Virus record (IMG/VR): IMGVR_UViG_3300027898_000002
Span: 1-64,000 of that record
Reading direction: 5' to 3' (one strand)
DNA length: 64,000 nucleotides
DNA from: a virus
The position numbers and the translations under genes are program-made. The notes under the pieces are model-generated. The model did not search any database, was not told where the DNA came from, and was given only the letters and a program-made list of their open reading frames with translations. Of this stretch, positions 1 to 64,000 are shown piece by piece. The stretch's first letter is position 1, and every line of letters starts with the position of its first letter.

Positions 1-2
1 AT

Positions 3-260
3 ACACACAACGTCATCGTTGCCCAGGTCGCGGCGTTATTGTCCCTCAACATCAATTCACTTGGACTGGGAAACTCCTTGCCTTTCTCCATCCTGTCGGC
101 ATGGGCCTATACGATCCCGGGAGTAACTTCCGTTGCAAATATTCTCCTAAACGGAGGTTCGGGTGACGCTGCTACAATTCAGGCGATAAAAGGCACACAA
201 GATGGGCGCTCAACAATAGCTTACGCCACCATCAAGACAGGTTCGGTAACAGTATCATGA
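3..260 (+). CDS. 3' end of an ORF running off the left edge; baseplate wedge slot (Mu gp47 / P2 J position)
   Basis: Frame is open from nt 3 to TGA 258-260. ATGA overlap with the next gene. Lies directly upstream of a gp48-like gene and the tail fibre. Function is positional inference only. Confidence 0.45.
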   Translation, partial: THNVIVAQVAALLSLNINSLGLGNSLPFSILSAWAYTIPGVTSVANILLNGGSGDAATIQAIKGTQDGRSTIAYATIKTGSVTVS

Positions 261-1027
261 CAACAACAGGTAGCTCCGCCGATATCGTAAACCGTGTCAA
301 GCAGCTCCTCCCGCCGAGATGGTTTGCGTGGGTAGCTCCTATTCGTGACGCCATCCTTGGCGGTCTGGCAGATAGCGCCGCCTGGAACTATTCTCTGATA
401 ACCTATGCCAAGGCGCAGACGCGTATCGCGACAGCTTATGGCGTGTGGCTCGACATAGTAGCTTACGATTTTCTTGGCCGCAACCTGACACGCAACGGTG
501 CCGCTGATGATGCATTTAGAGCTGTAATCAAAGCGACAGTTTTGCAAGAGCGGGTAACTCGCGCCGGGATGGCATCTGCGGTAACTATGTTGACCGGAGC
601 AGCTCCGGCAATATTTGAACCGTGGAATACAAATGACACTGGCGCCTATAGCGGATCGCGTGCCAGCGGAGCGCCCCAATACGGTTCGATGGGTTACGGC
701 ATGGGTCGCGGTGGCTGGGGAAACATGAATCTCCCTGGGCAGGCTTTCATCAAGGTCTACCGTGGCACGCCATTAGGCGTACCAAATGTCAGCGGATGGA
801 CCAATAAATTCGGCGGTTGGGGTGTCGGCAGTATTGAATACACCGGACCTCAACTCGGCGTTACCGGAATCACCAACGACATGATCAATAGAGTAGTCAA
901 CATGGCCAAGCCAACCGGATCAACAATGTGGATAGCCATTAGTCCTCCATCGTTGTTAAAACGGCGCCCTTGCATCTTTGGTGGTCCTGACGCGGCTGTA
1001 AATTCACAGAATATAGTTATTGTATAA
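257..1027 (+). CDS. baseplate/tail protein, Mu gp48 (DUF2313)-like
   Basis: 256 aa, translationally coupled to the previous ORF. The LLPPRWF...YGVWLDIVAYDFLG...RAVIKATVLQERVTRAG pattern resembles the gp48/YmfQ family as I recall it. Sits between the wedge slot and the fibre. Confidence 0.5.
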   Translation: MTTTGSSADIVNRVKQLLPPRWFAWVAPIRDAILGGLADSAAWNYSLITYAKAQTRIATAYGVWLDIVAYDFLGRNLTRNGAADDAFRAVIKATVLQERVTRAGMASAVTMLTGAAPAIFEPWNTNDTGAYSGSRASGAPQYGSMGYGMGRGGWGNMNLPGQAFIKVYRGTPLGVPNVSGWTNKFGGWGVGSIEYTGPQLGVTGITNDMINRVVNMAKPTGSTMWIAISPPSLLKRRPCIFGGPDAAVNSQNIVIV

Positions 1028-1038
1028 GAGGAAACAAA

Positions 1039-1659
1039 ATGGCGAATTATGCAGCGTTAGACGGCGGGCTCAATCTTCAACAAGTCGCCGCTATGGCGGA
1101 TATGGATGCTCAAACGGCATTCATTCTCATACGATCGTCGGAACACCGTAAGCCAACATTCTGGTATTCCGGCAACTACACACCCGTAGCGGCGCCGACA
1201 GATTCGCTTATGATTCAGGGGTCGGCAACACGTACACTTCGCGTGAAACGTATCTCTCTGCTCGGCGCTACTGGAACTGCGGCCGGCACAATACCGGCGA
1301 CGCTAATTCGGCGTACCACACAATTCACAACCCAGGGAACAGCGGCGTTCACAAACATCACGCCAGGCAAGGCCGATGTCAACGACGCCAACGCAACGGG
1401 TGTCGTGGCAACTATCGGAACTGCCAACATCACATCGCTCGGTGCCAATCCGACAAACCTGCGGCAAGGGCGCCTGTGGTTCCCGATCGCCGCCTCGGCG
1501 CCACCCGTGCCGCTGGTTTGGGATTTCGCCATGCGACAGGACAAGGCCAATATCCTGCGCGGTATTGGCGATTTCATGTTTATCAATTTCGGAGGCGGCA
1601 CCGTTCCGACCAGCGGCACTGTGGACTACGAAATTCAGATCGAAGAAGACCAAAGCTAA
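1039..1659 (+). CDS. hypothetical virion protein (beta-rich, Thr/Gly/Ala-rich)
   Basis: 206 aa. ATG preceded by AGAGGAAAC. Lies between the baseplate and fibre genes. Confidence 0.6.
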   Translation: MANYAALDGGLNLQQVAAMADMDAQTAFILIRSSEHRKPTFWYSGNYTPVAAPTDSLMIQGSATRTLRVKRISLLGATGTAAGTIPATLIRRTTQFTTQGTAAFTNITPGKADVNDANATGVVATIGTANITSLGANPTNLRQGRLWFPIAASAPPVPLVWDFAMRQDKANILRGIGDFMFINFGGGTVPTSGTVDYEIQIEEDQS

Positions 1660-1670
1660 GGGGAATACAA

Positions 1671-3755
1671 ATGGATCGCCCGATTACATATGATGGTGCG
1701 CTGCCGCAGACGACCGACATTCTCAACGCCGCTAAGTTTGCCATGGTGGCACAAGCGTATCAGAATCGCGCTGCGTTCGGCACAAGCACAACTGTGTCCG
1801 GTCTGGCCTGCCTCCCGACAAGTCCGACGCCTGATCTCCACGTCAGTGTGGGCGTGGGGTCGATCTATCAAATGGATCCTACGGACGCCACGGCCTATGG
1901 CGACCTGGGCGTCGACAACAACAACATTGTCAAGCAGGGCATCTTGCCAGCGCCCGTTGTTCTGACTCTTACCCCGCCATCGACAAGCGGGTTCAGTCAA
2001 GTATTTCTTGTCGAAGCTATTTTGAACGATATTGACGCGGGATTAACGACACTGAGCTATTACAATTCGGCTAACCCGGCGGCGCCGTTTGCCGGCCCGG
2101 CTGGTTCGAATATTTCTCAGTTCACAATCAGGTCGTGTGTCTGTGCGATCGCGTTAAAAGCTGGTATTGCGGCGACTACGGGCACCCAGACAACGCCGCC
2201 GCCGGACGCCGGTTTCGTGCCTCTGTACGCTATCACGGTAGCTAACGGTGTTACCCAGGTCACTAGTGGCAACATCGTGACGCAAGCGCTGGCGCCTTTT
2301 TTCCCCACACTTCCCCAGGTCCCTGCAGCTGTGCAAAACGGAACTTGGGTTTATTGCGTCGACACCGGCACTGCCAACCATCTCATTGTCACGCCGCCGA
2401 ACAATCCGCAGGCACTGGTTACGGGCATGGGATTCCGCGTCAAGGTTCTCACCAACTGCTCCGGTGCGTCCGATATCACGATCAACTATGTTAACTCCAG
2501 TGGTGTGGCGGCTACACTCGGACCGGTTACTATTCATCGTGGCAGTACAGCCGGTATCACGACAGGCGATCTTGTGTCGGGAGGAGTTGCCGATCTTGTC
2601 TATGACGGCACGTTCTTCCAAATGGCCAATTACATGGGGTCCGGAACGAACACCAACACGAATACGACTATCGGAATTCCGTATGTTGCCGACAGCGGCA
2701 CCGTCAACAATATCGTTGCCACGTTCGCGCCCACCATATTGCCGCTAACACCCGGTGAGACTATTGCAGTAAAATTAGCGAACACTATCGCCGGCGGCGT
2801 GTGTGTGATCAACTGCAACGGTGGTGGCAACAAGAACGTGGTTTTGGGAGACCTTTCCAACCCACCATTCAATATTTTCGTGGCGGGTATGGTTCTCGTC
2901 ATGGAATATGACGGTACTCAATTTCAGATAATCAACACATCGGCAGGCATGTTCTACCGCCAGCCTACGGCGAACTATAACATCTATGTGAATACGTCAA
3001 CTGGAAGTGACACACTTTACAACGGCTTCTCTGCCACCGTTAGTGGTTCTCAGGGTCCGTTTAAGACGATCCAGAAAGCATTGAACGTAGCGTGGAGCTA
3101 CGCGCCCAGCAGTACCTTCATCGTAACGATAAACATTGCTTCTGGCTCGTACAACGAGAATCCTCAAACGCCTTCCAACCCCGCTGGCAACATCGTCATA
3201 AACGGCGCCGGCATCGGTTCGACGATCATAGCGTCTACTAGCAGCTCGTTAACAGCGTTTGTTTGTACAGGACCAACGAGCATCACCTTCCAGAATCTTA
3301 CTCTGTCGGGTAACTCACTTGCCGGACTTGTGACAGAATTCGGCGCAAATGTTACAGTGTCAAATGTAGCTTTCAACAATAACATCGTGTCCGGCAGTCA
3401 TGTGCAGGCCGTATATTTTGGGTTTGTTTCAATCGGCAGCGGTGTCGTAATTGGCGGCAACTGCAATTCTGTATTTCTTGGGCAGTCCGGTGGTTCCGTT
3501 GGCTTTCAGCAGGTGGCGATTACGATCAGCAGCGGCATAGGCGTTGCATCGGGATTCTGCTACGCGGTCAACGGCGGTACAGTCACGAACGGCACCGCGA
3601 TCACACCACCGAGCTTTGTCAATCCCGGTTTCGTATCTGGGCCAAAATATCTGGCTACGGGCAATGGCGTCGTTTGGGCACAAGGGCAAGGCGTAAACTT
3701 CTACCCAGGCAACGTTGCCGGAAGCACACAAAGTGGTGGTCAATATATTCCTTAA
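1671..3755 (+). CDS. tail fibre / tailspike with C-terminal right-handed beta-helix (pectate-lyase-like) domain
   Basis: Start set at ATG 1671 (AAGGGGAA upstream) instead of the track start 1476, which overlaps the previous gene. N-terminus MDRPITYDGALPQTTDILN is fibre-like. C-terminal GPFKTIQKALNVA...SGSYNENP...FQNLTLSGN pattern fits a beta-helix depolymerase domain. Confidence 0.75.
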   Translation: MDRPITYDGALPQTTDILNAAKFAMVAQAYQNRAAFGTSTTVSGLACLPTSPTPDLHVSVGVGSIYQMDPTDATAYGDLGVDNNNIVKQGILPAPVVLTLTPPSTSGFSQVFLVEAILNDIDAGLTTLSYYNSANPAAPFAGPAGSNISQFTIRSCVCAIALKAGIAATTGTQTTPPPDAGFVPLYAITVANGVTQVTSGNIVTQALAPFFPTLPQVPAAVQNGTWVYCVDTGTANHLIVTPPNNPQALVTGMGFRVKVLTNCSGASDITINYVNSSGVAATLGPVTIHRGSTAGITTGDLVSGGVADLVYDGTFFQMANYMGSGTNTNTNTTIGIPYVADSGTVNNIVATFAPTILPLTPGETIAVKLANTIAGGVCVINCNGGGNKNVVLGDLSNPPFNIFVAGMVLVMEYDGTQFQIINTSAGMFYRQPTANYNIYVNTSTGSDTLYNGFSATVSGSQGPFKTIQKALNVAWSYAPSSTFIVTINIASGSYNENPQTPSNPAGNIVINGAGIGSTIIASTSSSLTAFVCTGPTSITFQNLTLSGNSLAGLVTEFGANVTVSNVAFNNNIVSGSHVQAVYFGFVSIGSGVVIGGNCNSVFLGQSGGSVGFQQVAITISSGIGVASGFCYAVNGGTVTNGTAITPPSFVNPGFVSGPKYLATGNGVVWAQGQGVNFYPGNVAGSTQSGGQYIP

Positions 3756-3767
3756 GGGAAGATAATC

Positions 3768-4004
3768 ATGGTGGCACTGATTCTTACTTTCAATCCGATG
3801 GATTGGTACTGGCTGAACCAAGATGGCCGTATCTATTCCAGCAAGCGTAACGCCCTTGTGTATTCGTACGATTCTGCCTATTTGGCTTTCGTCGCGGCAA
3901 ATGGCGGTGTGTCGCCGTGGCCTATCGACATCAACGGACTCCAGACTACAGCCGCCTTGCAAGCCGTAGTCGGGAATTATGGCATTACACTGCCGTTTTC
4001 ATAA
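3768..4004 (+). CDS. hypothetical small protein (fibre chaperone slot)
   Basis: 78 aa, 12 nt after the fibre stop, GGGAAGATAATC upstream. Function is positional guess only. Confidence 0.55.
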   Translation: MVALILTFNPMDWYWLNQDGRIYSSKRNALVYSYDSAYLAFVAANGGVSPWPIDINGLQTTAALQAVVGNYGITLPFS

Positions 4005-4088
4005 CACAAAGGAGGGTTGTTGTTTCAAAAACTGGTTCACGTTAAAGCTTGTCAACATTGGTCACGTTAAAACAGGAGATTAAAGGTT

Positions 4089-5033
4089 ATGGATGACAGC
4101 ACGAAGAAGATCGCGCAAGTTCTGGCTACAGGAATCGTCAAGAAATTATTGATCGGCGGCGGGATGTTCCTTGCCGGCAAAGGCGTTACAGTTGGATTTT
4201 CGGTCGCCGATTACGCCGCCATGTCCACTGCCATTGTCGCCGGCAGTTGGTCGCTCTGGCAGGATTACGGCAAAGGCATTCTGCTTTCGAAAATGGAAGT
4301 CTGGAAAGCGCAGGCTCTGGCGCAGGCCGCGGCACTCAAGCGCAACGGCATCGCACAACCAACCGTTGCCGAGATCGCAGCCCAACATCCGACATTGACC
4401 GCCGTCGATGTCGCCAAGGTGACTTCCAACAACGTGGCGCCACTCGTAGCTCCCACGGCGGCAACCGCCCTGTTGATCGGGCTCATGCTGTTCCACCCGT
4501 CGCCGGCACAAGCACAGAAACTTACGGGAAAACCGATCGAAGACATTCAACGGGCTATTGCAGGTCCCGACAAGTCGGCGGCAGCTCTCGAATCTCTGGC
4601 AACAGCGTTGGCGAAACCGTTCAAGGATATCGCCGATTTTATCGGTTCGGATGCCACGGCGGCGATCGCCCAATCAACTGTTCTGCCAAACTTGCAGGAT
4701 GGTCACGGGCAGCAATGCTGGGTTGCGATGAAAGATTTCGGTGAAATCATCAAGGAGCACCCTGTTCCGATTACATTTCACGTGATCAACGATTACGAAA
4801 CGTTGCGTCTTCTCGGTATGGCGACAAACAACCTTTGCAACAATGTCCACTGCACACAAGTGTTTGCCGATTTCACCTCTATGGCACAAGCGGCGTCGCC
4901 AATGCCCTTGGCGATTCCTTCCCTGCACGATCTTTGTACAAAGGTTCCACAAATCGCCGTCGTGGCGCCGATCAAGCTCCCTGACGCACCGCCGGCAACC
5001 ACGTCAACTCCGGCGCCGACACAGACTCCCTGA
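4089..5033 (+). CDS. membrane protein with Cys-containing domain and Pro/Thr-rich tail
   Basis: 314 aa, AGGAGA 8 nt upstream. Hydrophobic segments LLIGGGMFLAG, AMSTAIVAGSW and ATALLIGLMLF. C-terminus PDAPPATTSTPAPTQTP. Last gene before the terminator. Confidence 0.6.
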   Translation: MDDSTKKIAQVLATGIVKKLLIGGGMFLAGKGVTVGFSVADYAAMSTAIVAGSWSLWQDYGKGILLSKMEVWKAQALAQAAALKRNGIAQPTVAEIAAQHPTLTAVDVAKVTSNNVAPLVAPTAATALLIGLMLFHPSPAQAQKLTGKPIEDIQRAIAGPDKSAAALESLATALAKPFKDIADFIGSDATAAIAQSTVLPNLQDGHGQQCWVAMKDFGEIIKEHPVPITFHVINDYETLRLLGMATNNLCNNVHCTQVFADFTSMAQAASPMPLAIPSLHDLCTKVPQIAVVAPIKLPDAPPATTSTPAPTQTP

Positions 5034-5097
5034 TTCGGTAACGCGCGTATCGCGTAACCGAGCAGAGCCCCAAAAGGGGCGTTTCCTCTAAACTTGA

Positions 5098-5130
5098 CCC
5101 CGCTAGCTTCGGTTGGCGGGGTTCTTTTTT
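5098..5130 (+). terminator. rho-independent terminator of the rightward late block
   Basis: CCCCGC-tagcttcggttg-GCGGGG followed by TTCTTTTTT. Confidence 0.7.
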
Positions 5131-5135
5131 GCCGT

Positions 5136-5294
5136 GGGGAGGAGGGGGAGGGGGTTTGTCCAGACGTGGACCCGGCTGTGGTCGACCTGGGCAGGCCTAG
5201 CCGGATAGAGGGGCGGTCTCTTGGGGGATGTTTATACCCCCGGCCGGGACCTGGGACCCGGCCGGGTCCGATCGTATAGGGCAGTAATACTGCC
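5136..5294. other. G-tract plus GC-rich palindromes in the non-coding junction
   Basis: GGGGAGGAGGGGGAGGGGG at 5136-5154. CCCGGCCGGG at 5239-5248 and 5257-5266. Perfect 16-bp palindrome GGACCCGGCCGGGTCC at 5254-5269. 15-bp palindrome GGCAGTAATACTGCC at 5280-5294. Confidence 0.6.
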
Positions 5295-5451
5295 TATTCT
5301 TTACAGCAGCCGTTGTCTGCCCACGGCTTCCCAGTACAATAGCCATTGCGAAGGGGCGATCGACGACGGCCGCTTGATCGTCGTACCCAGGATTGTCACG
5401 TCGTTGTATGTCACGTCGATTTGCATCACAGCCTTTTCCTTTTTGGAATTT

Positions 5452-5769
5452 GGCGCTCATACTTCTTGGATTACTACTTGGCACTGACACGCTCTAGCAC
5501 GTTGGTTTTCATGGTCACTTTTGACACGTTAGGTGAGTTTGGTTTTCTAAGTTACGTCGACACGTTCGAGTAGGTTGGTTGTCAGGTTAATTATGACACG
5601 TTCGAGAGCGTTGGATGACTTCTATACAACGACGCGTTTTCTTTGGTTGGTTTTCTACAAATCATTGACACTCGTTTCAAGAAGATGGTTTTCTAACATG
5701 AAGTGACGCGCTTTTATCATGTGGGTTAAATAGGCGATGTTGGCACGCTTTTCTTTCAAGGTGTTGCTA
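5452..5769. repeat. array A: 9 tandem units of the 36-37 bp bipartite repeat
   Basis: First blocks (GACACG-like) at 5452, 5486, 5523, 5559, 5595, 5631, 5667, 5705 and 5742. Each is followed, usually after 10 nt, by TTGGTTTTCTA-like block. Spacing 34-38 bp. Confidence 0.8.
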
Positions 5770-5781
5770 TCGCCTCTCGAC

Positions 5782-7722
5782 TTATTCAATCGACCCCCAA
5801 TTCGGACCGGTGCCACCATCAGCTCGCAATGGCACAAGCAATTCGACACACGTTTCCATGATGTGTTTCAATTCTCGTAGAGCCTCGTGGTGCACGGGGA
5901 TATCCTCAACGCTCCCATCAAGTTCGTCATGCACAGTCAGGTGTGGGGCACCTATCTCGTGGAATACACCTGCTTCCCAGGCGTTGACCATGGCTGTTTT
6001 CATGATGTCCGCAGCGTCACCCTGCAAACGGGCATTCAAAGCTTTGTGTGTGAACGCCCGTTTGGAACCTTTGACGTATGATGGAAAATAATAAACACCA
6101 TCTCGCGTTTTCTTTTCCCAGGTGTCAAAGTGACGATGCCGACCGGATAGTGTCGTTATGATCCCGGTTTTCATAGCATGCTCCATTGCCTTTTCACGCA
6201 GCTTTCCTAGGAATGGAACACGCCGCAGATAATCGCGATACATCTGCTGCGCAACTTCGAAACTGACACCCAGTTGATCCGCCAAGGCGTCGATACCCAG
6301 ACCATAGATAATTCCGAAGTTGATGTTCTTGGCGAACTTTCTTTCGAGACCTGTAATTGCAGCAACGACCTTGTGATAGTCGGTTGCAGGATCATTCCTG
6401 TATTGCTCAACAACGGCCTCGGCGCCACGAAGCTTAAGCCGAAAAGCGTGATGAATCCCCAATCGAAATTCGATCTGGCTCCAATCGAACTTCCACCATA
6501 TCTTGCCAAACTCGGCCTCGAACAAGCACCTGATCAGGTGACCGAGCTCTTGATCGCGTATTGGGATGTTCTGCAGGTTCGGGTGGCTCGACGAAAAGCG
6601 CCCGCTGACTGTGCCGCCGTCGTCGGACTTTAGCGGATGGAATTGACAATGCACAATCCCGTTGATGCTACCTTCGAGCAAGGCGCCTTCCAAAAACGTA
6701 CCACAGAACTTGTCGAGCCGGCGGGCATCCATGACTAGCCGGCCAACCGGATGCGGACAAACTGCCAGCCAATCCTTGCGAAACGAAGGCTTATTGGTCT
6801 TCTCGGTTCGCGGATACATGATGCCGGCAGTGTCAAACACCTGGGCAAGGCTATCAGCGGCCCATATGTCGACATCGACACCCGACTCCGCCTTGATCTT
6901 TAGCAGCACGTCTGCCTGTCGCCCCCGCAACTTGTCGCGAAGTTCCTCTGTCTTGGCTATGTTGACAGGGACCCCGCGACGCCACATCGCCAACAGCATC
7001 GGCAACAGTTTGGATTCGAGAACGAACAGTTCCCAAACGCCTTGCCGTTCCAGCTCCTCGCGTTGCAATTTGAAAATACGCAACGGGAGATCAACGTCAC
7101 CCTCGGCGTAGGGTCCTATGACGGTTGGTGGTGCCCGCCATATGTTCGATTTGTAATTGGTCTCGCCGAACGCCGCGACGAGCCAATCACGCATTTCGTT
7201 TTGCGGCTTGCCCTCGCCGAGCCATTCGATCGCTATGTTGTTCAACGTATAAGACAGTTTGTTCTCGTCGAGCAGCGGCTCGGCAATCTGGACATCGTAG
7301 AACGGTCCAGTAACTTCGATGTCCGCTACGCTCAGGTACATCAGATCAAACAGGATGTTGGCGCCGATTTTCGGCACCGGGCGTTTAAGCTCCCGCCGTA
7401 GCCAGCGGAAAACTTTTTCCCGATCAAGGTTTGGTCCGATTTCGTGCGCGATCGGATAATAGCGCCGAAACCCTGCTTCAGTCCCGATCGATACGCCGCA
7501 CATGTAACCGTCACGCAAAGCACCGGGTCCAAGCGTCTTAAGATCAGGGTCATACGCTTCTATGTCGATCGCGATCGCCCCTTGACCCTCCAGTGATGGA
7601 TAGTCTTCGGGGAGCTTCCATCCGGTATCGGGAATCGGGGGCAGCGGTCGTGGCCCACTGCTGCCCCGTGTGGCGACGGGAGGGATATCCTCCCAGAACA
7701 AACCTACGGCGTCAGCTCGCAC
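5782..7722 (-). CDS. polA: DNA polymerase, family A (T7-like, with 3'-5' exonuclease, no 5'-3' exonuclease domain)
   Basis: 646 aa. Exonuclease motifs DIEAYD, NILFDL, YAEGDVD. Polymerase motif A DWSQIEFR, motif B RKFAKNINFGIIYG, motif C VHDEL; also PNLQNIP. Confidence 0.95.
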   Translation of the reverse strand: MRADAVGLFWEDIPPVATRGSSGPRPLPPIPDTGWKLPEDYPSLEGQGAIAIDIEAYDPDLKTLGPGALRDGYMCGVSIGTEAGFRRYYPIAHEIGPNLDREKVFRWLRRELKRPVPKIGANILFDLMYLSVADIEVTGPFYDVQIAEPLLDENKLSYTLNNIAIEWLGEGKPQNEMRDWLVAAFGETNYKSNIWRAPPTVIGPYAEGDVDLPLRIFKLQREELERQGVWELFVLESKLLPMLLAMWRRGVPVNIAKTEELRDKLRGRQADVLLKIKAESGVDVDIWAADSLAQVFDTAGIMYPRTEKTNKPSFRKDWLAVCPHPVGRLVMDARRLDKFCGTFLEGALLEGSINGIVHCQFHPLKSDDGGTVSGRFSSSHPNLQNIPIRDQELGHLIRCLFEAEFGKIWWKFDWSQIEFRLGIHHAFRLKLRGAEAVVEQYRNDPATDYHKVVAAITGLERKFAKNINFGIIYGLGIDALADQLGVSFEVAQQMYRDYLRRVPFLGKLREKAMEHAMKTGIITTLSGRHRHFDTWEKKTRDGVYYFPSYVKGSKRAFTHKALNARLQGDAADIMKTAMVNAWEAGVFHEIGAPHLTVHDELDGSVEDIPVHHEALRELKHIMETCVELLVPLRADGGTGPNWGSIE

Positions 7723-7900
7723 GCAGCTTCTCCACAGCCATTTTTAAAGCGGTGATGTCGTCGATCAGTATGGCGATAGCAGCCGTTTTTTCCGCGTCAG
7801 TATAGGAACGCTTACGCTCGAGACGCCGGATGGCGCCTTGATTGATTGCTATCAAGGCTTTTAGAATTTTAACGGCCTTGGATTTCGTCATGTCATACAT
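7712..7900 (-). CDS. hypothetical small protein
   Basis: 62 aa. Its ATG overlaps the end of the MazG-like reading frame, and its stop overlaps the polA start region. Confidence 0.5.
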   Translation of the reverse strand: MYDMTKSKAVKILKALIAINQGAIRRLERKRSYTDAEKTAAIAILIDDITALKMAVEKLRAS

Positions 7901-8289
7901 ACCTCGTTTTCAATCCGTGCTTGATCGACGACTCGTTGAACTTGTCTTTGGTGGCCTGCTCCAGATCGACGCCGGCGTGCATGGCACACAAGTCGAGACA
8001 AATCTGGGCGTCACCAAATTTCCTTGCTGATTTCTTCAAGTGTGACACGGCTGCCGACGAGTCCCATTTGCTGACGCTCGAGCTTCTTGAGCATATTGCA
8101 GATGCCGAGCATCTTGCTCGACATCAACAGCATCGCCGTGGCCTTCTCCAGGAGCTCGCCGAGCTCGCCGGCCATTTCATTGCCGCGGAACGACAGGCTG
8201 ATGTCACCACCGGGGTCCCATTCTTTGTTGCGGGCGACGTTGGCTTCGCGAAGAAAGTGATATCGGTGCGCCGGGTCAATATTTTCCAT
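7893..8289 (-). pseudogene. MazG-like NTP pyrophosphohydrolase, reading frame interrupted (+1) near 8014-8019
   Basis: N-part MENIDP...EMAGELGELLEK...CNMLKKLER...EEISKE stops at TGA 8011-8013. The +1 frame continues FGDAQICLDLCAMHAGVDLEQATKDKFNESS to TGA 7893-7895, giving both MazG helices. The break is at GAAATTTGG (A3/T3 runs). Confidence 0.7.
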
Positions 8290-8690
8290 CAATCCATCTC
8301 CTCTGCTGCTTCTTTTAAACGTCTGTACTGCTTGCGTGTCAGGAATTTTTTCTCCAGCCACCATGTATAGATGCTGTCAATAAATTGCTGAAACGATGCC
8401 GGCCACGACCTGCTCATGACTTTTTCGAACAGGGTATCGATTTCCGATTTGTCGTCATGATGACCGTGCGGACTAAAGCCTTCCCAGTCCGGTTCCGGTG
8501 CCCGGCGACGTGGGGCGTCGCGCGGGAAGGCATCGTTGTACTTGTCCAGGGCACGCGCGATCTCTTCCCAGGTGAGACCAGCGTCAGACAACATCTTATT
8601 GGCGCGACGCAGCGCCATCAAGGCTTCGTTGTCATTGCTGGATGTCGTCTTGCCCATGAACTTGGAGAAGAGACCGGCGTATTTCATCAA
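8289..8690 (-). CDS. hypothetical protein (DUF2786-like N-terminal helix)
   Basis: 133 aa. NDNEALMALRRANKMLSDAGLTWEEI motif. TGATG overlap with the downstream gene. Confidence 0.65.
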   Translation of the reverse strand: MMKYAGLFSKFMGKTTSSNDNEALMALRRANKMLSDAGLTWEEIARALDKYNDAFPRDAPRRRAPEPDWEGFSPHGHHDDKSEIDTLFEKVMSRSWPASFQQFIDSIYTWWLEKKFLTRKQYRRLKEAAEEMD

Positions 8691-9394
8691 TCAAGCTCCA
8701 TAAATTTGTGAAGCTGCACCCCAGCGATCACGCCATACATGATGGCCAACTGCCCGACAAGGCGGCGATTGCGGCTATTGATCTCTTCTGCCCCCTCGTC
8801 ACACGGCGACAGATAGACCGGTGCGCCTTCCCTGGGCAAGGCCAGTTGCGCCGGCCGGGCACCCGGCTGTGTTGCAGTGGTCGGGACGTATCCGGTACGG
8901 CCACCGCCAAAATCCATGCCGCCGCTGATCACGTATTTGAAAGCCTTGGCGTGACAAAGAACCATGTCGTGAATCGTAGGGGTTTTCGGCGAACACACGA
9001 TCTCCGCGACAGTTTCGATTCCCGAAATCCAGAACGTGCCGGCGGTTTCGATCTGTACCGTAAACCCAAGATCGTGCAGGCGCGTGCATAGTGGCAGGAT
9101 ATTCTGCCGCATCGGCTCGCCACCCGTGATGACGACAAGCCGGGTGAACCGCCCACGCGTTACCATGACTTGCTGCACAAGGTCGAATACGTTGACTTCC
9201 GGATCGTTCGGTGAATCAAACTCCGTATCGCAAAACGTGCAACGCAGATGGCAGCCGTGCAACCGGACAAACACGGCGCTGTGGCCGCTATACGGTCCCT
9301 CACCTTGCAACGTTAGGAACGGAGACCCACTTACCACTCGAATCTTTTTCCCATCGCCCTGTGACAACTTCTCGATTTTGTTCTTGCCGTACAT
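8687..9394 (-). CDS. queE: 7-carboxy-7-deazaguanine synthase (radical SAM)
   Basis: Start set at ATG 9394 (GAGGAG upstream). FLTLQGEGPYSGHSAVFVRLHGCHLRCTFCDTEF and VVITGGEP are QueE signatures. Confidence 0.9.
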   Translation of the reverse strand: MYGKNKIEKLSQGDGKKIRVVSGSPFLTLQGEGPYSGHSAVFVRLHGCHLRCTFCDTEFDSPNDPEVNVFDLVQQVMVTRGRFTRLVVITGGEPMRQNILPLCTRLHDLGFTVQIETAGTFWISGIETVAEIVCSPKTPTIHDMVLCHAKAFKYVISGGMDFGGGRTGYVPTTATQPGARPAQLALPREGAPVYLSPCDEGAEEINSRNRRLVGQLAIMYGVIAGVQLHKFMELD

Positions 9395-9629
9395 GTTTCG
9401 TCTCCTCTGTCTTGATAACGCGCACCTTGGCGCCAACCTTGTCGAGCATCTTCAGACCGGAGTCAGTGATTGTGAAGAACGCCGATCCGTATTTGTGTTT
9501 CCGTGCCCAGCCTTGCCTGGCGCAGTCCTGGGCAATCTCGAGGTGCTGCTGACTGCACGACAGGCTGGCGGCGCCGCGTTCCTTGCTGTCACGTAGGCGA
9601 AGCAGCAAGACGATTTGATCTTGTGTCAC
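9300..9629 (-). CDS. hypothetical small protein, possibly winged-helix
   Basis: 109 aa. The last ~95 nt overlap queE, so the 3' part is uncertain. Confidence 0.4.
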   Translation of the reverse strand: MTQDQIVLLLRLRDSKERGAASLSCSQQHLEIAQDCARQGWARKHKYGSAFFTITDSGLKMLDKVGAKVRVIKTEETKHVRQEQNREVVTGRWEKDSSGKWVSVPNVAR

Positions 9630-9633
9630 AGTG

Positions 9634-9897
9634 TCACCTATTTTTCAAATTCTTAGAAGCAATTTCGAACTGTTCAAAAGCTTTGCTGACTTTGTGTAAA
9701 TTTTCAGCTGTAAAATGATTTGGATTCATATTGTACAATTGCTTACAAAGTTCCACGCCATTTTTACAACGCAGCAAAAGAGCATCGATTTCGCCAACTG
9801 TAGGCGGATCAGGATTTCTAATAACTACCACGAGGTCTTTATGTAATTGAAACAACAATTCGCGAGGTGAAGTATATTGCGGAACACTTGTTGTCAT
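9634..9897 (-). CDS. hypothetical protein in a visibly A+T-richer patch
   Basis: Start set at ATG 9897 (ATGA overlap with the upstream stop). 87 aa. Confidence 0.5.
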   Translation of the reverse strand: MTTSVPQYTSPRELLFQLHKDLVVVIRNPDPPTVGEIDALLLRCKNGVELCKQLYNMNPNHFTAENLHKVSKAFEQFEIASKNLKNR

Positions 9898-10862
9898 GCC
9901 CGCCTCCCGACCACATACCCCGACACGATCGTCCCTTTGAACGGCGCCGGCTTTGGCCACACCGCCGGACTCCAGTGGGTTGCGGCGTTGATCGCCGGCA
10001 CCAGAAACGACGCGCCCCAAATCGAGCACTTGGCATCCGCCGGCACCTGACATTCCAGATCAGCCATGACTTCGGCTTGCTTGAAACGGGCTACCATCCT
10101 GTCGGCGTATAGCTCTACAGTATCTTCGGCCATGAACGCCACGCTGTTAAAGGCCTTGCGGAAATCCTCGGTGATAACCTGGGCGGGCTTTTCGCCGGCG
10201 CTGGACCGGACCATGCCAGCGGCACGTTCTGGGAACTGCCCGACCACCAACGTCGACCGCATCCAGGCGCCGTTGGCCCATTTAAAGGCCACATAATTGG
10301 GGGTCCACGCCCACAGAGACAGCCCCTCTGTGCGCCGCAGGACAAAATCCACCGCCCAGCTAGGCAGCAGGGCCATGACGGCTCCCAGCCCCTTACAGGG
10401 GGCGCCGGCGATCGCCACGTTGTTGGTGGCATACGCCCAGCCGTTCTCGAGGGCGACACAATCCGCCCAGGGTTGCATGGCGTTGTCGCTGACGAACGGC
10501 CGCAGGGCCTTTAGGACTTCCGGGAGCGTTTTCGGGATGGTTTGCCACTTGGCATCTTCGACGCCCGGTTGCGACCACTTGTCTTCCGAGAGGGTGTTGA
10601 TCGATCCATGATAACGCCCACTTCGAATGTTGACAGAGTGTTCGCTGACGACAATGCTTGGACTTTCCGGCATCCGATCAAGCAATTTTTCAAACTCGTC
10701 GCCGGGAACAACGAAGCTTCCATCAGCAGGCCAAGGGTGGCAGGCAATAAGTCTGCCGTTGGTCGCTTGAATTGTCCGGTCGTGGATTTTGTAATGGGCC
10801 ATGCCATGGGTGATATCCTTCGCGGCTAGAGCGTCATTGATCCATTTAAGGGAGGCTTTCAT
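9894..10862 (-). CDS. DNA sliding clamp (DnaN beta-clamp-like), divergent
   Basis: 322 aa. VVPGDEFEKLLDRMP...VNIRSGRYHGSINTL parallels E. coli DnaN VPARKFFDICRGLP...LVRSGRSRFSLSTL. MRSTLVVGQFPE parallels SKLVDGRFPDY. Comparison is from memory. Confidence 0.65.
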   Translation of the reverse strand: MKASLKWINDALAAKDITHGMAHYKIHDRTIQATNGRLIACHPWPADGSFVVPGDEFEKLLDRMPESPSIVVSEHSVNIRSGRYHGSINTLSEDKWSQPGVEDAKWQTIPKTLPEVLKALRPFVSDNAMQPWADCVALENGWAYATNNVAIAGAPCKGLGAVMALLPSWAVDFVLRRTEGLSLWAWTPNYVAFKWANGAWMRSTLVVGQFPERAAGMVRSSAGEKPAQVITEDFRKAFNSVAFMAEDTVELYADRMVARFKQAEVMADLECQVPADAKCSIWGASFLVPAINAATHWSPAVWPKPAPFKGTIVSGYVVGRRA

Positions 10863-11091
10863 CTTTCAATCCCGCTGCCTTGCACCATTTTCCAAACATG
10901 TCGGACAACGCGGCGAGAGCGTCATCCTTACTCGTATTGATTCCGCGTGGGTGTCCTTTGAACTGCTCCGACAGGAGTATCAGTTCCCACAGCCATACAT
11001 CGTCATCACCCTTGACGATATAGCCGATGCGGACCCGATTGCTGAATACAGCGAGTCCGCCGGCGTTGTTGAGTTTTTGTGTGGTGATCAT
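10846..11091 (-). CDS. hypothetical protein
   Basis: Start set at ATG 11091 (ATGA overlap with the upstream stop). 81 aa. Confidence 0.5.
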   Translation of the reverse strand: MITTQKLNNAGGLAVFSNRVRIGYIVKGDDDVWLWELILLSEQFKGHPRGINTSKDDALAALSDMFGKWCKAAGLKDESLP

Positions 11092-11394
11092 GTCCACCCT
11101 GCGCCGCGTAGTTCTACTTTCGCACATTTACGGAAATGTATCCAAAGAGAATACGAACTGCTTTTGTAGAGATGCGTTACGCGGTGGCTTGTCGACGGTT
11201 TGACGATTCCGACCATGGTCGGATACCAGCCTTTGCAACTGCCGTCTTCCAGCTCTTCGACGTATCCACCCCACAAAGATGATTCTGATTGCATAATAAG
11301 GATGCGTGTGGAAGCAGTTTGGTTTGTCGGCAGCGACCATCTTGTGCAGGTCGACGCCGAGCCATGATCGTTTGAAAAGCCGCTTGATCCACAT
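11088..11394 (-). pseudogene. conserved HxHP...HRV small protein (cupin-like pattern), reading frame interrupted (+1) at a G4 run near 11266-11269
   Basis: The two track ORFs 11128-11394 and 11088-11294 join into one sensible protein: ...DLHKMVAADKPNCFHTHPYYAIRIIFVG / GYVEELEDGSCKGWYPTMVGIVKPSTSHRVTHLYKSSSYSLWI... The join lies at GTGGGGTGG. Confidence 0.6.
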
Positions 11395-11452
11395 TTACGG
11401 GAATAGGGCTTTTGAATGATCCGCGCCAGTCATCCCATTGCATGACTATCTC

Positions 11453-11671
11453 CTAACCAAGGACATTTTCAACGACGCGCGGATCGAAACCATCCTTGAT
11501 GTAGGCATCCTTCAATTGCTTCCGATAATCGACCAACGCTTTCCAGACGGAAGGTTCCAGTACTATACGGTTGGTTGTGATGACGCCGTTGCTCGTTGTC
11601 AGGATGATATTGAAGCCGTCGAACTCCATATAGCATCCATCACCAAGAAAGCGTTTATTTTGAATAGGCAT
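11453..11671 (-). CDS. hypothetical protein
   Basis: 72 aa, leftward block, no overlap conflicts. Confidence 0.6.
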   Translation of the reverse strand: MPIQNKRFLGDGCYMEFDGFNIILTTSNGVITTNRIVLEPSVWKALVDYRKQLKDAYIKDGFDPRVVENVLG

Positions 11672-11686
11672 GCGGGGGTTTCCTTT

Positions 11687-11899
11687 TTAATGACAACAAT
11701 CGGGGCAATCGTCCCACGGCTTCCCGTGGAGGCAATGTTCGTCTTTGACATCGGTTGTATACCGGATGTCGGTGGTGTTGAGACGATGGGCCATGCTTGC
11801 CCATATCACAAGACTGATGATGTTGACGACGAACATCAGAAACAGCAGAAGCTTGATGTTGTCGATGGTGTCGGTGAAGTCGGGGCAGATGCTATTCAT
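11687..11899 (-). CDS. hypothetical small membrane protein
   Basis: Start set at ATG 11899. TM segment LLLFLMFVVNIISLVIWASM. Cys-rich C-terminus. Confidence 0.5.
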   Translation of the reverse strand: MNSICPDFTDTIDNIKLLLFLMFVVNIISLVIWASMAHRLNTTDIRYTTDVKDEHCLHGKPWDDCPDCCH

Positions 11900-12095
11900 C
11901 TTCCAAAGCCTCCCTGATTTCGCCGATTGTGCAATCGGCGTCCATGTATTCACAGAAGCGCCTGATGATCTCCCGCACGTGAAGCAGGCGATCGTCGGAA
12001 ACAGTTGTGGGTTTGCCGATGCCCAGCGACGAAATCCTGTCGTCGCCGGCGCCGGCTGCCAGTTCGATAGCTTCGCAGAGATTGGTTACGGCCAT
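11892..12095 (-). CDS. hypothetical protein
   Basis: Start set at ATG 12095, just after the upstream stop. 67 aa. Confidence 0.5.
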   Translation of the reverse strand: MAVTNLCEAIELAAGAGDDRISSLGIGKPTTVSDDRLLHVREIIRRFCEYMDADCTIGEIREALEDE

Positions 12096-12096
12096 G

Positions 12097-13068
12097 TCAA
12101 AACATCCTGTCGATGATTTCCACAAGGTACGCCGAGTTCGCCTTCTCCGGGTCCTTTTCCTTGAGTTGGGAAATCAACTGGACGAAGTACGCGGCGTCGA
12201 CGCCGGTCAACTGGTCTTGCAGGACCGTGATGTTTTTCAGATCAAGCTCGCTGATCTGCATCGCCATCTTGAGTATCTGACCGGCGTTGATGACCCAGCC
12301 ACGCTTGATGAACTTGCGCAGCCTGATGATGGAGCAGATAGGATACTTCGACCCGACGTAGCGCAGCTCGCGGGTCAACAGGCACTCGAGCGCCGCCGGC
12401 CGCAAAGTCAGGGTGTCATTCCAGCTTGTCCAGTAGCTTGTGCAGTGGACAAAATCGAAATTGGTGTGGATGGTGTCGGCGTCGCCGAAGAACCGCAGGA
12501 TGATCTGGATACGGTGGCTGAGCGTGATGGCGTTGGTGGACATGAAGACCGGCCGGAATTTTGGCTTGTCGTCATCCTTGGCCTGCAACGCCAGCTCTTC
12601 CGTTTCCTCGTAGCGGTCCTCGATGTCGCCGGGGTCCGACATCACCTCGCCGACAAAAGCCTCGGATCCTTCGGCCGGGCGTCCTTCGAAGTATTTGTAT
12701 GCCTCGTCGGTCTCGTTCTCACTGGCGATGCCGGCGGACTTGATCACGACGCGCACTCGATCCTCTGCAACTTCTACATGCATCTTGCACGGAATGCCAT
12801 TTGTAACGCCGGGTTTGAAACGCTCGACGTAGTATTTGGCAACGGCCGCTGTCGTTTCCTTGTTGCGGAAATAGATATCGAAATCATTGATCGGTTCCCC
12901 CATCAGCATGGAGGCGATCGATCCACCCGTGACGATGGTATTGCCCTTGATCTGTTCGAGCAAGGTCTTGTCCTCGATTGTCTCGAGCCAGTTTTCCAGC
13001 AGCTTGCCCAGGACCTTGCGAATTGTCTTTGGCTTCATGCCGCGGCGGACGTTGTTGTCTTCTGACAT
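12097..13068 (-). CDS. nucleotidyltransferase-fold protein (Pol-beta superfamily)
   Basis: Start set at ATG 13068 (GGAGCTAATT upstream). TGGSIASMLMGEPINDFDIYF fits the G[GS]-x9-13-DxD signature. Confidence 0.7.
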   Translation of the reverse strand: MSEDNNVRRGMKPKTIRKVLGKLLENWLETIEDKTLLEQIKGNTIVTGGSIASMLMGEPINDFDIYFRNKETTAAVAKYYVERFKPGVTNGIPCKMHVEVAEDRVRVVIKSAGIASENETDEAYKYFEGRPAEGSEAFVGEVMSDPGDIEDRYEETEELALQAKDDDKPKFRPVFMSTNAITLSHRIQIILRFFGDADTIHTNFDFVHCTSYWTSWNDTLTLRPAALECLLTRELRYVGSKYPICSIIRLRKFIKRGWVINAGQILKMAMQISELDLKNITVLQDQLTGVDAAYFVQLISQLKEKDPEKANSAYLVEIIDRMF

Positions 13069-13114
13069 AATTAGCTCCTGTTGGGGTTTTAGTAACTGCT
13101 GATTAACGATGGCT

Positions 13115-13375
13115 TCATCGGCGCAAGTGCCATAGTACGCCGCAGGCTTGGCAGTATGGCAACCCACCACCATTTTGAGTCGCCCATGGGTGGTCACAAT
13201 CCCAAATAATCCCTTCACGGTCGCAAAGATCGATCCAGCCGTCCATGTCGCTCACCAGATAATTTCCGCGCTCGGGGTGTGAGTAAAGGAATCCTCTCTG
13301 CCTCCATCCAGCTTCTTCAGCAAGAGCCTTGGCGTGAGCGCGATCAGCATCGGTTGCATGATCGAAATCAGTCAT
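13115..13375 (-). CDS. hypothetical protein
   Basis: Start set at ATG 13375 (GGAGG upstream). 86 aa. Confidence 0.6.
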   Translation of the reverse strand: MTDFDHATDADRAHAKALAEEAGWRQRGFLYSHPERGNYLVSDMDGWIDLCDREGIIWDCDHPWATQNGGGLPYCQACGVLWHLRR

Positions 13376-13505
13376 TTTCGAACCTCCATGCCCGTTTGAA
13401 CTCGCGATGATATCCGTCCATGTCGATTGGGAATCCAAGCCGAGCTTGGATGGTTCGCACGGGATAGTAAACGGTCATCAGGACGGCGAACCAAATCTTG
13501 CTCAT
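13368..13505 (-). CDS. possible 45-aa hydrophobic peptide
   Basis: ATG 13505, MSKIWFAVLMTVYYPV..., 8-nt overlap with the next start. Below the size cutoff of the ORF track. Confidence 0.3.
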   Translation of the reverse strand: MSKIWFAVLMTVYYPVRTIQARLGFPIDMDGYHREFKRAWRFEND

Positions 13506-13540
13506 GATGCTTCCTTTAACTACCTATTATCGGTGATTGA

Positions 13541-14530
13541 TTAATCCCAAAGCGTATCTTGCTTGCGAGTGAAACGATCGATGCGTCGATCCATCGCCCG
13601 GCGAAAGTATTCCGCGTTGGCGTACCAGCGCCAACCGTAGCTCTTGGCCAAGGCTTCGGGATTGAACCCCTGCGGACATCCCATGATCTTGGCAATGTTG
13701 TCCTCGAGCGCTGGAAACTTCGGCCGTGCCGCTTCCAGCACGTCCAGACGTTCCAGGATCGTGGCACGCTCAGGTCCGGTCAGACTGCCGAAGTGCCAGC
13801 TATTCATATCGTATCGTTTTTGGCTGACACTAGAGAAGTCAACCTTGTAATCGCGAATCAACCCGTTCGGCTGTGGCACGTCGACAAAGATGGAACCGAA
13901 TGATCCGGTCGCCTGCCACGACGTAGAGTCGACGCTGTACCACGGATATTTGAACATCAACGGCAACGATGTCAGACCGAACCCGTGCACCTTGACCCTG
14001 GGCGTACCGTCCGGATTGGTCAAGTAGTGATACCAAATGTGATCAAGCCAACCATGTAGCCATTTGGTCGTTTCAGGGACCATCCCGCCGATAAAGATGT
14101 AATCGTATCCTTCGTCGAGATACTTGGCTAACCATTCTTCGTTCTCGCGTGTGTGAAAGACCGGTTGCACCACGCATCCCATTGCCTCGAGATACTTCTG
14201 GTTCTGGTACGTCAGCAATTCATTCTTTGATGTGTCGTCGAGATTGGACGCCACCGACAACATGCCGCGCTTCTGCGCCTCGAGTACGAACTGCCCATAC
14301 TTCTTGATATCGATCTTGATTCCCTGTGTCAGGGCGGAGAACGCGCCACTGTCAAGAAACCACTTCACCCCGGCCGCGTTGGCTTGGTTGAGAATGCCGC
14401 GATCCATGTAGTGAAACGATTCCAGATGATACGGGTAACGCATCTCCGCAAGCTGGCGCTGGTGGATGTTGACGGCGCCGCTATTGGGTCCGTTGCCGGT
14501 GTGCCACCACGCCGCGAGATGTATCTGCAT
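13541..14530 (-). CDS. dpdA: DpdA-type DNA transglycosylase (TGT-like, 7-deazaguanine insertion into DNA)
   Basis: Start at ATG 14530 (ATGA overlap). FLDSGAFS, YDYIFIGGMVP, KVHGFGLTS and SVDSTSW match the DpdA/TGT pattern as I recall it. Co-located with preQ0 synthesis genes. Confidence 0.85.
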   Translation of the reverse strand: MQIHLAAWWHTGNGPNSGAVNIHQRQLAEMRYPYHLESFHYMDRGILNQANAAGVKWFLDSGAFSALTQGIKIDIKKYGQFVLEAQKRGMLSVASNLDDTSKNELLTYQNQKYLEAMGCVVQPVFHTRENEEWLAKYLDEGYDYIFIGGMVPETTKWLHGWLDHIWYHYLTNPDGTPRVKVHGFGLTSLPLMFKYPWYSVDSTSWQATGSFGSIFVDVPQPNGLIRDYKVDFSSVSQKRYDMNSWHFGSLTGPERATILERLDVLEAARPKFPALEDNIAKIMGCPQGFNPEALAKSYGWRWYANAEYFRRAMDRRIDRFTRKQDTLWD

Positions 14531-14814
14531 CAGCCGGGTTCCTTCTTCCACACTGCCCCGTAGTCCGCCACGACTTCACGCACAACGGACTCGCTGCCGA
14601 TCAACATGGGCGGCTGAGAAGAACCATACCATACCGACGCATAGATTCGTCGCGTCCTGAGGACTTCTTCCCATTCTTCGTCAGTCAGTTCCCAGCACGA
14701 CACGGAACATGTACCATTATTGAAAACATGTAACGTGTGACATTGGGATTCGCTTACTCCAGGCGGTGGAAGCAAGCTGCGGTTCTTCCCCGGCCAATCT
14801 ATACCGTGTCCCAT
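14530..14814 (-). CDS. hypothetical protein
   Basis: Start set at ATG 14814. 94 aa, tightly packed between neighbours. Confidence 0.55.
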   Translation of the reverse strand: MGHGIDWPGKNRSLLPPPGVSESQCHTLHVFNNGTCSVSCWELTDEEWEEVLRTRRIYASVWYGSSQPPMLIGSESVVREVVADYGAVWKKEPG

Positions 14815-14815
14815 G

Positions 14816-15052
14816 TCACTTCTCCTTCCGCTTTGCCATTGTGACAATTGGCTCGCAAGAAATAAAGCGATAACGTCGCTCGCCGTGTTCGAGTAGTAGT
14901 TGCATCAGGTGATTTTCGGCCTCTCGTGCGGCAGCATTGAAAACCTGATCAGCGCTCGAACTGGAATCCCATGCACTGGGATGATCCCACTCGACGACTA
15001 TACGAATTTTGGAAGACAAGATCATGTCTTCCTTTTTGATCACTTCGACCAT
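14816..15052 (-). CDS. hypothetical protein
   Basis: Start set at ATG 15052. 78 aa. Confidence 0.55.
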   Translation of the reverse strand: MVEVIKKEDMILSSKIRIVVEWDHPSAWDSSSSADQVFNAAAREAENHLMQLLLEHGERRYRFISCEPIVTMAKRKEK

Positions 15053-15053
15053 A

Positions 15054-15617
15054 TTACTTCTCCCTTTCCGCCATCGCGCACAGATCAAAGAATTCCTTGC
15101 GTGCTTCCGGCTTTGTCAACAACGCCCCACGCATTGCCGAAGTCGATGTCGTCGAACCGTGAATCTTGACCCCGCGTGTCGACATGCAGTGATGGGCGGC
15201 CCGAATCAGGACCCCAACCCCCAGCGGCTCGAGGTGCCGCTGGAGGGCGTCGGCGATCTGGACCGTAAGGCGTTCCTGGACCTGTAACCGGCGGGCAAAG
15301 CAATCGACGAGCCGCGCCAGCTTGGACAAACCGGCGATCTTACCGTTCGGAATATACCCGACATGGGCGTGCCCGATGATATCGGCCAAGTGGTGTTCAC
15401 ACTTGCTGATGACCGGGATGTTGTGCACTATAACCAGCTCGTCGAAACCAGCGGCACCGTCCTCGAACGTCTTGAGGATGGTGGCCGGGTCCTGGGCGTA
15501 TCCCGTCGCCCATTCTTTCCACGCCCGTAGAACCCGCACCGGGGTATCGCGCAGGCCTTCGCGATCGGGGTCCTCACCGATGCAAAGCAGGAGTCGCGTG
15601 ATGATATCTTCAGACAT
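15054..15617 (-). CDS. folE: GTP cyclohydrolase I
   Basis: 187 aa. [33 protein letters not shown] and HHCMSTRGV motifs. Confidence 0.92.
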
Positions 15618-15963
15618 GCGAATCCGCCCAACAATCCTTGGTTTCGTAAACCCGGCAATTGATCACGGAGACTTTCACGCCGATGTTGTCGAGGAACCAC
15701 AGTGATATGATTTCCGCCGTCGGATTGTACAACCCGTGTACGTCGTTCAGGCAGCGATGATCAACAAGGTCAATCAATGGTTGCACGATCTTGTCCAGCT
15801 CCCAGAAGTCGATGATGAAGCCGTTGTGACCGACAAAGCCGCCGACCGTAACCTCGAGCTCGTAGTTGTGCCCATGGATGCGATGACACTTGTGGTCTTC
15901 GGCAACATGAGGAAGCCAATGCGCAGATTCGAAGTGATAACGTCGTGTGATGGTCGTGGGCAT
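15610..15963 (-). CDS. queD: 6-carboxy-5,6,7,8-tetrahydropterin synthase
   Basis: Start set at ATG 15963. [11 protein letters not shown] and [13 protein letters not shown] motifs. Confidence 0.9.
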
Positions 15964-15964
15964 G

Positions 15965-16348
15965 TTACTTGATCCTTTCCAGGAATTCGCGAGCACCGGT
16001 TATGGAATGCACCATCGTATTACAATGGTACTTGATCCATCCCGATAGCTTGGTATCGCGCAAGGCAATACCACACGTCGGGATGCGCAGGTTGTGGGCG
16101 TAGAAAAGTTCCATCGCCGTTCCTGACGATGGCAGGTCGAAGCGTGCCACGAAAGCGTCGCAGCGGCGAATACAACTCAGATCGCCAAGTACTATATTTT
16201 CGAGGCTGGCGCTGGACAAGTTTTGTTCGAGCAGGAACGGACCGCCGTATTCCCACCCCGGCGAGATGATCGCCATGAATGACGCCCGCCACGATACCGG
16301 GTCAGTGGCCTCAGTAACAGCGCCGCCGAGATAAACGCGTTTGATCAT
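15965..16348 (-). CDS. nucleoside 2-deoxyribosyltransferase-like (Rossmann-like) protein
   Basis: 127 aa. VYLGGAV...W N-terminus and DAFVARFDLPSSGTAMELFYA resemble the NDT/DNPH1-like fold pattern as I recall it. Embedded between queD and queC. Confidence 0.55.
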   Translation of the reverse strand: MIKRVYLGGAVTEATDPVSWRASFMAIISPGWEYGGPFLLEQNLSSASLENIVLGDLSCIRRCDAFVARFDLPSSGTAMELFYAHNLRIPTCGIALRDTKLSGWIKYHCNTMVHSITGAREFLERIK

Positions 16349-16356
16349 GGCGACTC

Positions 16357-16560
16357 CTAATTGATCGATATAGAATAAGTGGTGTAGTGAGTAACTCCCT
16401 TTTTTGTGACACGCTTTGGCACATCGATTTGTATCGTCGGATGCAAAGCACCTTTAACGCGGTGAGCCAGCGGGTATTTCTTTCGTATAAATTCTAGAAG
16501 TGTGTCGGTCATGTCTTTTTTTTCACGGCGACTTGGATCGTAATATTCTGATTCATCCAT
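16357..16560 (-). CDS. hypothetical protein
   Basis: Start set at ATG 16560 ([10 protein letters not shown]...). 67 aa. Confidence 0.45.
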   Translation of the reverse strand: MDESEYYDPSRREKKDMTDTLLEFIRKKYPLAHRVKGALHPTIQIDVPKRVTKKGVTHYTTYSISIN

Positions 16561-16744
16561 TTTTTCTTCTCCACCATGGACCTGTGTAAACGTCGATCGC
16601 CCCGGTTTCGTCGATCCACCGCTCGTAACCGGGGAGGAGCCAAACGCAGGCGCTTGGCCCGATGCCGTAGAGGATTCCGGACGGAACATAAGGTCCAGCC
16701 CAGAACCACGGCTTCCAGAAGTCAGTAATACTAGCCCTCGCCAT
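16553..16744 (-). CDS. hypothetical Trp-rich protein
   Basis: Start set at ATG 16744 ([18 protein letters not shown]...). 63 aa. Chosen over the overlapping 152-aa track ORF by protein-like composition. Confidence 0.4.
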
Positions 16745-23583: not shown

Positions 23584-23611
23584 CTTAAAACCACCCAGCC
23601 CGCTACGTCAA
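23584..23611 (-). promoter_or_regulatory. candidate sigma70-type leftward early promoter
   Basis: On the minus strand: TTGACG - 16 nt - TTTAAG, about 10-15 nt upstream of the leader motif at 23553-23567. Confidence 0.35.
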
Positions 23612-23964
23612 GCAGCCCCCCCTATGGGTAGGATATATGGGACAGGCCAAAAACGGCCGTCAAAAGAAATTTGTTTGTTTCTCCAAATCAGTCTAGGCTA
23701 GGCCGGTTACCTAACGCCCCACAGGAAACTCAACCGCAATCCACCATCCACCCCCATCGGCGGGAAAAGCCACTGAGAAGAGGCGTCCAGTTTATCGAAT
23801 TGGTTTGATCAGGTCGGCGGTGCTGTTTCGAAACCGCAACAAGATAATGGCTCCTTCGCGCCGTGCTCCTGTGGGCGATCATGATCAAGTCAGGCAGCGT
23901 CGCACAACGTGACGCTATTACCTGATCCGGGAACCGGGCCAACTCCCATTTGTTGGATGTTGCA

Positions 23965-24381
23965 ATGCCTCGTCGCCCTCGGAAACGCCGCCCGTCAAAC
24001 GATCCTCTGGAACACACAATCCAAAGCCGGTTGGTTGGTTTGCTGCCGCCGCTGCTAAAGCCGGGTATCGTCATGATGGCGATACCCAATGGCGGCTTGC
24101 GTCATCCGATCGTCGCCAAGCAACTCAAGTCAGAAGGGCTGCTGCCGGGCAGTCCTGATCTTGTGTTCGCAAAACACAAAGGCCTCGTATCGTGGCTCGA
24201 AATGAAAAAGAAGGGCGGCCGCCTGTCGGACGAACAGCTCGGCATCAAAGCCAAGCTCGAGCGGCTGGAACATTCTTGGGGCACCGCCAACAGCGTCGAT
24301 ACGGCGTTGGAAGAACTCGACAGGCTGGGTGTCCTGCGCCCGGATTGGCGCAATCTCTATATGACCAATAGCGGAGTTTAA
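23965..24381 (+). CDS. VRR-NUC domain nuclease
   Basis: Start set at ATG 23965. IPNGG, GSPDLVF and WLEMKKKGGRLSDEQ form the PD-(D/E)xK pattern of VRR-NUC. Confidence 0.8.
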   Translation: MPRRPRKRRPSNDPLEHTIQSRLVGLLPPLLKPGIVMMAIPNGGLRHPIVAKQLKSEGLLPGSPDLVFAKHKGLVSWLEMKKKGGRLSDEQLGIKAKLERLEHSWGTANSVDTALEELDRLGVLRPDWRNLYMTNSGV

Positions 24382-24615
24382 GAATGTGCCCTTATCCGGG
24401 AGATTGGCAGCGATGACCAAAGCCGGTCTAGCAATTTGCATTTGCGAAGGCATCTCCATCGGAATGCTATTCTGTAAACACTTTGGTTCGTTCGTCGATA
24501 TCAGCATCGAAGAATTCTTATCTAGGGCACCGCTAACCGACATCATCATTTTTCAGATACGCCAACGAAATTTATTTGTCGGATTGTGCCTACTCACCAT
24601 GGGGAGGCTGTTCCC

Positions 24616-25119
24616 ATGACCGTCGATATCTTCGAGTCATTCGGCGACAGCCTGCTTTCCAAAGGCGCCAAGGCCGCCCGCGCCGCCGAGGCTCGCTACG
24701 AGGCTCGAAAAGCCGCCAAGGCCGCCGCCAACCCGCCGATGGTCAAACGCGGACTTGAAAAGAAACAAGAAGAGACATCGAAGCAGATGGTCCATTATCG
24801 GGAATGGAAACGTCAGGTATTCGAAGGCCTGCTCCATCTCGAGCATGGCGACAAGATCGCCAAAATGCGCACCTATCTCCGTAAACAGACTTTCAATCCC
24901 GACGAACTGGCGCGACTTGTCGCCAACGCCAAATGGATACTCGAGTGCCCAGACGAAACCCGGCGTGTGCTGCTAAGCTACATCAATCACTCGCTTGGAC
25001 GCTGGTACGTCCGCAACGGTTATCCTGATCCAAACGATCCTATTCCGTCGTTCGACGGCACGCCGGACCCGCCGCTTAATGCCTTCCTGCGTATCCGCAA
25101 ACACCTGGGTGTCATATGA
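24616..25119 (+). CDS. hypothetical protein
   Basis: Start set at ATG 24616 (GGGGAGG upstream). 167 aa. Confidence 0.65.
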   Translation: MTVDIFESFGDSLLSKGAKAARAAEARYEARKAAKAAANPPMVKRGLEKKQEETSKQMVHYREWKRQVFEGLLHLEHGDKIAKMRTYLRKQTFNPDELARLVANAKWILECPDETRRVLLSYINHSLGRWYVRNGYPDPNDPIPSFDGTPDPPLNAFLRIRKHLGVI

Positions 25120-25436
25120 TCACGACAAACCGCCACACCGCTTTCACATTACTGGGCATCGTTACGCTGGCTTGTCTGTATACTTTCATGTTGGTCGGCA
25201 GCGAAGCCACTGAAAAAGCCTGCGGGTCCGCTCGCAACCGCATCATGATCCCGGATAACGTCTGGCAGAAATACCCGGATCAAAACGCTTATAGAGTCTA
25301 TTGGGGTGGTAGCTGGCAGGAAATACCCTCCGATAAAGTCGTCGGCAACAATCACACCCTTAATGCCGTGATTTATTTTCGTATCGACCACAACGGCAAT
25401 CCCGCCGTTGATTGTTTCCTGCCACCAAGGAGCTAA
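25116..25436 (+). CDS. hypothetical membrane-anchored/secreted protein
   Basis: 106 aa. ATGA overlap. N-terminal hydrophobic segment FTLLGIVTLACLYTFMLVG. Confidence 0.6.
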   Translation: MITTNRHTAFTLLGIVTLACLYTFMLVGSEATEKACGSARNRIMIPDNVWQKYPDQNAYRVYWGGSWQEIPSDKVVGNNHTLNAVIYFRIDHNGNPAVDCFLPPRS

Positions 25437-25440
25437 ACTG

Positions 25441-25710
25441 ATGACAATTACCGTCAAGGAACTCTACGACGCCACAATCGCCGGCACCAGCGCCCTGGCC
25501 AAACATGCCAAGGCCAACCCGGATATGCCTTGCTTTCTGTTGCTCGCCCAGGACCAAAACGCCGCCGGTCTTGTCGAGAAGTGGGCGATTTACGTCAGTA
25601 CAGGGATTCCCGACGTGGCGGAAAACCGTGGCACGCATGACAAATATCACGAGGCCGTCATGATATCCGAACTGATGCTACGCTGGCCCATACACAAGAT
25701 TCCCGATTGA
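25441..25710 (+). CDS. hypothetical protein
   Basis: Start set at ATG 25441 (GGAGCTAAACTG upstream). 89 aa. Confidence 0.6.
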   Translation: MTITVKELYDATIAGTSALAKHAKANPDMPCFLLLAQDQNAAGLVEKWAIYVSTGIPDVAENRGTHDKYHEAVMISELMLRWPIHKIPD

Positions 25711-25746
25711 TCATCGACAACCGCTAACCCCACAGGAGAAAACACA

Positions 25747-25953
25747 ATGAGACAACTACCGGTTATCAACATAGTTATCCCGCTACGAGATATCGCCAAC
25801 GACCTGAGCGTATCCGAATTCTCAATGCTGTTAAACGAAATGCTGCCGGCGACAAACAAGGCTACGCTCGATATGGGCGAGCTCGACGAAGACGGTCGGG
25901 AGCTGGTTCGCCGGATGTACGAAGAGCTTATCGACGAGGAACTGTCGTCATGA
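25747..25953 (+). CDS. hypothetical acidic protein
   Basis: 68 aa. Leader AACCCCACAGGAG at 25726-25738. ATGA overlap with the next gene. Confidence 0.55.
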   Translation: MRQLPVINIVIPLRDIANDLSVSEFSMLLNEMLPATNKATLDMGELDEDGRELVRRMYEELIDEELSS

Positions 25954-27167
25954 TGTTGCTTGAAGCCTACAACGACTTCTACAAGGTCTTTAAGAAGGAC
26001 CTGGGCGACCGTAGCGGCACGGTTGGCGCGTCGGAAATCGGCCAATGCGCCCGACAGACGTTCTGGCGCAAGAACGAGGGCACCCGGAAAGGTGTCAGGC
26101 GTGATGAAGACTTCGAAGAAGATTGGGGTGCCAGCATCCGCGGCATCATCATGGAATTTGCCTTCTGGGTCCCGGCGCTGCGCAAGGCTCACGGCGACAA
26201 GCTTCTGTATGCCGGCACCGAGCAGCAAAAGCTGACAAAAGGCTATCTGTCGTGCACGTCGGACGGTCTGTTGATTGATCAACCATACGACCTGCTCAAG
26301 CACCTGGGCGTCAAAAACATCAAGTCCGGCGATGTGGCCGCCGAGTGTAAGACCATCGACCCTCGCACCAACCTTGTCGAAGCCAAAGAGACCAACATCT
26401 ATCAAGTGGTGACCCAGCTTGGTCTCTACCGCGACTGTACCCCGCACAAGCCGGAATACGGGTGGTTGACGTATACCGACGCCTCGTTCTGGTCCGAGGT
26501 TGACGAGTTCGCGATCAAGTTTGATCAATTTATGTACGACGCCGCCCACGTCCGGGCCAAGGAAATCATTACGGCCAAGAGCGGGCAGGAGCTTGCCCCG
26601 GAAGGCTGGATATCAGGCGGCAAGGAGTGCTCGTTCTGTCCGTTTGTCGGCGCCTGTGGCGTGGCTCGCGGCGGCGTGCCCAGGGGCAACCGCAAGGCCA
26701 GTCCGCAGTTCGTTGCGGAAATGACCGATATTGCCATGGCGTACAACAAGGCCAAGATCGCCGTGGCCAAGATCGAAAAAGAAATGAAAACTGTAGAGGT
26801 GGAAATCAAGCAACGTCTCAAGTCCAAGGGTGTCAACCGTATCGATAATGTCCTGCACTGGTACAAAGTCGGCGCCCCGGTACGATATCAGAACAAGGAA
26901 ATCCGCGAAGCCTTTATCGAGCTTGGCGGCGATCCAGAAGAATTCACCAAGACCGGTCAACCTTCCGACCGGCTTGTGATAGCTGCCACCCCGGCAGCAA
27001 GTCGTGTGGTCAAGAGTAAGACCAAACGACGTTCACCCGCCAAAGGCCCGAAAAAACCCGCTAACAACTCGCGAACCAAGACACAGAAGCAACCCGTAAA
27101 AACCAAGGCCAAGGCGAAATCCAAAACTGCAACACGAAAGACTGGAAAGACAAATGGCAAAAGATAA
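25950..27167 (+). CDS. PD-(D/E)XK exonuclease, Cas4/RecB-like, with four Cys and a Lys-rich tail
   Basis: 405 aa. SEIGQCARQ, CTSDGLL and AAECKT (D...ExK) motifs. CSFCPFVGAC plus the N-terminal Cys give a Cas4-like 4-Cys pattern. C-terminus KSKTKRRSPAKGPKKPANNSRTKTQKQPVKTKAKAKSK. Confidence 0.75.
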   Translation: MMLLEAYNDFYKVFKKDLGDRSGTVGASEIGQCARQTFWRKNEGTRKGVRRDEDFEEDWGASIRGIIMEFAFWVPALRKAHGDKLLYAGTEQQKLTKGYLSCTSDGLLIDQPYDLLKHLGVKNIKSGDVAAECKTIDPRTNLVEAKETNIYQVVTQLGLYRDCTPHKPEYGWLTYTDASFWSEVDEFAIKFDQFMYDAAHVRAKEIITAKSGQELAPEGWISGGKECSFCPFVGACGVARGGVPRGNRKASPQFVAEMTDIAMAYNKAKIAVAKIEKEMKTVEVEIKQRLKSKGVNRIDNVLHWYKVGAPVRYQNKEIREAFIELGGDPEEFTKTGQPSDRLVIAATPAASRVVKSKTKRRSPAKGPKKPANNSRTKTQKQPVKTKAKAKSKTATRKTGKTNGKR

Positions 27168-28113
27168 GAGCAAAACGGAAACTTCGACTACCGACAACCT
27201 GCAGGATGGCGGGCCGATGCACGCCACCATGCTGGGTGCCTCCCACACCACGTCGCAAGACGAAACCAAGATTGTCGACACGCTGGAACGAAGTGCCGTC
27301 GACGAGATCAATACCCAGGACGATCACATCGACCTCGAGCAATCCATGACTAAAAAGGCAGACACCACCGCCTTGGCCACCCGATCAGAGGCCCAGCCGC
27401 CGGCCAACCCCACGACGATGGAAAAAGACATCTTCGAGGAATACGGTGATCAGATCAGCTCGCGCAACATCGTCGGGCAACTGCTCAAGTTCTCCAAAGG
27501 TGACTACATGTCCGGGCAGGACAACGTAGAAATCCCGATCGGCAGCAAGATGATCGCCAACATGGACGAACTGCTTCTCGGCTGGATTCGCTGGGAAGAC
27601 TCCAAGCCGGCGGAACAGCACATGGGCCGTTTGATCGACGGCTTCAAGGCACCGGCACGCAACGAGCTTGGTTTCGGCTACGAGCTCGGCGAAGAAGAAC
27701 CGTCCGACATGTCGGATTGGGAAATCGACGAAACCACCAAGGAACCGCGCGATCCCTGGCAGTTCACGTACTACCTCGTGATGAAGGACCCTACCAAACT
27801 CGATGCCGCCGACGACGGCGACAGCGAAGGCACCTACACCTTCACCACGTCGAGCTCGGGCGGCAAGCAGGCGATCGGCGACCTCTGCAAGGTCTACGGC
27901 CGCAAGCGTCGCGAAGGCTACAAGGAACATTACCCGGTCGTGGCTCTCAAAGTCGGAAGCTACAACCACAGCAACAAGAAGTTCGGCCGGATCAAATTCC
28001 CCGTGTTCCCGGTCGTCGGCTGGTTCGCCAAAACCAAGTTCGGCATTCTGCCTCCGCCTGTCGATGCCACGGAGCAACTTGCGGCCGCGGCTAATGAAGA
28101 TATCCCGTTCTAA
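27154..28113 (+). CDS. candidate ssDNA-binding / annealing protein with an SSB-like C-terminal tip
   Basis: 319 aa. Follows the exonuclease with a 14-nt overlap. Ends ...AAANEDIPF, compared with E. coli SSB ...DDDIPF. The body is not recognisable by eye. Confidence 0.5.
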   Translation: MAKDKSKTETSTTDNLQDGGPMHATMLGASHTTSQDETKIVDTLERSAVDEINTQDDHIDLEQSMTKKADTTALATRSEAQPPANPTTMEKDIFEEYGDQISSRNIVGQLLKFSKGDYMSGQDNVEIPIGSKMIANMDELLLGWIRWEDSKPAEQHMGRLIDGFKAPARNELGFGYELGEEEPSDMSDWEIDETTKEPRDPWQFTYYLVMKDPTKLDAADDGDSEGTYTFTTSSSGGKQAIGDLCKVYGRKRREGYKEHYPVVALKVGSYNHSNKKFGRIKFPVFPVVGWFAKTKFGILPPPVDATEQLAAAANEDIPF

Positions 28114-28134
28114 TCGGATGATATCGTAATGGAA

Positions 28135-28214
28135 AGCCACCTGCGAGACCTTGCCAGACAGCTCATGACGGTAGCTCGTGAGCATATGGCATACTCGCAG
28201 GTGGCTGCTTTTTT
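28135..28214 (+). terminator. long-stem hairpin with T-tract (terminator/attenuator)
   Basis: AGCCACCTGCGAG (28135-28147) pairs with CTCGCAGGTGGCT (28194-28206), followed by GCTTTTTT. The loop is about 46 nt. Confidence 0.5.
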
Positions 28215-28274
28215 ATGTTGCACGTCAACGACCACATTAACGCCGTGGCATACATTGAAGAGGTTAATAGGAAC

Positions 28275-28868
28275 ATGGAAACAGACGACATGATGATGCG
28301 CGATGGTGTATACGGAACGAAAGACGATAACACCATTCCGCGCCCGAACGCTATGCACCCGCCAGCAGGATATTTCAAAATAGCCGAAGGATCGTCGTGT
28401 TCCTGCAACGCCATGTGGACCGGTCCAGACGGTCGCAAATGGTGTTGCGGCGATACGCCCACGAAGAAGATTCACCCGGATGACACAGCCAAAAGCAACC
28501 ACCCGCCTCGCGTCGACACCATCGTCGAAGCCGTGCGGGCGGACCTGCTGCAGCGATCCCGGCTCGGCATCGCCAAGTATGGCACCACCCTGAACGAAAA
28601 TCACGGCGATCTGCGCGCGTGGCTGCAACACGCCTACGAAGAATGCCTTGATCAGGCTAACTACCTCAAATGCGCCATACAGACTATTGACAACGGATCG
28701 ACGGCGACCCCGCCGGTCATGAAGTATCCCAACCCGCAGCTCGGCATCATGCTGACAAACCTGCTGACACTCGCCAACGATGCCAAATTTAAGCTACAAC
28801 CTACCCACGTCACATTTGACACGATCATCGATTACATCAACAGAATAATGAAGGAGGCACAATCATGA
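28275..28868 (+). CDS. protein with Cys-rich N-domain and all-alpha NTP pyrophosphohydrolase-like C-domain
   Basis: Start set at ATG 28275, downstream of the T-tract. LLQRSRLGIAKYGTTL...WLQHAYEECLDQANYL resembles the phage dATP/dGTP diphosphohydrolase (MazG-type 2) pattern as I recall it. Confidence 0.5.
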   Translation: METDDMMMRDGVYGTKDDNTIPRPNAMHPPAGYFKIAEGSSCSCNAMWTGPDGRKWCCGDTPTKKIHPDDTAKSNHPPRVDTIVEAVRADLLQRSRLGIAKYGTTLNENHGDLRAWLQHAYEECLDQANYLKCAIQTIDNGSTATPPVMKYPNPQLGIMLTNLLTLANDAKFKLQPTHVTFDTIIDYINRIMKEAQS

Positions 28869-29572
28869 TGGACGAAGAAGCCTGCTGTCGTATCGTCGGT
28901 TCCACAATTCTTTGCCTTGATCACGGTTTCGCCCGCCTTGTCGATCATATGGGCACCGATATCAACGTTGTCCGTGCAGCACGTGTGTCTCATGACGCCG
29001 CTTGGCGTGCCGGCGTCGATCACGGTTCCGATGTCCGCCTGATCAACTACCTCTGGAAGAATCACCACACCACGCCATTCGAGGCCGTGACATTCACGTT
29101 TGAAGTCAAGGCGCCGATCTTTGTATTTCGACAATGGCATCGACATCGGACGTGGAGCTACAACGAGGTGTCGGCGCGATACACGGAACTCCCCGAAGAA
29201 TTCTACCTACCGGACGGCAATCAAATCGGCGTGCAATCAAAAACGAACAAGCAGGGACGCGACACGACGATAACAACAGCTACCACCGCCAACATGCGCA
29301 ACGCCATGCATAGCCACATGGTCAGCGCTTTCAGACTCTACAAGCACCTGCTCGAGTGTGACGTACCTCGAGAGCTGGCCCGGTCGGTGCTGCCAGTCGC
29401 GACCTATAGCCACATGTTTGCCACCGTCAACCTGCTCAACCTATTTCGCTTTCTGACCCTGCGCTGCGACGAACACGCCCAATATGAAATTCGGGTCTAC
29501 GCCGACGCCATGTTGGCACTGATTCGGTCAATCGTGCCGGCCTGCGTCGCGGCTTGGGAAGACAACAAATAA
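28865..29572 (+). CDS. thyX: flavin-dependent thymidylate synthase
   Basis: 235 aa. ThyX motif RHRTWSYNEVSARY. Confidence 0.93.
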   Translation: MMDEEACCRIVGSTILCLDHGFARLVDHMGTDINVVRAARVSHDAAWRAGVDHGSDVRLINYLWKNHHTTPFEAVTFTFEVKAPIFVFRQWHRHRTWSYNEVSARYTELPEEFYLPDGNQIGVQSKTNKQGRDTTITTATTANMRNAMHSHMVSAFRLYKHLLECDVPRELARSVLPVATYSHMFATVNLLNLFRFLTLRCDEHAQYEIRVYADAMLALIRSIVPACVAAWEDNK

Positions 29573-29599
29573 CTGCCACCAAGGCAGGGGAATTTTGGA

Positions 29600-32281
29600 A
29601 TGACAGACGATGCCAGTAATCCATGCCTAGCCGCTGCGATCGCCTACGCCCGCAATCCGCAGCGGCCGCTATTTGTGTTCCCTGCCAAGCCGGGCGAAAA
29701 GAAATCCAGGGTCGCCGGCCGGCACTCGGCCGATGGCAAGAATTGGGGGATGACCAACAACCTCAACACGATACAAGCATACTGGAACAAGTGGCCGGAT
29801 TCCAACGTCTGTATCGTCACGGGAGAAATCAATGGAATATTTGTTGTCGAAACAGATACGGCAGATCACGGCAAAGATGGGGAATCCGCTCTACTGGCCC
29901 TTGTCGCGGCTAACGGTGGTGAATGGCCTGACACTCTTACTGCCCGCTCGCCATCCGGCTCGATCCACTACTATTTCACATGGCCTGACAACAACATCAC
30001 TATTCTCAATTCCGACAATAAGCTTGCACCCGGAGTTGACGTGCGTGGTGAAGGTGGCATGGTCGTTGCGCCTCCCAGCATCAACCCCAAATACGCCACA
30101 CGATATGAATGGATCAGCAATGAAGGCATCGGAATTGTCAAGGCACCGAAATGGTTGTTAGACCTTATAGCGTCCAAGCTGGTCTCTCGCCGCCTCGGCG
30201 ATCCACAGGCGCCAGTCGACAAGATCGCCCAGGCGATGGAGCTTATACCCAATCATGACGCCGTGGTTTGGGATGTCCCTGATTTTCGATCTGGAGAAGT
30301 CAAGGTCCGCACCGGCTGGGATGGCTGGAACGACATATCGATGGCGTTGTACCGTGCCACAGCCGGATCGGAAGAAGGTTTCAAAATATTTGACAAGTGG
30401 TGTCAGAAGAACGGGGTGAAGTACAATGCCAAATACACGCGTTATAGTTGGTTCAGACGGTACGTTACTAGTCCACCTAGAGGGATTGGGGCTGGTACAC
30501 TTTTTATGCTGGCTGATGAATACGCACCGGGCTGGCGCGGGATATGGGAAGAAGAACATCCGGAAGAAACAGCCGCCCAAAAACAGGAGTTCAAAGAAAA
30601 CCGCCGCGCCGAGGACATCGCCGAAACCAAAAAGGCCATTACCGTTGCTGCCAGGAAACAGGTCCACAAGAAGGCGGATTTCACAATCAAAGTCACATCC
30701 GACGAAATCCATACAGCGGTAGACCTGACGGAAGAAAGCCTGCTCGCCATCAGCTCCCCGTTCTACATCTATGGTGGCATGCTGATGATGCCCGTAACGA
30801 CGAAGGTCCGATCGCACGACGAAAAGATGACGACGATAGCAACATTCCACGAAGTCCAACTGAATTACATGCTCGACCACACCAACCGCCACATCGATTA
30901 CAAATCTTATGATGTCAAAGCCAAAGATTGGAAGTCAATCGATCCGCCGCTAAAAGTCATCACCCGCCTGCTGGCCCGTGTCAGCGTATTGAAATTCCCC
31001 AAGGTCTCCGGATTGATAACGACGCCGACGATGCGCCCAGACGGATCGTTGCTGCTCGAGGCGGGCTATGACGCCGAAACAGGATTGCTGCTGGTCGACC
31101 CGCCGTCGATCGACCCGATACCGGACAAGCCGACACAGGCGCAGGCAGCCAAGGCTCTCGCCTTGCTGGAAGACCTGCTCGACGAATTTCCTTTTGCCGA
31201 TGACGTGGCCAAGGCCGTGGCCTTGTCGGCGCTGATTACACCCATCGTGCGCGGCGCCTTCCCAGTCGCCCCGATGCACGTCAACCGGGCGCCGGTCATG
31301 TCCTCGGGAAAGTCGTATCTATTTGACTGTGTAGCCACGATGGCGATCGGTCAGAACATGCCCGCCACGGCCGCCGGCCAGAACGACGAAGAGACCGAAA
31401 AACGCCTTGGTGCCGCTTTGCTGTCGGGTCAACCCCTGATCAACATCGATAACGTCAACGGACTCCTCGGCGGCGACGCCCTGTGTCAGTACATCGAGCG
31501 ACCCACCGTCAGCATTCGTATCCTGGGCAAGTCCGAGAACAAGACAATCGAATCACGGGGCACGACATTCTTTGCAACCGGCAACAACATCACGCTAGTG
31601 GGTGACATGACCCGCCGTGTTGTGATCTCGACTCTTGATCCAAAAATCGAACGACCGGAGCTGCGCGAGTTCCGCAAGCAGCCAAAAGCCATGATAGCGG
31701 CCAACCGCGGCAAGTACATATCAGCGGCACTGACGGTCTGTAAGGCCTACGTGGTCGCCGGCCGCCCTGGGAAGGCCAAGCCGCTAGGATCGTTTGAGGC
31801 GTGGTCGGACACGGTGCGATCGGCGTTGATGTGGCTGGGCAAGGCGGACCCGGTGGAATCCATGGAGATAGCCCGCGACGAGGACCCGAAGCTCGTCGAG
31901 CACCGGGCGCTGTTACTTGAATGGGCATCCGTGATTGGTCGCGGCCGAGGTCAGCGCGTCACCCTGTCCAGTCTGATCGAAGAGGCCACGTCACCCGGCA
32001 GCGGTGGTGGCTACAGCGAATTTGATTTCAAATGGCCGGACCTGAACGCGGCTGTGATGCGGGTGGCCTCGGTCTACAACCGGCCGCCCGACTTGACCCG
32101 GCTGGGGAACTGGATGCGGATGCACAAGAACCGGGTGCTGGACGGTCTGCGGTTCGTCCAGGAGCCGAACGCCAAGGGGTCGTCGAAGTGGTGGGTGGAG
32201 CGGGTATCCGACCCCGACGAGGACGTTACCGGGCTGCGGTTGGCCGAAAATGTGGTCAAACCGAGCTTTGGCGACCGGTAG
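29600..32281 (+). CDS. bifunctional primase-polymerase (prim-pol) fused to a P-loop helicase/NTPase
   Basis: 893 aa. FVVETDTADHGKDG, SPSGSIHYYF and VDVRGEGGMVVAPPS are prim-pol motifs. Walker A VMSSGKSY and Walker B PLINIDNV. Confidence 0.88.
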   Translation: MTDDASNPCLAAAIAYARNPQRPLFVFPAKPGEKKSRVAGRHSADGKNWGMTNNLNTIQAYWNKWPDSNVCIVTGEINGIFVVETDTADHGKDGESALLALVAANGGEWPDTLTARSPSGSIHYYFTWPDNNITILNSDNKLAPGVDVRGEGGMVVAPPSINPKYATRYEWISNEGIGIVKAPKWLLDLIASKLVSRRLGDPQAPVDKIAQAMELIPNHDAVVWDVPDFRSGEVKVRTGWDGWNDISMALYRATAGSEEGFKIFDKWCQKNGVKYNAKYTRYSWFRRYVTSPPRGIGAGTLFMLADEYAPGWRGIWEEEHPEETAAQKQEFKENRRAEDIAETKKAITVAARKQVHKKADFTIKVTSDEIHTAVDLTEESLLAISSPFYIYGGMLMMPVTTKVRSHDEKMTTIATFHEVQLNYMLDHTNRHIDYKSYDVKAKDWKSIDPPLKVITRLLARVSVLKFPKVSGLITTPTMRPDGSLLLEAGYDAETGLLLVDPPSIDPIPDKPTQAQAAKALALLEDLLDEFPFADDVAKAVALSALITPIVRGAFPVAPMHVNRAPVMSSGKSYLFDCVATMAIGQNMPATAAGQNDEETEKRLGAALLSGQPLINIDNVNGLLGGDALCQYIERPTVSIRILGKSENKTIESRGTTFFATGNNITLVGDMTRRVVISTLDPKIERPELREFRKQPKAMIAANRGKYISAALTVCKAYVVAGRPGKAKPLGSFEAWSDTVRSALMWLGKADPVESMEIARDEDPKLVEHRALLLEWASVIGRGRGQRVTLSSLIEEATSPGSGGGYSEFDFKWPDLNAAVMRVASVYNRPPDLTRLGNWMRMHKNRVLDGLRFVQEPNAKGSSKWWVERVSDPDEDVTGLRLAENVVKPSFGDR

Positions 32282-32320
32282 AGACTTGAATTTATTGATG
32301 AATTTAGGCTCCGATTTCTG

Positions 32321-32348
32321 TTGAATTGGGTGTGGATCGGAGTATATT
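32321..32348 (+). promoter_or_regulatory. candidate sigma70-type promoter
   Basis: TTGAAT - 16 nt - TATATT, placed 12 nt upstream of the leader AACCCCACGGAG (32361-32372). Confidence 0.45.
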
Positions 32349-32378
32349 CGGGGTCGGGACAACCCCACGGAGCCCGCC

Positions 32379-32528
32379 ATGACCAAAACCTACCTCGTGA
32401 CCATCAAGTCCGCCCTCGACGAACGCGACGTATACGTGTCTGCCAAAACCCCGGCCGCCGCCATCAGGATCGTTCGCAAGTCCCTTACCGGTTTTGAAGC
32501 TCGTTGGGCGTCGGTGTTCCTCGCCTAA
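32379..32528 (+). CDS. possible 49-aa protein
   Basis: MTKTYLVTIKSALDERDVYVSAKTPAAAIRIVRKSLTGFEARWASVFLA. Leader motif plus GGAG upstream. Below the track cutoff. Confidence 0.4.
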   Translation: MTKTYLVTIKSALDERDVYVSAKTPAAAIRIVRKSLTGFEARWASVFLA

Positions 32529-32550
32529 GACAACCCACAGGAGAAGCCCC

Positions 32551-32988
32551 ATGTTACAGATCGTCGTCGACCGTACTTCCGGACAAATTAATTCAGCCCG
32601 CGTCGCCACCGATAAGGAAGTCAAATTCTGGTGCGCTGGACGGTTCGGAGAGGTCATCGAAAACCGCAACGACTGGCCAACCATCAATCACGCCAAGGCT
32701 GTCGCCGATGCCCTGGGCGCCGACTACATCGCCACCGACGCCGGCCCGTATGTGTCGCCCAGGTACGATGTCATCAAGCTTCCCAAGGTCGGCGACGAGG
32801 TGTCGTATACGTTCAACGGCGATCATTATCCGTGTGGCACTGTCGCCTCGATATCCACGTCAATGCGGATCGTCACCACCACCGAAGGACAAAAGTTCTA
32901 CCGGGTCCGCGATACCGGATGCTGGAAGTACAACAAAACATGGTCGCTCGAGATGGGCCACGTGTCCAAGCTTAACCCGGAGTTTTGA
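32551..32988 (+). CDS. hypothetical protein
   Basis: Start set at ATG 32551, after the leader AACCCACAGGAG (32532-32543). 145 aa. Confidence 0.6.
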   Translation: MLQIVVDRTSGQINSARVATDKEVKFWCAGRFGEVIENRNDWPTINHAKAVADALGADYIATDAGPYVSPRYDVIKLPKVGDEVSYTFNGDHYPCGTVASISTSMRIVTTTEGQKFYRVRDTGCWKYNKTWSLEMGHVSKLNPEF

Positions 32989-32992
32989 TTCC

Positions 32993-33136
32993 ATGTTCAA
33001 CATTTACCAATATGCCCACATCGCGGCATTCTATCGTCGCAAGGCTGCACTTGACTTCTCGCAGTTTGCCCATTGGTTCGGATTGGCTGAAGCCTATCAC
33101 ATGGCTTCTCAAGGCTGGGCACTGGCTGACCGGTAA
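32993..33136 (+). CDS. possible 47-aa protein
   Basis: MFNIYQYAHIAAFYRRKAALDFSQFAHWFGLAEAYHMASQGWALADR. Fills the gap, but no clear RBS. Confidence 0.3.
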   Translation: MFNIYQYAHIAAFYRRKAALDFSQFAHWFGLAEAYHMASQGWALADR

Positions 33137-33222
33137 CATGTCGAAACGGCCTACGGGCCGTCTGTTCAGGGTGGCTCCCTGGGCACCGATGATGACAAGC
33201 CAAACCCACAGGACCCCACACC

Positions 33223-33501
33223 ATGACCACATCGTCCGAACTGACCACCATATCCAAGATCGTCGACCGGGCCGAGTCCCTCGGCCTGCTCCACAAATTC
33301 CGCTATTCCCGTCTGACGTGCATGATGGATGTGGCGGCCGTCCATGACGACATCACCCCTTTGCGGCTCGACGACCTGTTGGCCGCCGACAAATTTAATT
33401 TCATCCACGACATCACCGGTATCGCCCGCCATCTCCACCGTGATTCGGACCGGGCCAAGCGATACCTTACGGGCGGTTTCATCCCTCGATTCAGCCGTTG
33501 A
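33223..33501 (+). CDS. hypothetical protein
   Basis: 92 aa. Leader AAACCCACAGGA at 33202-33213. Confidence 0.6.
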   Translation: MTTSSELTTISKIVDRAESLGLLHKFRYSRLTCMMDVAAVHDDITPLRLDDLLAADKFNFIHDITGIARHLHRDSDRAKRYLTGGFIPRFSR

Positions 33502-33587
33502 CAGGGCGGCCCAAATCGGAATAGGATGTGGGCGGGACCTTTCGGGGTCTCGCCCATCGGCTTTTTAACCCCACAGGACATCAAACC

Positions 33588-34271
33588 ATGACCGAGCTCG
33601 AACACATCATCCTCCGGGATCAAATCGACATCGCCACGGGGATCATCGTCATCCCCGACAAAGACACCAAGTTCGCCCTCCCGATCATCTGCCCAAAAAC
33701 CAAGGAAATCATCTCGGCCGAAACGCTCTACAATCGTTGTTGCGCCGATCTTGGCTACGTCGTGCGTGATCACATCGCCGACCTCGTGTTCGACAATCTG
33801 GATTATACCAACACCGCCACCGTCTGCATGCTCGAAGTAAACGACGCCGTTTCGGCTTGGGCAAAGGATGTACGTATTCAGCTAGGCATCATCCCCGTAT
33901 CAGCCGACGACATCCACAAGGCCAACGACCTGATTACCCGCCACGAGGCCAAGCTCGGCTATACATTGAACGTCGATCACCGCAAATCCGTGCTGATGTA
34001 CCAATTTTCATCTTGGACCATGGCCTACATCAACGCCGTGTACGACGCCATCCATACGTCACTGACTGAGCATGTCCTGACACAGGCTGTATTCGTTGAC
34101 GTCATAGCCAATCCGATCGCCTATCGGCTGTTGACCGATCAAGGGGCGGCCGTGTTGGTCTACGCCGGTTCGTGCTACGAATTGTATATGTCCGAGAGTC
34201 ACGACATCTGTATCGACGAACACGGTATGGATATCGGGCTGAATTCCCATAATCTGGAATCCGATTACTGA
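33588..34271 (+). CDS. hypothetical protein
   Basis: Start set at ATG 33588, after the leader AACCCCACAGGA (33567-33578). 227 aa. Confidence 0.65.
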   Translation: MTELEHIILRDQIDIATGIIVIPDKDTKFALPIICPKTKEIISAETLYNRCCADLGYVVRDHIADLVFDNLDYTNTATVCMLEVNDAVSAWAKDVRIQLGIIPVSADDIHKANDLITRHEAKLGYTLNVDHRKSVLMYQFSSWTMAYINAVYDAIHTSLTEHVLTQAVFVDVIANPIAYRLLTDQGAAVLVYAGSCYELYMSESHDICIDEHGMDIGLNSHNLESDY

Positions 34272-34302
34272 TCAGCCACAGCCTCCCCCGTCGACAATCA
34301 AA

Positions 34303-34334
34303 CCCCCGGCCATGACAGCCGGGGGTTTTGTTTT
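34303..34334 (+). terminator. rho-independent terminator of the rightward early/middle block
   Basis: CCCCCGGC-catgaca-GCCGGGGG followed by TTTTGTTTT. Confidence 0.75.
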
Positions 34335-34363
34335 GGGGCGATCCTCGGGGTCCGTAAGGCCGT

Positions 34364-34690
34364 CTAGCGCCGAACTGTCGCCCTGGCTGCCATCAACCGA
34401 TCATAGGCGGCCGCGGCCTCGGCCTTGGCCGCTGCCTTGGCTGCAGCCTTCTCCCGTGCCTTAAGCCGGGCATGTTCGACATGCCGCTGATACTTGGCCA
34501 CGGCTTTGGGTCCACGGGCCGCCCGGGCGGCTTTGTTGTCGGCGATCGACCGGAGGCGGGCCTCCTTGGCCTCGGCCCGCTCCGCCCGCTGTCGGACCCA
34601 GCCGGCCTGCTTGGCCGCCCACCGGGCCAGTCTGGCCTCCTCGTCGGCCTTGACCTGGGCGCGTGTTCGACGGCGCTTGATGATCCGCAT
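34364..34690 (-). CDS. highly basic Arg/Ala/Lys-rich helical protein
   Basis: 108 aa. Strong SD TAGGAGGTCAAAATC-ATG. It is the only leftward gene in this region and is divergent from the late operon. Confidence 0.7.
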   Translation of the reverse strand: MRIIKRRRTRAQVKADEEARLARWAAKQAGWVRQRAERAEAKEARLRSIADNKAARAARGPKAVAKYQRHVEHARLKAREKAAAKAAAKAEAAAAYDRLMAARATVRR

Positions 34691-34707
34691 GATTTTGACC
34701 TCCTATA

Positions 34708-35010
34708 ATTGATAGACCCAGATAGACCCTGTTGACCCCATAGTGTGACCCAAATGTCACGGGGGGTCAAGACGGGAAATGGGGGTTGATCCCAGCTCCT
34801 ACACGTGATTTTGGATATATATTCGTATTATCAGTAATCCAAAATTGTCACGGGTGATACGTAAGTGTCCCCTTTAACCGTCTTGACCCCCCTTGGGTAT
34901 TCAAGCTAGCGATTTGACTGTGCCGCCCATCCTTGGGATAGGGAGCAGGCTGTTGACAGGGCGATCAGGCCAAAGTCCCTTGTGAAAGCGGGTTGTTTGG
35001 GTCTATCAAT
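34708..35010. promoter_or_regulatory. late-operon control region with nested direct and inverted repeats
   Basis: GATAGACCC at 34711 and 34721, with an inverted copy at 34999-35010 (12 bp). 15-bp inverted repeat GGGGGGTCAAGACGG 34761-34775 / 34878-34892. TTTTGGAT/ATCCAAAA at 34809-34816 / 34837-34844. GTGAC-n6-GTCAC at 34745-34760. Confidence 0.65.
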
Positions 35011-35042
35011 CGGACGGTAACTGATTTGGCAGGTTAGGGCTG

Positions 35043-35549
35043 ATGATCGTTTCAACCTCTTGGGGTGTCCTCGTAGCTCAACAACAGCGCCATAAATCGC
35101 TAGCAGAAGTTTTGACTTCTCGCGGTGTTGGTTATTTCATTCCCGTAGTTGAAGAGTTGACAATCTCGCGTGGTCGGCATGAGCGGTCGATGAAACCACT
35201 GCTGGGTGAATATGTGTTGTTTGCAGTGTCGTCGGTTTGGAAAACACTGTTGTCGATTCGCGGTGTGTCGGGGATGTTGTTGAATGAAGCAGGATATCCG
35301 GCACAGGTGTTGCCACGAGAGCTCGAGCGGTTGCGGGCAATGTGCGATGGGGATGTGTTACGGGTTGTCGAGCCGGATGTGAAGAAAGAAGTGAAATACG
35401 GCGATCCGGTCAAGGCGACAAGCGGGCCATTTGCTAATCATTTCGGCCGGTATCTGGAAAAGACGAAGCGCGGTGATGCCGCGCTTTTCTTTTTGTTCGG
35501 GCGGGAACAACGTGTCGAGTTTAAGCGTGGTGACTTGATAGCCGTGTAA
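35043..35549 (+). CDS. NusG/RfaH-like transcription antitermination factor (NGN + KOW)
   Basis: 168 aa. WGVLVAQQQRHKSLAEVLTSRGVGYFIPVVE...KPLLGEYVLFAV fits an NGN domain. KYGDPVKATSGPFANHFGRY fits a KOW motif. Confidence 0.75.
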   Translation: MIVSTSWGVLVAQQQRHKSLAEVLTSRGVGYFIPVVEELTISRGRHERSMKPLLGEYVLFAVSSVWKTLLSIRGVSGMLLNEAGYPAQVLPRELERLRAMCDGDVLRVVEPDVKKEVKYGDPVKATSGPFANHFGRYLEKTKRGDAALFFLFGREQRVEFKRGDLIAV

Positions 35550-35631
35550 GTTCCTTCGGGCCTCGGTCTTGTTCACCGACTGCTTTTAGCACCAAGGGCG
35601 GAGCTTGCCGTTTTCAAAAAGGGGATTTGTT

Positions 35632-35856
35632 ATGGTTGAGCGCGTTTATGGAATTGTGAAATTTTTTATCGATGACAAGGGATATGGTTTCATTGCGCCG
35701 GTCGACGGCGGCAAGGATATTTTTGTTCATCGATCGGGGTTGGTATCTGGACTTCGCGAATTGAAGTCCGATCAAAAAGTGAGTTATCGGGTCGAGCAGT
35801 CCGATAGGCCGCGCGGCGATGGCAAGATGGCAGTTGAAGTACAACTTGAGAGTTAA
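35632..35856 (+). CDS. cold-shock domain protein
   Basis: Start set at ATG 35632. YGIVKFFIDDKGYGFIAP.DGGKDIFVHRSGL carries the RNP1/RNP2-like CSD motifs. Confidence 0.85.
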   Translation: MVERVYGIVKFFIDDKGYGFIAPVDGGKDIFVHRSGLVSGLRELKSDQKVSYRVEQSDRPRGDGKMAVEVQLES

Positions 35857-35876
35857 AGAATCTTTGGGATATCCAA

Positions 35877-36326
35877 GTGGCAGCCACGAAGACCAGCAAT
35901 GCCAAGCGCAAGAGCTACCTGCCGAAGGACGCGAACGGCAAGGTAAAGGGCGGACCTGGGAGACCGAAGGGCGTCCCGAACAAGATCACGACCGAAGCCA
36001 AGACAGCTATCGCTATGGCGTTCGAGGGGATTGGCGGACTACCGGCGCTGATAACCTGGGCAAAGAAGAACGCAACTAATAGAGCAATCTTCTACACGCA
36101 TATATACACGAAGCTTATCCCGGTTCAGGTGGCGGGGAAGATCGATCTCAGGGAAGATAGCAGTGCCAGTCACGCCGCCGCCGTTTTCGAACGTATACTC
36201 CTTGGCATCATCGATTCGCGACAAGACGGAAGCGAAGAAGCTCCTGTCATCATTGACGCCGAACCAAATCGAGAGCCTACTCCACAATTGGTCCTTTCTA
36301 GCTCGGCCAGAACAAAGGCCGCCTAG
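35877..36326 (+). CDS. terminase small subunit candidate
   Basis: 149 aa, GTG start without a clear SD. GGPGRPKGVPNKITTEAK HTH-like N-terminus. Sits immediately before the large subunit. Confidence 0.5.
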   Translation: MAATKTSNAKRKSYLPKDANGKVKGGPGRPKGVPNKITTEAKTAIAMAFEGIGGLPALITWAKKNATNRAIFYTHIYTKLIPVQVAGKIDLREDSSASHAAAVFERILLGIIDSRQDGSEEAPVIIDAEPNREPTPQLVLSSSARTKAA

Positions 36327-37593
36327 TTCGCTTCCTAATTCAAATCTGCCGTGGCAGTTTTGGATGTACATGGCGGGTCGTGGCGCCGGCAAGACACGAT
36401 CGGGAGCCGAGTGGATACGCGATAAGGTCAAGCAGGGATCGCGTCATCTTGGCTTGATAGCTCCGACAGCCGCCGACATACGCAAGGTCATGGTCGAAGG
36501 CGAATCCGGTGTGCTCGCCTGCTCCTGGGACAAAGACGTTGATAATTTTGGGCAGCATATGGGCCGCCCCGAGTACGAGCCTTCGAAGTCACATCGGTTG
36601 ACGTGGGAGAATGGAGCTACCGCCCATTGCTTCTCTGCAGAGGAGCCGGATCGATTACGTGGACCGCAGCACGATACGATTTGGGCGGACGAGCTCGCTG
36701 CGTGGAAGGACATGAAGAATATTGAAGCTGTCAATGCTTGGGATATGGCGTTGTTCGGCTTGCGACTTGGTGCTAATCCGCAGGCATTGATAACGACGAC
36801 GCCGCGGCCGATACCGGTCATTCGTGAGATGTTGCGTTCGGAGCATTGCGTCGTCACACACTCGACGACATACGCCAATAGGGCCAATCTGGCGGCGGCG
36901 TTCCTGAGCGTTATCATTGCCAAGTACAAAGGCACGCGGCTGGGTCGTCAGGAGCTCGAGGCTCTGATACTCGACGAGCTGGAAGGGGCGCTGTGGACGC
37001 GCCAGATGATACAGGATGCATTGCTGGTCAATCGCAGTGAGCCCGATTATCTTCGTACTGTCGTGGCAGTCGATCCGGCTACCACTGACAAGGCGGCGAG
37101 CAATCTCACTGGTTTGATCGGTGCGAGCCTCGGTGTCGATCGACACGGATATGTTCGCGATGACAGATCAGGTCGTTACAGTCCCGACAAGTGGGGACGC
37201 GTTGCTATTCAGATGTACGATGACTTGCAGGCTGATTGCATTGTTGCTGAAGGCAATCAGGGTGGCGACATGGTGCGTCATACCATACAGACAGCGGCTG
37301 TCGCCATGGAACATGGTCCTGTTCCTGTTCAGATCGTACACGCGTCACGATCGAAGCAAGCGCGGGCCGAACCGGTGTCGGCGCTTTATGAGCAGAAGCG
37401 TATACATCATGTCAAACCGTTCCCGGAGCTGGAAGATCAGCTTTGTACCTGGGAGCCGTTGAGTGGCGATCCGTCGCCCGATCGACTTGATGGGTTGGTG
37501 TGGGGAATAACGAACTTGATGCTTGGAAGTCCTATTGTTTCAATAGTCGTGCCTATCGTCACAGGAACACCGCGGATAATACCGGGTCAATAA
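36163..37593 (+). CDS. terminase large subunit
   Basis: Walker A MAGRGAGKT, preceded by LLHNWSFLARPEQ. ADELAAW. Nuclease-domain pattern VAVDPATT. The only in-frame start upstream of the conserved N-terminus is GTG 36163, which overlaps the previous ORF by 164 nt. Confidence 0.85.
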   Translation: MPVTPPPFSNVYSLASSIRDKTEAKKLLSSLTPNQIESLLHNWSFLARPEQRPPSSLPNSNLPWQFWMYMAGRGAGKTRSGAEWIRDKVKQGSRHLGLIAPTAADIRKVMVEGESGVLACSWDKDVDNFGQHMGRPEYEPSKSHRLTWENGATAHCFSAEEPDRLRGPQHDTIWADELAAWKDMKNIEAVNAWDMALFGLRLGANPQALITTTPRPIPVIREMLRSEHCVVTHSTTYANRANLAAAFLSVIIAKYKGTRLGRQELEALILDELEGALWTRQMIQDALLVNRSEPDYLRTVVAVDPATTDKAASNLTGLIGASLGVDRHGYVRDDRSGRYSPDKWGRVAIQMYDDLQADCIVAEGNQGGDMVRHTIQTAAVAMEHGPVPVQIVHASRSKQARAEPVSALYEQKRIHHVKPFPELEDQLCTWEPLSGDPSPDRLDGLVWGITNLMLGSPIVSIVVPIVTGTPRIIPGQ

Positions 37594-37608
37594 CTGGAGG
37601 TTGTCGTT

Positions 37609-38292
37609 ATGGTTGACATTACTGCGCTCGAGAATACGAATGCACATCGCTGGGAAACGATGCATATTCGCAACGATCGGATCAACGCTTTACACGCTAC
37701 GGCACTGCGGTTGACAGCGCCCGACGCCAAGGCGAGATATCAGGGCGTCAGCGATCATCTGGCGCAGATCGCCGCTCGAGATAAAGCGACCAACGCTGCC
37801 GGCAAGACGAATATCGTTGTCGTACCACCGTGGTTCATCGCGATCGTCAGCGAGCGCGAATATGGTGGCCCGCCGCACTGGGATCGTCAACTCGGGCAGG
37901 GTGATCCGCTACACGAAAAGTCGGTTCATGTGCCGTCCGGAATGGGTCCATATCTTTCGCATCCCGAAGATACTACACCCGGTAACGATGCCTGGACGCG
38001 CTGTTGCGTTGATGTCCTGCTCAATTCGGCTCCTTTTGCTGCGAAGTGGACGATCTGGACGATCGGCGGCGTGTTGACGTTGTTCGAAGAATACAACGGA
38101 CTCGGCTACGCCAAGCGGGGTGTGCCGTCAGCCTACGTGTGGTCCGGCACCGATCAATACGTCAGCGGCAAATACGTTCGCGATCGTGTGTATGATCCCA
38201 AGGTCGTCGACGTGCAGGAAGGCTGCGCCGCAATCTTGGCTATGATGATGGCCGTGGATTCTTCGATAAAGATCGAAGGAGTTAATACGTGA
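37609..38292 (+). CDS. lysozyme-family protein (COG5526-like), endolysin candidate
   Basis: 227 aa. LFEEYNGLGYAKRGVPSAYVWSGTDQYVSGKYVRDRVYDP...VQEGCAA matches the family pattern as I recall it. Confidence 0.6.
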   Translation: MVDITALENTNAHRWETMHIRNDRINALHATALRLTAPDAKARYQGVSDHLAQIAARDKATNAAGKTNIVVVPPWFIAIVSEREYGGPPHWDRQLGQGDPLHEKSVHVPSGMGPYLSHPEDTTPGNDAWTRCCVDVLLNSAPFAAKWTIWTIGGVLTLFEEYNGLGYAKRGVPSAYVWSGTDQYVSGKYVRDRVYDPKVVDVQEGCAAILAMMMAVDSSIKIEGVNT

Positions 38293-38425
38293 TACTCCAG
38301 CGCAGCGATCTTCGTTGCGGAAAAAAGTGTCACGCTGGGAACTGACAATGTTGTTGGTAGCGTACAGCGTTGTGATAGCAGCAGGAATATACCTATACGT
38401 TAAACGTTGAACCCTGGAGGTCGTT

Positions 38426-38785
38426 ATGGTTGCCGTTACCCGTTTGTTGATCGTCGGTGCATTGCTCGTCAGTCCCGTGCTGGCTCGCGATGATGGGAGA
38501 TACACCAACTCCCCGCTACACGAATGGTTTGATCACTTGTCGAGTAAGAAAGGCCTGTGTTGTTCGAATACCGACGGCTTGGCGGTTGCCGATGTCGATT
38601 GGGAATCCAGTGGCGGGAAGTTTCGTGTTCGTCTGGAAGGCCGCTGGGTTGACGTTCCCGATGATGCTGTGATCACGGAGCCAAATCGATCGGGGCATAC
38701 GATGGTCTGGCCCGTCTATTATCGCAATGGCGATGATCCTGTCACAATCTATATTCGCTGCTTCATGCCAGGAGAAATGTCATGA
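38426..38785 (+). CDS. secreted protein (signal peptide)
   Basis: 119 aa. N-terminus MVAVTRLLIVGALLVSPVLA-RDD. GGAGG upstream. Confidence 0.6.
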   Translation: MVAVTRLLIVGALLVSPVLARDDGRYTNSPLHEWFDHLSSKKGLCCSNTDGLAVADVDWESSGGKFRVRLEGRWVDVPDDAVITEPNRSGHTMVWPVYYRNGDDPVTIYIRCFMPGEMS

Positions 38786-39015
38786 CCGATACTCATATAG
38801 ACGCCTTCATCGACGGTGCCTTCGTCGGCTGCATGATGTTTTTGAGTTACATGCTCCCGGCGCTGATTGCATATCTGCGCTATCATCGCAATTGGCGGGC
38901 GATCGCAGCCTTGAACCTGCTGCTCGGATGGACATTTTTCGGCTGGGTCATGGCGTTTGTCTGGGCGTTGACGTCACAACAAGAGGAGCTGCGACATGGC
39001 CACGAACGACGTTGA
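38782..39015 (+). CDS. superinfection-immunity family (Imm_superinfect-like) membrane protein; alternatively holin-like
   Basis: 77 aa. LPALIAYLRYHRNWRAIAALNLLLGWTFFGWVMAFVWAL matches the family signature ...R.H.n...I...NlllGWT..GW..A..WA. Confidence 0.6.
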   Translation: MTDTHIDAFIDGAFVGCMMFLSYMLPALIAYLRYHRNWRAIAALNLLLGWTFFGWVMAFVWALTSQQEELRHGHERR

Positions 39016-39232
39016 AGTGAAGCTGCACGTTGATACATCGGAGGCAGAAGCTGCCATCAGGCACTTCCAACTCCAAACCGCCCAGTCGGCACTCGATGAC
39101 ATCCTCGTAGTTCTCGATTGGCTCGGTGCCACCAAGACTCCGACCAAGCAGGCCGAAGCTGCGTTGGGCAGACTGCGCGAGCGGGCGAAAGCAAACGTGC
39201 CGCTGGATGTTCGTATCGTCAACAATCCGTAA
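38996..39232 (+). CDS. hypothetical protein
   Basis: 78 aa. 20-nt overlap with the previous gene. Confidence 0.5.
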   Translation: MATNDVEVKLHVDTSEAEAAIRHFQLQTAQSALDDILVVLDWLGATKTPTKQAEAALGRLRERAKANVPLDVRIVNNP

Positions 39233-39284
39233 ACGACAATCGACGCAAAAAGCGTTCGTTAACATCGGAAGAGAGGAAACGATC

Positions 39285-40679
39285 ATGTTGAATGTTGCAT
39301 TAAATGTTGTCAAGTCATCTACCACGCCCGATGCCACTACTTTCAACGAATCTGCTGTCAATTTATTTTATCGCGGAGACTACATTGAAGCGGCAAGGCA
39401 GTTGCAATGGGCGCTGGTTCTCGATCCGGAATACGATGAAGCATGGCATAACCGAGCCATGATTTTGAACGCGCTTCGTGATCCATTCGACGCCATCCTG
39501 TGTTGTGACAAAGCTATTGAGATAAATCCCTATAACGCGATCTATCACAATACTCGTGGTGTGTGCCTGTCGGCGTTGGGTTTGTTTGCCGATGCGATGG
39601 TGAGTTACGAAGAGTCTCTGCTGCATAACCCCGATTTGTCTTCGGCGTGGCACAACAGAGGCTACGTAGCAAAGCTGCTTAATCGGATGGAGGATGCTGT
39701 TACTTATCATCGTATGGCTACGCATAAGCATCCAGGAAATCCGACTTATCATATGGCGTTGGCTGCCGCGCTTCTTGCCGTGGGCGAGCTCGAGGATGGA
39801 TGGCTGGAATACGAGTATCGTTTCAAAGTACTCAATAGCAACCACAGACAGATTCCACTACCGAAGTGGCGTGGTCATGATATCAAGGGACTTATTCTGT
39901 GCGCCGAACAGGGTTACGGCGATACGATACAGTTCCTGCGTTATGGACCGATACTGAAACAACTCTATCCGAACATGCAGGTATATGTCGAAGTGAAGAA
40001 GCCGCTGCTCCAGTTGGCTCGCACTATGGAAGGCATCGATGGTGTCGTGTTGTACGGCGATCCGCTGCCCAGTGATGCAACGCATTACCTGCCGATGATG
40101 TCGGCGCCAATCTACGCCGGTACGCACACGATCGACGATATACCTTCCGAATCGTATCTTCGCGTGCGGGACAGCGGCAAGCCGGCTATACAGGTCGGCA
40201 AGAGGTCATACAATGTCGGCATTTGTTGGTCTGCTGGTACGCGACCGAATCAGCCGGAGTTGCAGGACATCGCTGAACGCAAAAGCATAGCCTTGCGTTT
40301 TCTCCAGCCGCTGGCGGATATCGAGAACGTCCGTTGGTTCAACCTTCAAGTGCCGTCGCCGGCGGAGAAGCCGTTCCCGATGGAAGACTATGAGATTCAT
40401 GATTTCTACGACACGGCTTGTTTGATATCGTCGCTTGATCTGGTTGTAACTGTCGATACCAGCGTCGCCCATCTGGCAGGGGCTATCGGCGCCAACACAA
40501 TCCTGATGACACCCAGGGATAACTGCTGGCGGTGGTTCGATGATCGTCTGGCGTCGCCGTGGTACCCATCTCTGCGCCAGTATCGGCAGCCTGTATCGGG
40601 AGATTGGGCCAGCGTGATTGCGAAGGTCAAGGAGCTTATTACGGTCATGGCTCGACCAAATCAGGTAGCGGCAGAATAG
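39285..40679 (+). CDS. TPR-repeat protein fused to a GT-B (family 9/41-like) glycosyltransferase domain
   Basis: Start set at ATG 39285 (GAGAGGAAAC upstream). At least four TPR-like units (YRGDYIEAARQLQWALVLDPEYDEAWHNRA...). C-domain motif GYGDTIQFLRY and TVDTSVAHLAGA. Confidence 0.7.
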   Translation: MLNVALNVVKSSTTPDATTFNESAVNLFYRGDYIEAARQLQWALVLDPEYDEAWHNRAMILNALRDPFDAILCCDKAIEINPYNAIYHNTRGVCLSALGLFADAMVSYEESLLHNPDLSSAWHNRGYVAKLLNRMEDAVTYHRMATHKHPGNPTYHMALAAALLAVGELEDGWLEYEYRFKVLNSNHRQIPLPKWRGHDIKGLILCAEQGYGDTIQFLRYGPILKQLYPNMQVYVEVKKPLLQLARTMEGIDGVVLYGDPLPSDATHYLPMMSAPIYAGTHTIDDIPSESYLRVRDSGKPAIQVGKRSYNVGICWSAGTRPNQPELQDIAERKSIALRFLQPLADIENVRWFNLQVPSPAEKPFPMEDYEIHDFYDTACLISSLDLVVTVDTSVAHLAGAIGANTILMTPRDNCWRWFDDRLASPWYPSLRQYRQPVSGDWASVIAKVKELITVMARPNQVAAE

Positions 40680-40692
40680 GAACTAAAGCGTA

Positions 40693-42228
40693 ATGGCTGC
40701 TGATCCAATCCCGATCATCAAGGCTAAGGACCCGTTTACGGACGGGTCCGGAGGCTGGGGCGCTCCACAACTGAATTACGGCATGAACTTTAAGGACTAC
40801 GGTTCTTATGGTCTGCGTCAATATTCTGGTTGGGTGCGGGAAGAATTCCTTCCGCAGCTTGTCGGGCGACAGGCTGTTACTGTCTACCGCGAAATGCTCG
40901 ACAACTCGAGCACGGTAGGCTCGATGATATTTGCCATAACACAATCCATGCGCAAGGTGGAGTGGCGCGTCGAATCTCCGACTGACAATGCTGCCAAGAA
41001 AGGGCAGAGCGTCCAGAAAGAAGTAGAGTTTGCCGATTCGCTTCGTCTTGATATGTCGCATACCTGGGAGGACTTCGTGTCGGAAGCTCTCTCCATGTTG
41101 GGGTATGGATTTTCGGCGCACGAAATCGTTTACAAGAAACGCCTGGGCAGATCGCCGCCCAGGTCCGACGACAACTCCGGACCAAGCAAAGAAGATACGC
41201 AGCCGGCAAGCGAATACACAGACGGAAGGATAGGCTGGCGGCGCCTGCCGATTCGTGGACAAGACACCATTCTGAAATGGTTCTTCGACCCGAATGGGCA
41301 AATACGCGGTCTGACGCAACAGCCGTGGGTTGGAACACTGCTCGATATCCCGATCGAAAAAATGTTGTTGTTCCGTCCTACGCTGCACAAGAATAACCCC
41401 GAGGGGCGATCGATCCTGCGCACGGCATACAGGTCATACTATTTCGTCAAGCGTCTCGAGGAGCTCGAGTCGATCCTGTTCGAGCGTATGGCTGGATTTC
41501 CGGTCATGTACGTGCCGAGTGAGTTGATGGAGAAGGCAGCAGCCGGCGATCCGGCGGCAAGCATCGCCCTGCGGGCATACAAGAACATCGTCACAAACGC
41601 CCGCGTCGACGAGCAAATGGGAGCTGTGCTGCCAAGCAATACTTACGTGGATGCCGAAGGCAAACCGTCGGCTATCAAGATGTATCAGTTTGAATTGTTG
41701 ACGCCGCAACACGGTCGAAGCGGTGTCGATGTTGACAAGACGATCACGCGTCACAAGATCGATATGCTCATGACGACGTTGTGCGATTTCATCCAGATGG
41801 GTCACGAGGTTCGCGGCACCAACAACCTGGGCACGATGAAAGTGGATATGTTCTATTCGGCGATTGAGGGATGGCTGGACAGCATCAGTTCGGTTCTTAA
41901 TCGATATGCGTTGCCGCGCGTGTGGGAATTGAACGGACTTGACCTAGATACGATGCCACAGTATCGGCCCGACATGCCGCAGCGCCTGGACCTTGACGGC
42001 CTCGGCGCCTTTATCAGCAACATGGCTACGTCTGGCATGCCGTTGTTTCCTGACGAAGAGTTAGAAGCGTATTTGCGTGATGCCAGTGGGTTGCCGGAGA
42101 TCGATGACAAATCTAACCCGGTATCCATAGTTCAGGGCAAGTTGACAAATGATAGTTTGAAAAAAATGATGTTTCGCGCAATGGCGAGACAGATAAGAAA
42201 AAACAAGAGGAGCGATGTCGCGCAGTAA
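40693..42228 (+). CDS. portal protein
   Basis: 511 aa. Located between the terminase region and the MuF-like gene. Assignment is by size and position only. Confidence 0.7.
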   Translation: MAADPIPIIKAKDPFTDGSGGWGAPQLNYGMNFKDYGSYGLRQYSGWVREEFLPQLVGRQAVTVYREMLDNSSTVGSMIFAITQSMRKVEWRVESPTDNAAKKGQSVQKEVEFADSLRLDMSHTWEDFVSEALSMLGYGFSAHEIVYKKRLGRSPPRSDDNSGPSKEDTQPASEYTDGRIGWRRLPIRGQDTILKWFFDPNGQIRGLTQQPWVGTLLDIPIEKMLLFRPTLHKNNPEGRSILRTAYRSYYFVKRLEELESILFERMAGFPVMYVPSELMEKAAAGDPAASIALRAYKNIVTNARVDEQMGAVLPSNTYVDAEGKPSAIKMYQFELLTPQHGRSGVDVDKTITRHKIDMLMTTLCDFIQMGHEVRGTNNLGTMKVDMFYSAIEGWLDSISSVLNRYALPRVWELNGLDLDTMPQYRPDMPQRLDLDGLGAFISNMATSGMPLFPDEELEAYLRDASGLPEIDDKSNPVSIVQGKLTNDSLKKMMFRAMARQIRKNKRSDVAQ

Positions 42229-42243
42229 AGGCAACGCTGGGGA

Positions 42244-42627
42244 ATGAAAATGGTGGAGGTTCCGTTACCATCTGCGGAGAAAATAAAAATGGTTTGTTCT
42301 ACGGCAGCGGCGGTTATAGCAGTTGTAACAGGTTATATAGCGCTGGACGGCCCATTGCCTGCCACGCGTCAATGGGTGCTGGCGCAGAATGATCAGTTGA
42401 AGTCAAGGCTGATTGATAACTCATTACAGACTAATCGTTTGGAGCTGGAATTGTTAAGGCGGGAGCAGTTCGATCGTAAAATAGAAGCTACAGTCGAGCA
42501 GAAGCCGGAAATACAGTCGATTTTGACGGAGCGGTTGAATTCAATATCTGACTCCATCACGGCAACTATTACCAAGAACCAGGAATTGCAGCAGGAGAAA
42601 GCACACCTGTTGTCTGGAGGGAAGTGA
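42244..42627 (+). CDS. TM + coiled-coil protein
   Basis: 127 aa. TM segment STAAAVIAVVTGYIAL followed by a heptad-like region. Sequence is visibly A+T-richer. Confidence 0.6.
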   Translation: MKMVEVPLPSAEKIKMVCSTAAAVIAVVTGYIALDGPLPATRQWVLAQNDQLKSRLIDNSLQTNRLELELLRREQFDRKIEATVEQKPEIQSILTERLNSISDSITATITKNQELQQEKAHLLSGGK

Positions 42628-42632
42628 TCTGA

Positions 42633-43118
42633 ATGTCGGTATCGTCTGCCCCGCAATTGACTTGGACAAATATTGTTGCGACGATAGCCGTTTTTTGTGT
42701 CATGGCAGGTGGTGGTTATAAAATAATAGCGTCTGAATTAGCATTTCAACGTGAGTTAGGTAGAAATGAAGACGATGACTTGAGAAAACAGATTGAGCAG
42801 AATCGGCGTGATATAGAAGCTATTCGAAATTCCTTTTTAACTATACGCGAACACACCGCTTACCAGCACGAACAAACGCTTGTGAATAACGAATTTCGGG
42901 ATCATTTGACAGCGTTGGAACTGGGTCAACGGGAATTGATAGCACATCAGGCACATACCCCTGTGGAATCAAAAGAAGTCGATGTGTTATCGGCATCTAT
43001 TGACAAGCGTTTCGAATCTGAACAGCAACAAATAAACGACATCAACAGGCAGATCGCAGCTTCTATCTTGTTACCGGGGCATCAATTACAGCCACAAAGC
43101 AAAGGAACGTTACCATGA
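42633..43118 (+). CDS. TM + coiled-coil protein
   Basis: 161 aa. TM segment IVATIAVFCVMAGGGY followed by a coiled-coil-like region. Sequence is visibly A+T-richer. Confidence 0.6.
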   Translation: MSVSSAPQLTWTNIVATIAVFCVMAGGGYKIIASELAFQRELGRNEDDDLRKQIEQNRRDIEAIRNSFLTIREHTAYQHEQTLVNNEFRDHLTALELGQRELIAHQAHTPVESKEVDVLSASIDKRFESEQQQINDINRQIAASILLPGHQLQPQSKGTLP

Positions 43119-43495
43119 GTAGCAGGCACAATCGTCGCAAACGTCGGCAAGTCAATGAAATTCCGATGCTGGTCGAACGTGTTCAGAAGATGGAACAGGG
43201 GGCGGCAGATCAGACGCAGAGTGGTGACACTCGCCTGTCTTATGAAGAAGCGAAATGGCCCTACCTGTCTCCCGTCTTTCGCGCAACCCACAACCGCCTA
43301 CGTGTGGCTCGCGGCCTCCCACCGATACCGCCGCCAAAGGTTGATCTCTACGTTGCGCCCAAGGCGCCGTTGATCAAGCCGTTCGATCCGAACGACAAGG
43401 AGTTTATCGCGGCGACGAGGGAATTTCTTGGCGGGACTGTGATGGGCGGTGGTCCCGAGGGATTTACGATCAATGGAGAGTATGTGAAGTTATAG
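43115..43495 (+). CDS. hypothetical protein
   Basis: 126 aa. ATGA overlap. Confidence 0.6.
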   Translation: MSSRHNRRKRRQVNEIPMLVERVQKMEQGAADQTQSGDTRLSYEEAKWPYLSPVFRATHNRLRVARGLPPIPPPKVDLYVAPKAPLIKPFDPNDKEFIAATREFLGGTVMGGGPEGFTINGEYVKL

Positions 43496-43520
43496 TTGTC
43501 AACTGAAAGAGCAAAATCCG

Positions 43521-43916
43521 ATGATGAATCCAGCCGCCACACAGTCTCCGCAATCGCAGGCGATCTATGTCGCCAACAGCTACTTGGCGTTGGCGGAACA
43601 ATTGATGACGATGCACGACCAACTCACGGAGCTGGCGTTGCAATGGACTGACGACAACGTTGTGAATACGTTGGCTCAGCTGCACACTGTTAGCATACAG
43701 CTTGATGGATCGTTGGCCACCATCGGCGATAGCTCTCCGATTCAAACCAACCCGATCAATCCGCAGGTGTATCAGACGCTGACGCGTCCTGTAAGCACGC
43801 TTCAGATTACCCAGATCAAAACCGTGCTGGATGGCATCGTATCATATGTCAACGGATCGGCAGTCACGACACAGCCGGGGGCACACGCCATCCTCAACGC
43901 CGTTATCGGGGGGTAG
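43521..43916 (+). CDS. hypothetical protein
   Basis: 131 aa. Confidence 0.6.
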   Translation: MMNPAATQSPQSQAIYVANSYLALAEQLMTMHDQLTELALQWTDDNVVNTLAQLHTVSIQLDGSLATIGDSSPIQTNPINPQVYQTLTRPVSTLQITQIKTVLDGIVSYVNGSAVTTQPGAHAILNAVIGG

Positions 43917-43918
43917 AA

Positions 43919-44050
43919 ATGAGATCGTTTGTTATATTAGTGGGCGGAACTGCTGTCGGATTCTGTGGCGGTTTCGTATACGGCGACTGGCATGCAGTAT
44001 CGTTTCTTGCCAGTGTATTGCTTGATTTTGCTGGGTTATCACATCACTGA
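43919..44050 (+). CDS. possible 43-aa membrane peptide
   Basis: MRSFVILVGGTAVGFCGGFVYGDWHAVSFLASVLLDFAGLSHH. Below the track cutoff. Confidence 0.35.
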   Translation: MRSFVILVGGTAVGFCGGFVYGDWHAVSFLASVLLDFAGLSHH

Positions 44051-44067
44051 AACAGGAGTTCCAAAAC

Positions 44068-44661
44068 ATGACTGACGACGCCAAGAAGAAGCGACACAGT
44101 GTTCCCCACATCATGACCGCCGCGCCGGTCGATCCTTACGTCGGCGTCGTGCCGTCGAGCCCGAAGGCGCGAACCTGGGAGCCGCCCTATACGCACATTC
44201 AGGTCATCGATTTCCTTTCCGTGTCCACGGAGCCGGTCGACGATGGCAATTGGGCGGTTACTGTCGTGCTCGATAACGAGAAAGACGCCGAGCTTTTTCA
44301 CAATGCCATCGCCGGCAAGCTCGTTCGCCTCGCGGGCGACCCCGTTACGGATGTCAACGGCGCCCCTGTGATCGATGCCAATACCGGCCGGCAGAAGATG
44401 CGGAACGTGCGCCGGGTGGCTATCGACGACTCGACCAATCACCCGCACCTCGATCCGGTCTCCGGCCACGCAATGACCGTTGTACCACCGCTCGAGCCGG
44501 TCGCCGAGGCTGATGCCGTCATGCCGGAAGGCTATGTCGACGATGACGACGACAACGACGACGAAAGCGAGAGCGTCGCGGAAGCGGGCGGGGCGCCGGT
44601 TGCGGCTCCCAGGAAAACCAAAGCCGAGAAAGCCGCGGAGAAAGCGTCTGCCGGCTCCTGA
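44068..44661 (+). CDS. hypothetical protein with poly-acidic C-terminal region
   Basis: 197 aa. GYVDDDDDNDDESES tract. AGGAG upstream. Confidence 0.6.
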   Translation: MTDDAKKKRHSVPHIMTAAPVDPYVGVVPSSPKARTWEPPYTHIQVIDFLSVSTEPVDDGNWAVTVVLDNEKDAELFHNAIAGKLVRLAGDPVTDVNGAPVIDANTGRQKMRNVRRVAIDDSTNHPHLDPVSGHAMTVVPPLEPVAEADAVMPEGYVDDDDDNDDESESVAEAGGAPVAAPRKTKAEKAAEKASAGS

Positions 44662-44841
44662 GAACTTTCCTTTGTGAGGTTGTGGCTGGGCAAAACCCCT
44701 GCCACAACTAAACAGTTTAGAAAGCCACCGATGAAATTCTTTTGCGAATGCATAAAAGACGCCGGGGTGAAGTCCGTGCATTCAGTCACGGCCATCGGCA
44801 ACGCTACGCGGGATCGAAAACGGCGCGAAGCGAATACTACC

Positions 44842-46170
44842 ATGTCACGGGCTACTCAAGCCGTGTCGACAAAGGACCCGGATTCCTACGCGCTCGACGA
44901 AGAGGACCCGCCGGACATCGTACACGGCAGCAAAGCGTGGTCGATCCCCCTGGACATCAAGAAGGCCGAACCAGACAAGCAGTTGATATTCGGCTGGGCA
45001 AGTGTCGTCGAGAAAGACGGTGTGGCCATTATCGACAAGCAGGGCGACGTGATCGCCGTGGATGATCTGGAGAACGCAGCTTACGTGTACGTCATGGAAT
45101 CGCGGACCCACGGCGATATGCACAACGCCACGTATATGGCCAAGATGGTCGAGTCCATGGTGTTCACCAAGGAAAAGCAAGAAGCTCTCGGTATCGACCT
45201 CGGTCAAGTCGGTTGGTGGGTTGGCTTCAAAGTCGACAATCCCGAGCTATGGGATGCCCACAAGCGCGGAGAGCGTCCCGAGTTTAGCATCGGCGGTGCC
45301 GCTGTTCCCGTCGATCTAGTCGAGAAGAAGGGAGGGGGGCGTCGTTGGTCGCGCCACCCTTTTGAGTCAGGCGCGGCTAGCACCGCGCACCACGTTCTGT
45401 CTAGAATGTTGGCTCACCAACAACACAAGCTGTTACACGAATATTCCAGTAATAGCATGGTCAAGGCCAGCGACAACAAGGTCGACCGTATTGTTCGTGT
45501 AGTCGATCAAGACGACATTGTATTGCAGAATGCTACAAATCGCTTGGTGGAAACTCTGACGCGAGCGGCACAACGAACCGGTTCCAAGGCAGCCGAATCG
45601 ATGGTTGGAAATCCAAAGGGTTTGCTGCGTCCGGAAGAGCAAGCCAGATTGCGCGCAATGCATAATACGTTGTCCGAGAATGTCGACTTCTGGGCAAAGA
45701 AATACGGAAAGGGCAGAGCAGCTGAGTTGGTCGGGCGCATGTACGATAAATCCGGGAAGCTTGTGGTCAATCAAAACGCAGAATGGAATATCAACGCGAC
45801 CACCAACGAGGTTGCCACTCGATTGGTGACTGAAGCTCTGGAAAATAATTGGAATGTAGGCAAGTTGTCCGACGCTCTTACGGCCAGCAAATTGTTTACT
45901 CCGGATCGCGCGGAAATGATTGCGCGAACGGAAATTAGCAGGGCGCAGAATTTGGCGATGTTACGCGCCGGTTACGAGTACAATCGACTTGCCAGGAAGA
46001 ATCACAAGAAACGTGTCAGGAAGATTTGGTTACTTGGACCGAATCCGTGCCCGATATGCGAAGAGAACGGCGGAGAAGTTCTTACACTTGGCAGAGAATA
46101 CAGTAGTGGAGATTTTGCCCCTCCGGTACATCCAAACTGTATGTGTGAGCTCGAATTGATTGAGGAATAA
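44842..46170 (+). CDS. XkdF-like N-domain fused to a MuF/SPP1 gp7-like head morphogenesis domain
   Basis: Start uncertain (ATG 44842 chosen; ATG 44731 also in frame). LIFGWASVVEKDGVAIIDKQGDVIAVDDLENAAYVYV...HGDMH is XkdF-like. The C-terminal PPVHPNCMCEL is the MuF/gp7 signature. Confidence 0.7.
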   Translation: MSRATQAVSTKDPDSYALDEEDPPDIVHGSKAWSIPLDIKKAEPDKQLIFGWASVVEKDGVAIIDKQGDVIAVDDLENAAYVYVMESRTHGDMHNATYMAKMVESMVFTKEKQEALGIDLGQVGWWVGFKVDNPELWDAHKRGERPEFSIGGAAVPVDLVEKKGGGRRWSRHPFESGAASTAHHVLSRMLAHQQHKLLHEYSSNSMVKASDNKVDRIVRVVDQDDIVLQNATNRLVETLTRAAQRTGSKAAESMVGNPKGLLRPEEQARLRAMHNTLSENVDFWAKKYGKGRAAELVGRMYDKSGKLVVNQNAEWNINATTNEVATRLVTEALENNWNVGKLSDALTASKLFTPDRAEMIARTEISRAQNLAMLRAGYEYNRLARKNHKKRVRKIWLLGPNPCPICEENGGEVLTLGREYSSGDFAPPVHPNCMCELELIEE

Positions 46171-46172
46171 AA

Positions 46173-47291
46173 ATGGCCAAGCTGTTGACGCGACTTCGTA
46201 TTGACGAGGTTTCCAGTGTGGATCGCGGCGCCGGGGAAGGTGTCAAGATCATGTTGATGAAAAGGAATGGCAACGTGGCGAACAAATTCGGCAGCATGTT
46301 TTCGAAAATCTTTGGTGGCGGCGAGGATAACACCGTTATCATCGACAAGTCAGTTCATGGACTGGCTGAGTCCGTTACTTCGATATTGTCCGATGACAAT
46401 GTGGAAGATACTGCGAAGGCCGCAGCACTGTCCAAGACGTTCGAGCAGTTCGGCGACCATCTGAAATCGACCCTGACTGTGGGTTCAACAGTCGTAAAGA
46501 CAGGGGAGTCCGAGATGGACCTCAAAGCACTGGCCAAGGCATTCGGCCTGCCCGAAACGGCGACCGAAGCGGAAGTTACCACGGCGATCGGCAAGAGCGT
46601 CGCGATCAATAAGGCGGCTGCCGATGCCGTTGTCGAGATGAAGAAGATGCAGCGGGAACTGCGTGTCGCCAAGGCCGAATTCACTGCCGCCGAGCTGGAC
46701 TACTACAACAAGGCCAGCGAGTACGACGAGGAAGAAGACGATTCGGACCCGAAGCTGACCGCTGACGACAAGGCCGGCAAGAAGCGCAAGAAGGCCTTCC
46801 GCGAGGCTACGCACGCCCAGCGCGCCGATATTCTCAAGGCCGCGGCGCCGGCTTTGCCCCCCGAGATTCAGCAGATTCTCGATCAAAACAAGGCAATGGC
46901 CAAGCGCATCGAAGACCTGGAATCCGGCGGCAGCATGGCCGTTCTCACCAAGCGGGCAACCGAGCTTGGTTTGGCCGAGTCCGAAGCCGAGACGCTGGCC
47001 AAGGTCCGCAAGGGCGATCTGGCGGCGATCGAAAAACTCGAGGGCTATCTCAAGTCTGCGACGGCGCAAGCCAAGGCGGGCGGGTTGTTCAAGGAGTTCG
47101 GTTCCAGAATCGGCGATAGCCTCGGTGGCACGACTGCCCAGGATGAGCTGAATGAGCTGGCCAAGAAGCGATTGGCGGCGGAACCGGCACTGGGCACGTT
47201 TGCCAAGGCGTTTGCCAAGGTCTACGAGGACCCGGCGAATGCCGAGATCGTCAAGCGGGAGCGCACCGAGAATCGTCCGCAGGTTGCGTAG
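46173..47291 (+). CDS. scaffolding protein candidate
   Basis: 372 aa, Ala/Glu/Lys-rich and helical. Positioned before the decoration and capsid genes. Confidence 0.65.
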   Translation: MAKLLTRLRIDEVSSVDRGAGEGVKIMLMKRNGNVANKFGSMFSKIFGGGEDNTVIIDKSVHGLAESVTSILSDDNVEDTAKAAALSKTFEQFGDHLKSTLTVGSTVVKTGESEMDLKALAKAFGLPETATEAEVTTAIGKSVAINKAAADAVVEMKKMQRELRVAKAEFTAAELDYYNKASEYDEEEDDSDPKLTADDKAGKKRKKAFREATHAQRADILKAAAPALPPEIQQILDQNKAMAKRIEDLESGGSMAVLTKRATELGLAESEAETLAKVRKGDLAAIEKLEGYLKSATAQAKAGGLFKEFGSRIGDSLGGTTAQDELNELAKKRLAAEPALGTFAKAFAKVYEDPANAEIVKRERTENRPQVA

Positions 47292-47339
47292 CGATCTGCG
47301 TTGTTTTTTATTACCAACAACTGAAAGGGAGCCAATCTA

Positions 47340-47765
47340 ATGGCAATCGACACTCCACTTCTCCACGACGGCACGCAAATGATTGCGGCGGCGAACTACT
47401 ACAATCCGGCTGTTCCGTTGGCGGGTCCGGGCGGGTCCGGGCAGTTCCTCGGCGTCGTGATTTCAGCAAGCCGTACTATCTCGATTCAGACTTCCCCGGG
47501 CGGCCAAATCTATGGTGTGTTGCAGAACACACCACTCGCACTGAATGACGCCGCCGACATCGGTCTCCTCGGAATCACCAAGATGGTGGCTGGGGCGTCG
47601 ATCACCGCCGGGGCGGAATTGATGATGGACGCCTCCGGGCGTTTCATTACCTGGGTTGCCGGCGCGGGCAATTTCAAGGTTGGTATGGCAATCGAGACCA
47701 TCGCGGCTGCCAACGGCATTTTCACTGGCCTGATCTACAACCCGAATTACAAGGTCGTGACGTAA
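47340..47765 (+). CDS. DUF2190-like head decoration protein candidate
   Basis: 141 aa. GVLQNTP...GDAADIGLLGITKMVAG..ITAGAELM.DASGR pattern. Directly upstream of the capsid gene. Confidence 0.6.
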   Translation: MAIDTPLLHDGTQMIAAANYYNPAVPLAGPGGSGQFLGVVISASRTISIQTSPGGQIYGVLQNTPLALNDAADIGLLGITKMVAGASITAGAELMMDASGRFITWVAGAGNFKVGMAIETIAAANGIFTGLIYNPNYKVVT

Positions 47766-47821
47766 CAGCGCCGTTATTCTACCTGCTGTTTTTTCCAAAT
47801 AGGCATTGAAAGGAAAGAAAA

Positions 47822-48835
47822 ATGCCGCAACCAACCGTTTTGCAGGTCCACGTACAGGCGGCGCTGACGCAAATCGCCACCGCCTATATTCAGGACGAAA
47901 AGAACTACGTGGCCGAACAGGTGTTTCCCCTCGTGCCGGTCGAATTTCAATCCGACAAATACTTCGTCTTCTCGAAAGACGACTTCTATCGGGACGAAGC
48001 GCAGCGTCGGGCTGATGCGGTCGAATCGGCGGGCGGTGGGTTCAATCTGAATCCGAACAACACCTACAGCGCCGATGTCTGGGCGTACCATAAAGACCTC
48101 GGCGGGCAGACGCGACGCAACGCCGATCCGGCTGTCAATATGGACGTGGCGACCACCAAGTTCGTCATGCAGAAGCTTCTCATTCGCCGAGATCGCTTCT
48201 TCATGCAGCAATACATGGTCAACAGCGTGTGGTCGGCGGATTACGTCGGCACTGCCGGCGGCACACCGGGGGGCACGACTCCGGCGTACTGGAATGACGA
48301 TGCCAATGGTGATCCGTTCACGGACATTGCCAATGCGCAGACCACGATTCTGCAGAATACCGGATTCGAGGCCAACACGTTGCTGAAGGCTTTCCCGGTG
48401 TATCAGGGTCTCCGCAAGCATCCGCTCGTCGTCGATCGCATCAAGTACACGACACGTGCGGACGCCTCCAAGATCACCCCGGAGCTGCTGGCTTCGGCCT
48501 TCGATGTCGAGCGGGTCATCGTATCCAAGGCGGTCTACAATTCCGCTCCGGAGTCGACGACGATAACCGGTTCAGTCGGCACGTACAGCTTCATCGCCAG
48601 CAAGGATGCGCTGCTGTGTCACAGCGCCCCGTCGCCTGGATTGATGATTCCAACAGCCGGCTATGTGTTCGCGTGGTCCGGTTTGACCGGACTCAACACC
48701 ATCGGCGTTCGTATTGCACAAATCCCGATGCCGTGGCTTGGACTGGAGACCGTGCGCACCGAAGGCGAAATGGCTTTCGACATGCAGGTCGTCGGCAAAG
48801 ACCTCGGCATTCGTTTTGCTGGCATTGTGCAGTAA
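47822..48835 (+). CDS. major capsid protein (HK97-fold, protein E-like)
   Basis: 337 aa. Assigned by position after the scaffold and decoration genes, and by the N-terminal LTQIATAYIQDEKNYVAEQVFPLVPV pattern of E-like capsid proteins. Confidence 0.8.
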   Translation: MPQPTVLQVHVQAALTQIATAYIQDEKNYVAEQVFPLVPVEFQSDKYFVFSKDDFYRDEAQRRADAVESAGGGFNLNPNNTYSADVWAYHKDLGGQTRRNADPAVNMDVATTKFVMQKLLIRRDRFFMQQYMVNSVWSADYVGTAGGTPGGTTPAYWNDDANGDPFTDIANAQTTILQNTGFEANTLLKAFPVYQGLRKHPLVVDRIKYTTRADASKITPELLASAFDVERVIVSKAVYNSAPESTTITGSVGTYSFIASKDALLCHSAPSPGLMIPTAGYVFAWSGLTGLNTIGVRIAQIPMPWLGLETVRTEGEMAFDMQVVGKDLGIRFAGIVQ

Positions 48836-48848
48836 GGGAGCATCGAGC

Positions 48849-49070
48849 ATGTCGTTGACGGAAGACAGAGCAAATAATCGCGTTGCCAACGTGAAAACAA
48901 TGGCAGCGCGCATCGCCGCGTTTGGCGAGGGTCATTCGGTGCGTGAATTTATGGATGCCCTTGCTTTGGCTTCCGGCAGCATGTTGCTCGCTGCCTATCA
49001 TCCCGGTAGAGGTCGCGAGGTGGCACTGAGCCGCTTCCTCGACGAGTTGCAACGAACTGTTACCAAGTGA
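48849..49070 (+). CDS. hypothetical protein
   Basis: Start set at ATG 48849 (GGGAG upstream). 73 aa. Confidence 0.5.
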   Translation: MSLTEDRANNRVANVKTMAARIAAFGEGHSVREFMDALALASGSMLLAAYHPGRGREVALSRFLDELQRTVTK

Positions 49071-49079
49071 GATTGGAGA

Positions 49080-49391
49080 TTGACCATGTTGGATATTGCA
49101 GATTCGGAAATCGGTGGGGCAAGAGTGCGGAGAACATTTACGTTCGGGGAAAGGCGCCTCCGCGCAGGTGACGTTCTCGAAGCCGCGGAAGTCATGGCGA
49201 TTGCCAAGGCGAATCGTCGAGCTCTGATCGACGCCAATTATATCAATATCTACCCAAAGGCTCCTGCGCAGCCGCCCGGCGATCTGTTTATCGTCGGAAT
49301 CGGGAAAGACAAGTTCAACGTTATCGAAGGCAGGACGATCAACGACAAGCCGCTGACGCGCGAGCAAGCGGAAGAACTGATCAAGCGTTAA
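49080..49391 (+). CDS. hypothetical protein
   Basis: 103 aa. Start codon uncertain by a few codons. Confidence 0.55.
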   Translation: MTMLDIADSEIGGARVRRTFTFGERRLRAGDVLEAAEVMAIAKANRRALIDANYINIYPKAPAQPPGDLFIVGIGKDKFNVIEGRTINDKPLTREQAEELIKR

Positions 49392-49431
49392 AACGTTGCC
49401 CCCTTAGAATCAAAAACAAAGGAGACTTCCT

Positions 49432-49902
49432 ATGGCGTCAGGTTTTATGCAGAGATTCAAAGGCAAGATTGCCGCGGCGCAGCTCTGGGTTACAAAAGGG
49501 CAGGTGTATGACGCGGCCAGCGGAATATCCGGTTCGATGCAACTCATAGCTCGTATACCGCTTCCTGTCACAGCCGTGGCGACGACTGATTATCACATCG
49601 CACTTCCACCCGGCGCCACGGTCCTGTCAGCCGCCGTCTATACCACGACAGCCTACGGTGCCGTTACAGACGCCAAAGTATCGATCGGTGCCACAGACGG
49701 CGGGCAGGATTACGTGGCGCAGACATCGGTTAAGGCTGTGGGCATCGTCCAATTGACGCTCCTCGGGGCGGCTCCCGGGGCGGCAAACCTGTCCTCTGCG
49801 CCAGCGTTGGCGTCAGGATGGAACTTCTCCGCTCGTATCACTCAGTCCGGTGGCAACTCCGCCGTCGGCGCTGCGATTTTGGAAATCGAATACGCGCCGT
49901 AA
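49432..49902 (+). CDS. hypothetical virion protein (beta-rich)
   Basis: 156 aa. AAGGAGA upstream. Confidence 0.6.
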   Translation: MASGFMQRFKGKIAAAQLWVTKGQVYDAASGISGSMQLIARIPLPVTAVATTDYHIALPPGATVLSAAVYTTTAYGAVTDAKVSIGATDGGQDYVAQTSVKAVGIVQLTLLGAAPGAANLSSAPALASGWNFSARITQSGGNSAVGAAILEIEYAP

Positions 49903-49914
49903 GGAGTTTGTGCC

Positions 49915-50364
49915 ATGATGATTTTGAACGCCACGATCGGGGCAGCCGGAACTTTTAACGGCTCTCCGTTTCAAATACGCACAGGACCCGTATCGCATAC
50001 GCCTATTGTCCTGGGCTCGCAGAAATTTTTCACTTACGGCGCCGGGGGAACGTCTGTCGATACGTTTCTTCAGACATCACTGGACGGCGGGGGGACCTGG
50101 GCGGATGTCGTTCATTGGGCGCAGAATCTCTTGGCCAGCGATGCCCGCCCGTTCGCAGCCACGGTTTCCGCCACCATGCTTGCTTCTCCGGCAGCCCCAA
50201 TTGCCACCACAGATGGAACTTCAACGGTGAATACTACCGTGTTTGGAGTATTCGGTATGTGGTGGAGAGCAAAATATATCGTCGCCGGAACATACACTGG
50301 ACTGACGACGTTGCGCGTCGATGTTGAAATTCCCGGTCTCGTACCTGCTGGCTTGGGAGCCTGA
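49915..50364 (+). CDS. hypothetical virion protein with one Asp-box (SLDGGGTW)
   Basis: 149 aa. Confidence 0.6.
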   Translation: MMILNATIGAAGTFNGSPFQIRTGPVSHTPIVLGSQKFFTYGAGGTSVDTFLQTSLDGGGTWADVVHWAQNLLASDARPFAATVSATMLASPAAPIATTDGTSTVNTTVFGVFGMWWRAKYIVAGTYTGLTTLRVDVEIPGLVPAGLGA

Positions 50365-50369
50365 ATGTC

Positions 50370-50846
50370 ATGACGTGGAGCTACAATGCGAGTCTTCTGC
50401 TCCAAGGCTCTGCGAAAGACATCGTGCGGCTGCTGATTGGCGACGTAGTGTCGACCGATCAGCAGATGCAGGACGAAGAGATATCTTACCTCGCCAGCAC
50501 AAGAGGCACTGTTTACGGAGCAGCCGCCGAGTGTTGTCGATCGTTGGCGAACAAGTATGCCCGCTCGGTAGATCAGCAAGCCGGCACGTCCAAAACGGCA
50601 TATTCCCAGATGTCGAAAGCCTACGCTGCGGCCGCGCTACGCTTCGAAAACAAAGCAGTTCTTAGCGGGGCGGCGTTGCCTTACGCCGGAGGAATTTCGG
50701 TATCCGACAAGCAACTTCAGGATTTCAATAACGACAGAGTACAACCGCAGTTCGCGTTGGGAATGACCGATAATTATTTGCCCGAGCCATCTAGCGGACA
50801 CGAAACTATTGAAGTGTTTGCAGGCACCGGGATGCCCAACCCATGA
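50370..50846 (+). CDS. head-tail connector/adaptor candidate
   Basis: 158 aa. DIVRLLIGDVVSTDQQMQDEEISYL pattern resembles gp6-like adaptors. Confidence 0.55.
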   Translation: MTWSYNASLLLQGSAKDIVRLLIGDVVSTDQQMQDEEISYLASTRGTVYGAAAECCRSLANKYARSVDQQAGTSKTAYSQMSKAYAAAALRFENKAVLSGAALPYAGGISVSDKQLQDFNNDRVQPQFALGMTDNYLPEPSSGHETIEVFAGTGMPNP

Positions 50847-51274
50847 ATTCCGTCCCGTGGATGACTACCATCAACACCAATCCATGGAATTCCACGCAGG
50901 GATTATATCCGCGCGTCGTATCGGTGAGCCGCATCAACACCGTGGCCGGGGCGGGTGACGCTATCGGCAACGTCGGTTATTCAGGAGCCGAACAAGGCAG
51001 CGGACCTGAAGGAGAGATGGTGCTGCTAACGGGACTTGCCGCCTCGATCCAAGTCGGGGCAGTCGGACGCACAACGAAGAGCGGTGATCTCCCGGGCGAT
51101 GCTGTCAGTAAAACCGTGTGGACCATCTTTATACCGGTTTCGACAGGAATCGTGCAGTACAGCATTCGTGATCGGGATATTCTCATAGATGACGAAGGCT
51201 ACCGCTACGAAGTCGGTGCCAATTTCTGGACAGCATCAGGTTATCAACTTTCGACAGTGAGATTAGAGGCATAG
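50843..51274 (+). CDS. head closure / neck protein candidate
   Basis: 143 aa. ATGA overlap. Assignment is positional. Confidence 0.55.
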   Translation: MNSVPWMTTINTNPWNSTQGLYPRVVSVSRINTVAGAGDAIGNVGYSGAEQGSGPEGEMVLLTGLAASIQVGAVGRTTKSGDLPGDAVSKTVWTIFIPVSTGIVQYSIRDRDILIDDEGYRYEVGANFWTASGYQLSTVRLEA

Positions 51275-51276
51275 AT

Positions 51277-51456
51277 ATGGCTTTTTTCGTTTCCAGCAAA
51301 GTGAAGCATGCTACCTGCGAAGCCGTGATTACACGCGCTGATGGCCGTGTGGAAAAACTCGGGATTATAGCGGAGTATCATCGCAACCCGCTCAAAAACG
51401 CTGCGAAGAATGTCGTTATCGCCTTCAAACAAATGTTGCGGAGAATTCGGTCATGA
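51277..51456 (+). CDS. possible 59-aa protein
   Basis: MAFFVSSKVKHATCEAVITRADGRVEKLGIIAEYHRNPLKNAAKNVVIAFKQMLRRIRS. ATGA overlap with the next gene. Confidence 0.4.
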   Translation: MAFFVSSKVKHATCEAVITRADGRVEKLGIIAEYHRNPLKNAAKNVVIAFKQMLRRIRS

Positions 51457-51830
51457 CTGCACGAACACAAGACGCCGGCTTGGCGAGAATGACTTCTTTG
51501 CTGGCAGCCGCAACATGGTGGTTACAGTGGGGAACGGGCAGCGGCGCTATCAAGTCTGCGAACGTCGTTACGACGACATCGACAACAGAGGCGCGGAGCT
51601 CCGCGACCATGACACAGCAGACTGTCAATGTTACCAACGATACTTTGCAATTCGTGGCCACGATAGTAGCGGCAGGTTCTCGAACCATTACCGAAGTTGG
51701 TGCTTTTGACGCTGTGGGAACCGGGTCGCCTCCTACAGGTGGAAACATGGATGTGTACGTTGATTTCGGATCGATCGCACTAGCCACAAGCGATTCGATC
51801 GGATTCACGATCAAAGTGACGTATACCTGA
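51453..51830 (+). CDS. hypothetical virion protein
   Basis: 125 aa. Confidence 0.6.
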   Translation: MTARTQDAGLARMTSLLAAATWWLQWGTGSGAIKSANVVTTTSTTEARSSATMTQQTVNVTNDTLQFVATIVAAGSRTITEVGAFDAVGTGSPPTGGNMDVYVDFGSIALATSDSIGFTIKVTYT

Positions 51831-51842
51831 AGGGTTGTTACG

Positions 51843-52397
51843 ATGGACGGTCAATTCTATGTTGATACGAGAGCACCGCACATCAGTGCTGATGTGGCGG
51901 CTGTCACTTTGGCGACGACGAACAAGGCTCTGATACCGGTCGCCAACATCCCTGCCCTTGGGTCCAATTACTTCAATTATATTGGCAAGGCGATGCGAAT
52001 CACCTTGTTCGGCAGGATCACCACGGCGGCGACGCCGGGCAACGGTCAATTCAACCTGTATTGGGGCAGTGGCCTTGATGCCACGGGAACCATCATCGGG
52101 TCTAGCGGCACGTTTGCGTTAACCGCGAGCCAGACGAACATTTCCTGGACGGTGAACATAATTGCGCGTTGTCGCGCTTTGGGAGCTACAGGTTCTCTCC
52201 TTGTAACAGGAGTTATGCAGTTCAATAATGCCGTAGTCGCCAGCACACTTGATCCTATCATGATTCCCGCGACCGCTCCCGCCGCTGTTACGGTGGACTT
52301 GACGGCCGCGAGTCTTCTTGTTCCTCAATTTCTGCGATCTGGCTCGACAGCCGAGACGATGCAGGTTCACGATGTCCTGTTTGAGTCTTTGAATTGA
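51843..52397 (+). CDS. hypothetical virion protein (beta-rich)
   Basis: 184 aa. Confidence 0.6.
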   Translation: MDGQFYVDTRAPHISADVAAVTLATTNKALIPVANIPALGSNYFNYIGKAMRITLFGRITTAATPGNGQFNLYWGSGLDATGTIIGSSGTFALTASQTNISWTVNIIARCRALGATGSLLVTGVMQFNNAVVASTLDPIMIPATAPAAVTVDLTAASLLVPQFLRSGSTAETMQVHDVLFESLN

Positions 52398-52398
52398 T

Positions 52399-55300
52399 GT
52401 GGCAAACAAACTAAAACCATTCTTTCGTAAGCGTCAGGCAGCCCTTGTTCCTGCCCCGACACCTGTTCCCCAGAATCCCGCCAGTCCGGCAACGTATTAT
52501 TGGGGTACTGTTTCGAACGACTGGAATACAGCAAGCTGGTCTGTCTCACCCGGTGCAGGTCCTTACAATCTAGGACCCCCTACAACCGGAGACGACGCTG
52601 TATTTAACGCGGCGTCGACTGCTCCTTGCACAATTGGCAGCACCGGGTCATGTCGATCGCTGGTGATGACAGGAGCAGCCGGGATTCTCGCTGGTAGCGG
52701 TAATCTGACGATTGCCGGACGCAACGGTTCGAATGTTTCGCTTGTCCTGAGCGGAACGATTACGTTTGGCGGGACACTCATTTTTACGGCGACTTCCGGG
52801 GTTGGTACAATCACCACGGCTGGCGCCACGACACCCTCTTACTATTTCAACGGCTCCGGGGGGCAATGGACGTTGCAGGATACGTTGACTGGCACCGGAG
52901 CGGCTGGTTTGCAGATCGATCTGGGAACGCTGGATATCAATTCCAAATCGCTGACTATGAATTCGTTTGTTTCCAATAGCGGATCGTCCGTTCGATCTAT
53001 TTTGAATCCTGGTTCCAATTGGGCTCTCACCGGAACCGGTACAGTATGGAATACAAGTTTAAATACCGGCCTGACTGCGACTTGGCCGAACTTCATAGAC
53101 CATACTAATTCAAGTGCTACAGCGTGCGCGTGGGCAGGGAATGGAACAACCGGTACCGCTTCTGATTTTAATCCGGGAATCACGGCGCATAGAAGAACGG
53201 CGGGAAGCGGTTCGCTCACTCTTAGCGGGAATTTTGGTAACATAAATGTATCGGCCGCTACCAGCCTCACCACTCTTATAGGAAGCGCGACTGTAACCGG
53301 GAATTGGCTAGGGAGTGTTGGTTTAACTTCTGGTGTAGCGCTTGTTATGTCTCCACCTGGCAGCAATACGGCGAACTTTACCCCGGGAAACACCACGGCC
53401 TCTTATGGTTTGACTATCCAAGCCAGTACGTTAGCCACTGTTCAATTGCAGGCTGCCAGTACATTCAGCCAATTGATACTCAATAGCGGAACTTTAGACC
53501 TTCGTAGTGTGGCTATCACAGCCAATAGTTTTGCTTCCAGTGGGTTTGCGACACGGGCGGTTATCAATCCTGGGGCGACCTGGACAATCAACGGCACGGG
53601 CACAACCTGGGACACGTCGATATCGAGCGGTTTAACCGCTGCTTGGCCAACGACAGTCAACTTCAACGATTCGTCGGCGACAGCCCAAACGTGGAAAGGG
53701 AATCCGAGCTACAGCTTCGGATTAGGCTCGGAAGACTTTCTGGCGACCACCACGTTTAAAAGAAGTGCCGGCAGTGGTACGCTAAGCATCGTCAATCCGA
53801 GTTATCTTGGGTCACTGGACTTTACAGGTTATTCCGGCACGGCATCCGGAACTGTCTTTCTCCCCGGCACGTTCACGGGAACGTTGCCGGCCGCTCTGGT
53901 CATCAATTTTATACGTGTGTACACAGTAGCCACGAGCTCTTCGGTATCAGTTCTCAAAGTGTTTCAACGCACTTTGGCTGTAGCGACTACTTCGGCAGTA
54001 ACATTGCTCCGCGTCGCGGCAAAGCTCTTGTCGGTAAGCACAAGTTCGAACCCTGTACGGATCGTATCAATTGCCAAAGCTCTGGTTGTTGGAACGAGCT
54101 CGAGTATTACAGCTATCAAGGCTGTTAGCAAGATTCTGTCGGCGTCCACAAGTAGCGCCACATCGATCATCACACGCCTTATAAGAGGCGTAGTTGTTTC
54201 GTTCACGACTACTTCAACGGTCGCCAGAACGTTGTCGGTTCAAAAAATCCTGGGCGTGGCGACATCATCCCTGCCCTTGGTAGCCCGGTCGATCGGAAAG
54301 AATCTGGCGGCGGCGACGATAAGCGCTGTCGGCAGTGCCGCTAACAAGAAATGGGCGTTAGCTCTATCTGCCGTGACAAGCAGCGCCGTGTCGGTTTTGG
54401 CGAGCAAGATACGTCTCGTTACTTTGCTGATTGGAACAGCGTCCAGTGTTGCGATAGTTCGCTCTGCAGCCAAGCAGTTGGCAGTGGTTACGTCTTCTGC
54501 GGCGGTTTCAACCAAGCTGGCAAGTAAGCTACTGGCAGTTTCCACTAGCAGCGCTGCGGGCCGTGTTGCCGCTGTCGGGAAAATTCTAGCTGTCACGACC
54601 TTCGGCTCTGTGGCGGTTGTCGTCGTAAAAGCTTTTTTGCGAACATTGACGGTAGCGACATCATCGGCAGCGACAGTTGGACGTGCGGTTAATCGTATTT
54701 TTCCTGTAGCCACATTTTCAGTTGTTGTTGTATCACGATTGATTGCCAAAGTGTTTGTGGCTGGCACGTCGTCTTCTGTTAGCTCGACAAGAAACGTGTC
54801 AAAGCTGTTGGTGGTCCTGACTGGTTCGAGCGTTTCTTTTACCCGATTGATAGCCAAGGCCTTTGCTGTATCAACAGCGTCTGTGGTGTCTGTGGTGCGC
54901 TCAATCGGAAAGCGGGTGGCGGTATCCACCAGCAGTTCGTTGACAGTTCTTGCTGCGAAACTAAAATTCCTGTTGCTGAGTATGACAACAGGAAGCTCCG
55001 TTATTCTTACGACAGGAAAAATACACGGATTGCTTTTGTCTGTGTTCACTACGTCTACTATTGCAGCGAATAAAACTGTAGGAAAATTGCTATTCATAGG
55101 TGTGGCGTCGTTTGTGTCGTCTGTTCTAAGCAGGCTGAAAGTTTTCTATGTCGATGTACTGTCTGAAATTCGTGTTGTGTCGGTAGCAGCAGATTCCAGC
55201 CGGATTGTAGATGTTCCTGCTGTGGGCAATGCGACACCTGTTCCTGTAAGCGCCGGTCAAGTTGTCGATACGTCGGCGGCTGCTAATGTCGTTTTAGTAA

Positions 55301-55419
55301 GTGGTGTTTCGAATATTGTTTCTGTTTCAGCATCCAGTAACACGGTTTCGGTTCCCGTCGATGCCAGTCGACTTATTGCTACGGAGAGCAATAATAACAC
55401 GCCGGAGACTCCAGTATGA
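52399..55419 (+). CDS. large virion-associated repeat protein: N-terminal beta-helix-like region plus about 22 tandem 18-residue repeats
   Basis: 1006 aa, GTG start abutting the previous stop. N-terminal WNTASWSV...DDAVFNAAST...CRSLVM..AG.L.GSGNLTI units resemble autotransporter-associated beta-strand (PATR) repeats. Residues ~505-925 repeat K-x-L-x-V-x-T-S-S-x3-V-x-R-x3. Confidence 0.8.
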   Translation: MANKLKPFFRKRQAALVPAPTPVPQNPASPATYYWGTVSNDWNTASWSVSPGAGPYNLGPPTTGDDAVFNAASTAPCTIGSTGSCRSLVMTGAAGILAGSGNLTIAGRNGSNVSLVLSGTITFGGTLIFTATSGVGTITTAGATTPSYYFNGSGGQWTLQDTLTGTGAAGLQIDLGTLDINSKSLTMNSFVSNSGSSVRSILNPGSNWALTGTGTVWNTSLNTGLTATWPNFIDHTNSSATACAWAGNGTTGTASDFNPGITAHRRTAGSGSLTLSGNFGNINVSAATSLTTLIGSATVTGNWLGSVGLTSGVALVMSPPGSNTANFTPGNTTASYGLTIQASTLATVQLQAASTFSQLILNSGTLDLRSVAITANSFASSGFATRAVINPGATWTINGTGTTWDTSISSGLTAAWPTTVNFNDSSATAQTWKGNPSYSFGLGSEDFLATTTFKRSAGSGTLSIVNPSYLGSLDFTGYSGTASGTVFLPGTFTGTLPAALVINFIRVYTVATSSSVSVLKVFQRTLAVATTSAVTLLRVAAKLLSVSTSSNPVRIVSIAKALVVGTSSSITAIKAVSKILSASTSSATSIITRLIRGVVVSFTTTSTVARTLSVQKILGVATSSLPLVARSIGKNLAAATISAVGSAANKKWALALSAVTSSAVSVLASKIRLVTLLIGTASSVAIVRSAAKQLAVVTSSAAVSTKLASKLLAVSTSSAAGRVAAVGKILAVTTFGSVAVVVVKAFLRTLTVATSSAATVGRAVNRIFPVATFSVVVVSRLIAKVFVAGTSSSVSSTRNVSKLLVVLTGSSVSFTRLIAKAFAVSTASVVSVVRSIGKRVAVSTSSSLTVLAAKLKFLLLSMTTGSSVILTTGKIHGLLLSVFTTSTIAANKTVGKLLFIGVASFVSSVLSRLKVFYVDVLSEIRVVSVAADSSRIVDVPAVGNATPVPVSAGQVVDTSAAANVVLVSGVSNIVSVSASSNTVSVPVDASRLIATESNNNTPETPV

Positions 55420-55691
55420 TCGTATGGCCTTGCATAGCGCCTACAGAAGTTCTTCCTTACGGCATCAACTGGGCACCACGACTCGGTACCGATACCATAG
55501 TCACGTCTGTGTGGTCGGCGTCGGTTCCTCCTGGGTTGACTTTAACGAATAAGGCAAACACGGCCAGCGCAACTTCCGTAACCATATCGGGTGCCGTGTT
55601 GAATGTGACGTACACTATCGTCAACACTATCACGACCACTTTGAGCTGTACGGAAGTCGAGACTGTGCAAATCACTTGCGCGCCGAAGTAG
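55416..55691 (+). CDS. hypothetical small virion protein
   Basis: 91 aa. ATGA overlap. Confidence 0.6.
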   Translation: MIVWPCIAPTEVLPYGINWAPRLGTDTIVTSVWSASVPPGLTLTNKANTASATSVTISGAVLNVTYTIVNTITTTLSCTEVETVQITCAPK

Positions 55692-55698
55692 CAGGAAT

Positions 55699-56565
55699 AT
55701 GGCAGACATCAGTGACGTAACAGCATATTTGACGACAGCCATAGTGGCGGCGGTGTATCCGAACGGCACTTCGCAGCCTTCCGTGGCCACCATGGACGTT
55801 CGTGTTTTCGAAGGTTGGCCGATGCCAGATCAATTTGATTTGGATATGGCAGGAAAGACTTTGGTAAACGACGTTCCCACAACGCGCGGCAAAGGTCCGC
55901 TGGCAAATGTCAGCGTGTTTCCGATGTTGGGAACGACACTGGCTTCGTATCAGATTCAAGATAACGTCAAGGTTATTTCCTATCCGGCTTTCGGTCTCGT
56001 TGTTTCGATTGTGGGTGGCGTTATCAATGTTAGCGGTACACCCAACGCCGGAGAGTATCTTACTGTTGTTGCTGATAACTACGCTTTTTCCGCAACTGGA
56101 GTATCGGCTGCCGTCATCATATCGGAGCTGGCTACATTCTTTGCGACGAAGTACACAGGTGTTTCGTCGACAGCTTCGACACTTACAATTCCCTATGGCA
56201 GGACGCTGGTTGTTCGTCAAGGCGGCCAAGGTGTTCTTGGGAAGGTTACCCATCGTCAACGGCAAGCTGTGATGATCACGGTATGGTCTCCGACGCACGA
56301 GGCGCGGACTATCATCGCGGCGGCTGTTGATGTCGCTATCAAGGCGAATTTCAAGGTTTCGATGCCGGACACGTCGCAGATTCTGATTCTTTATAACAGA
56401 ACAAATATCATCGACGACAGGCAGATGACCACAATTTATAGGCGTGATCTCGTTTATGATATTGAATACGCGACACTACAACAGTTTCCGGGGTTTGTTG
56501 TTACGACTGTCGACGTATCGGTCGCGAATTTCAACAGCTCGTTGGTTGTACCAGCGAACATCTGA
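55699..56565 (+). CDS. hypothetical virion protein
   Basis: 288 aa. Confidence 0.65.
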   Translation: MADISDVTAYLTTAIVAAVYPNGTSQPSVATMDVRVFEGWPMPDQFDLDMAGKTLVNDVPTTRGKGPLANVSVFPMLGTTLASYQIQDNVKVISYPAFGLVVSIVGGVINVSGTPNAGEYLTVVADNYAFSATGVSAAVIISELATFFATKYTGVSSTASTLTIPYGRTLVVRQGGQGVLGKVTHRQRQAVMITVWSPTHEARTIIAAAVDVAIKANFKVSMPDTSQILILYNRTNIIDDRQMTTIYRRDLVYDIEYATLQQFPGFVVTTVDVSVANFNSSLVVPANI

Positions 56566-56580
56566 GAAGGAAGAAGAAAA

Positions 56581-56772
56581 ATGGAATGCAGATATCACAT
56601 CGTTTGTGTTAGCCCTTTTCACAACTACCAGAAGGGGCAGATGATAATTGATCAAGTCGAAGTGGCCAAGCTGCTTAGCGATCGCGAGCACCACTTTGTT
56701 CGGGTCGCTGTACCGAATCCCAATACGTTATTGGAGGAGCCGCCCGAAGAAAAAGAAGCGGAATCCAAGTAA
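56581..56772 (+). CDS. hypothetical small protein
   Basis: 63 aa. AGGAAGAAGAAAA upstream. Confidence 0.45.
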   Translation: MECRYHIVCVSPFHNYQKGQMIIDQVEVAKLLSDREHHFVRVAVPNPNTLLEEPPEEKEAESK

Positions 56773-56813
56773 AACAAGCTTTTGTTCCAACACATCTTTG
56801 GAGATAACACAAC

Positions 56814-59117
56814 ATGCCAGTTTTTCTCGACGGTCAGCAAAATCTCGCGGCTCTGTCAGTTCCGGCCGTATACGGCGACATCATCCTGCCTACTCCGTTT
56901 TTGCTCGGCACGCCGACGAATCTGGAAGGTCTCGTTGGTGTTGGCTCGTGGGGACCACTGAACTCAATCATCCCCGTCAGCAAGTCAGTTGACGCGGCCG
57001 TGTCGCTCGGCACGCCCGTTATTCGAAATTATGATATCTCTTCGTACGTGGCTGCAGCAAGTCAGGTCGGCGGGGCGATCGGATTCCTGTGCGTTCGAGT
57101 CAGCGATGGCACCGACGTGGCCGCTACGGCCGCAATTCAGTCCGGTGCCACCAACGCCTCCGGGAGCATCACCATCAACGACAATGGCATGACGAACCAG
57201 ACGATTGTAGTGAACGGCACTACTATCACCTGGGGAACAAGTGTCGTGGTCGGGCCGAATCTCGCGGCCACAGTCACCAATCTGCTTACGTTCCTGCAGT
57301 CTTCGGCTGATGTGAATATCAGCAAGATGACTTACGCGCTATCGCCGACTGTCAGCAATCAGATCGTGTGTACGTCGGTTCTGGCCGGAACTGCCGGCAA
57401 CGCCTACACCCTGACAAACGGAACTTCAACAACACACGTCACTGTTTCCGGTGCGACACTTGCAGGTGGTGCGGCGTCCGGTGCAACAGCGTTGACGCTG
57501 ACAGCCAAATACAGCGGCATCCTGGGCAACAAAATTCAATACAGCGTCCAGAACGGCTCGGCTTCCAATACCTTCATGATCAACATCGCTTTCCCGGGTT
57601 TGATCCCGGAGCAGTTCAACAATATTCCCGGTCCTACGGCAGCGAGCGGTACGGCCATTTTTTCCGCCAATCCGGCACCGTCAGATACGCTTACGATATT
57701 CGGCACGGCGATTACGTTCGTGGCGTCAGGCGCTACCGCCAACCAAGTCAACATCGGGTCGTCGTTGGCTGTTACTCTGGCAAATCTCTTGTCGCTACTT
57801 ATCAGCTCCGCCGACGCCAATCTAATCAAAGGTTCATACGGCATCAATGCTGGACAGAACACGATTACGATCGCGGCCAATCAGACGTATTCGACCGGAG
57901 CTGTTGCCGGTTCAGCCGGCAATGCTTTGACGTTGGTGAAATCATCTACTGTGATAACAGTAAGCGGCGCTACGCTATCGGGTGGCGTGGGTACTTGGAA
58001 TAACTTCTGGGTCAACGCTGCCGGCGTCATCAACAACGGTAACGCTTTCCACGGGCCGAGCCAATTCGTGATCGCCACAGCCGGAGCAGCGCAGGTGCCG
58101 CCAATTCTGTCGACGCCTGTCATTCTGTCGGGCGGAACAGACGGCGCTTCCGGTGTTACGGATGCTACACTCATGGGGCAAGATGTCGTTCCGCGCAAGG
58201 GCATGTATGTCCTACGCGGATCAAATGCCGATTGTTTCACATTGTGTGATCTTTCGACGATCGCCGATTACTCCGCCATTGCCAGCTTTGCCTTGTCGGA
58301 AACGATGATGGCAATTCAGGCTTCGCCGTCAGGCGACACGATCGCCGGAGCACTTGGCACGCGGATCAATGCCGGCATTGACACTCCCTGGTTCTGGTTT
58401 CTCTTGGGAGATTGGCCGAGTTTCTACGACAGCTTCAATGGTGTTACGCGTCTGATCAATCCCAGCGCCATCGGTATCGGTATCGTCGGCAATCTGTCGC
58501 CCCAGCAATCGCCCCTCAACAAGCCGTTGCAGGGTGTCAGTTCGACGCAGCGCACATCGCTGGGGCAAACCTACAGTGACGCCGAGCTGAGCCTGATCAA
58601 CACGGGCGGCATCGATGTCATTCTTGGCCCGCTGTCGTCACCCGGTGGATTCTACTTCAGCTTCGCCACCGGTCGCAACGCCTCGAGCAATACTGCTGCG
58701 GCCGGCGTCGAGTATACCCGCATGACAAACTTCCTTATCAGGGCCGCCCAAAGCAAGGCAGCCGGGAGTTTCATCGGGCAACTGCAATCGATCCAGCCGA
58801 ATGATCAGACACGCGCCAATGCCAAGTCGCTGTTCGATGGTTTCTCTGCCCAGCTTGCCGCGTCGGAGTCCGGTTTGGGCATCAACGGACAGGGTATGAT
58901 CGATTACCCGTGGCTTGTACAGTGCGATCTGAACAACAACCCGCCAAACCTTCAGGCGCTGGGATACCTGTTCTTGTTCTGGCAGGTCCGCTACCTGAAC
59001 GTCATTCGATATTTCGTCGTCAAATTCCAGGGCGGCGGGAACGTCACAGTGACAGTACAGAATTCGCCGCCGTCTGCGTCGCAGTTTGCCCAGGCGATCA
59101 ACACCAACGCGGCATAA
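56814..59117 (+). CDS. tail sheath protein with a duplicated insertion domain
   Basis: 767 aa. [19 protein letters not shown]...[16 protein letters not shown] and the C-terminal [23 protein letters not shown] fit the sheath pattern. Two ~100-aa related inserts lie at aa 117-219 and 279-391. Confidence 0.8.
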
Positions 59118-59150
59118 GCCACAGCTCGACCATACAGGAGATAGATTGCC

Positions 59151-59588
59151 ATGTCCGTTAATGGTATGAACGTAGGAGCTGATTATACCCTCAGCTATTT
59201 CGACGCTACTTCCAGCGCCCTGATTGATCTTGGCGACGTGCAAAGCGCCACAATCAGCGCCCAGAAGCACGACATCAAGTCGTCACCCTACAACAAGGTT
59301 CCCCGCTTCGGGTTCATCCCGGATGGTTACAAGATCGATTTCACAATAACGAGAACCGGCTCCGTTCTCGAAGACCTGATGGTGACGCTCAGCACCAACT
59401 TCAACGCCGGCAACGTTCTGCAACCCGGCGTTCTCAACCAGTCAATCAACAATCCAGACGGCACAATCAGCCGTTACCAATACACGAAGTTCGTTGTATT
59501 TCTGACCGATCACGGCGACATCAGTCGCGAAAAAGTCGTCACACTCAAGCTCACCGGAATGGCGTCGGACAAGATCAAGATCGCCTGA
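59151..59588 (+). CDS. tail tube protein
   Basis: 145 aa. Directly after the sheath gene. Confidence 0.7.
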   Translation: MSVNGMNVGADYTLSYFDATSSALIDLGDVQSATISAQKHDIKSSPYNKVPRFGFIPDGYKIDFTITRTGSVLEDLMVTLSTNFNAGNVLQPGVLNQSINNPDGTISRYQYTKFVVFLTDHGDISREKVVTLKLTGMASDKIKIA

Positions 59589-59638
59589 TTCGTTATCGTT
59601 ACCCAAAAATCAAAAAGCAATATAGAGGAATCGTTATC

Positions 59639-60061
59639 ATGGCCACCGAAAGCGAAATCAAAATTGCTCGCTACAACGAAGTAATAAAAGAGTCTGATAT
59701 ACTTGGCAGGGTCGTTGGAGTCCGACGACTGAAGCCAAGCGAGCAAACCAAGATAGCCGGGATGACAGCGGAACTTTCCGGCTATGACGAGATGACAGAC
59801 AAAAGAGGCGAGAAGGTACGCATACCCCATCGCATGCCGTTGATCATCGCGGCGGCCGTGTGTTCCATCATCGATGACAGCGGAATAGTCCACCACATTC
59901 CGTTTCCGCGCAATCGCGGCGAGCTCGACGCCATATACGATCGCCTGGACACGGAAGGGATGGCGGCGGCTGGAAAAGCGTTCGCTCGTTTGTCGGGCAT
60001 CGATACCGACGAGAGCAACAACGACGAAACACGTGATCCTTACGACGCAGCAAAAAACTAA
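59639..60061 (+). CDS. tail assembly chaperone (short, zero-frame product)
   Basis: 140 aa. Located between the tube and tape measure genes. Ends in the slippery heptamer A_AAA_AAC followed by TAA. Confidence 0.75.
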   Translation: MATESEIKIARYNEVIKESDILGRVVGVRRLKPSEQTKIAGMTAELSGYDEMTDKRGEKVRIPHRMPLIIAAAVCSIIDDSGIVHHIPFPRNRGELDAIYDRLDTEGMAAAGKAFARLSGIDTDESNNDETRDPYDAAKN

Positions 60062-60234
60062 TTGGGGACCCCCTCTTCCGCCTTATCGCCTGGGTGGTGA
60101 AGAACGGGGTCCCTTTTGACGTGGCGCATTGCCTGGACGAACAAGAGCTGTTGGCCTACGGCATCATTTTTGGACAATTTGAAAATGGTAATAAGGAATG
60201 GGATTGGGATCGCAAGACTTTCATCGACAGGTGA
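59639..60234 (+). CDS. tail assembly chaperone, -1 frameshift-extended product
   Basis: After a -1 slip at 60052-60058 the frame stays open for 58 codons (KKLIGDPLFRLIAWVVKNGVPFDVAHCLDEQELLAYGIIFGQFENGNKEWDWDRKTFIDR) to TGA 60232-60234. Confidence 0.7.
60052..60058 (+). other. programmed -1 ribosomal frameshift slippery site A_AAA_AAC
   Basis: Canonical X_XXY_YYZ heptamer in the zero frame, immediately before the stop codon. The conserved G/GT-type gene position supports the call. Confidence 0.7.
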
Positions 60235-60237
60235 TGC

Positions 60238-61305
60238 TTGCAAATCGGCCTGATCACAGTCGACGGGATGACCGTTGGCGCGATAGAAATGAACCTGTCG
60301 GACGATACGGCTTTCATCCCGGATGTCCAAGGCTATACACCGTTGGGGAGGGCAGAGGGTGGTCTTGGCGGATCGGGCGGGGGATCGGGCGCCCCAGCCG
60401 GCCAAGGCCACCACGGCCACGGAGGCCGCGGCCACGGGGCGGGCACCCCGACAGGCCGTGATTACGGTAGTGGTAATGGGGTAGGGAGGCCGTTTGCCCA
60501 GGGATCGGCGGCCACTGACGCGGCTATTGCACGTGCCGCTAAAGAGGCAGGTGTCAATCCTGACACAATGCGCGGAATAGCGTCGATCGAAAGCGGGATG
60601 AATCCATCTAGTAATGCCAATCGATCGACACAGTACAAAGGTCTTTACCAAATCGGACATGATGAATGGCGACGATTTGGGCAAGGCAACATCTATTCGG
60701 CCGAAGACAACGCCATGGCAACGGCGCGTATGTTCAAAGAAAACAAGCGCCAATTTAATCAGCGCTACGGCCGTGATCCTACCGACACGGAACTGTACTT
60801 GATGCATCAACAAGGTTTGGGTTTCTACACCCGAGGTGCCATGACGAATATCGGTGGCAACCCGTATCCAGGCATGCACGGGCCACAGACACACGAATCT
60901 TTTGAAGCAGGCTGGGGCAGAGAGCTCGCTCGCCGCAAGGCAGGATTTGCAGTCGGGCATCTAGCGGCACCGAAGCCGATTGCGAAGTCGACGGCGGACA
61001 TGGTGCCCGACGAATTGTTTGTTGGTGAGAACAAGGCGCTGTCGCAACCTCCGGCGGCTAGCAGTGATGAAACACCTGATTGGGCCAAGAAAGAGAATCT
61101 CGGTGATTGGGCTAACATGCGGCGTAGTCCAGACGTGATCGATCGTCGCACCGACGACAAGACTCTGGCAAACAAGAAGCCACTTGATCTTATGGTTGCA
61201 AAAAGCAGGGGAAGAGAAGAGACGGCTGCCAGAGATAAAAAAGAGAATCATGACAAAAATCAACTTAGTATTGATCTTGGTTTAGGAAGTCTGAAAAAGG
61301 ACTGA
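60238..61305 (+). CDS. tail-associated lytic transglycosylase (SLT domain) with Gly/His-rich N-region
   Basis: Start uncertain (TTG 60238 or ATG 60268). AAKEAGVNPDTMRGIASIESGMNP...YKGLYQIG is the SLT E-S / GLMQ-like motif. Confidence 0.75.
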   Translation: MQIGLITVDGMTVGAIEMNLSDDTAFIPDVQGYTPLGRAEGGLGGSGGGSGAPAGQGHHGHGGRGHGAGTPTGRDYGSGNGVGRPFAQGSAATDAAIARAAKEAGVNPDTMRGIASIESGMNPSSNANRSTQYKGLYQIGHDEWRRFGQGNIYSAEDNAMATARMFKENKRQFNQRYGRDPTDTELYLMHQQGLGFYTRGAMTNIGGNPYPGMHGPQTHESFEAGWGRELARRKAGFAVGHLAAPKPIAKSTADMVPDELFVGENKALSQPPAASSDETPDWAKKENLGDWANMRRSPDVIDRRTDDKTLANKKPLDLMVAKSRGREETAARDKKENHDKNQLSIDLGLGSLKKD

Positions 61306-61312
61306 CGGAGAA

Positions 61313-61780
61313 ATGGCTCCACGTACACTACAGGAAGGTGCCTTGTTTTTTACGGCGCTGAGTTTGGCAATACCGAACGCGTCGGAACGGGCGTTGATAC
61401 GCTCAGCCAAGCTTGTGCGCGACGAGGCAAAGCGCGTCCTGGGAACCTATGATTACGATTGGGTTCGACTGAAGCCGGCGACGATCGCCCAGAAGGCCAC
61501 GGGTGATAGTCCGTTGTTGGAAACAGGCGGATTGCGGGCATCCATCAAGTACAACGTCGACAAGGCGAATGGCATCGCCAATGTAGGATCGAACGACCCG
61601 AAAGCACTATGGCAGGAGCTAGGTACATCGCGTATCCCGCCAAGGAGCTTCCTTATGGGGGCGGCGATGCGTATGGAAGAGAAAGTCCACGATACGTGCG
61701 GCAAGGATGTTTTTGCCTGGGCGCTGCTGGGCAAAGGTCCCGATGGTGAAGATGACTGGTCTTATGATGGTGAGGACTAA
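61313..61780 (+). CDS. HK97 gp10-like tail/neck component candidate
   Basis: 155 aa. SAKLVRDEAKRVLG...TGGLRASIKY...VGSNDPKALWQELGT pattern. Confidence 0.5.
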   Translation: MAPRTLQEGALFFTALSLAIPNASERALIRSAKLVRDEAKRVLGTYDYDWVRLKPATIAQKATGDSPLLETGGLRASIKYNVDKANGIANVGSNDPKALWQELGTSRIPPRSFLMGAAMRMEEKVHDTCGKDVFAWALLGKGPDGEDDWSYDGED

Positions 61781-63654
61781 TGGCCACAGTTTATGAAATG
61801 ATGATGTCGATAGGCCTCGATAACAAGGCTTCGTCTGGCTTGGCCACGATCGGCAAGGAGCTGCTCAACATCTCAGCCGTTGCAAGCACTATAGCGCAGA
61901 GTTTTGGTGGCTGGGGCGTTGCTCTTGGCGCCGTAGGTTCCGTTTTGGCTGCTGGTGCTATCGTCAAAGGTTTGGAAGATATTGGCAAGGCAGGTGTTGG
62001 CGTCAACAAGCAACTGGAGCTTATGAAGGGCGCTGGCATGAGCGTCAGCGAGATACAAGGTGCCCAGGCAGCGGCCATGTTGACGAGTCAGAATGTGTTG
62101 ACGACGACATATTCCGAGAACCTAAAACACATAAACGAACTCCGTATGGCGTTTGGTGATTCAACAACCGCGATTCAACATCTCGATGAGATATCAAAAG
62201 CCAACACGATATTGAATGCGATGAAGAACGGCTCTGGCGGGCACGATCAAGTCTGGGAGCTGGTCAAGTCGCTCGAACAAAAAGGTCTGACATACGATAA
62301 CGACGAGTTTAATTCGTACGTCAACACCATGATGAAAGCCGTGGAAGCGTCGGGCGGCCGTGTTACGCCGTCGCAGTTTATGCAAACGTTCAAATACGGC
62401 CGTACATCGATGCTCGGTTGGGACGAAGATTTCGTCGGTGGTGCGTTGCCACGACTCATTCAATCCATGTCGACCGGCGGCGGGGGCAGTGGCGGCGCCG
62501 GTGGCCCGGGCACGTCCCTGATGTCCGCCTATCGCGCGATCGTATCCAATCGCATGAGCAAGACATCGCGTTCCGAATTCGAAGACATGGGTCTCATGGA
62601 CGATAAAGGCGTCAAGGGCAGCGAGCAGTTTATGAAGAACCCTTATGAATGGGTTCAGCAAACCCTGATGCCGGCGCTGGCAGCAAAAGGGATTACGAGT
62701 CAAGAATCTATCATTGCTGAAATCGGCAAGATGTTCGAGAAAGGTACGGCGTCTTCGATAATGACCGAAATGGGATTACAGGGGCGATTCCACGAAGGCG
62801 CCAACAGTCCATTCGAAAAAGACATCCGCCTGAACAAGGGCGCGATGGGCATGCCGTTCTACGACGATTTGATGCAGCATGATTACGGAACGATTATGGC
62901 TTCGTTCAACGCACAGTTCAAATCACTGCTGGAGACTCTCGGTGGTCGTATGATGGACCCGAACGGACCTGTCATCGCCGGTATGGCCAAGATGGCCGCT
63001 GTGATGGGGCAGATAACCAAATACGCGGAAGATCACCCGGCCGCCGTGGATAACATCCTGATAGGCATGGCCGGGATCGCCGGCGCCTTTGCTGTCCTGG
63101 GCACGGCCGCTGTGTTGGTCGGAGCCGCCGCTCTCCTGCCCGGAGGGGCGGTTACGGTCGCGGCCACGACACTGGCAGCCATCATGACAAGCTTTGGTGG
63201 GATATCAGCCGCCAATAGAGGGCTCGATGGTCTGATCACGAATTTCAACAAAGGCGTTGATTTTCTTGTTAACGGCTTAAACGAGGGTGTCACTCGACTG
63301 CTCGCCGCTCTCAATCCGGTCATGACCGCCATAAGTCAATTTATCGACTGGATTGGTGGTATAATCGGGTCGATAGGAAAATTCATGGACCTTAGCCGGT
63401 TCCTGGAACACAAGACGAACTTCGAAGGCAGTGGACCTTCCGGCGGTGGAAGCATCATCCCGGCCAATTTTACACCCGGTGAAAAGAAACAAGTCCTGCA
63501 ACCGATACAAATGACGCTGAACATAGACGGCCGAACGCTTGCCCAGGCAGTCAGCGACATTCTCGAGGATTTGTATACACACCCGACCGGAGCGCCGTCT
63601 CCAAACGGGTGGAGCAGCTTCCACTCTGTTGACGGCAACATGATGGGAACATGA
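61780..63654 (+). CDS. tail tape measure protein
   Basis: 624 aa. Helical, Gly-rich linker GGGGSGGAGGPG, hydrophobic segments AGIAGAFAVLGTAAVLVGAAALL. Position fits. Confidence 0.8.
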   Translation: MATVYEMMMSIGLDNKASSGLATIGKELLNISAVASTIAQSFGGWGVALGAVGSVLAAGAIVKGLEDIGKAGVGVNKQLELMKGAGMSVSEIQGAQAAAMLTSQNVLTTTYSENLKHINELRMAFGDSTTAIQHLDEISKANTILNAMKNGSGGHDQVWELVKSLEQKGLTYDNDEFNSYVNTMMKAVEASGGRVTPSQFMQTFKYGRTSMLGWDEDFVGGALPRLIQSMSTGGGGSGGAGGPGTSLMSAYRAIVSNRMSKTSRSEFEDMGLMDDKGVKGSEQFMKNPYEWVQQTLMPALAAKGITSQESIIAEIGKMFEKGTASSIMTEMGLQGRFHEGANSPFEKDIRLNKGAMGMPFYDDLMQHDYGTIMASFNAQFKSLLETLGGRMMDPNGPVIAGMAKMAAVMGQITKYAEDHPAAVDNILIGMAGIAGAFAVLGTAAVLVGAAALLPGGAVTVAATTLAAIMTSFGGISAANRGLDGLITNFNKGVDFLVNGLNEGVTRLLAALNPVMTAISQFIDWIGGIIGSIGKFMDLSRFLEHKTNFEGSGPSGGGSIIPANFTPGEKKQVLQPIQMTLNIDGRTLAQAVSDILEDLYTHPTGAPSPNGWSSFHSVDGNMMGT

Positions 63655-63655
63655 A

Positions 63656-64000
63656 GTGTCCGACACCCTTACGCTAGCCGGTATAGCATTCGACGACTTT
63701 TCCGCCCCCGCAGAAATGATGGGAGGCGGAAAACAGCAAATGGTCATTCACAAGCTACCGGGCGGAAGCCGGGTTATCGATACGCTTGGCCCGGACGAGG
63801 CGAATGTGGTGTGGTCGGGATTCTTTTTTGGCAACAACGCCTATTCCACAGCGTTGGCGCTCGACGGAATCCGCGCAGCCGGTCAGGTTGTGCCGCTAGT
63901 CTGGGGCGGGCAATTCCGGTCTGTCATCGTCGAGAACTTTATTTACAAGGTCCGCAAGTTCCCGATGTGGGTGAACTACGAAATATCGTGTGTCGTGTAT
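63656..64000 (+). CDS. 5' part of an ORF running off the right edge; Mu gp43 (N, DNA-circulation)-like tail protein
   Basis: GTG 63656, 2 nt after the tape measure stop, open to the window end. FDDFSAP...GGGKQQMVIHKLPGGSRVIDTLGPDEANVVWSGFFFG resembles the Mu N N-terminal pattern. Confidence 0.5.
   Translation, partial: MSDTLTLAGIAFDDFSAPAEMMGGGKQQMVIHKLPGGSRVIDTLGPDEANVVWSGFFFGNNAYSTALALDGIRAAGQVVPLVWGGQFRSVIVENFIYKVRKFPMWVNYEISCVVY

Follow-up and report, generated by a model that had tools for sequence, protein, structure and literature searches.

A candidate rope protein for a beaded phage neck fibre, with tandem 18-residue repeats behind a beta-helix-like head

The 1006-aa protein encoded upstream of the tail sheath gene in the stretch of viral DNA analyzed here (64,000 nt; hereafter, the window) is a virion-module protein from the neck-to-sheath interval and very probably belongs to a fibre of the neck, collar, or whisker type. 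We judge it probable that the protein is the rope, i.e., the axial chain, of a neck fibre of the type represented by fibre I of phage GP4 and by the whiskers of phage Bas63, and that this rope is fused to a distal adhesin head. The genomic context favours such a partner-dependent rope over a self-folding solenoid.

Tandem repeats and their conservation at the protein level

The gene was confirmed as an open reading frame at positions 52399..55419 of the + strand, which also carries the neighbouring genes described below. Its GTG start lies 2 nt after the preceding gene ends, and its own stop overlaps the start of a 91-aa gene by 4 nt. Residues 506–925 (53914..55173), the proposed rope, comprise 22 units of ~18 aa each and 1 partial unit. 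BLOSUM autocorrelation of residues 505–925, compared to 300 shuffles, peaked at lag 18 (z 11.6) and lag 36 (z 8.1), and a unit HMM placed 22 units with starts at residues 506, 524, 542, and so on to 896, the 22 units together covering residues 506–913, followed by the partial 23rd. Most units are 18 aa long, and some are 20 to 22 aa. The first-pass annotation had described about 22 tandem copies of an 18-residue unit, and both the periodicity and the copy number are borne out by these analyses. Super-repeats of 3 to 4 units (56 and 74 aa) are also present.

Each unit follows the pattern K-x-L-x-V-x-T-S-S and continues with a variable half. Among the 15 exact 18-mers, position 1 is K/R and position 7 is T in all 15, position 3 is L/F and position 9 is S in 14, and position 5 is V in 12, while positions 10 to 18 vary. 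At the DNA level, Tandem Repeats Finder (TRF) detected no tandem array in the gene. The annotated frame is the only stop-free frame and also has the most pronounced periodicity (z 10.8). Between units, DNA identity exceeds the background at codon positions 1 and 2 (0.40 and 0.46 versus 0.29 and 0.32) and does so much less at codon position 3 (0.30 versus 0.25). The absence of a TRF array, the single open frame, and the conservation at codon positions 1 and 2 therefore show that the repeats are old, diverged, and maintained at the protein level.

The same data bear on whether the C-terminal half could be noncoding or the product of an assembly or frameshift error joining two genes. The two halves are indeed separate genes in another locus (L003), an antisense ORF of 285 aa is present at 54240–55097, and the GC3 of the gene (0.49–0.51) is below that of the sheath (0.66) and major capsid protein (MCP; 0.73) genes. 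However, all 1006 codons are open, protein-level periodicity and codon-position conservation follow the annotated frame, an identical protein is recorded on two contigs, and the head-plus-repeats architecture recurs in family members elsewhere; the antisense ORF is an expected by-product of an S/T/V/A-rich repeat. An artefact of this kind is therefore highly improbable.

No match to the gene was found among 50,697 GenBank phages (blastn and tblastn). The whole protein matched nothing in Pfam, PHROGs, or NCBIfam (at E ≤ 1 for Pfam and NCBIfam), and a PDB sequence search returned only chance matches (E > 0.1). Judged by these sequence comparisons, the 18-residue repeat is undescribed, which agrees with the first-pass annotation, where it was not recognized among described phage fibres. 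A phmmer search of 1.84 billion proteins revealed a rare repeat family of 38 representatives (P0029–P0066; E 3e-21 to 1e-3), in which a variable head is followed by tandem [KR]-x-L-x-V-x-T-[ST]-S units, each 18 aa or occasionally 20 to 22 aa long. The target fits this architecture. In distant relatives, the numbers of units given by the unit HMM and a regular expression are underestimates. The heads of other members are lectin-type or other globular N-terminal domains, e.g., LamG at E 8e-18, and the same lags of 18, 36, 56, and 74 are seen in P0033, P0034, and P0042.

The repeat region has a beta-prone makeup, with many V, S, T, and A residues, and carries a net charge of +44, with 46 K/R versus 2 D/E in 420 aa and a pI of ~12. 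AlphaFold2 (AF2) gave no confident fold for residues 503–1006 (pLDDT 25–58, mostly <50), and hairpin-like short strands were drawn across much of the length of the repeat region. The AF2 alignment over the repeats was only 4 sequences deep, which alone may explain the low confidence. As can be seen from the autocorrelation, sub-periods are lacking (z −1.0 at lag 6, −0.8 at lag 9, and 1.0 at lag 12, versus 11.1 at lag 18). The proposal that 18 residues make one turn of a 3 × 6 left-handed beta-helix thus finds no support, the missing lag-6 signal ruling out a hexapeptide reading, and the AlphaFold monomer model that had been suggested as a check yielded no confident structure.

The units could nevertheless form a self-assembling shaft, folding on their own as a monomer or, likelier, a trimer (beta-solenoid, beta-hairpin stack, or triple beta-spiral) that carries the head, with the small neighbouring proteins being separate neck decorations. 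This is the model of the first-pass annotation in general form. The strong, regular periodicity, the beta-prone composition, and the hairpin-like strands are all consistent with a shaft, and trimeric shafts usually model poorly as monomers. Solenoid turns typically comprise 18 to 24 residues; since a period in this range is typical of beta-solenoid turns as well as of the proposed rope, the period alone does not discriminate between the two. In contrast, the absence of hexapeptide and 9-residue sub-periods and of a conserved Gly or Pro turn, the low pLDDT, and conservation confined to half of each unit all argue against a shaft, and a charge of +44 with 2 acidic residues would cause strong self-repulsion in a compact or trimeric form. 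Together with the linkage data below, this makes a self-assembling shaft rather unlikely.

Head, leader, and tail of the protein

The beta-helix-like head, proposed to be a distal adhesin domain, spans residues 31–505 (52489..53913) and contains two copies of a ~150-aa module at residues 171–319 and 359–504 (local alignment z 19.5). The motif W..W..W...P..GDDAVF at residues 36–68 is the consensus N terminus of a homologous family. The 27 homologues (P0002–P0028; best E ~2e-64) match residues ~14–492 only; they have an N-terminal (Y/R)YWVGG..W...W....P..D.V.F motif followed by modules of ~150 to 190 aa, to which the target head conforms. Three homologues were traced to contigs, all three from phages: P0002 adjoins a Gp80-like gene, and P0005 adjoins the genes for terminase, portal, and capsid; P0007 lies three genes downstream of Baseplate_J. 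The C-terminal end of the family (…GNL.T..S… / …NTGW.F) is absent from the target. Since the second module runs straight into the 18-residue repeats at residue ~505, the target head is, on this alignment evidence, a truncated family member fused to the rope.

AF2 modelled residues 31–330 as short, regular strands with pLDDT of 70–87. Foldseek searches of the PDB with the N-terminal region returned weak matches, nearly all to beta-helix proteins (passengers and tailspikes), every one with E > 1 and TM ≤ 0.19. A beta-solenoid-like N-terminal region is therefore plausible. The first-pass annotation had called this region PATR-like, and the comparison with PATR passenger domains is mixed. The target shares with them an N-terminal W..NW...P...D.V.F-type motif, richness in G, T, S, and N, and probably the beta-solenoid shape, and one head homologue had been automatically named “fibronectin-binding autotransporter adhesin” by JGI. 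However, the target gave no PATR HMM match (PF12951-type or NCBIfam) at E ≤ 1, lacks a beta-barrel translocator, and has homologues that, in the three cases traced, reside in phage contigs. The W motif described earlier is present, but the modules are ~150 to 190 aa long compared to ~30 aa for PATR, rather than short units of PATR size. We place the first ~470 residues in a phage beta-helix fibre family; by HMM comparison, they are not PATR.

The head is preceded by a basic, Pro-rich leader (residues 1–30; 52399..52488; net charge +5) for which AF2 predicts a helix at low confidence. The leader is missing from homologues of the N-terminal region, which open directly at the YWVGG motif. At the other end, the tail (residues 926–1006; 55174..55416) is acidic, rich in V, S, and A, and made of ~seven 9-residue units (z 3.1 at lag 9 and 3.9 at lag 19), with pLDDT of 25–35; we propose it as the collar-proximal end. 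Other ropes have, at this point, either short repeats at the C terminus or an Ig-like domain fused on.

Neighbouring genes and genomic linkage of the candidate bead and rope

Upstream of the sheath, the gene order in the window is 125 aa (the candidate bead), 184 aa (a jelly-roll protein), 1006 aa, and 91 aa. The sheath gene (56814..59117) places the module at the head-tail junction of a myophage; its product shares 42% identity with the sheath protein of the Ralstonia phages Hyacinthe and Raharianne, and PHROG and Pfam sheath matches are weak. The 91-aa protein (55416..55691) matches Pfam PF23148 (Gp77, an Ig-type fibre-tail adaptor or collar subunit) with E 2.5e-14 and 54 bits, above the 27-bit cut-off, and a Gp77 gene is found in the same place in a sister phage, L015 (E 2.4e-16). 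The 125-aa protein (51453..51830; net charge −2), a candidate whisker or fibre I subunit, matches PF23140 (Gp80) with E 3e-4 and 21.5 bits, under the 27-bit cut-off. Of its 35 close homologues, 27 match Gp80 individually, and only Gp80 (best E 2.3e-7). Comparison with GP4-type Gp80 by hhalign was weak (E 0.0015, probability 16%); an FDA..TGGN motif is common to the 125-aa protein and GP4 gp80. The 125-aa protein is thus probably a divergent Gp80 subfamily. PDB searches with the 91- and 125-aa proteins found nothing. The clear Gp77 match and the weaker Gp80 match uphold the earlier placement of the gene in a neck- or side-fibre-type virion module.

The 184-aa protein (51843..52397) belongs to a large uncharacterized family with at least 693 homologues. 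The fold of its AF2 model (pLDDT 87.7) is similar to that of tailspike and depolymerase C-terminal domains (BFVD TMq 0.5–0.74) and, weakly, to that of lectins; the protein is a possible lectin-like knob or assembly partner of the fibre. A second Gp80-type bead was considered and rejected, as hhalign found no relation and the model is a complete jelly-roll. A strongly periodic protein is encoded within 1.5 kb downstream of the 184-aa-type gene in 12 to 13 of 16 loci. The 184-aa protein was also rejected as a specific partner of the 18-residue repeats, since none of 17 loci anchored on it contains the repeat family.

A search with the bead as sole query identified 60 loci, of which 53 had at least 1.5 kb of downstream sequence and were usable. 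An ORF of the 18-residue repeat family was present within 3 kb downstream of the bead in 40 of these, in about half of them starting no more than ~60 nt past the end of the bead gene; no rope was detectable in the other 13. In locus L031, which has no 184-aa gene, a 69%-identical copy of the bead lies directly upstream of another 18-residue repeat gene, and the pairing is common to the window, L031, and L006. The sister phage L015 still has the genes for the MCP (84% identity), the 184-aa protein (65%), the Gp77-like protein (46%), and the sheath (69%), but its bead (a different Gp80, 79 bits) and its repeat protein are both replaced. These comparisons are evidence for joint inheritance and exchange of bead and rope. 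A self-assembling shaft would leave unexplained both the close association with a single Gp80 subfamily and the double replacement in L015.

The head and rope are also found apart. In L003, separate genes lying side by side encode the beta-helix protein P0002 and a basic repeat protein, and a Gp80-like gene is next to them. P0033 and P0037 carry, fused to their repeats, a C-terminal domain for which L013 and L014 have a gene of its own downstream (E 4e-8 to 3e-12); no homology between the Ig-like tails of these two proteins and Gp77 was detected. Pfam searches with rope-slot proteins of other loci found nothing.

The charge of the rope-slot proteins bears on yet another explanation, in which the basic region is a largely extended cationic segment that makes direct contact with DNA, lipopolysaccharide (LPS), teichoic acids, or capsule. 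In that case the protein would not scaffold beads; it would be internal or ejected, or would serve as an electrostatic tether to the host surface. The proteins in L003 and L015 are basic (+27 and +37), as is the target with its pI of ~12, and contact with LPS has been speculated for GP4 fibre I (PMC12609058). However, the slot is occupied by acidic or neutral proteins in L018, L027, L013, and L021, and in the target conservation goes beyond charge, covering hydrophobic and Thr/Ser positions along with K1. Polyanion binding would also leave the collar-to-bead position and co-occurrence with the bead unexplained, and we regard it as improbable.

Proposed fibre and comparison with known systems

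In the rope model, each ~18-residue unit of residues 506–925 would present its conserved short strand, K-x-L-x-V-x-T-S-S, to one copy of the 125-aa Gp80-like protein, passing through its groove and completing an open beta-sandwich. The chain would thread about 22 such subunits (11 dimers) one after another, and these would neutralize its +44 charge, which is matched by 22 bead copies of −2 each. In P0030, the charge is +18 over ~10 units, and its bead is also −2. The acidic tail would dock the fibre onto the neck ring of the 91-aa Gp77-like Ig protein, and the beta-helix-like region would form a head at the distal tip that binds the host surface. Conservation of only half of each unit is the pattern expected of a docking peptide. 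Against the rope stand the super-repeats of 3 to 4 units, compared to 2 expected from simple dimers, as well as the sub-threshold Pfam score of the bead, its weak profile-profile match to GP4-type Gp80, the 13 of 53 bead loci in which no rope was detected, and the absence of sequence similarity between the rope and GP4 gp79.

More tentatively, and with slightly less than even confidence, we suggest that the units are an undescribed class of docking peptides, each accommodating one Gp80-like subunit, that bead and rope co-evolve as a cassette while the head is swapped independently, that GP4 gp79 is such a rope, and that beaded fibres are widespread and modular. If so, the number of units in the rope gene would set fibre length: ~11 dimers in the target and up to ~40 units in relatives such as P0034, with a beta-helix, LamG, or another lectin-like domain as the exchangeable head. 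Beaded fibres would then provide length-programmable host recognition for both phages and prophages, those of Rhizobium and Bradyrhizobium among them, and would be no mere curiosity of GP4 and the Felixounaviruses.

Beads-on-a-string fibres are said to have been recognized only in 2023–2025, by cryo-EM of a few phages. We know of no sequence family for their rope component, and ropes therefore cannot be annotated. The locus supplies a recognizable rope repeat and a search rule for modules of this kind, namely a Gp80-like gene, then a periodic protein with a ~18- to 24-residue unit, then a small Ig-like gene. Should the model be confirmed, the number of repeats could be used both to infer fibre length and to engineer it, and many “hypothetical repetitive proteins” of phage structural modules would be explained.

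Two better-known fibre types resemble the target in part. T4 fibritin (wac) whiskers share the neck site on the virion and a gene position near head-tail joining genes, but form a trimeric alpha-helical coiled coil, whereas the target is not predicted to be helical beyond its low-confidence leader. Hexapeptide beta-helix and triple beta-spiral shafts (adenovirus and reovirus) share a short, regular 15- to 18-residue period and a beta-rich composition; the target differs in lacking their hexapeptide sub-period, conserved Gly/Pro turn, and confident fold, and in its extreme positive charge.

The closest likeness is to fibre I of the Ralstonia podophage GP4, reportedly anchored to a 15-mer gp77 fibre-tail adaptor (an account attributed to Zheng et al., J Mol Biol, 2023). 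In PDB 8JOU, gp80 (fibre I) is present as 10 chains, and the gene order on the minus strand of GP4 is gp80-gp79-gp78-gp77 (adaptor). Pfam searches with gp79 and gp78 found nothing. Over ~200 aa, gp79 has a 10/20/40-residue periodicity, matching ten gp80 subunits, and we infer that gp79, which is not in the PDB by sequence, is the GP4 rope. According to published descriptions, fibre I is an elongated rope protein bearing five gp80 dimers (PMC12609058; PMC11445570). The window shares with GP4 the flanking Pfam families (Gp77 clearly, Gp80 weakly) and an arrangement with the bead first, the adaptor last, and a periodic, glycine- or small-residue-rich protein between them. Unlike the podophage GP4, the window is from a myophage; its rope has no sequence similarity to gp79, has ~22 units rather than ~10, is strongly basic, and is fused to a 470-aa beta-helix head, and the locus has an additional conserved gene, that of the 184-aa jelly-roll protein.

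The collar-whisker complex of the Escherichia myophage Bas63 and of Sf14 (Felixounavirus; Sci Adv, 2025) is also comparable. In Bas63, the rope is extended and whisker dimers surround it “such as beads on a string,” their incomplete sandwiches being completed by it; the rope is a short extension N-terminal of the Ig collar domain of the collar protein and holds two dimers (PMC12609058). No sequence similarity between Bas63 and the target was detected. Both have a myophage neck location and an Ig-like collar ring, and the Bas63 polarity, in which the rope precedes the collar domain, recurs in the fused P0033 and P0037 and would apply to the target as well. The target rope differs in being a protein in its own right, 1006 aa long, with ~22 units and a head proposed to be distal. 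We consider it most likely to be a fused and far longer form of an architecture seen in few phage structures, with a rope five times the length of that of Bas63 and twice that of GP4, and with an adhesin head of its own.

Coding status and periodicity of the repeat-bearing protein

The ORF encoding the 1006-aa protein (52399–55419, plus strand, GTG start) begins 2 nt past the stop codon of the upstream gene for a 184-aa protein, and its own stop codon overlaps the ATG of the downstream gene for a 91-aa protein. The repeats noticed in the first-pass annotation were confirmed: the ORF is real, and its 18-residue periodicity is very strong. In residues 505 to 925, autocorrelation (BLOSUM, 300 shuffles) peaked at lags 18 (z = 11.6) and 36 (z = 8.1) and again at lags 56 and 74–76. 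A unit HMM placed 22 units (first residues 506, 524, 542 ... 896) and part of a 23rd; their usual length is 18 aa, a few having 20 to 22 aa. Conservation is limited to the first half of the unit, positions 10 to 18 being variable. Among 15 exact 18-mers, position 1 is K or R in all, position 3 is L or F in 14, position 5 is V in 12, position 7 is T in all, and position 9 is S in 14. With 46 K/R versus 2 D/E, the region has a net charge of +44.

No tandem array was found at the DNA level in this gene. When reading frames of the repeat region were compared, only the annotated one was free of stop codons. DNA identity between units is elevated at the first two codon positions and hardly so at the third, which indicates that the repeats are old and are kept by selection at the protein level. 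A 285-aa antisense ORF inside the repeat region (54240–55097, minus strand), whose periodicity is weaker, is most plausibly a side effect of the S/T/V/A-rich repeat composition and not a gene.

It had been proposed that 18 residues correspond to one turn of a triangular (3 × 6) left-handed β-helix. Such a helix predicts a hexapeptide sub-period; since none is present (lag 6, z = −1.0; lag 9, z = −0.8), this reading is not supported. In the AF2 model of the full protein, residues 503 to 1006 have pLDDT values of 25 to 58, mostly below 50, which is weak negative evidence because only four sequences cover the repeats in the alignment. Self-folding into a solenoid is not demonstrable for the repeat region. 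The main rival to the rope model presented below is a self-assembling shaft, which we consider unlikely.

The 27 metagenome homologues of the protein (E down to 2e-64) all align exclusively within residues ~14 to 492. These proteins are 570 to 1750 aa long, share the N terminus MA.RYWVGG.G.W...NWS..SGG.GGA.VP...D.V.FD, and contain up to ~9 modules of 150 to 190 aa each; the head in the window consists of two modules of this type, residues 171–319 and 359–504 (alignment z = 19.5). The contigs traced for three homologues were phage in every case: the gene for P0002 immediately follows a Gp80-like gene, that for P0005 neighbors terminase, portal, and capsid genes, and a Baseplate_J gene lies three genes upstream of that for P0007. 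AF2 predicted short strands at regular spacing in residues 31 to 330 (pLDDT of 70 to 87), and Foldseek matches of the head were nearly all β-helix proteins (autotransporter passengers and tailspikes), every one at E > 1. It is reasonable to view the N-terminal half as a β-solenoid-like phage fiber head. Its suggested relation to PATR repeats did not hold, as no Pfam or NCBIfam PATR model matched even at E ≤ 1; judged by these models, PATR is a resemblance only, and the head is no member of that family.

Neighboring genes and the putative bead

The 91-aa protein (55416–55691) is a clear member of the Pfam Gp77 family, “podophage GP4 fibre-tail adaptor” (E = 2.5e-14, above the cut-off). Two genes upstream of the 1006-aa protein, a 125-aa protein (51453–51830) weakly matches Gp80, “GP4 fibre I” (E = 3e-4). 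When its close homologues were scanned singly, 27 of 35 matched Gp80 (best E = 2.3e-7), and no other family was consistent. The motif FDA..TGGN is common to the 125-aa protein and gp80 of Ralstonia phage GP4, and a profile-profile comparison with GP4-type Gp80 members gave a weak match (E = 0.0015). We treat the 125-aa protein as a putative divergent Gp80 subfamily and refer to it as the bead. The order in the window is thus 125 aa, 184 aa, 1006 aa, and 91 aa, with the sheath gene just downstream; in the GP4 genome it is gp80 (140 aa), gp79 (325 aa), gp78 (568 aa), and gp77 (93 aa). The placement of the repeat protein in a neck fiber, made in the first-pass annotation, is supported.

The sheath gene (56814–59117) encodes 767 aa. 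Only 57% of this length is alignable with the 510-aa sheath of Ralstonia phage Hyacinthe and with its relatives in other Ralstonia and Komagataeibacter phages, so the sheath in the window carries a large extra insertion or domain.

The 184-aa protein (51843–52397) belongs to a large, uncharacterized family of at least 693 members. AF2 models it as a confident jelly-roll (pLDDT of 87.7), a fold resembling tailspike C-terminal domains. Its most conserved stretch is a nearly invariant N-terminal arm of ~30 residues, for which AF2 predicts no regular secondary structure, the first 20 residues being of low confidence. In 12 to 13 of 16 loci carrying this gene, a strongly periodic protein is encoded within 1.5 kb downstream, with units of 20 to 24 or 33 to 37 aa. 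The repeat families found there are unrelated: G/A-rich of 20 aa, “ISPPSVALSLSETAPSV” of 24 aa, acidic, and of 33 to 37 aa.

Linkage and exchange of bead and repeat genes, and fusions of the repeats

The 18-residue repeat family is rare: of 1.84 billion cluster representatives, 38 belong to it at E ≤ 1e-3. In all of about a dozen sequences inspected, a variable globular head, in one case a LamG lectin domain, precedes the units, which number from 10 to more than 40. A copy of the bead (69% identical) is encoded directly upstream of family member P0033 in locus L031, and L006 has the same pairing. A search of two collections with the bead only yielded 60 loci, of which the 53 with at least 1.5 kb downstream were used. 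In 40 of them, an ORF of the 18-residue family lies within 3 kb downstream of the bead, and in about half of those 40 no more than ~60 nt separate its start from the bead gene. At loci anchored on the 184-aa protein, the family was found in 0 of 17. By gene neighborhood, the repeat family and the bead gene are genetically linked. Bead and rope gene pairs also occur in cultured Rhizobiales, Rhizobium sp. Root1220 and Bradyrhizobium japonicum in8p8, presumably in prophages, and could be experimentally tractable examples.

The sister phage L015 is 84% identical to the window in the major capsid protein, 69% in the sheath, 65% in the 184-aa protein, and 46% in the Gp77-like protein. Its bead slot is occupied by another Gp80 bead, of 285 aa (79 bits), and its repeat slot by another repeat protein, which has 720 aa, is R/A-rich, and has a period of ~20. 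Bead and rope were exchanged jointly around a conserved gene. GC content at third codon positions is 0.49 to 0.51 in the 1006-aa gene versus 0.66 in the sheath gene and 0.73 in the capsid gene (47822–48835). The low value together with the cassette swap in L015 suggests that the module was horizontally acquired.

Locus L003 contains a Gp80-like gene, then P0002, the best homologue of the head, which lacks repeats, and then a repeat ORF that is basic (+27) and has P0047, P0035, and P0050 as relatives in the family. P0002 (1288 aa) and the repeat gene (together 7554–12262) are separate and translationally coupled by a 4-nt overlap. Since head and repeats are adjacent separate genes in L003 and a single ORF in the window, the window gene is a fusion of both. 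In P0033 and P0037, the repeats are fused to a C-terminal domain of ~110 aa; in L013 and L014, homologues of this domain (E = 4e-8 to 3e-12) are small separate proteins whose genes closely follow the rope-slot genes. Shortly before the Mu-like portal gene, the window encodes a TPR protein of 517 aa (39126–40679) that weakly matches glycosyltransferase-9; it has a homologue in L003 (5230–6723; 29% identity, E = 2e-42), two genes upstream of P0002.

Proposed rope model and comparison with GP4 and Bas63 fibers

We favor, with moderate confidence, the interpretation that the 1006-aa protein is the rope of a GP4/Bas63-type bead-chain fiber, fused to a β-helix head. Each of the 22 units would bind one 125-aa subunit, the acidic C-terminal tail (residues 926–1006) would dock onto a Gp77-like ring, and the head would lie at the distal end of the fiber. 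The tail comprises about seven nonapeptide units x-x-N-x-V-x-V-x-x (55174–55416). Other rope C termini also close with a few repeats of 9 to 11 residues (three NRVTIIGRP in P0029, four IVGxPD in P0040, and likewise in the L013 rope), which might be elements engaging collar subunits. The rope charge of +44 would be balanced by 22 beads of −2 each, and P0030 carries +18 over ~10 units next to a bead of −2; this bookkeeping is suggestive and fails for some rope types. Super-repeats of three to four units in the protein have no simple correspondence to dimers. Certain family members reach great lengths: in P0034 (1831 aa), roughly 40 units stand behind a ~1000-aa head, and the product of L064 6395–12052 has 1885 aa. 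If one unit binds one bead, lengths like that of P0034 imply much longer fibers.

According to two reports, GP4 fiber I consists of five gp80 dimers joined by an elongated “rope” protein and is anchored by a 15-mer of a 93-aa Ig-like adaptor (PMC11445570; PMC12609058). There are ten gp80 chains in PDB 8JOU, and searching by sequence gave no PDB entry for gp79, which is encoded between fiber I and the adaptor (8948–9925 of the GP4 genome, minus strand). Its periodicity of 10, 20, and 40 residues across ~200 residues fits ten subunits in five dimers, from which we infer that gp79 is the candidate rope protein of GP4, one unit corresponding to each of the ten gp80 chains. Fibers of this kind were discovered recently; the 18-residue repeat family, its link to a subfamily of beads, the length of the rope in the window, and its fusion to a head are undescribed. 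In Bas63, the rope threads the grooves of whisker monomers, completing their incomplete sandwiches, and an Ig collar domain lies C-terminal to it (PMC12609058). The polarity seen in P0033 and P0037, from head through repeats to a small β domain, matches the position of the Bas63 rope N-terminal of the collar.
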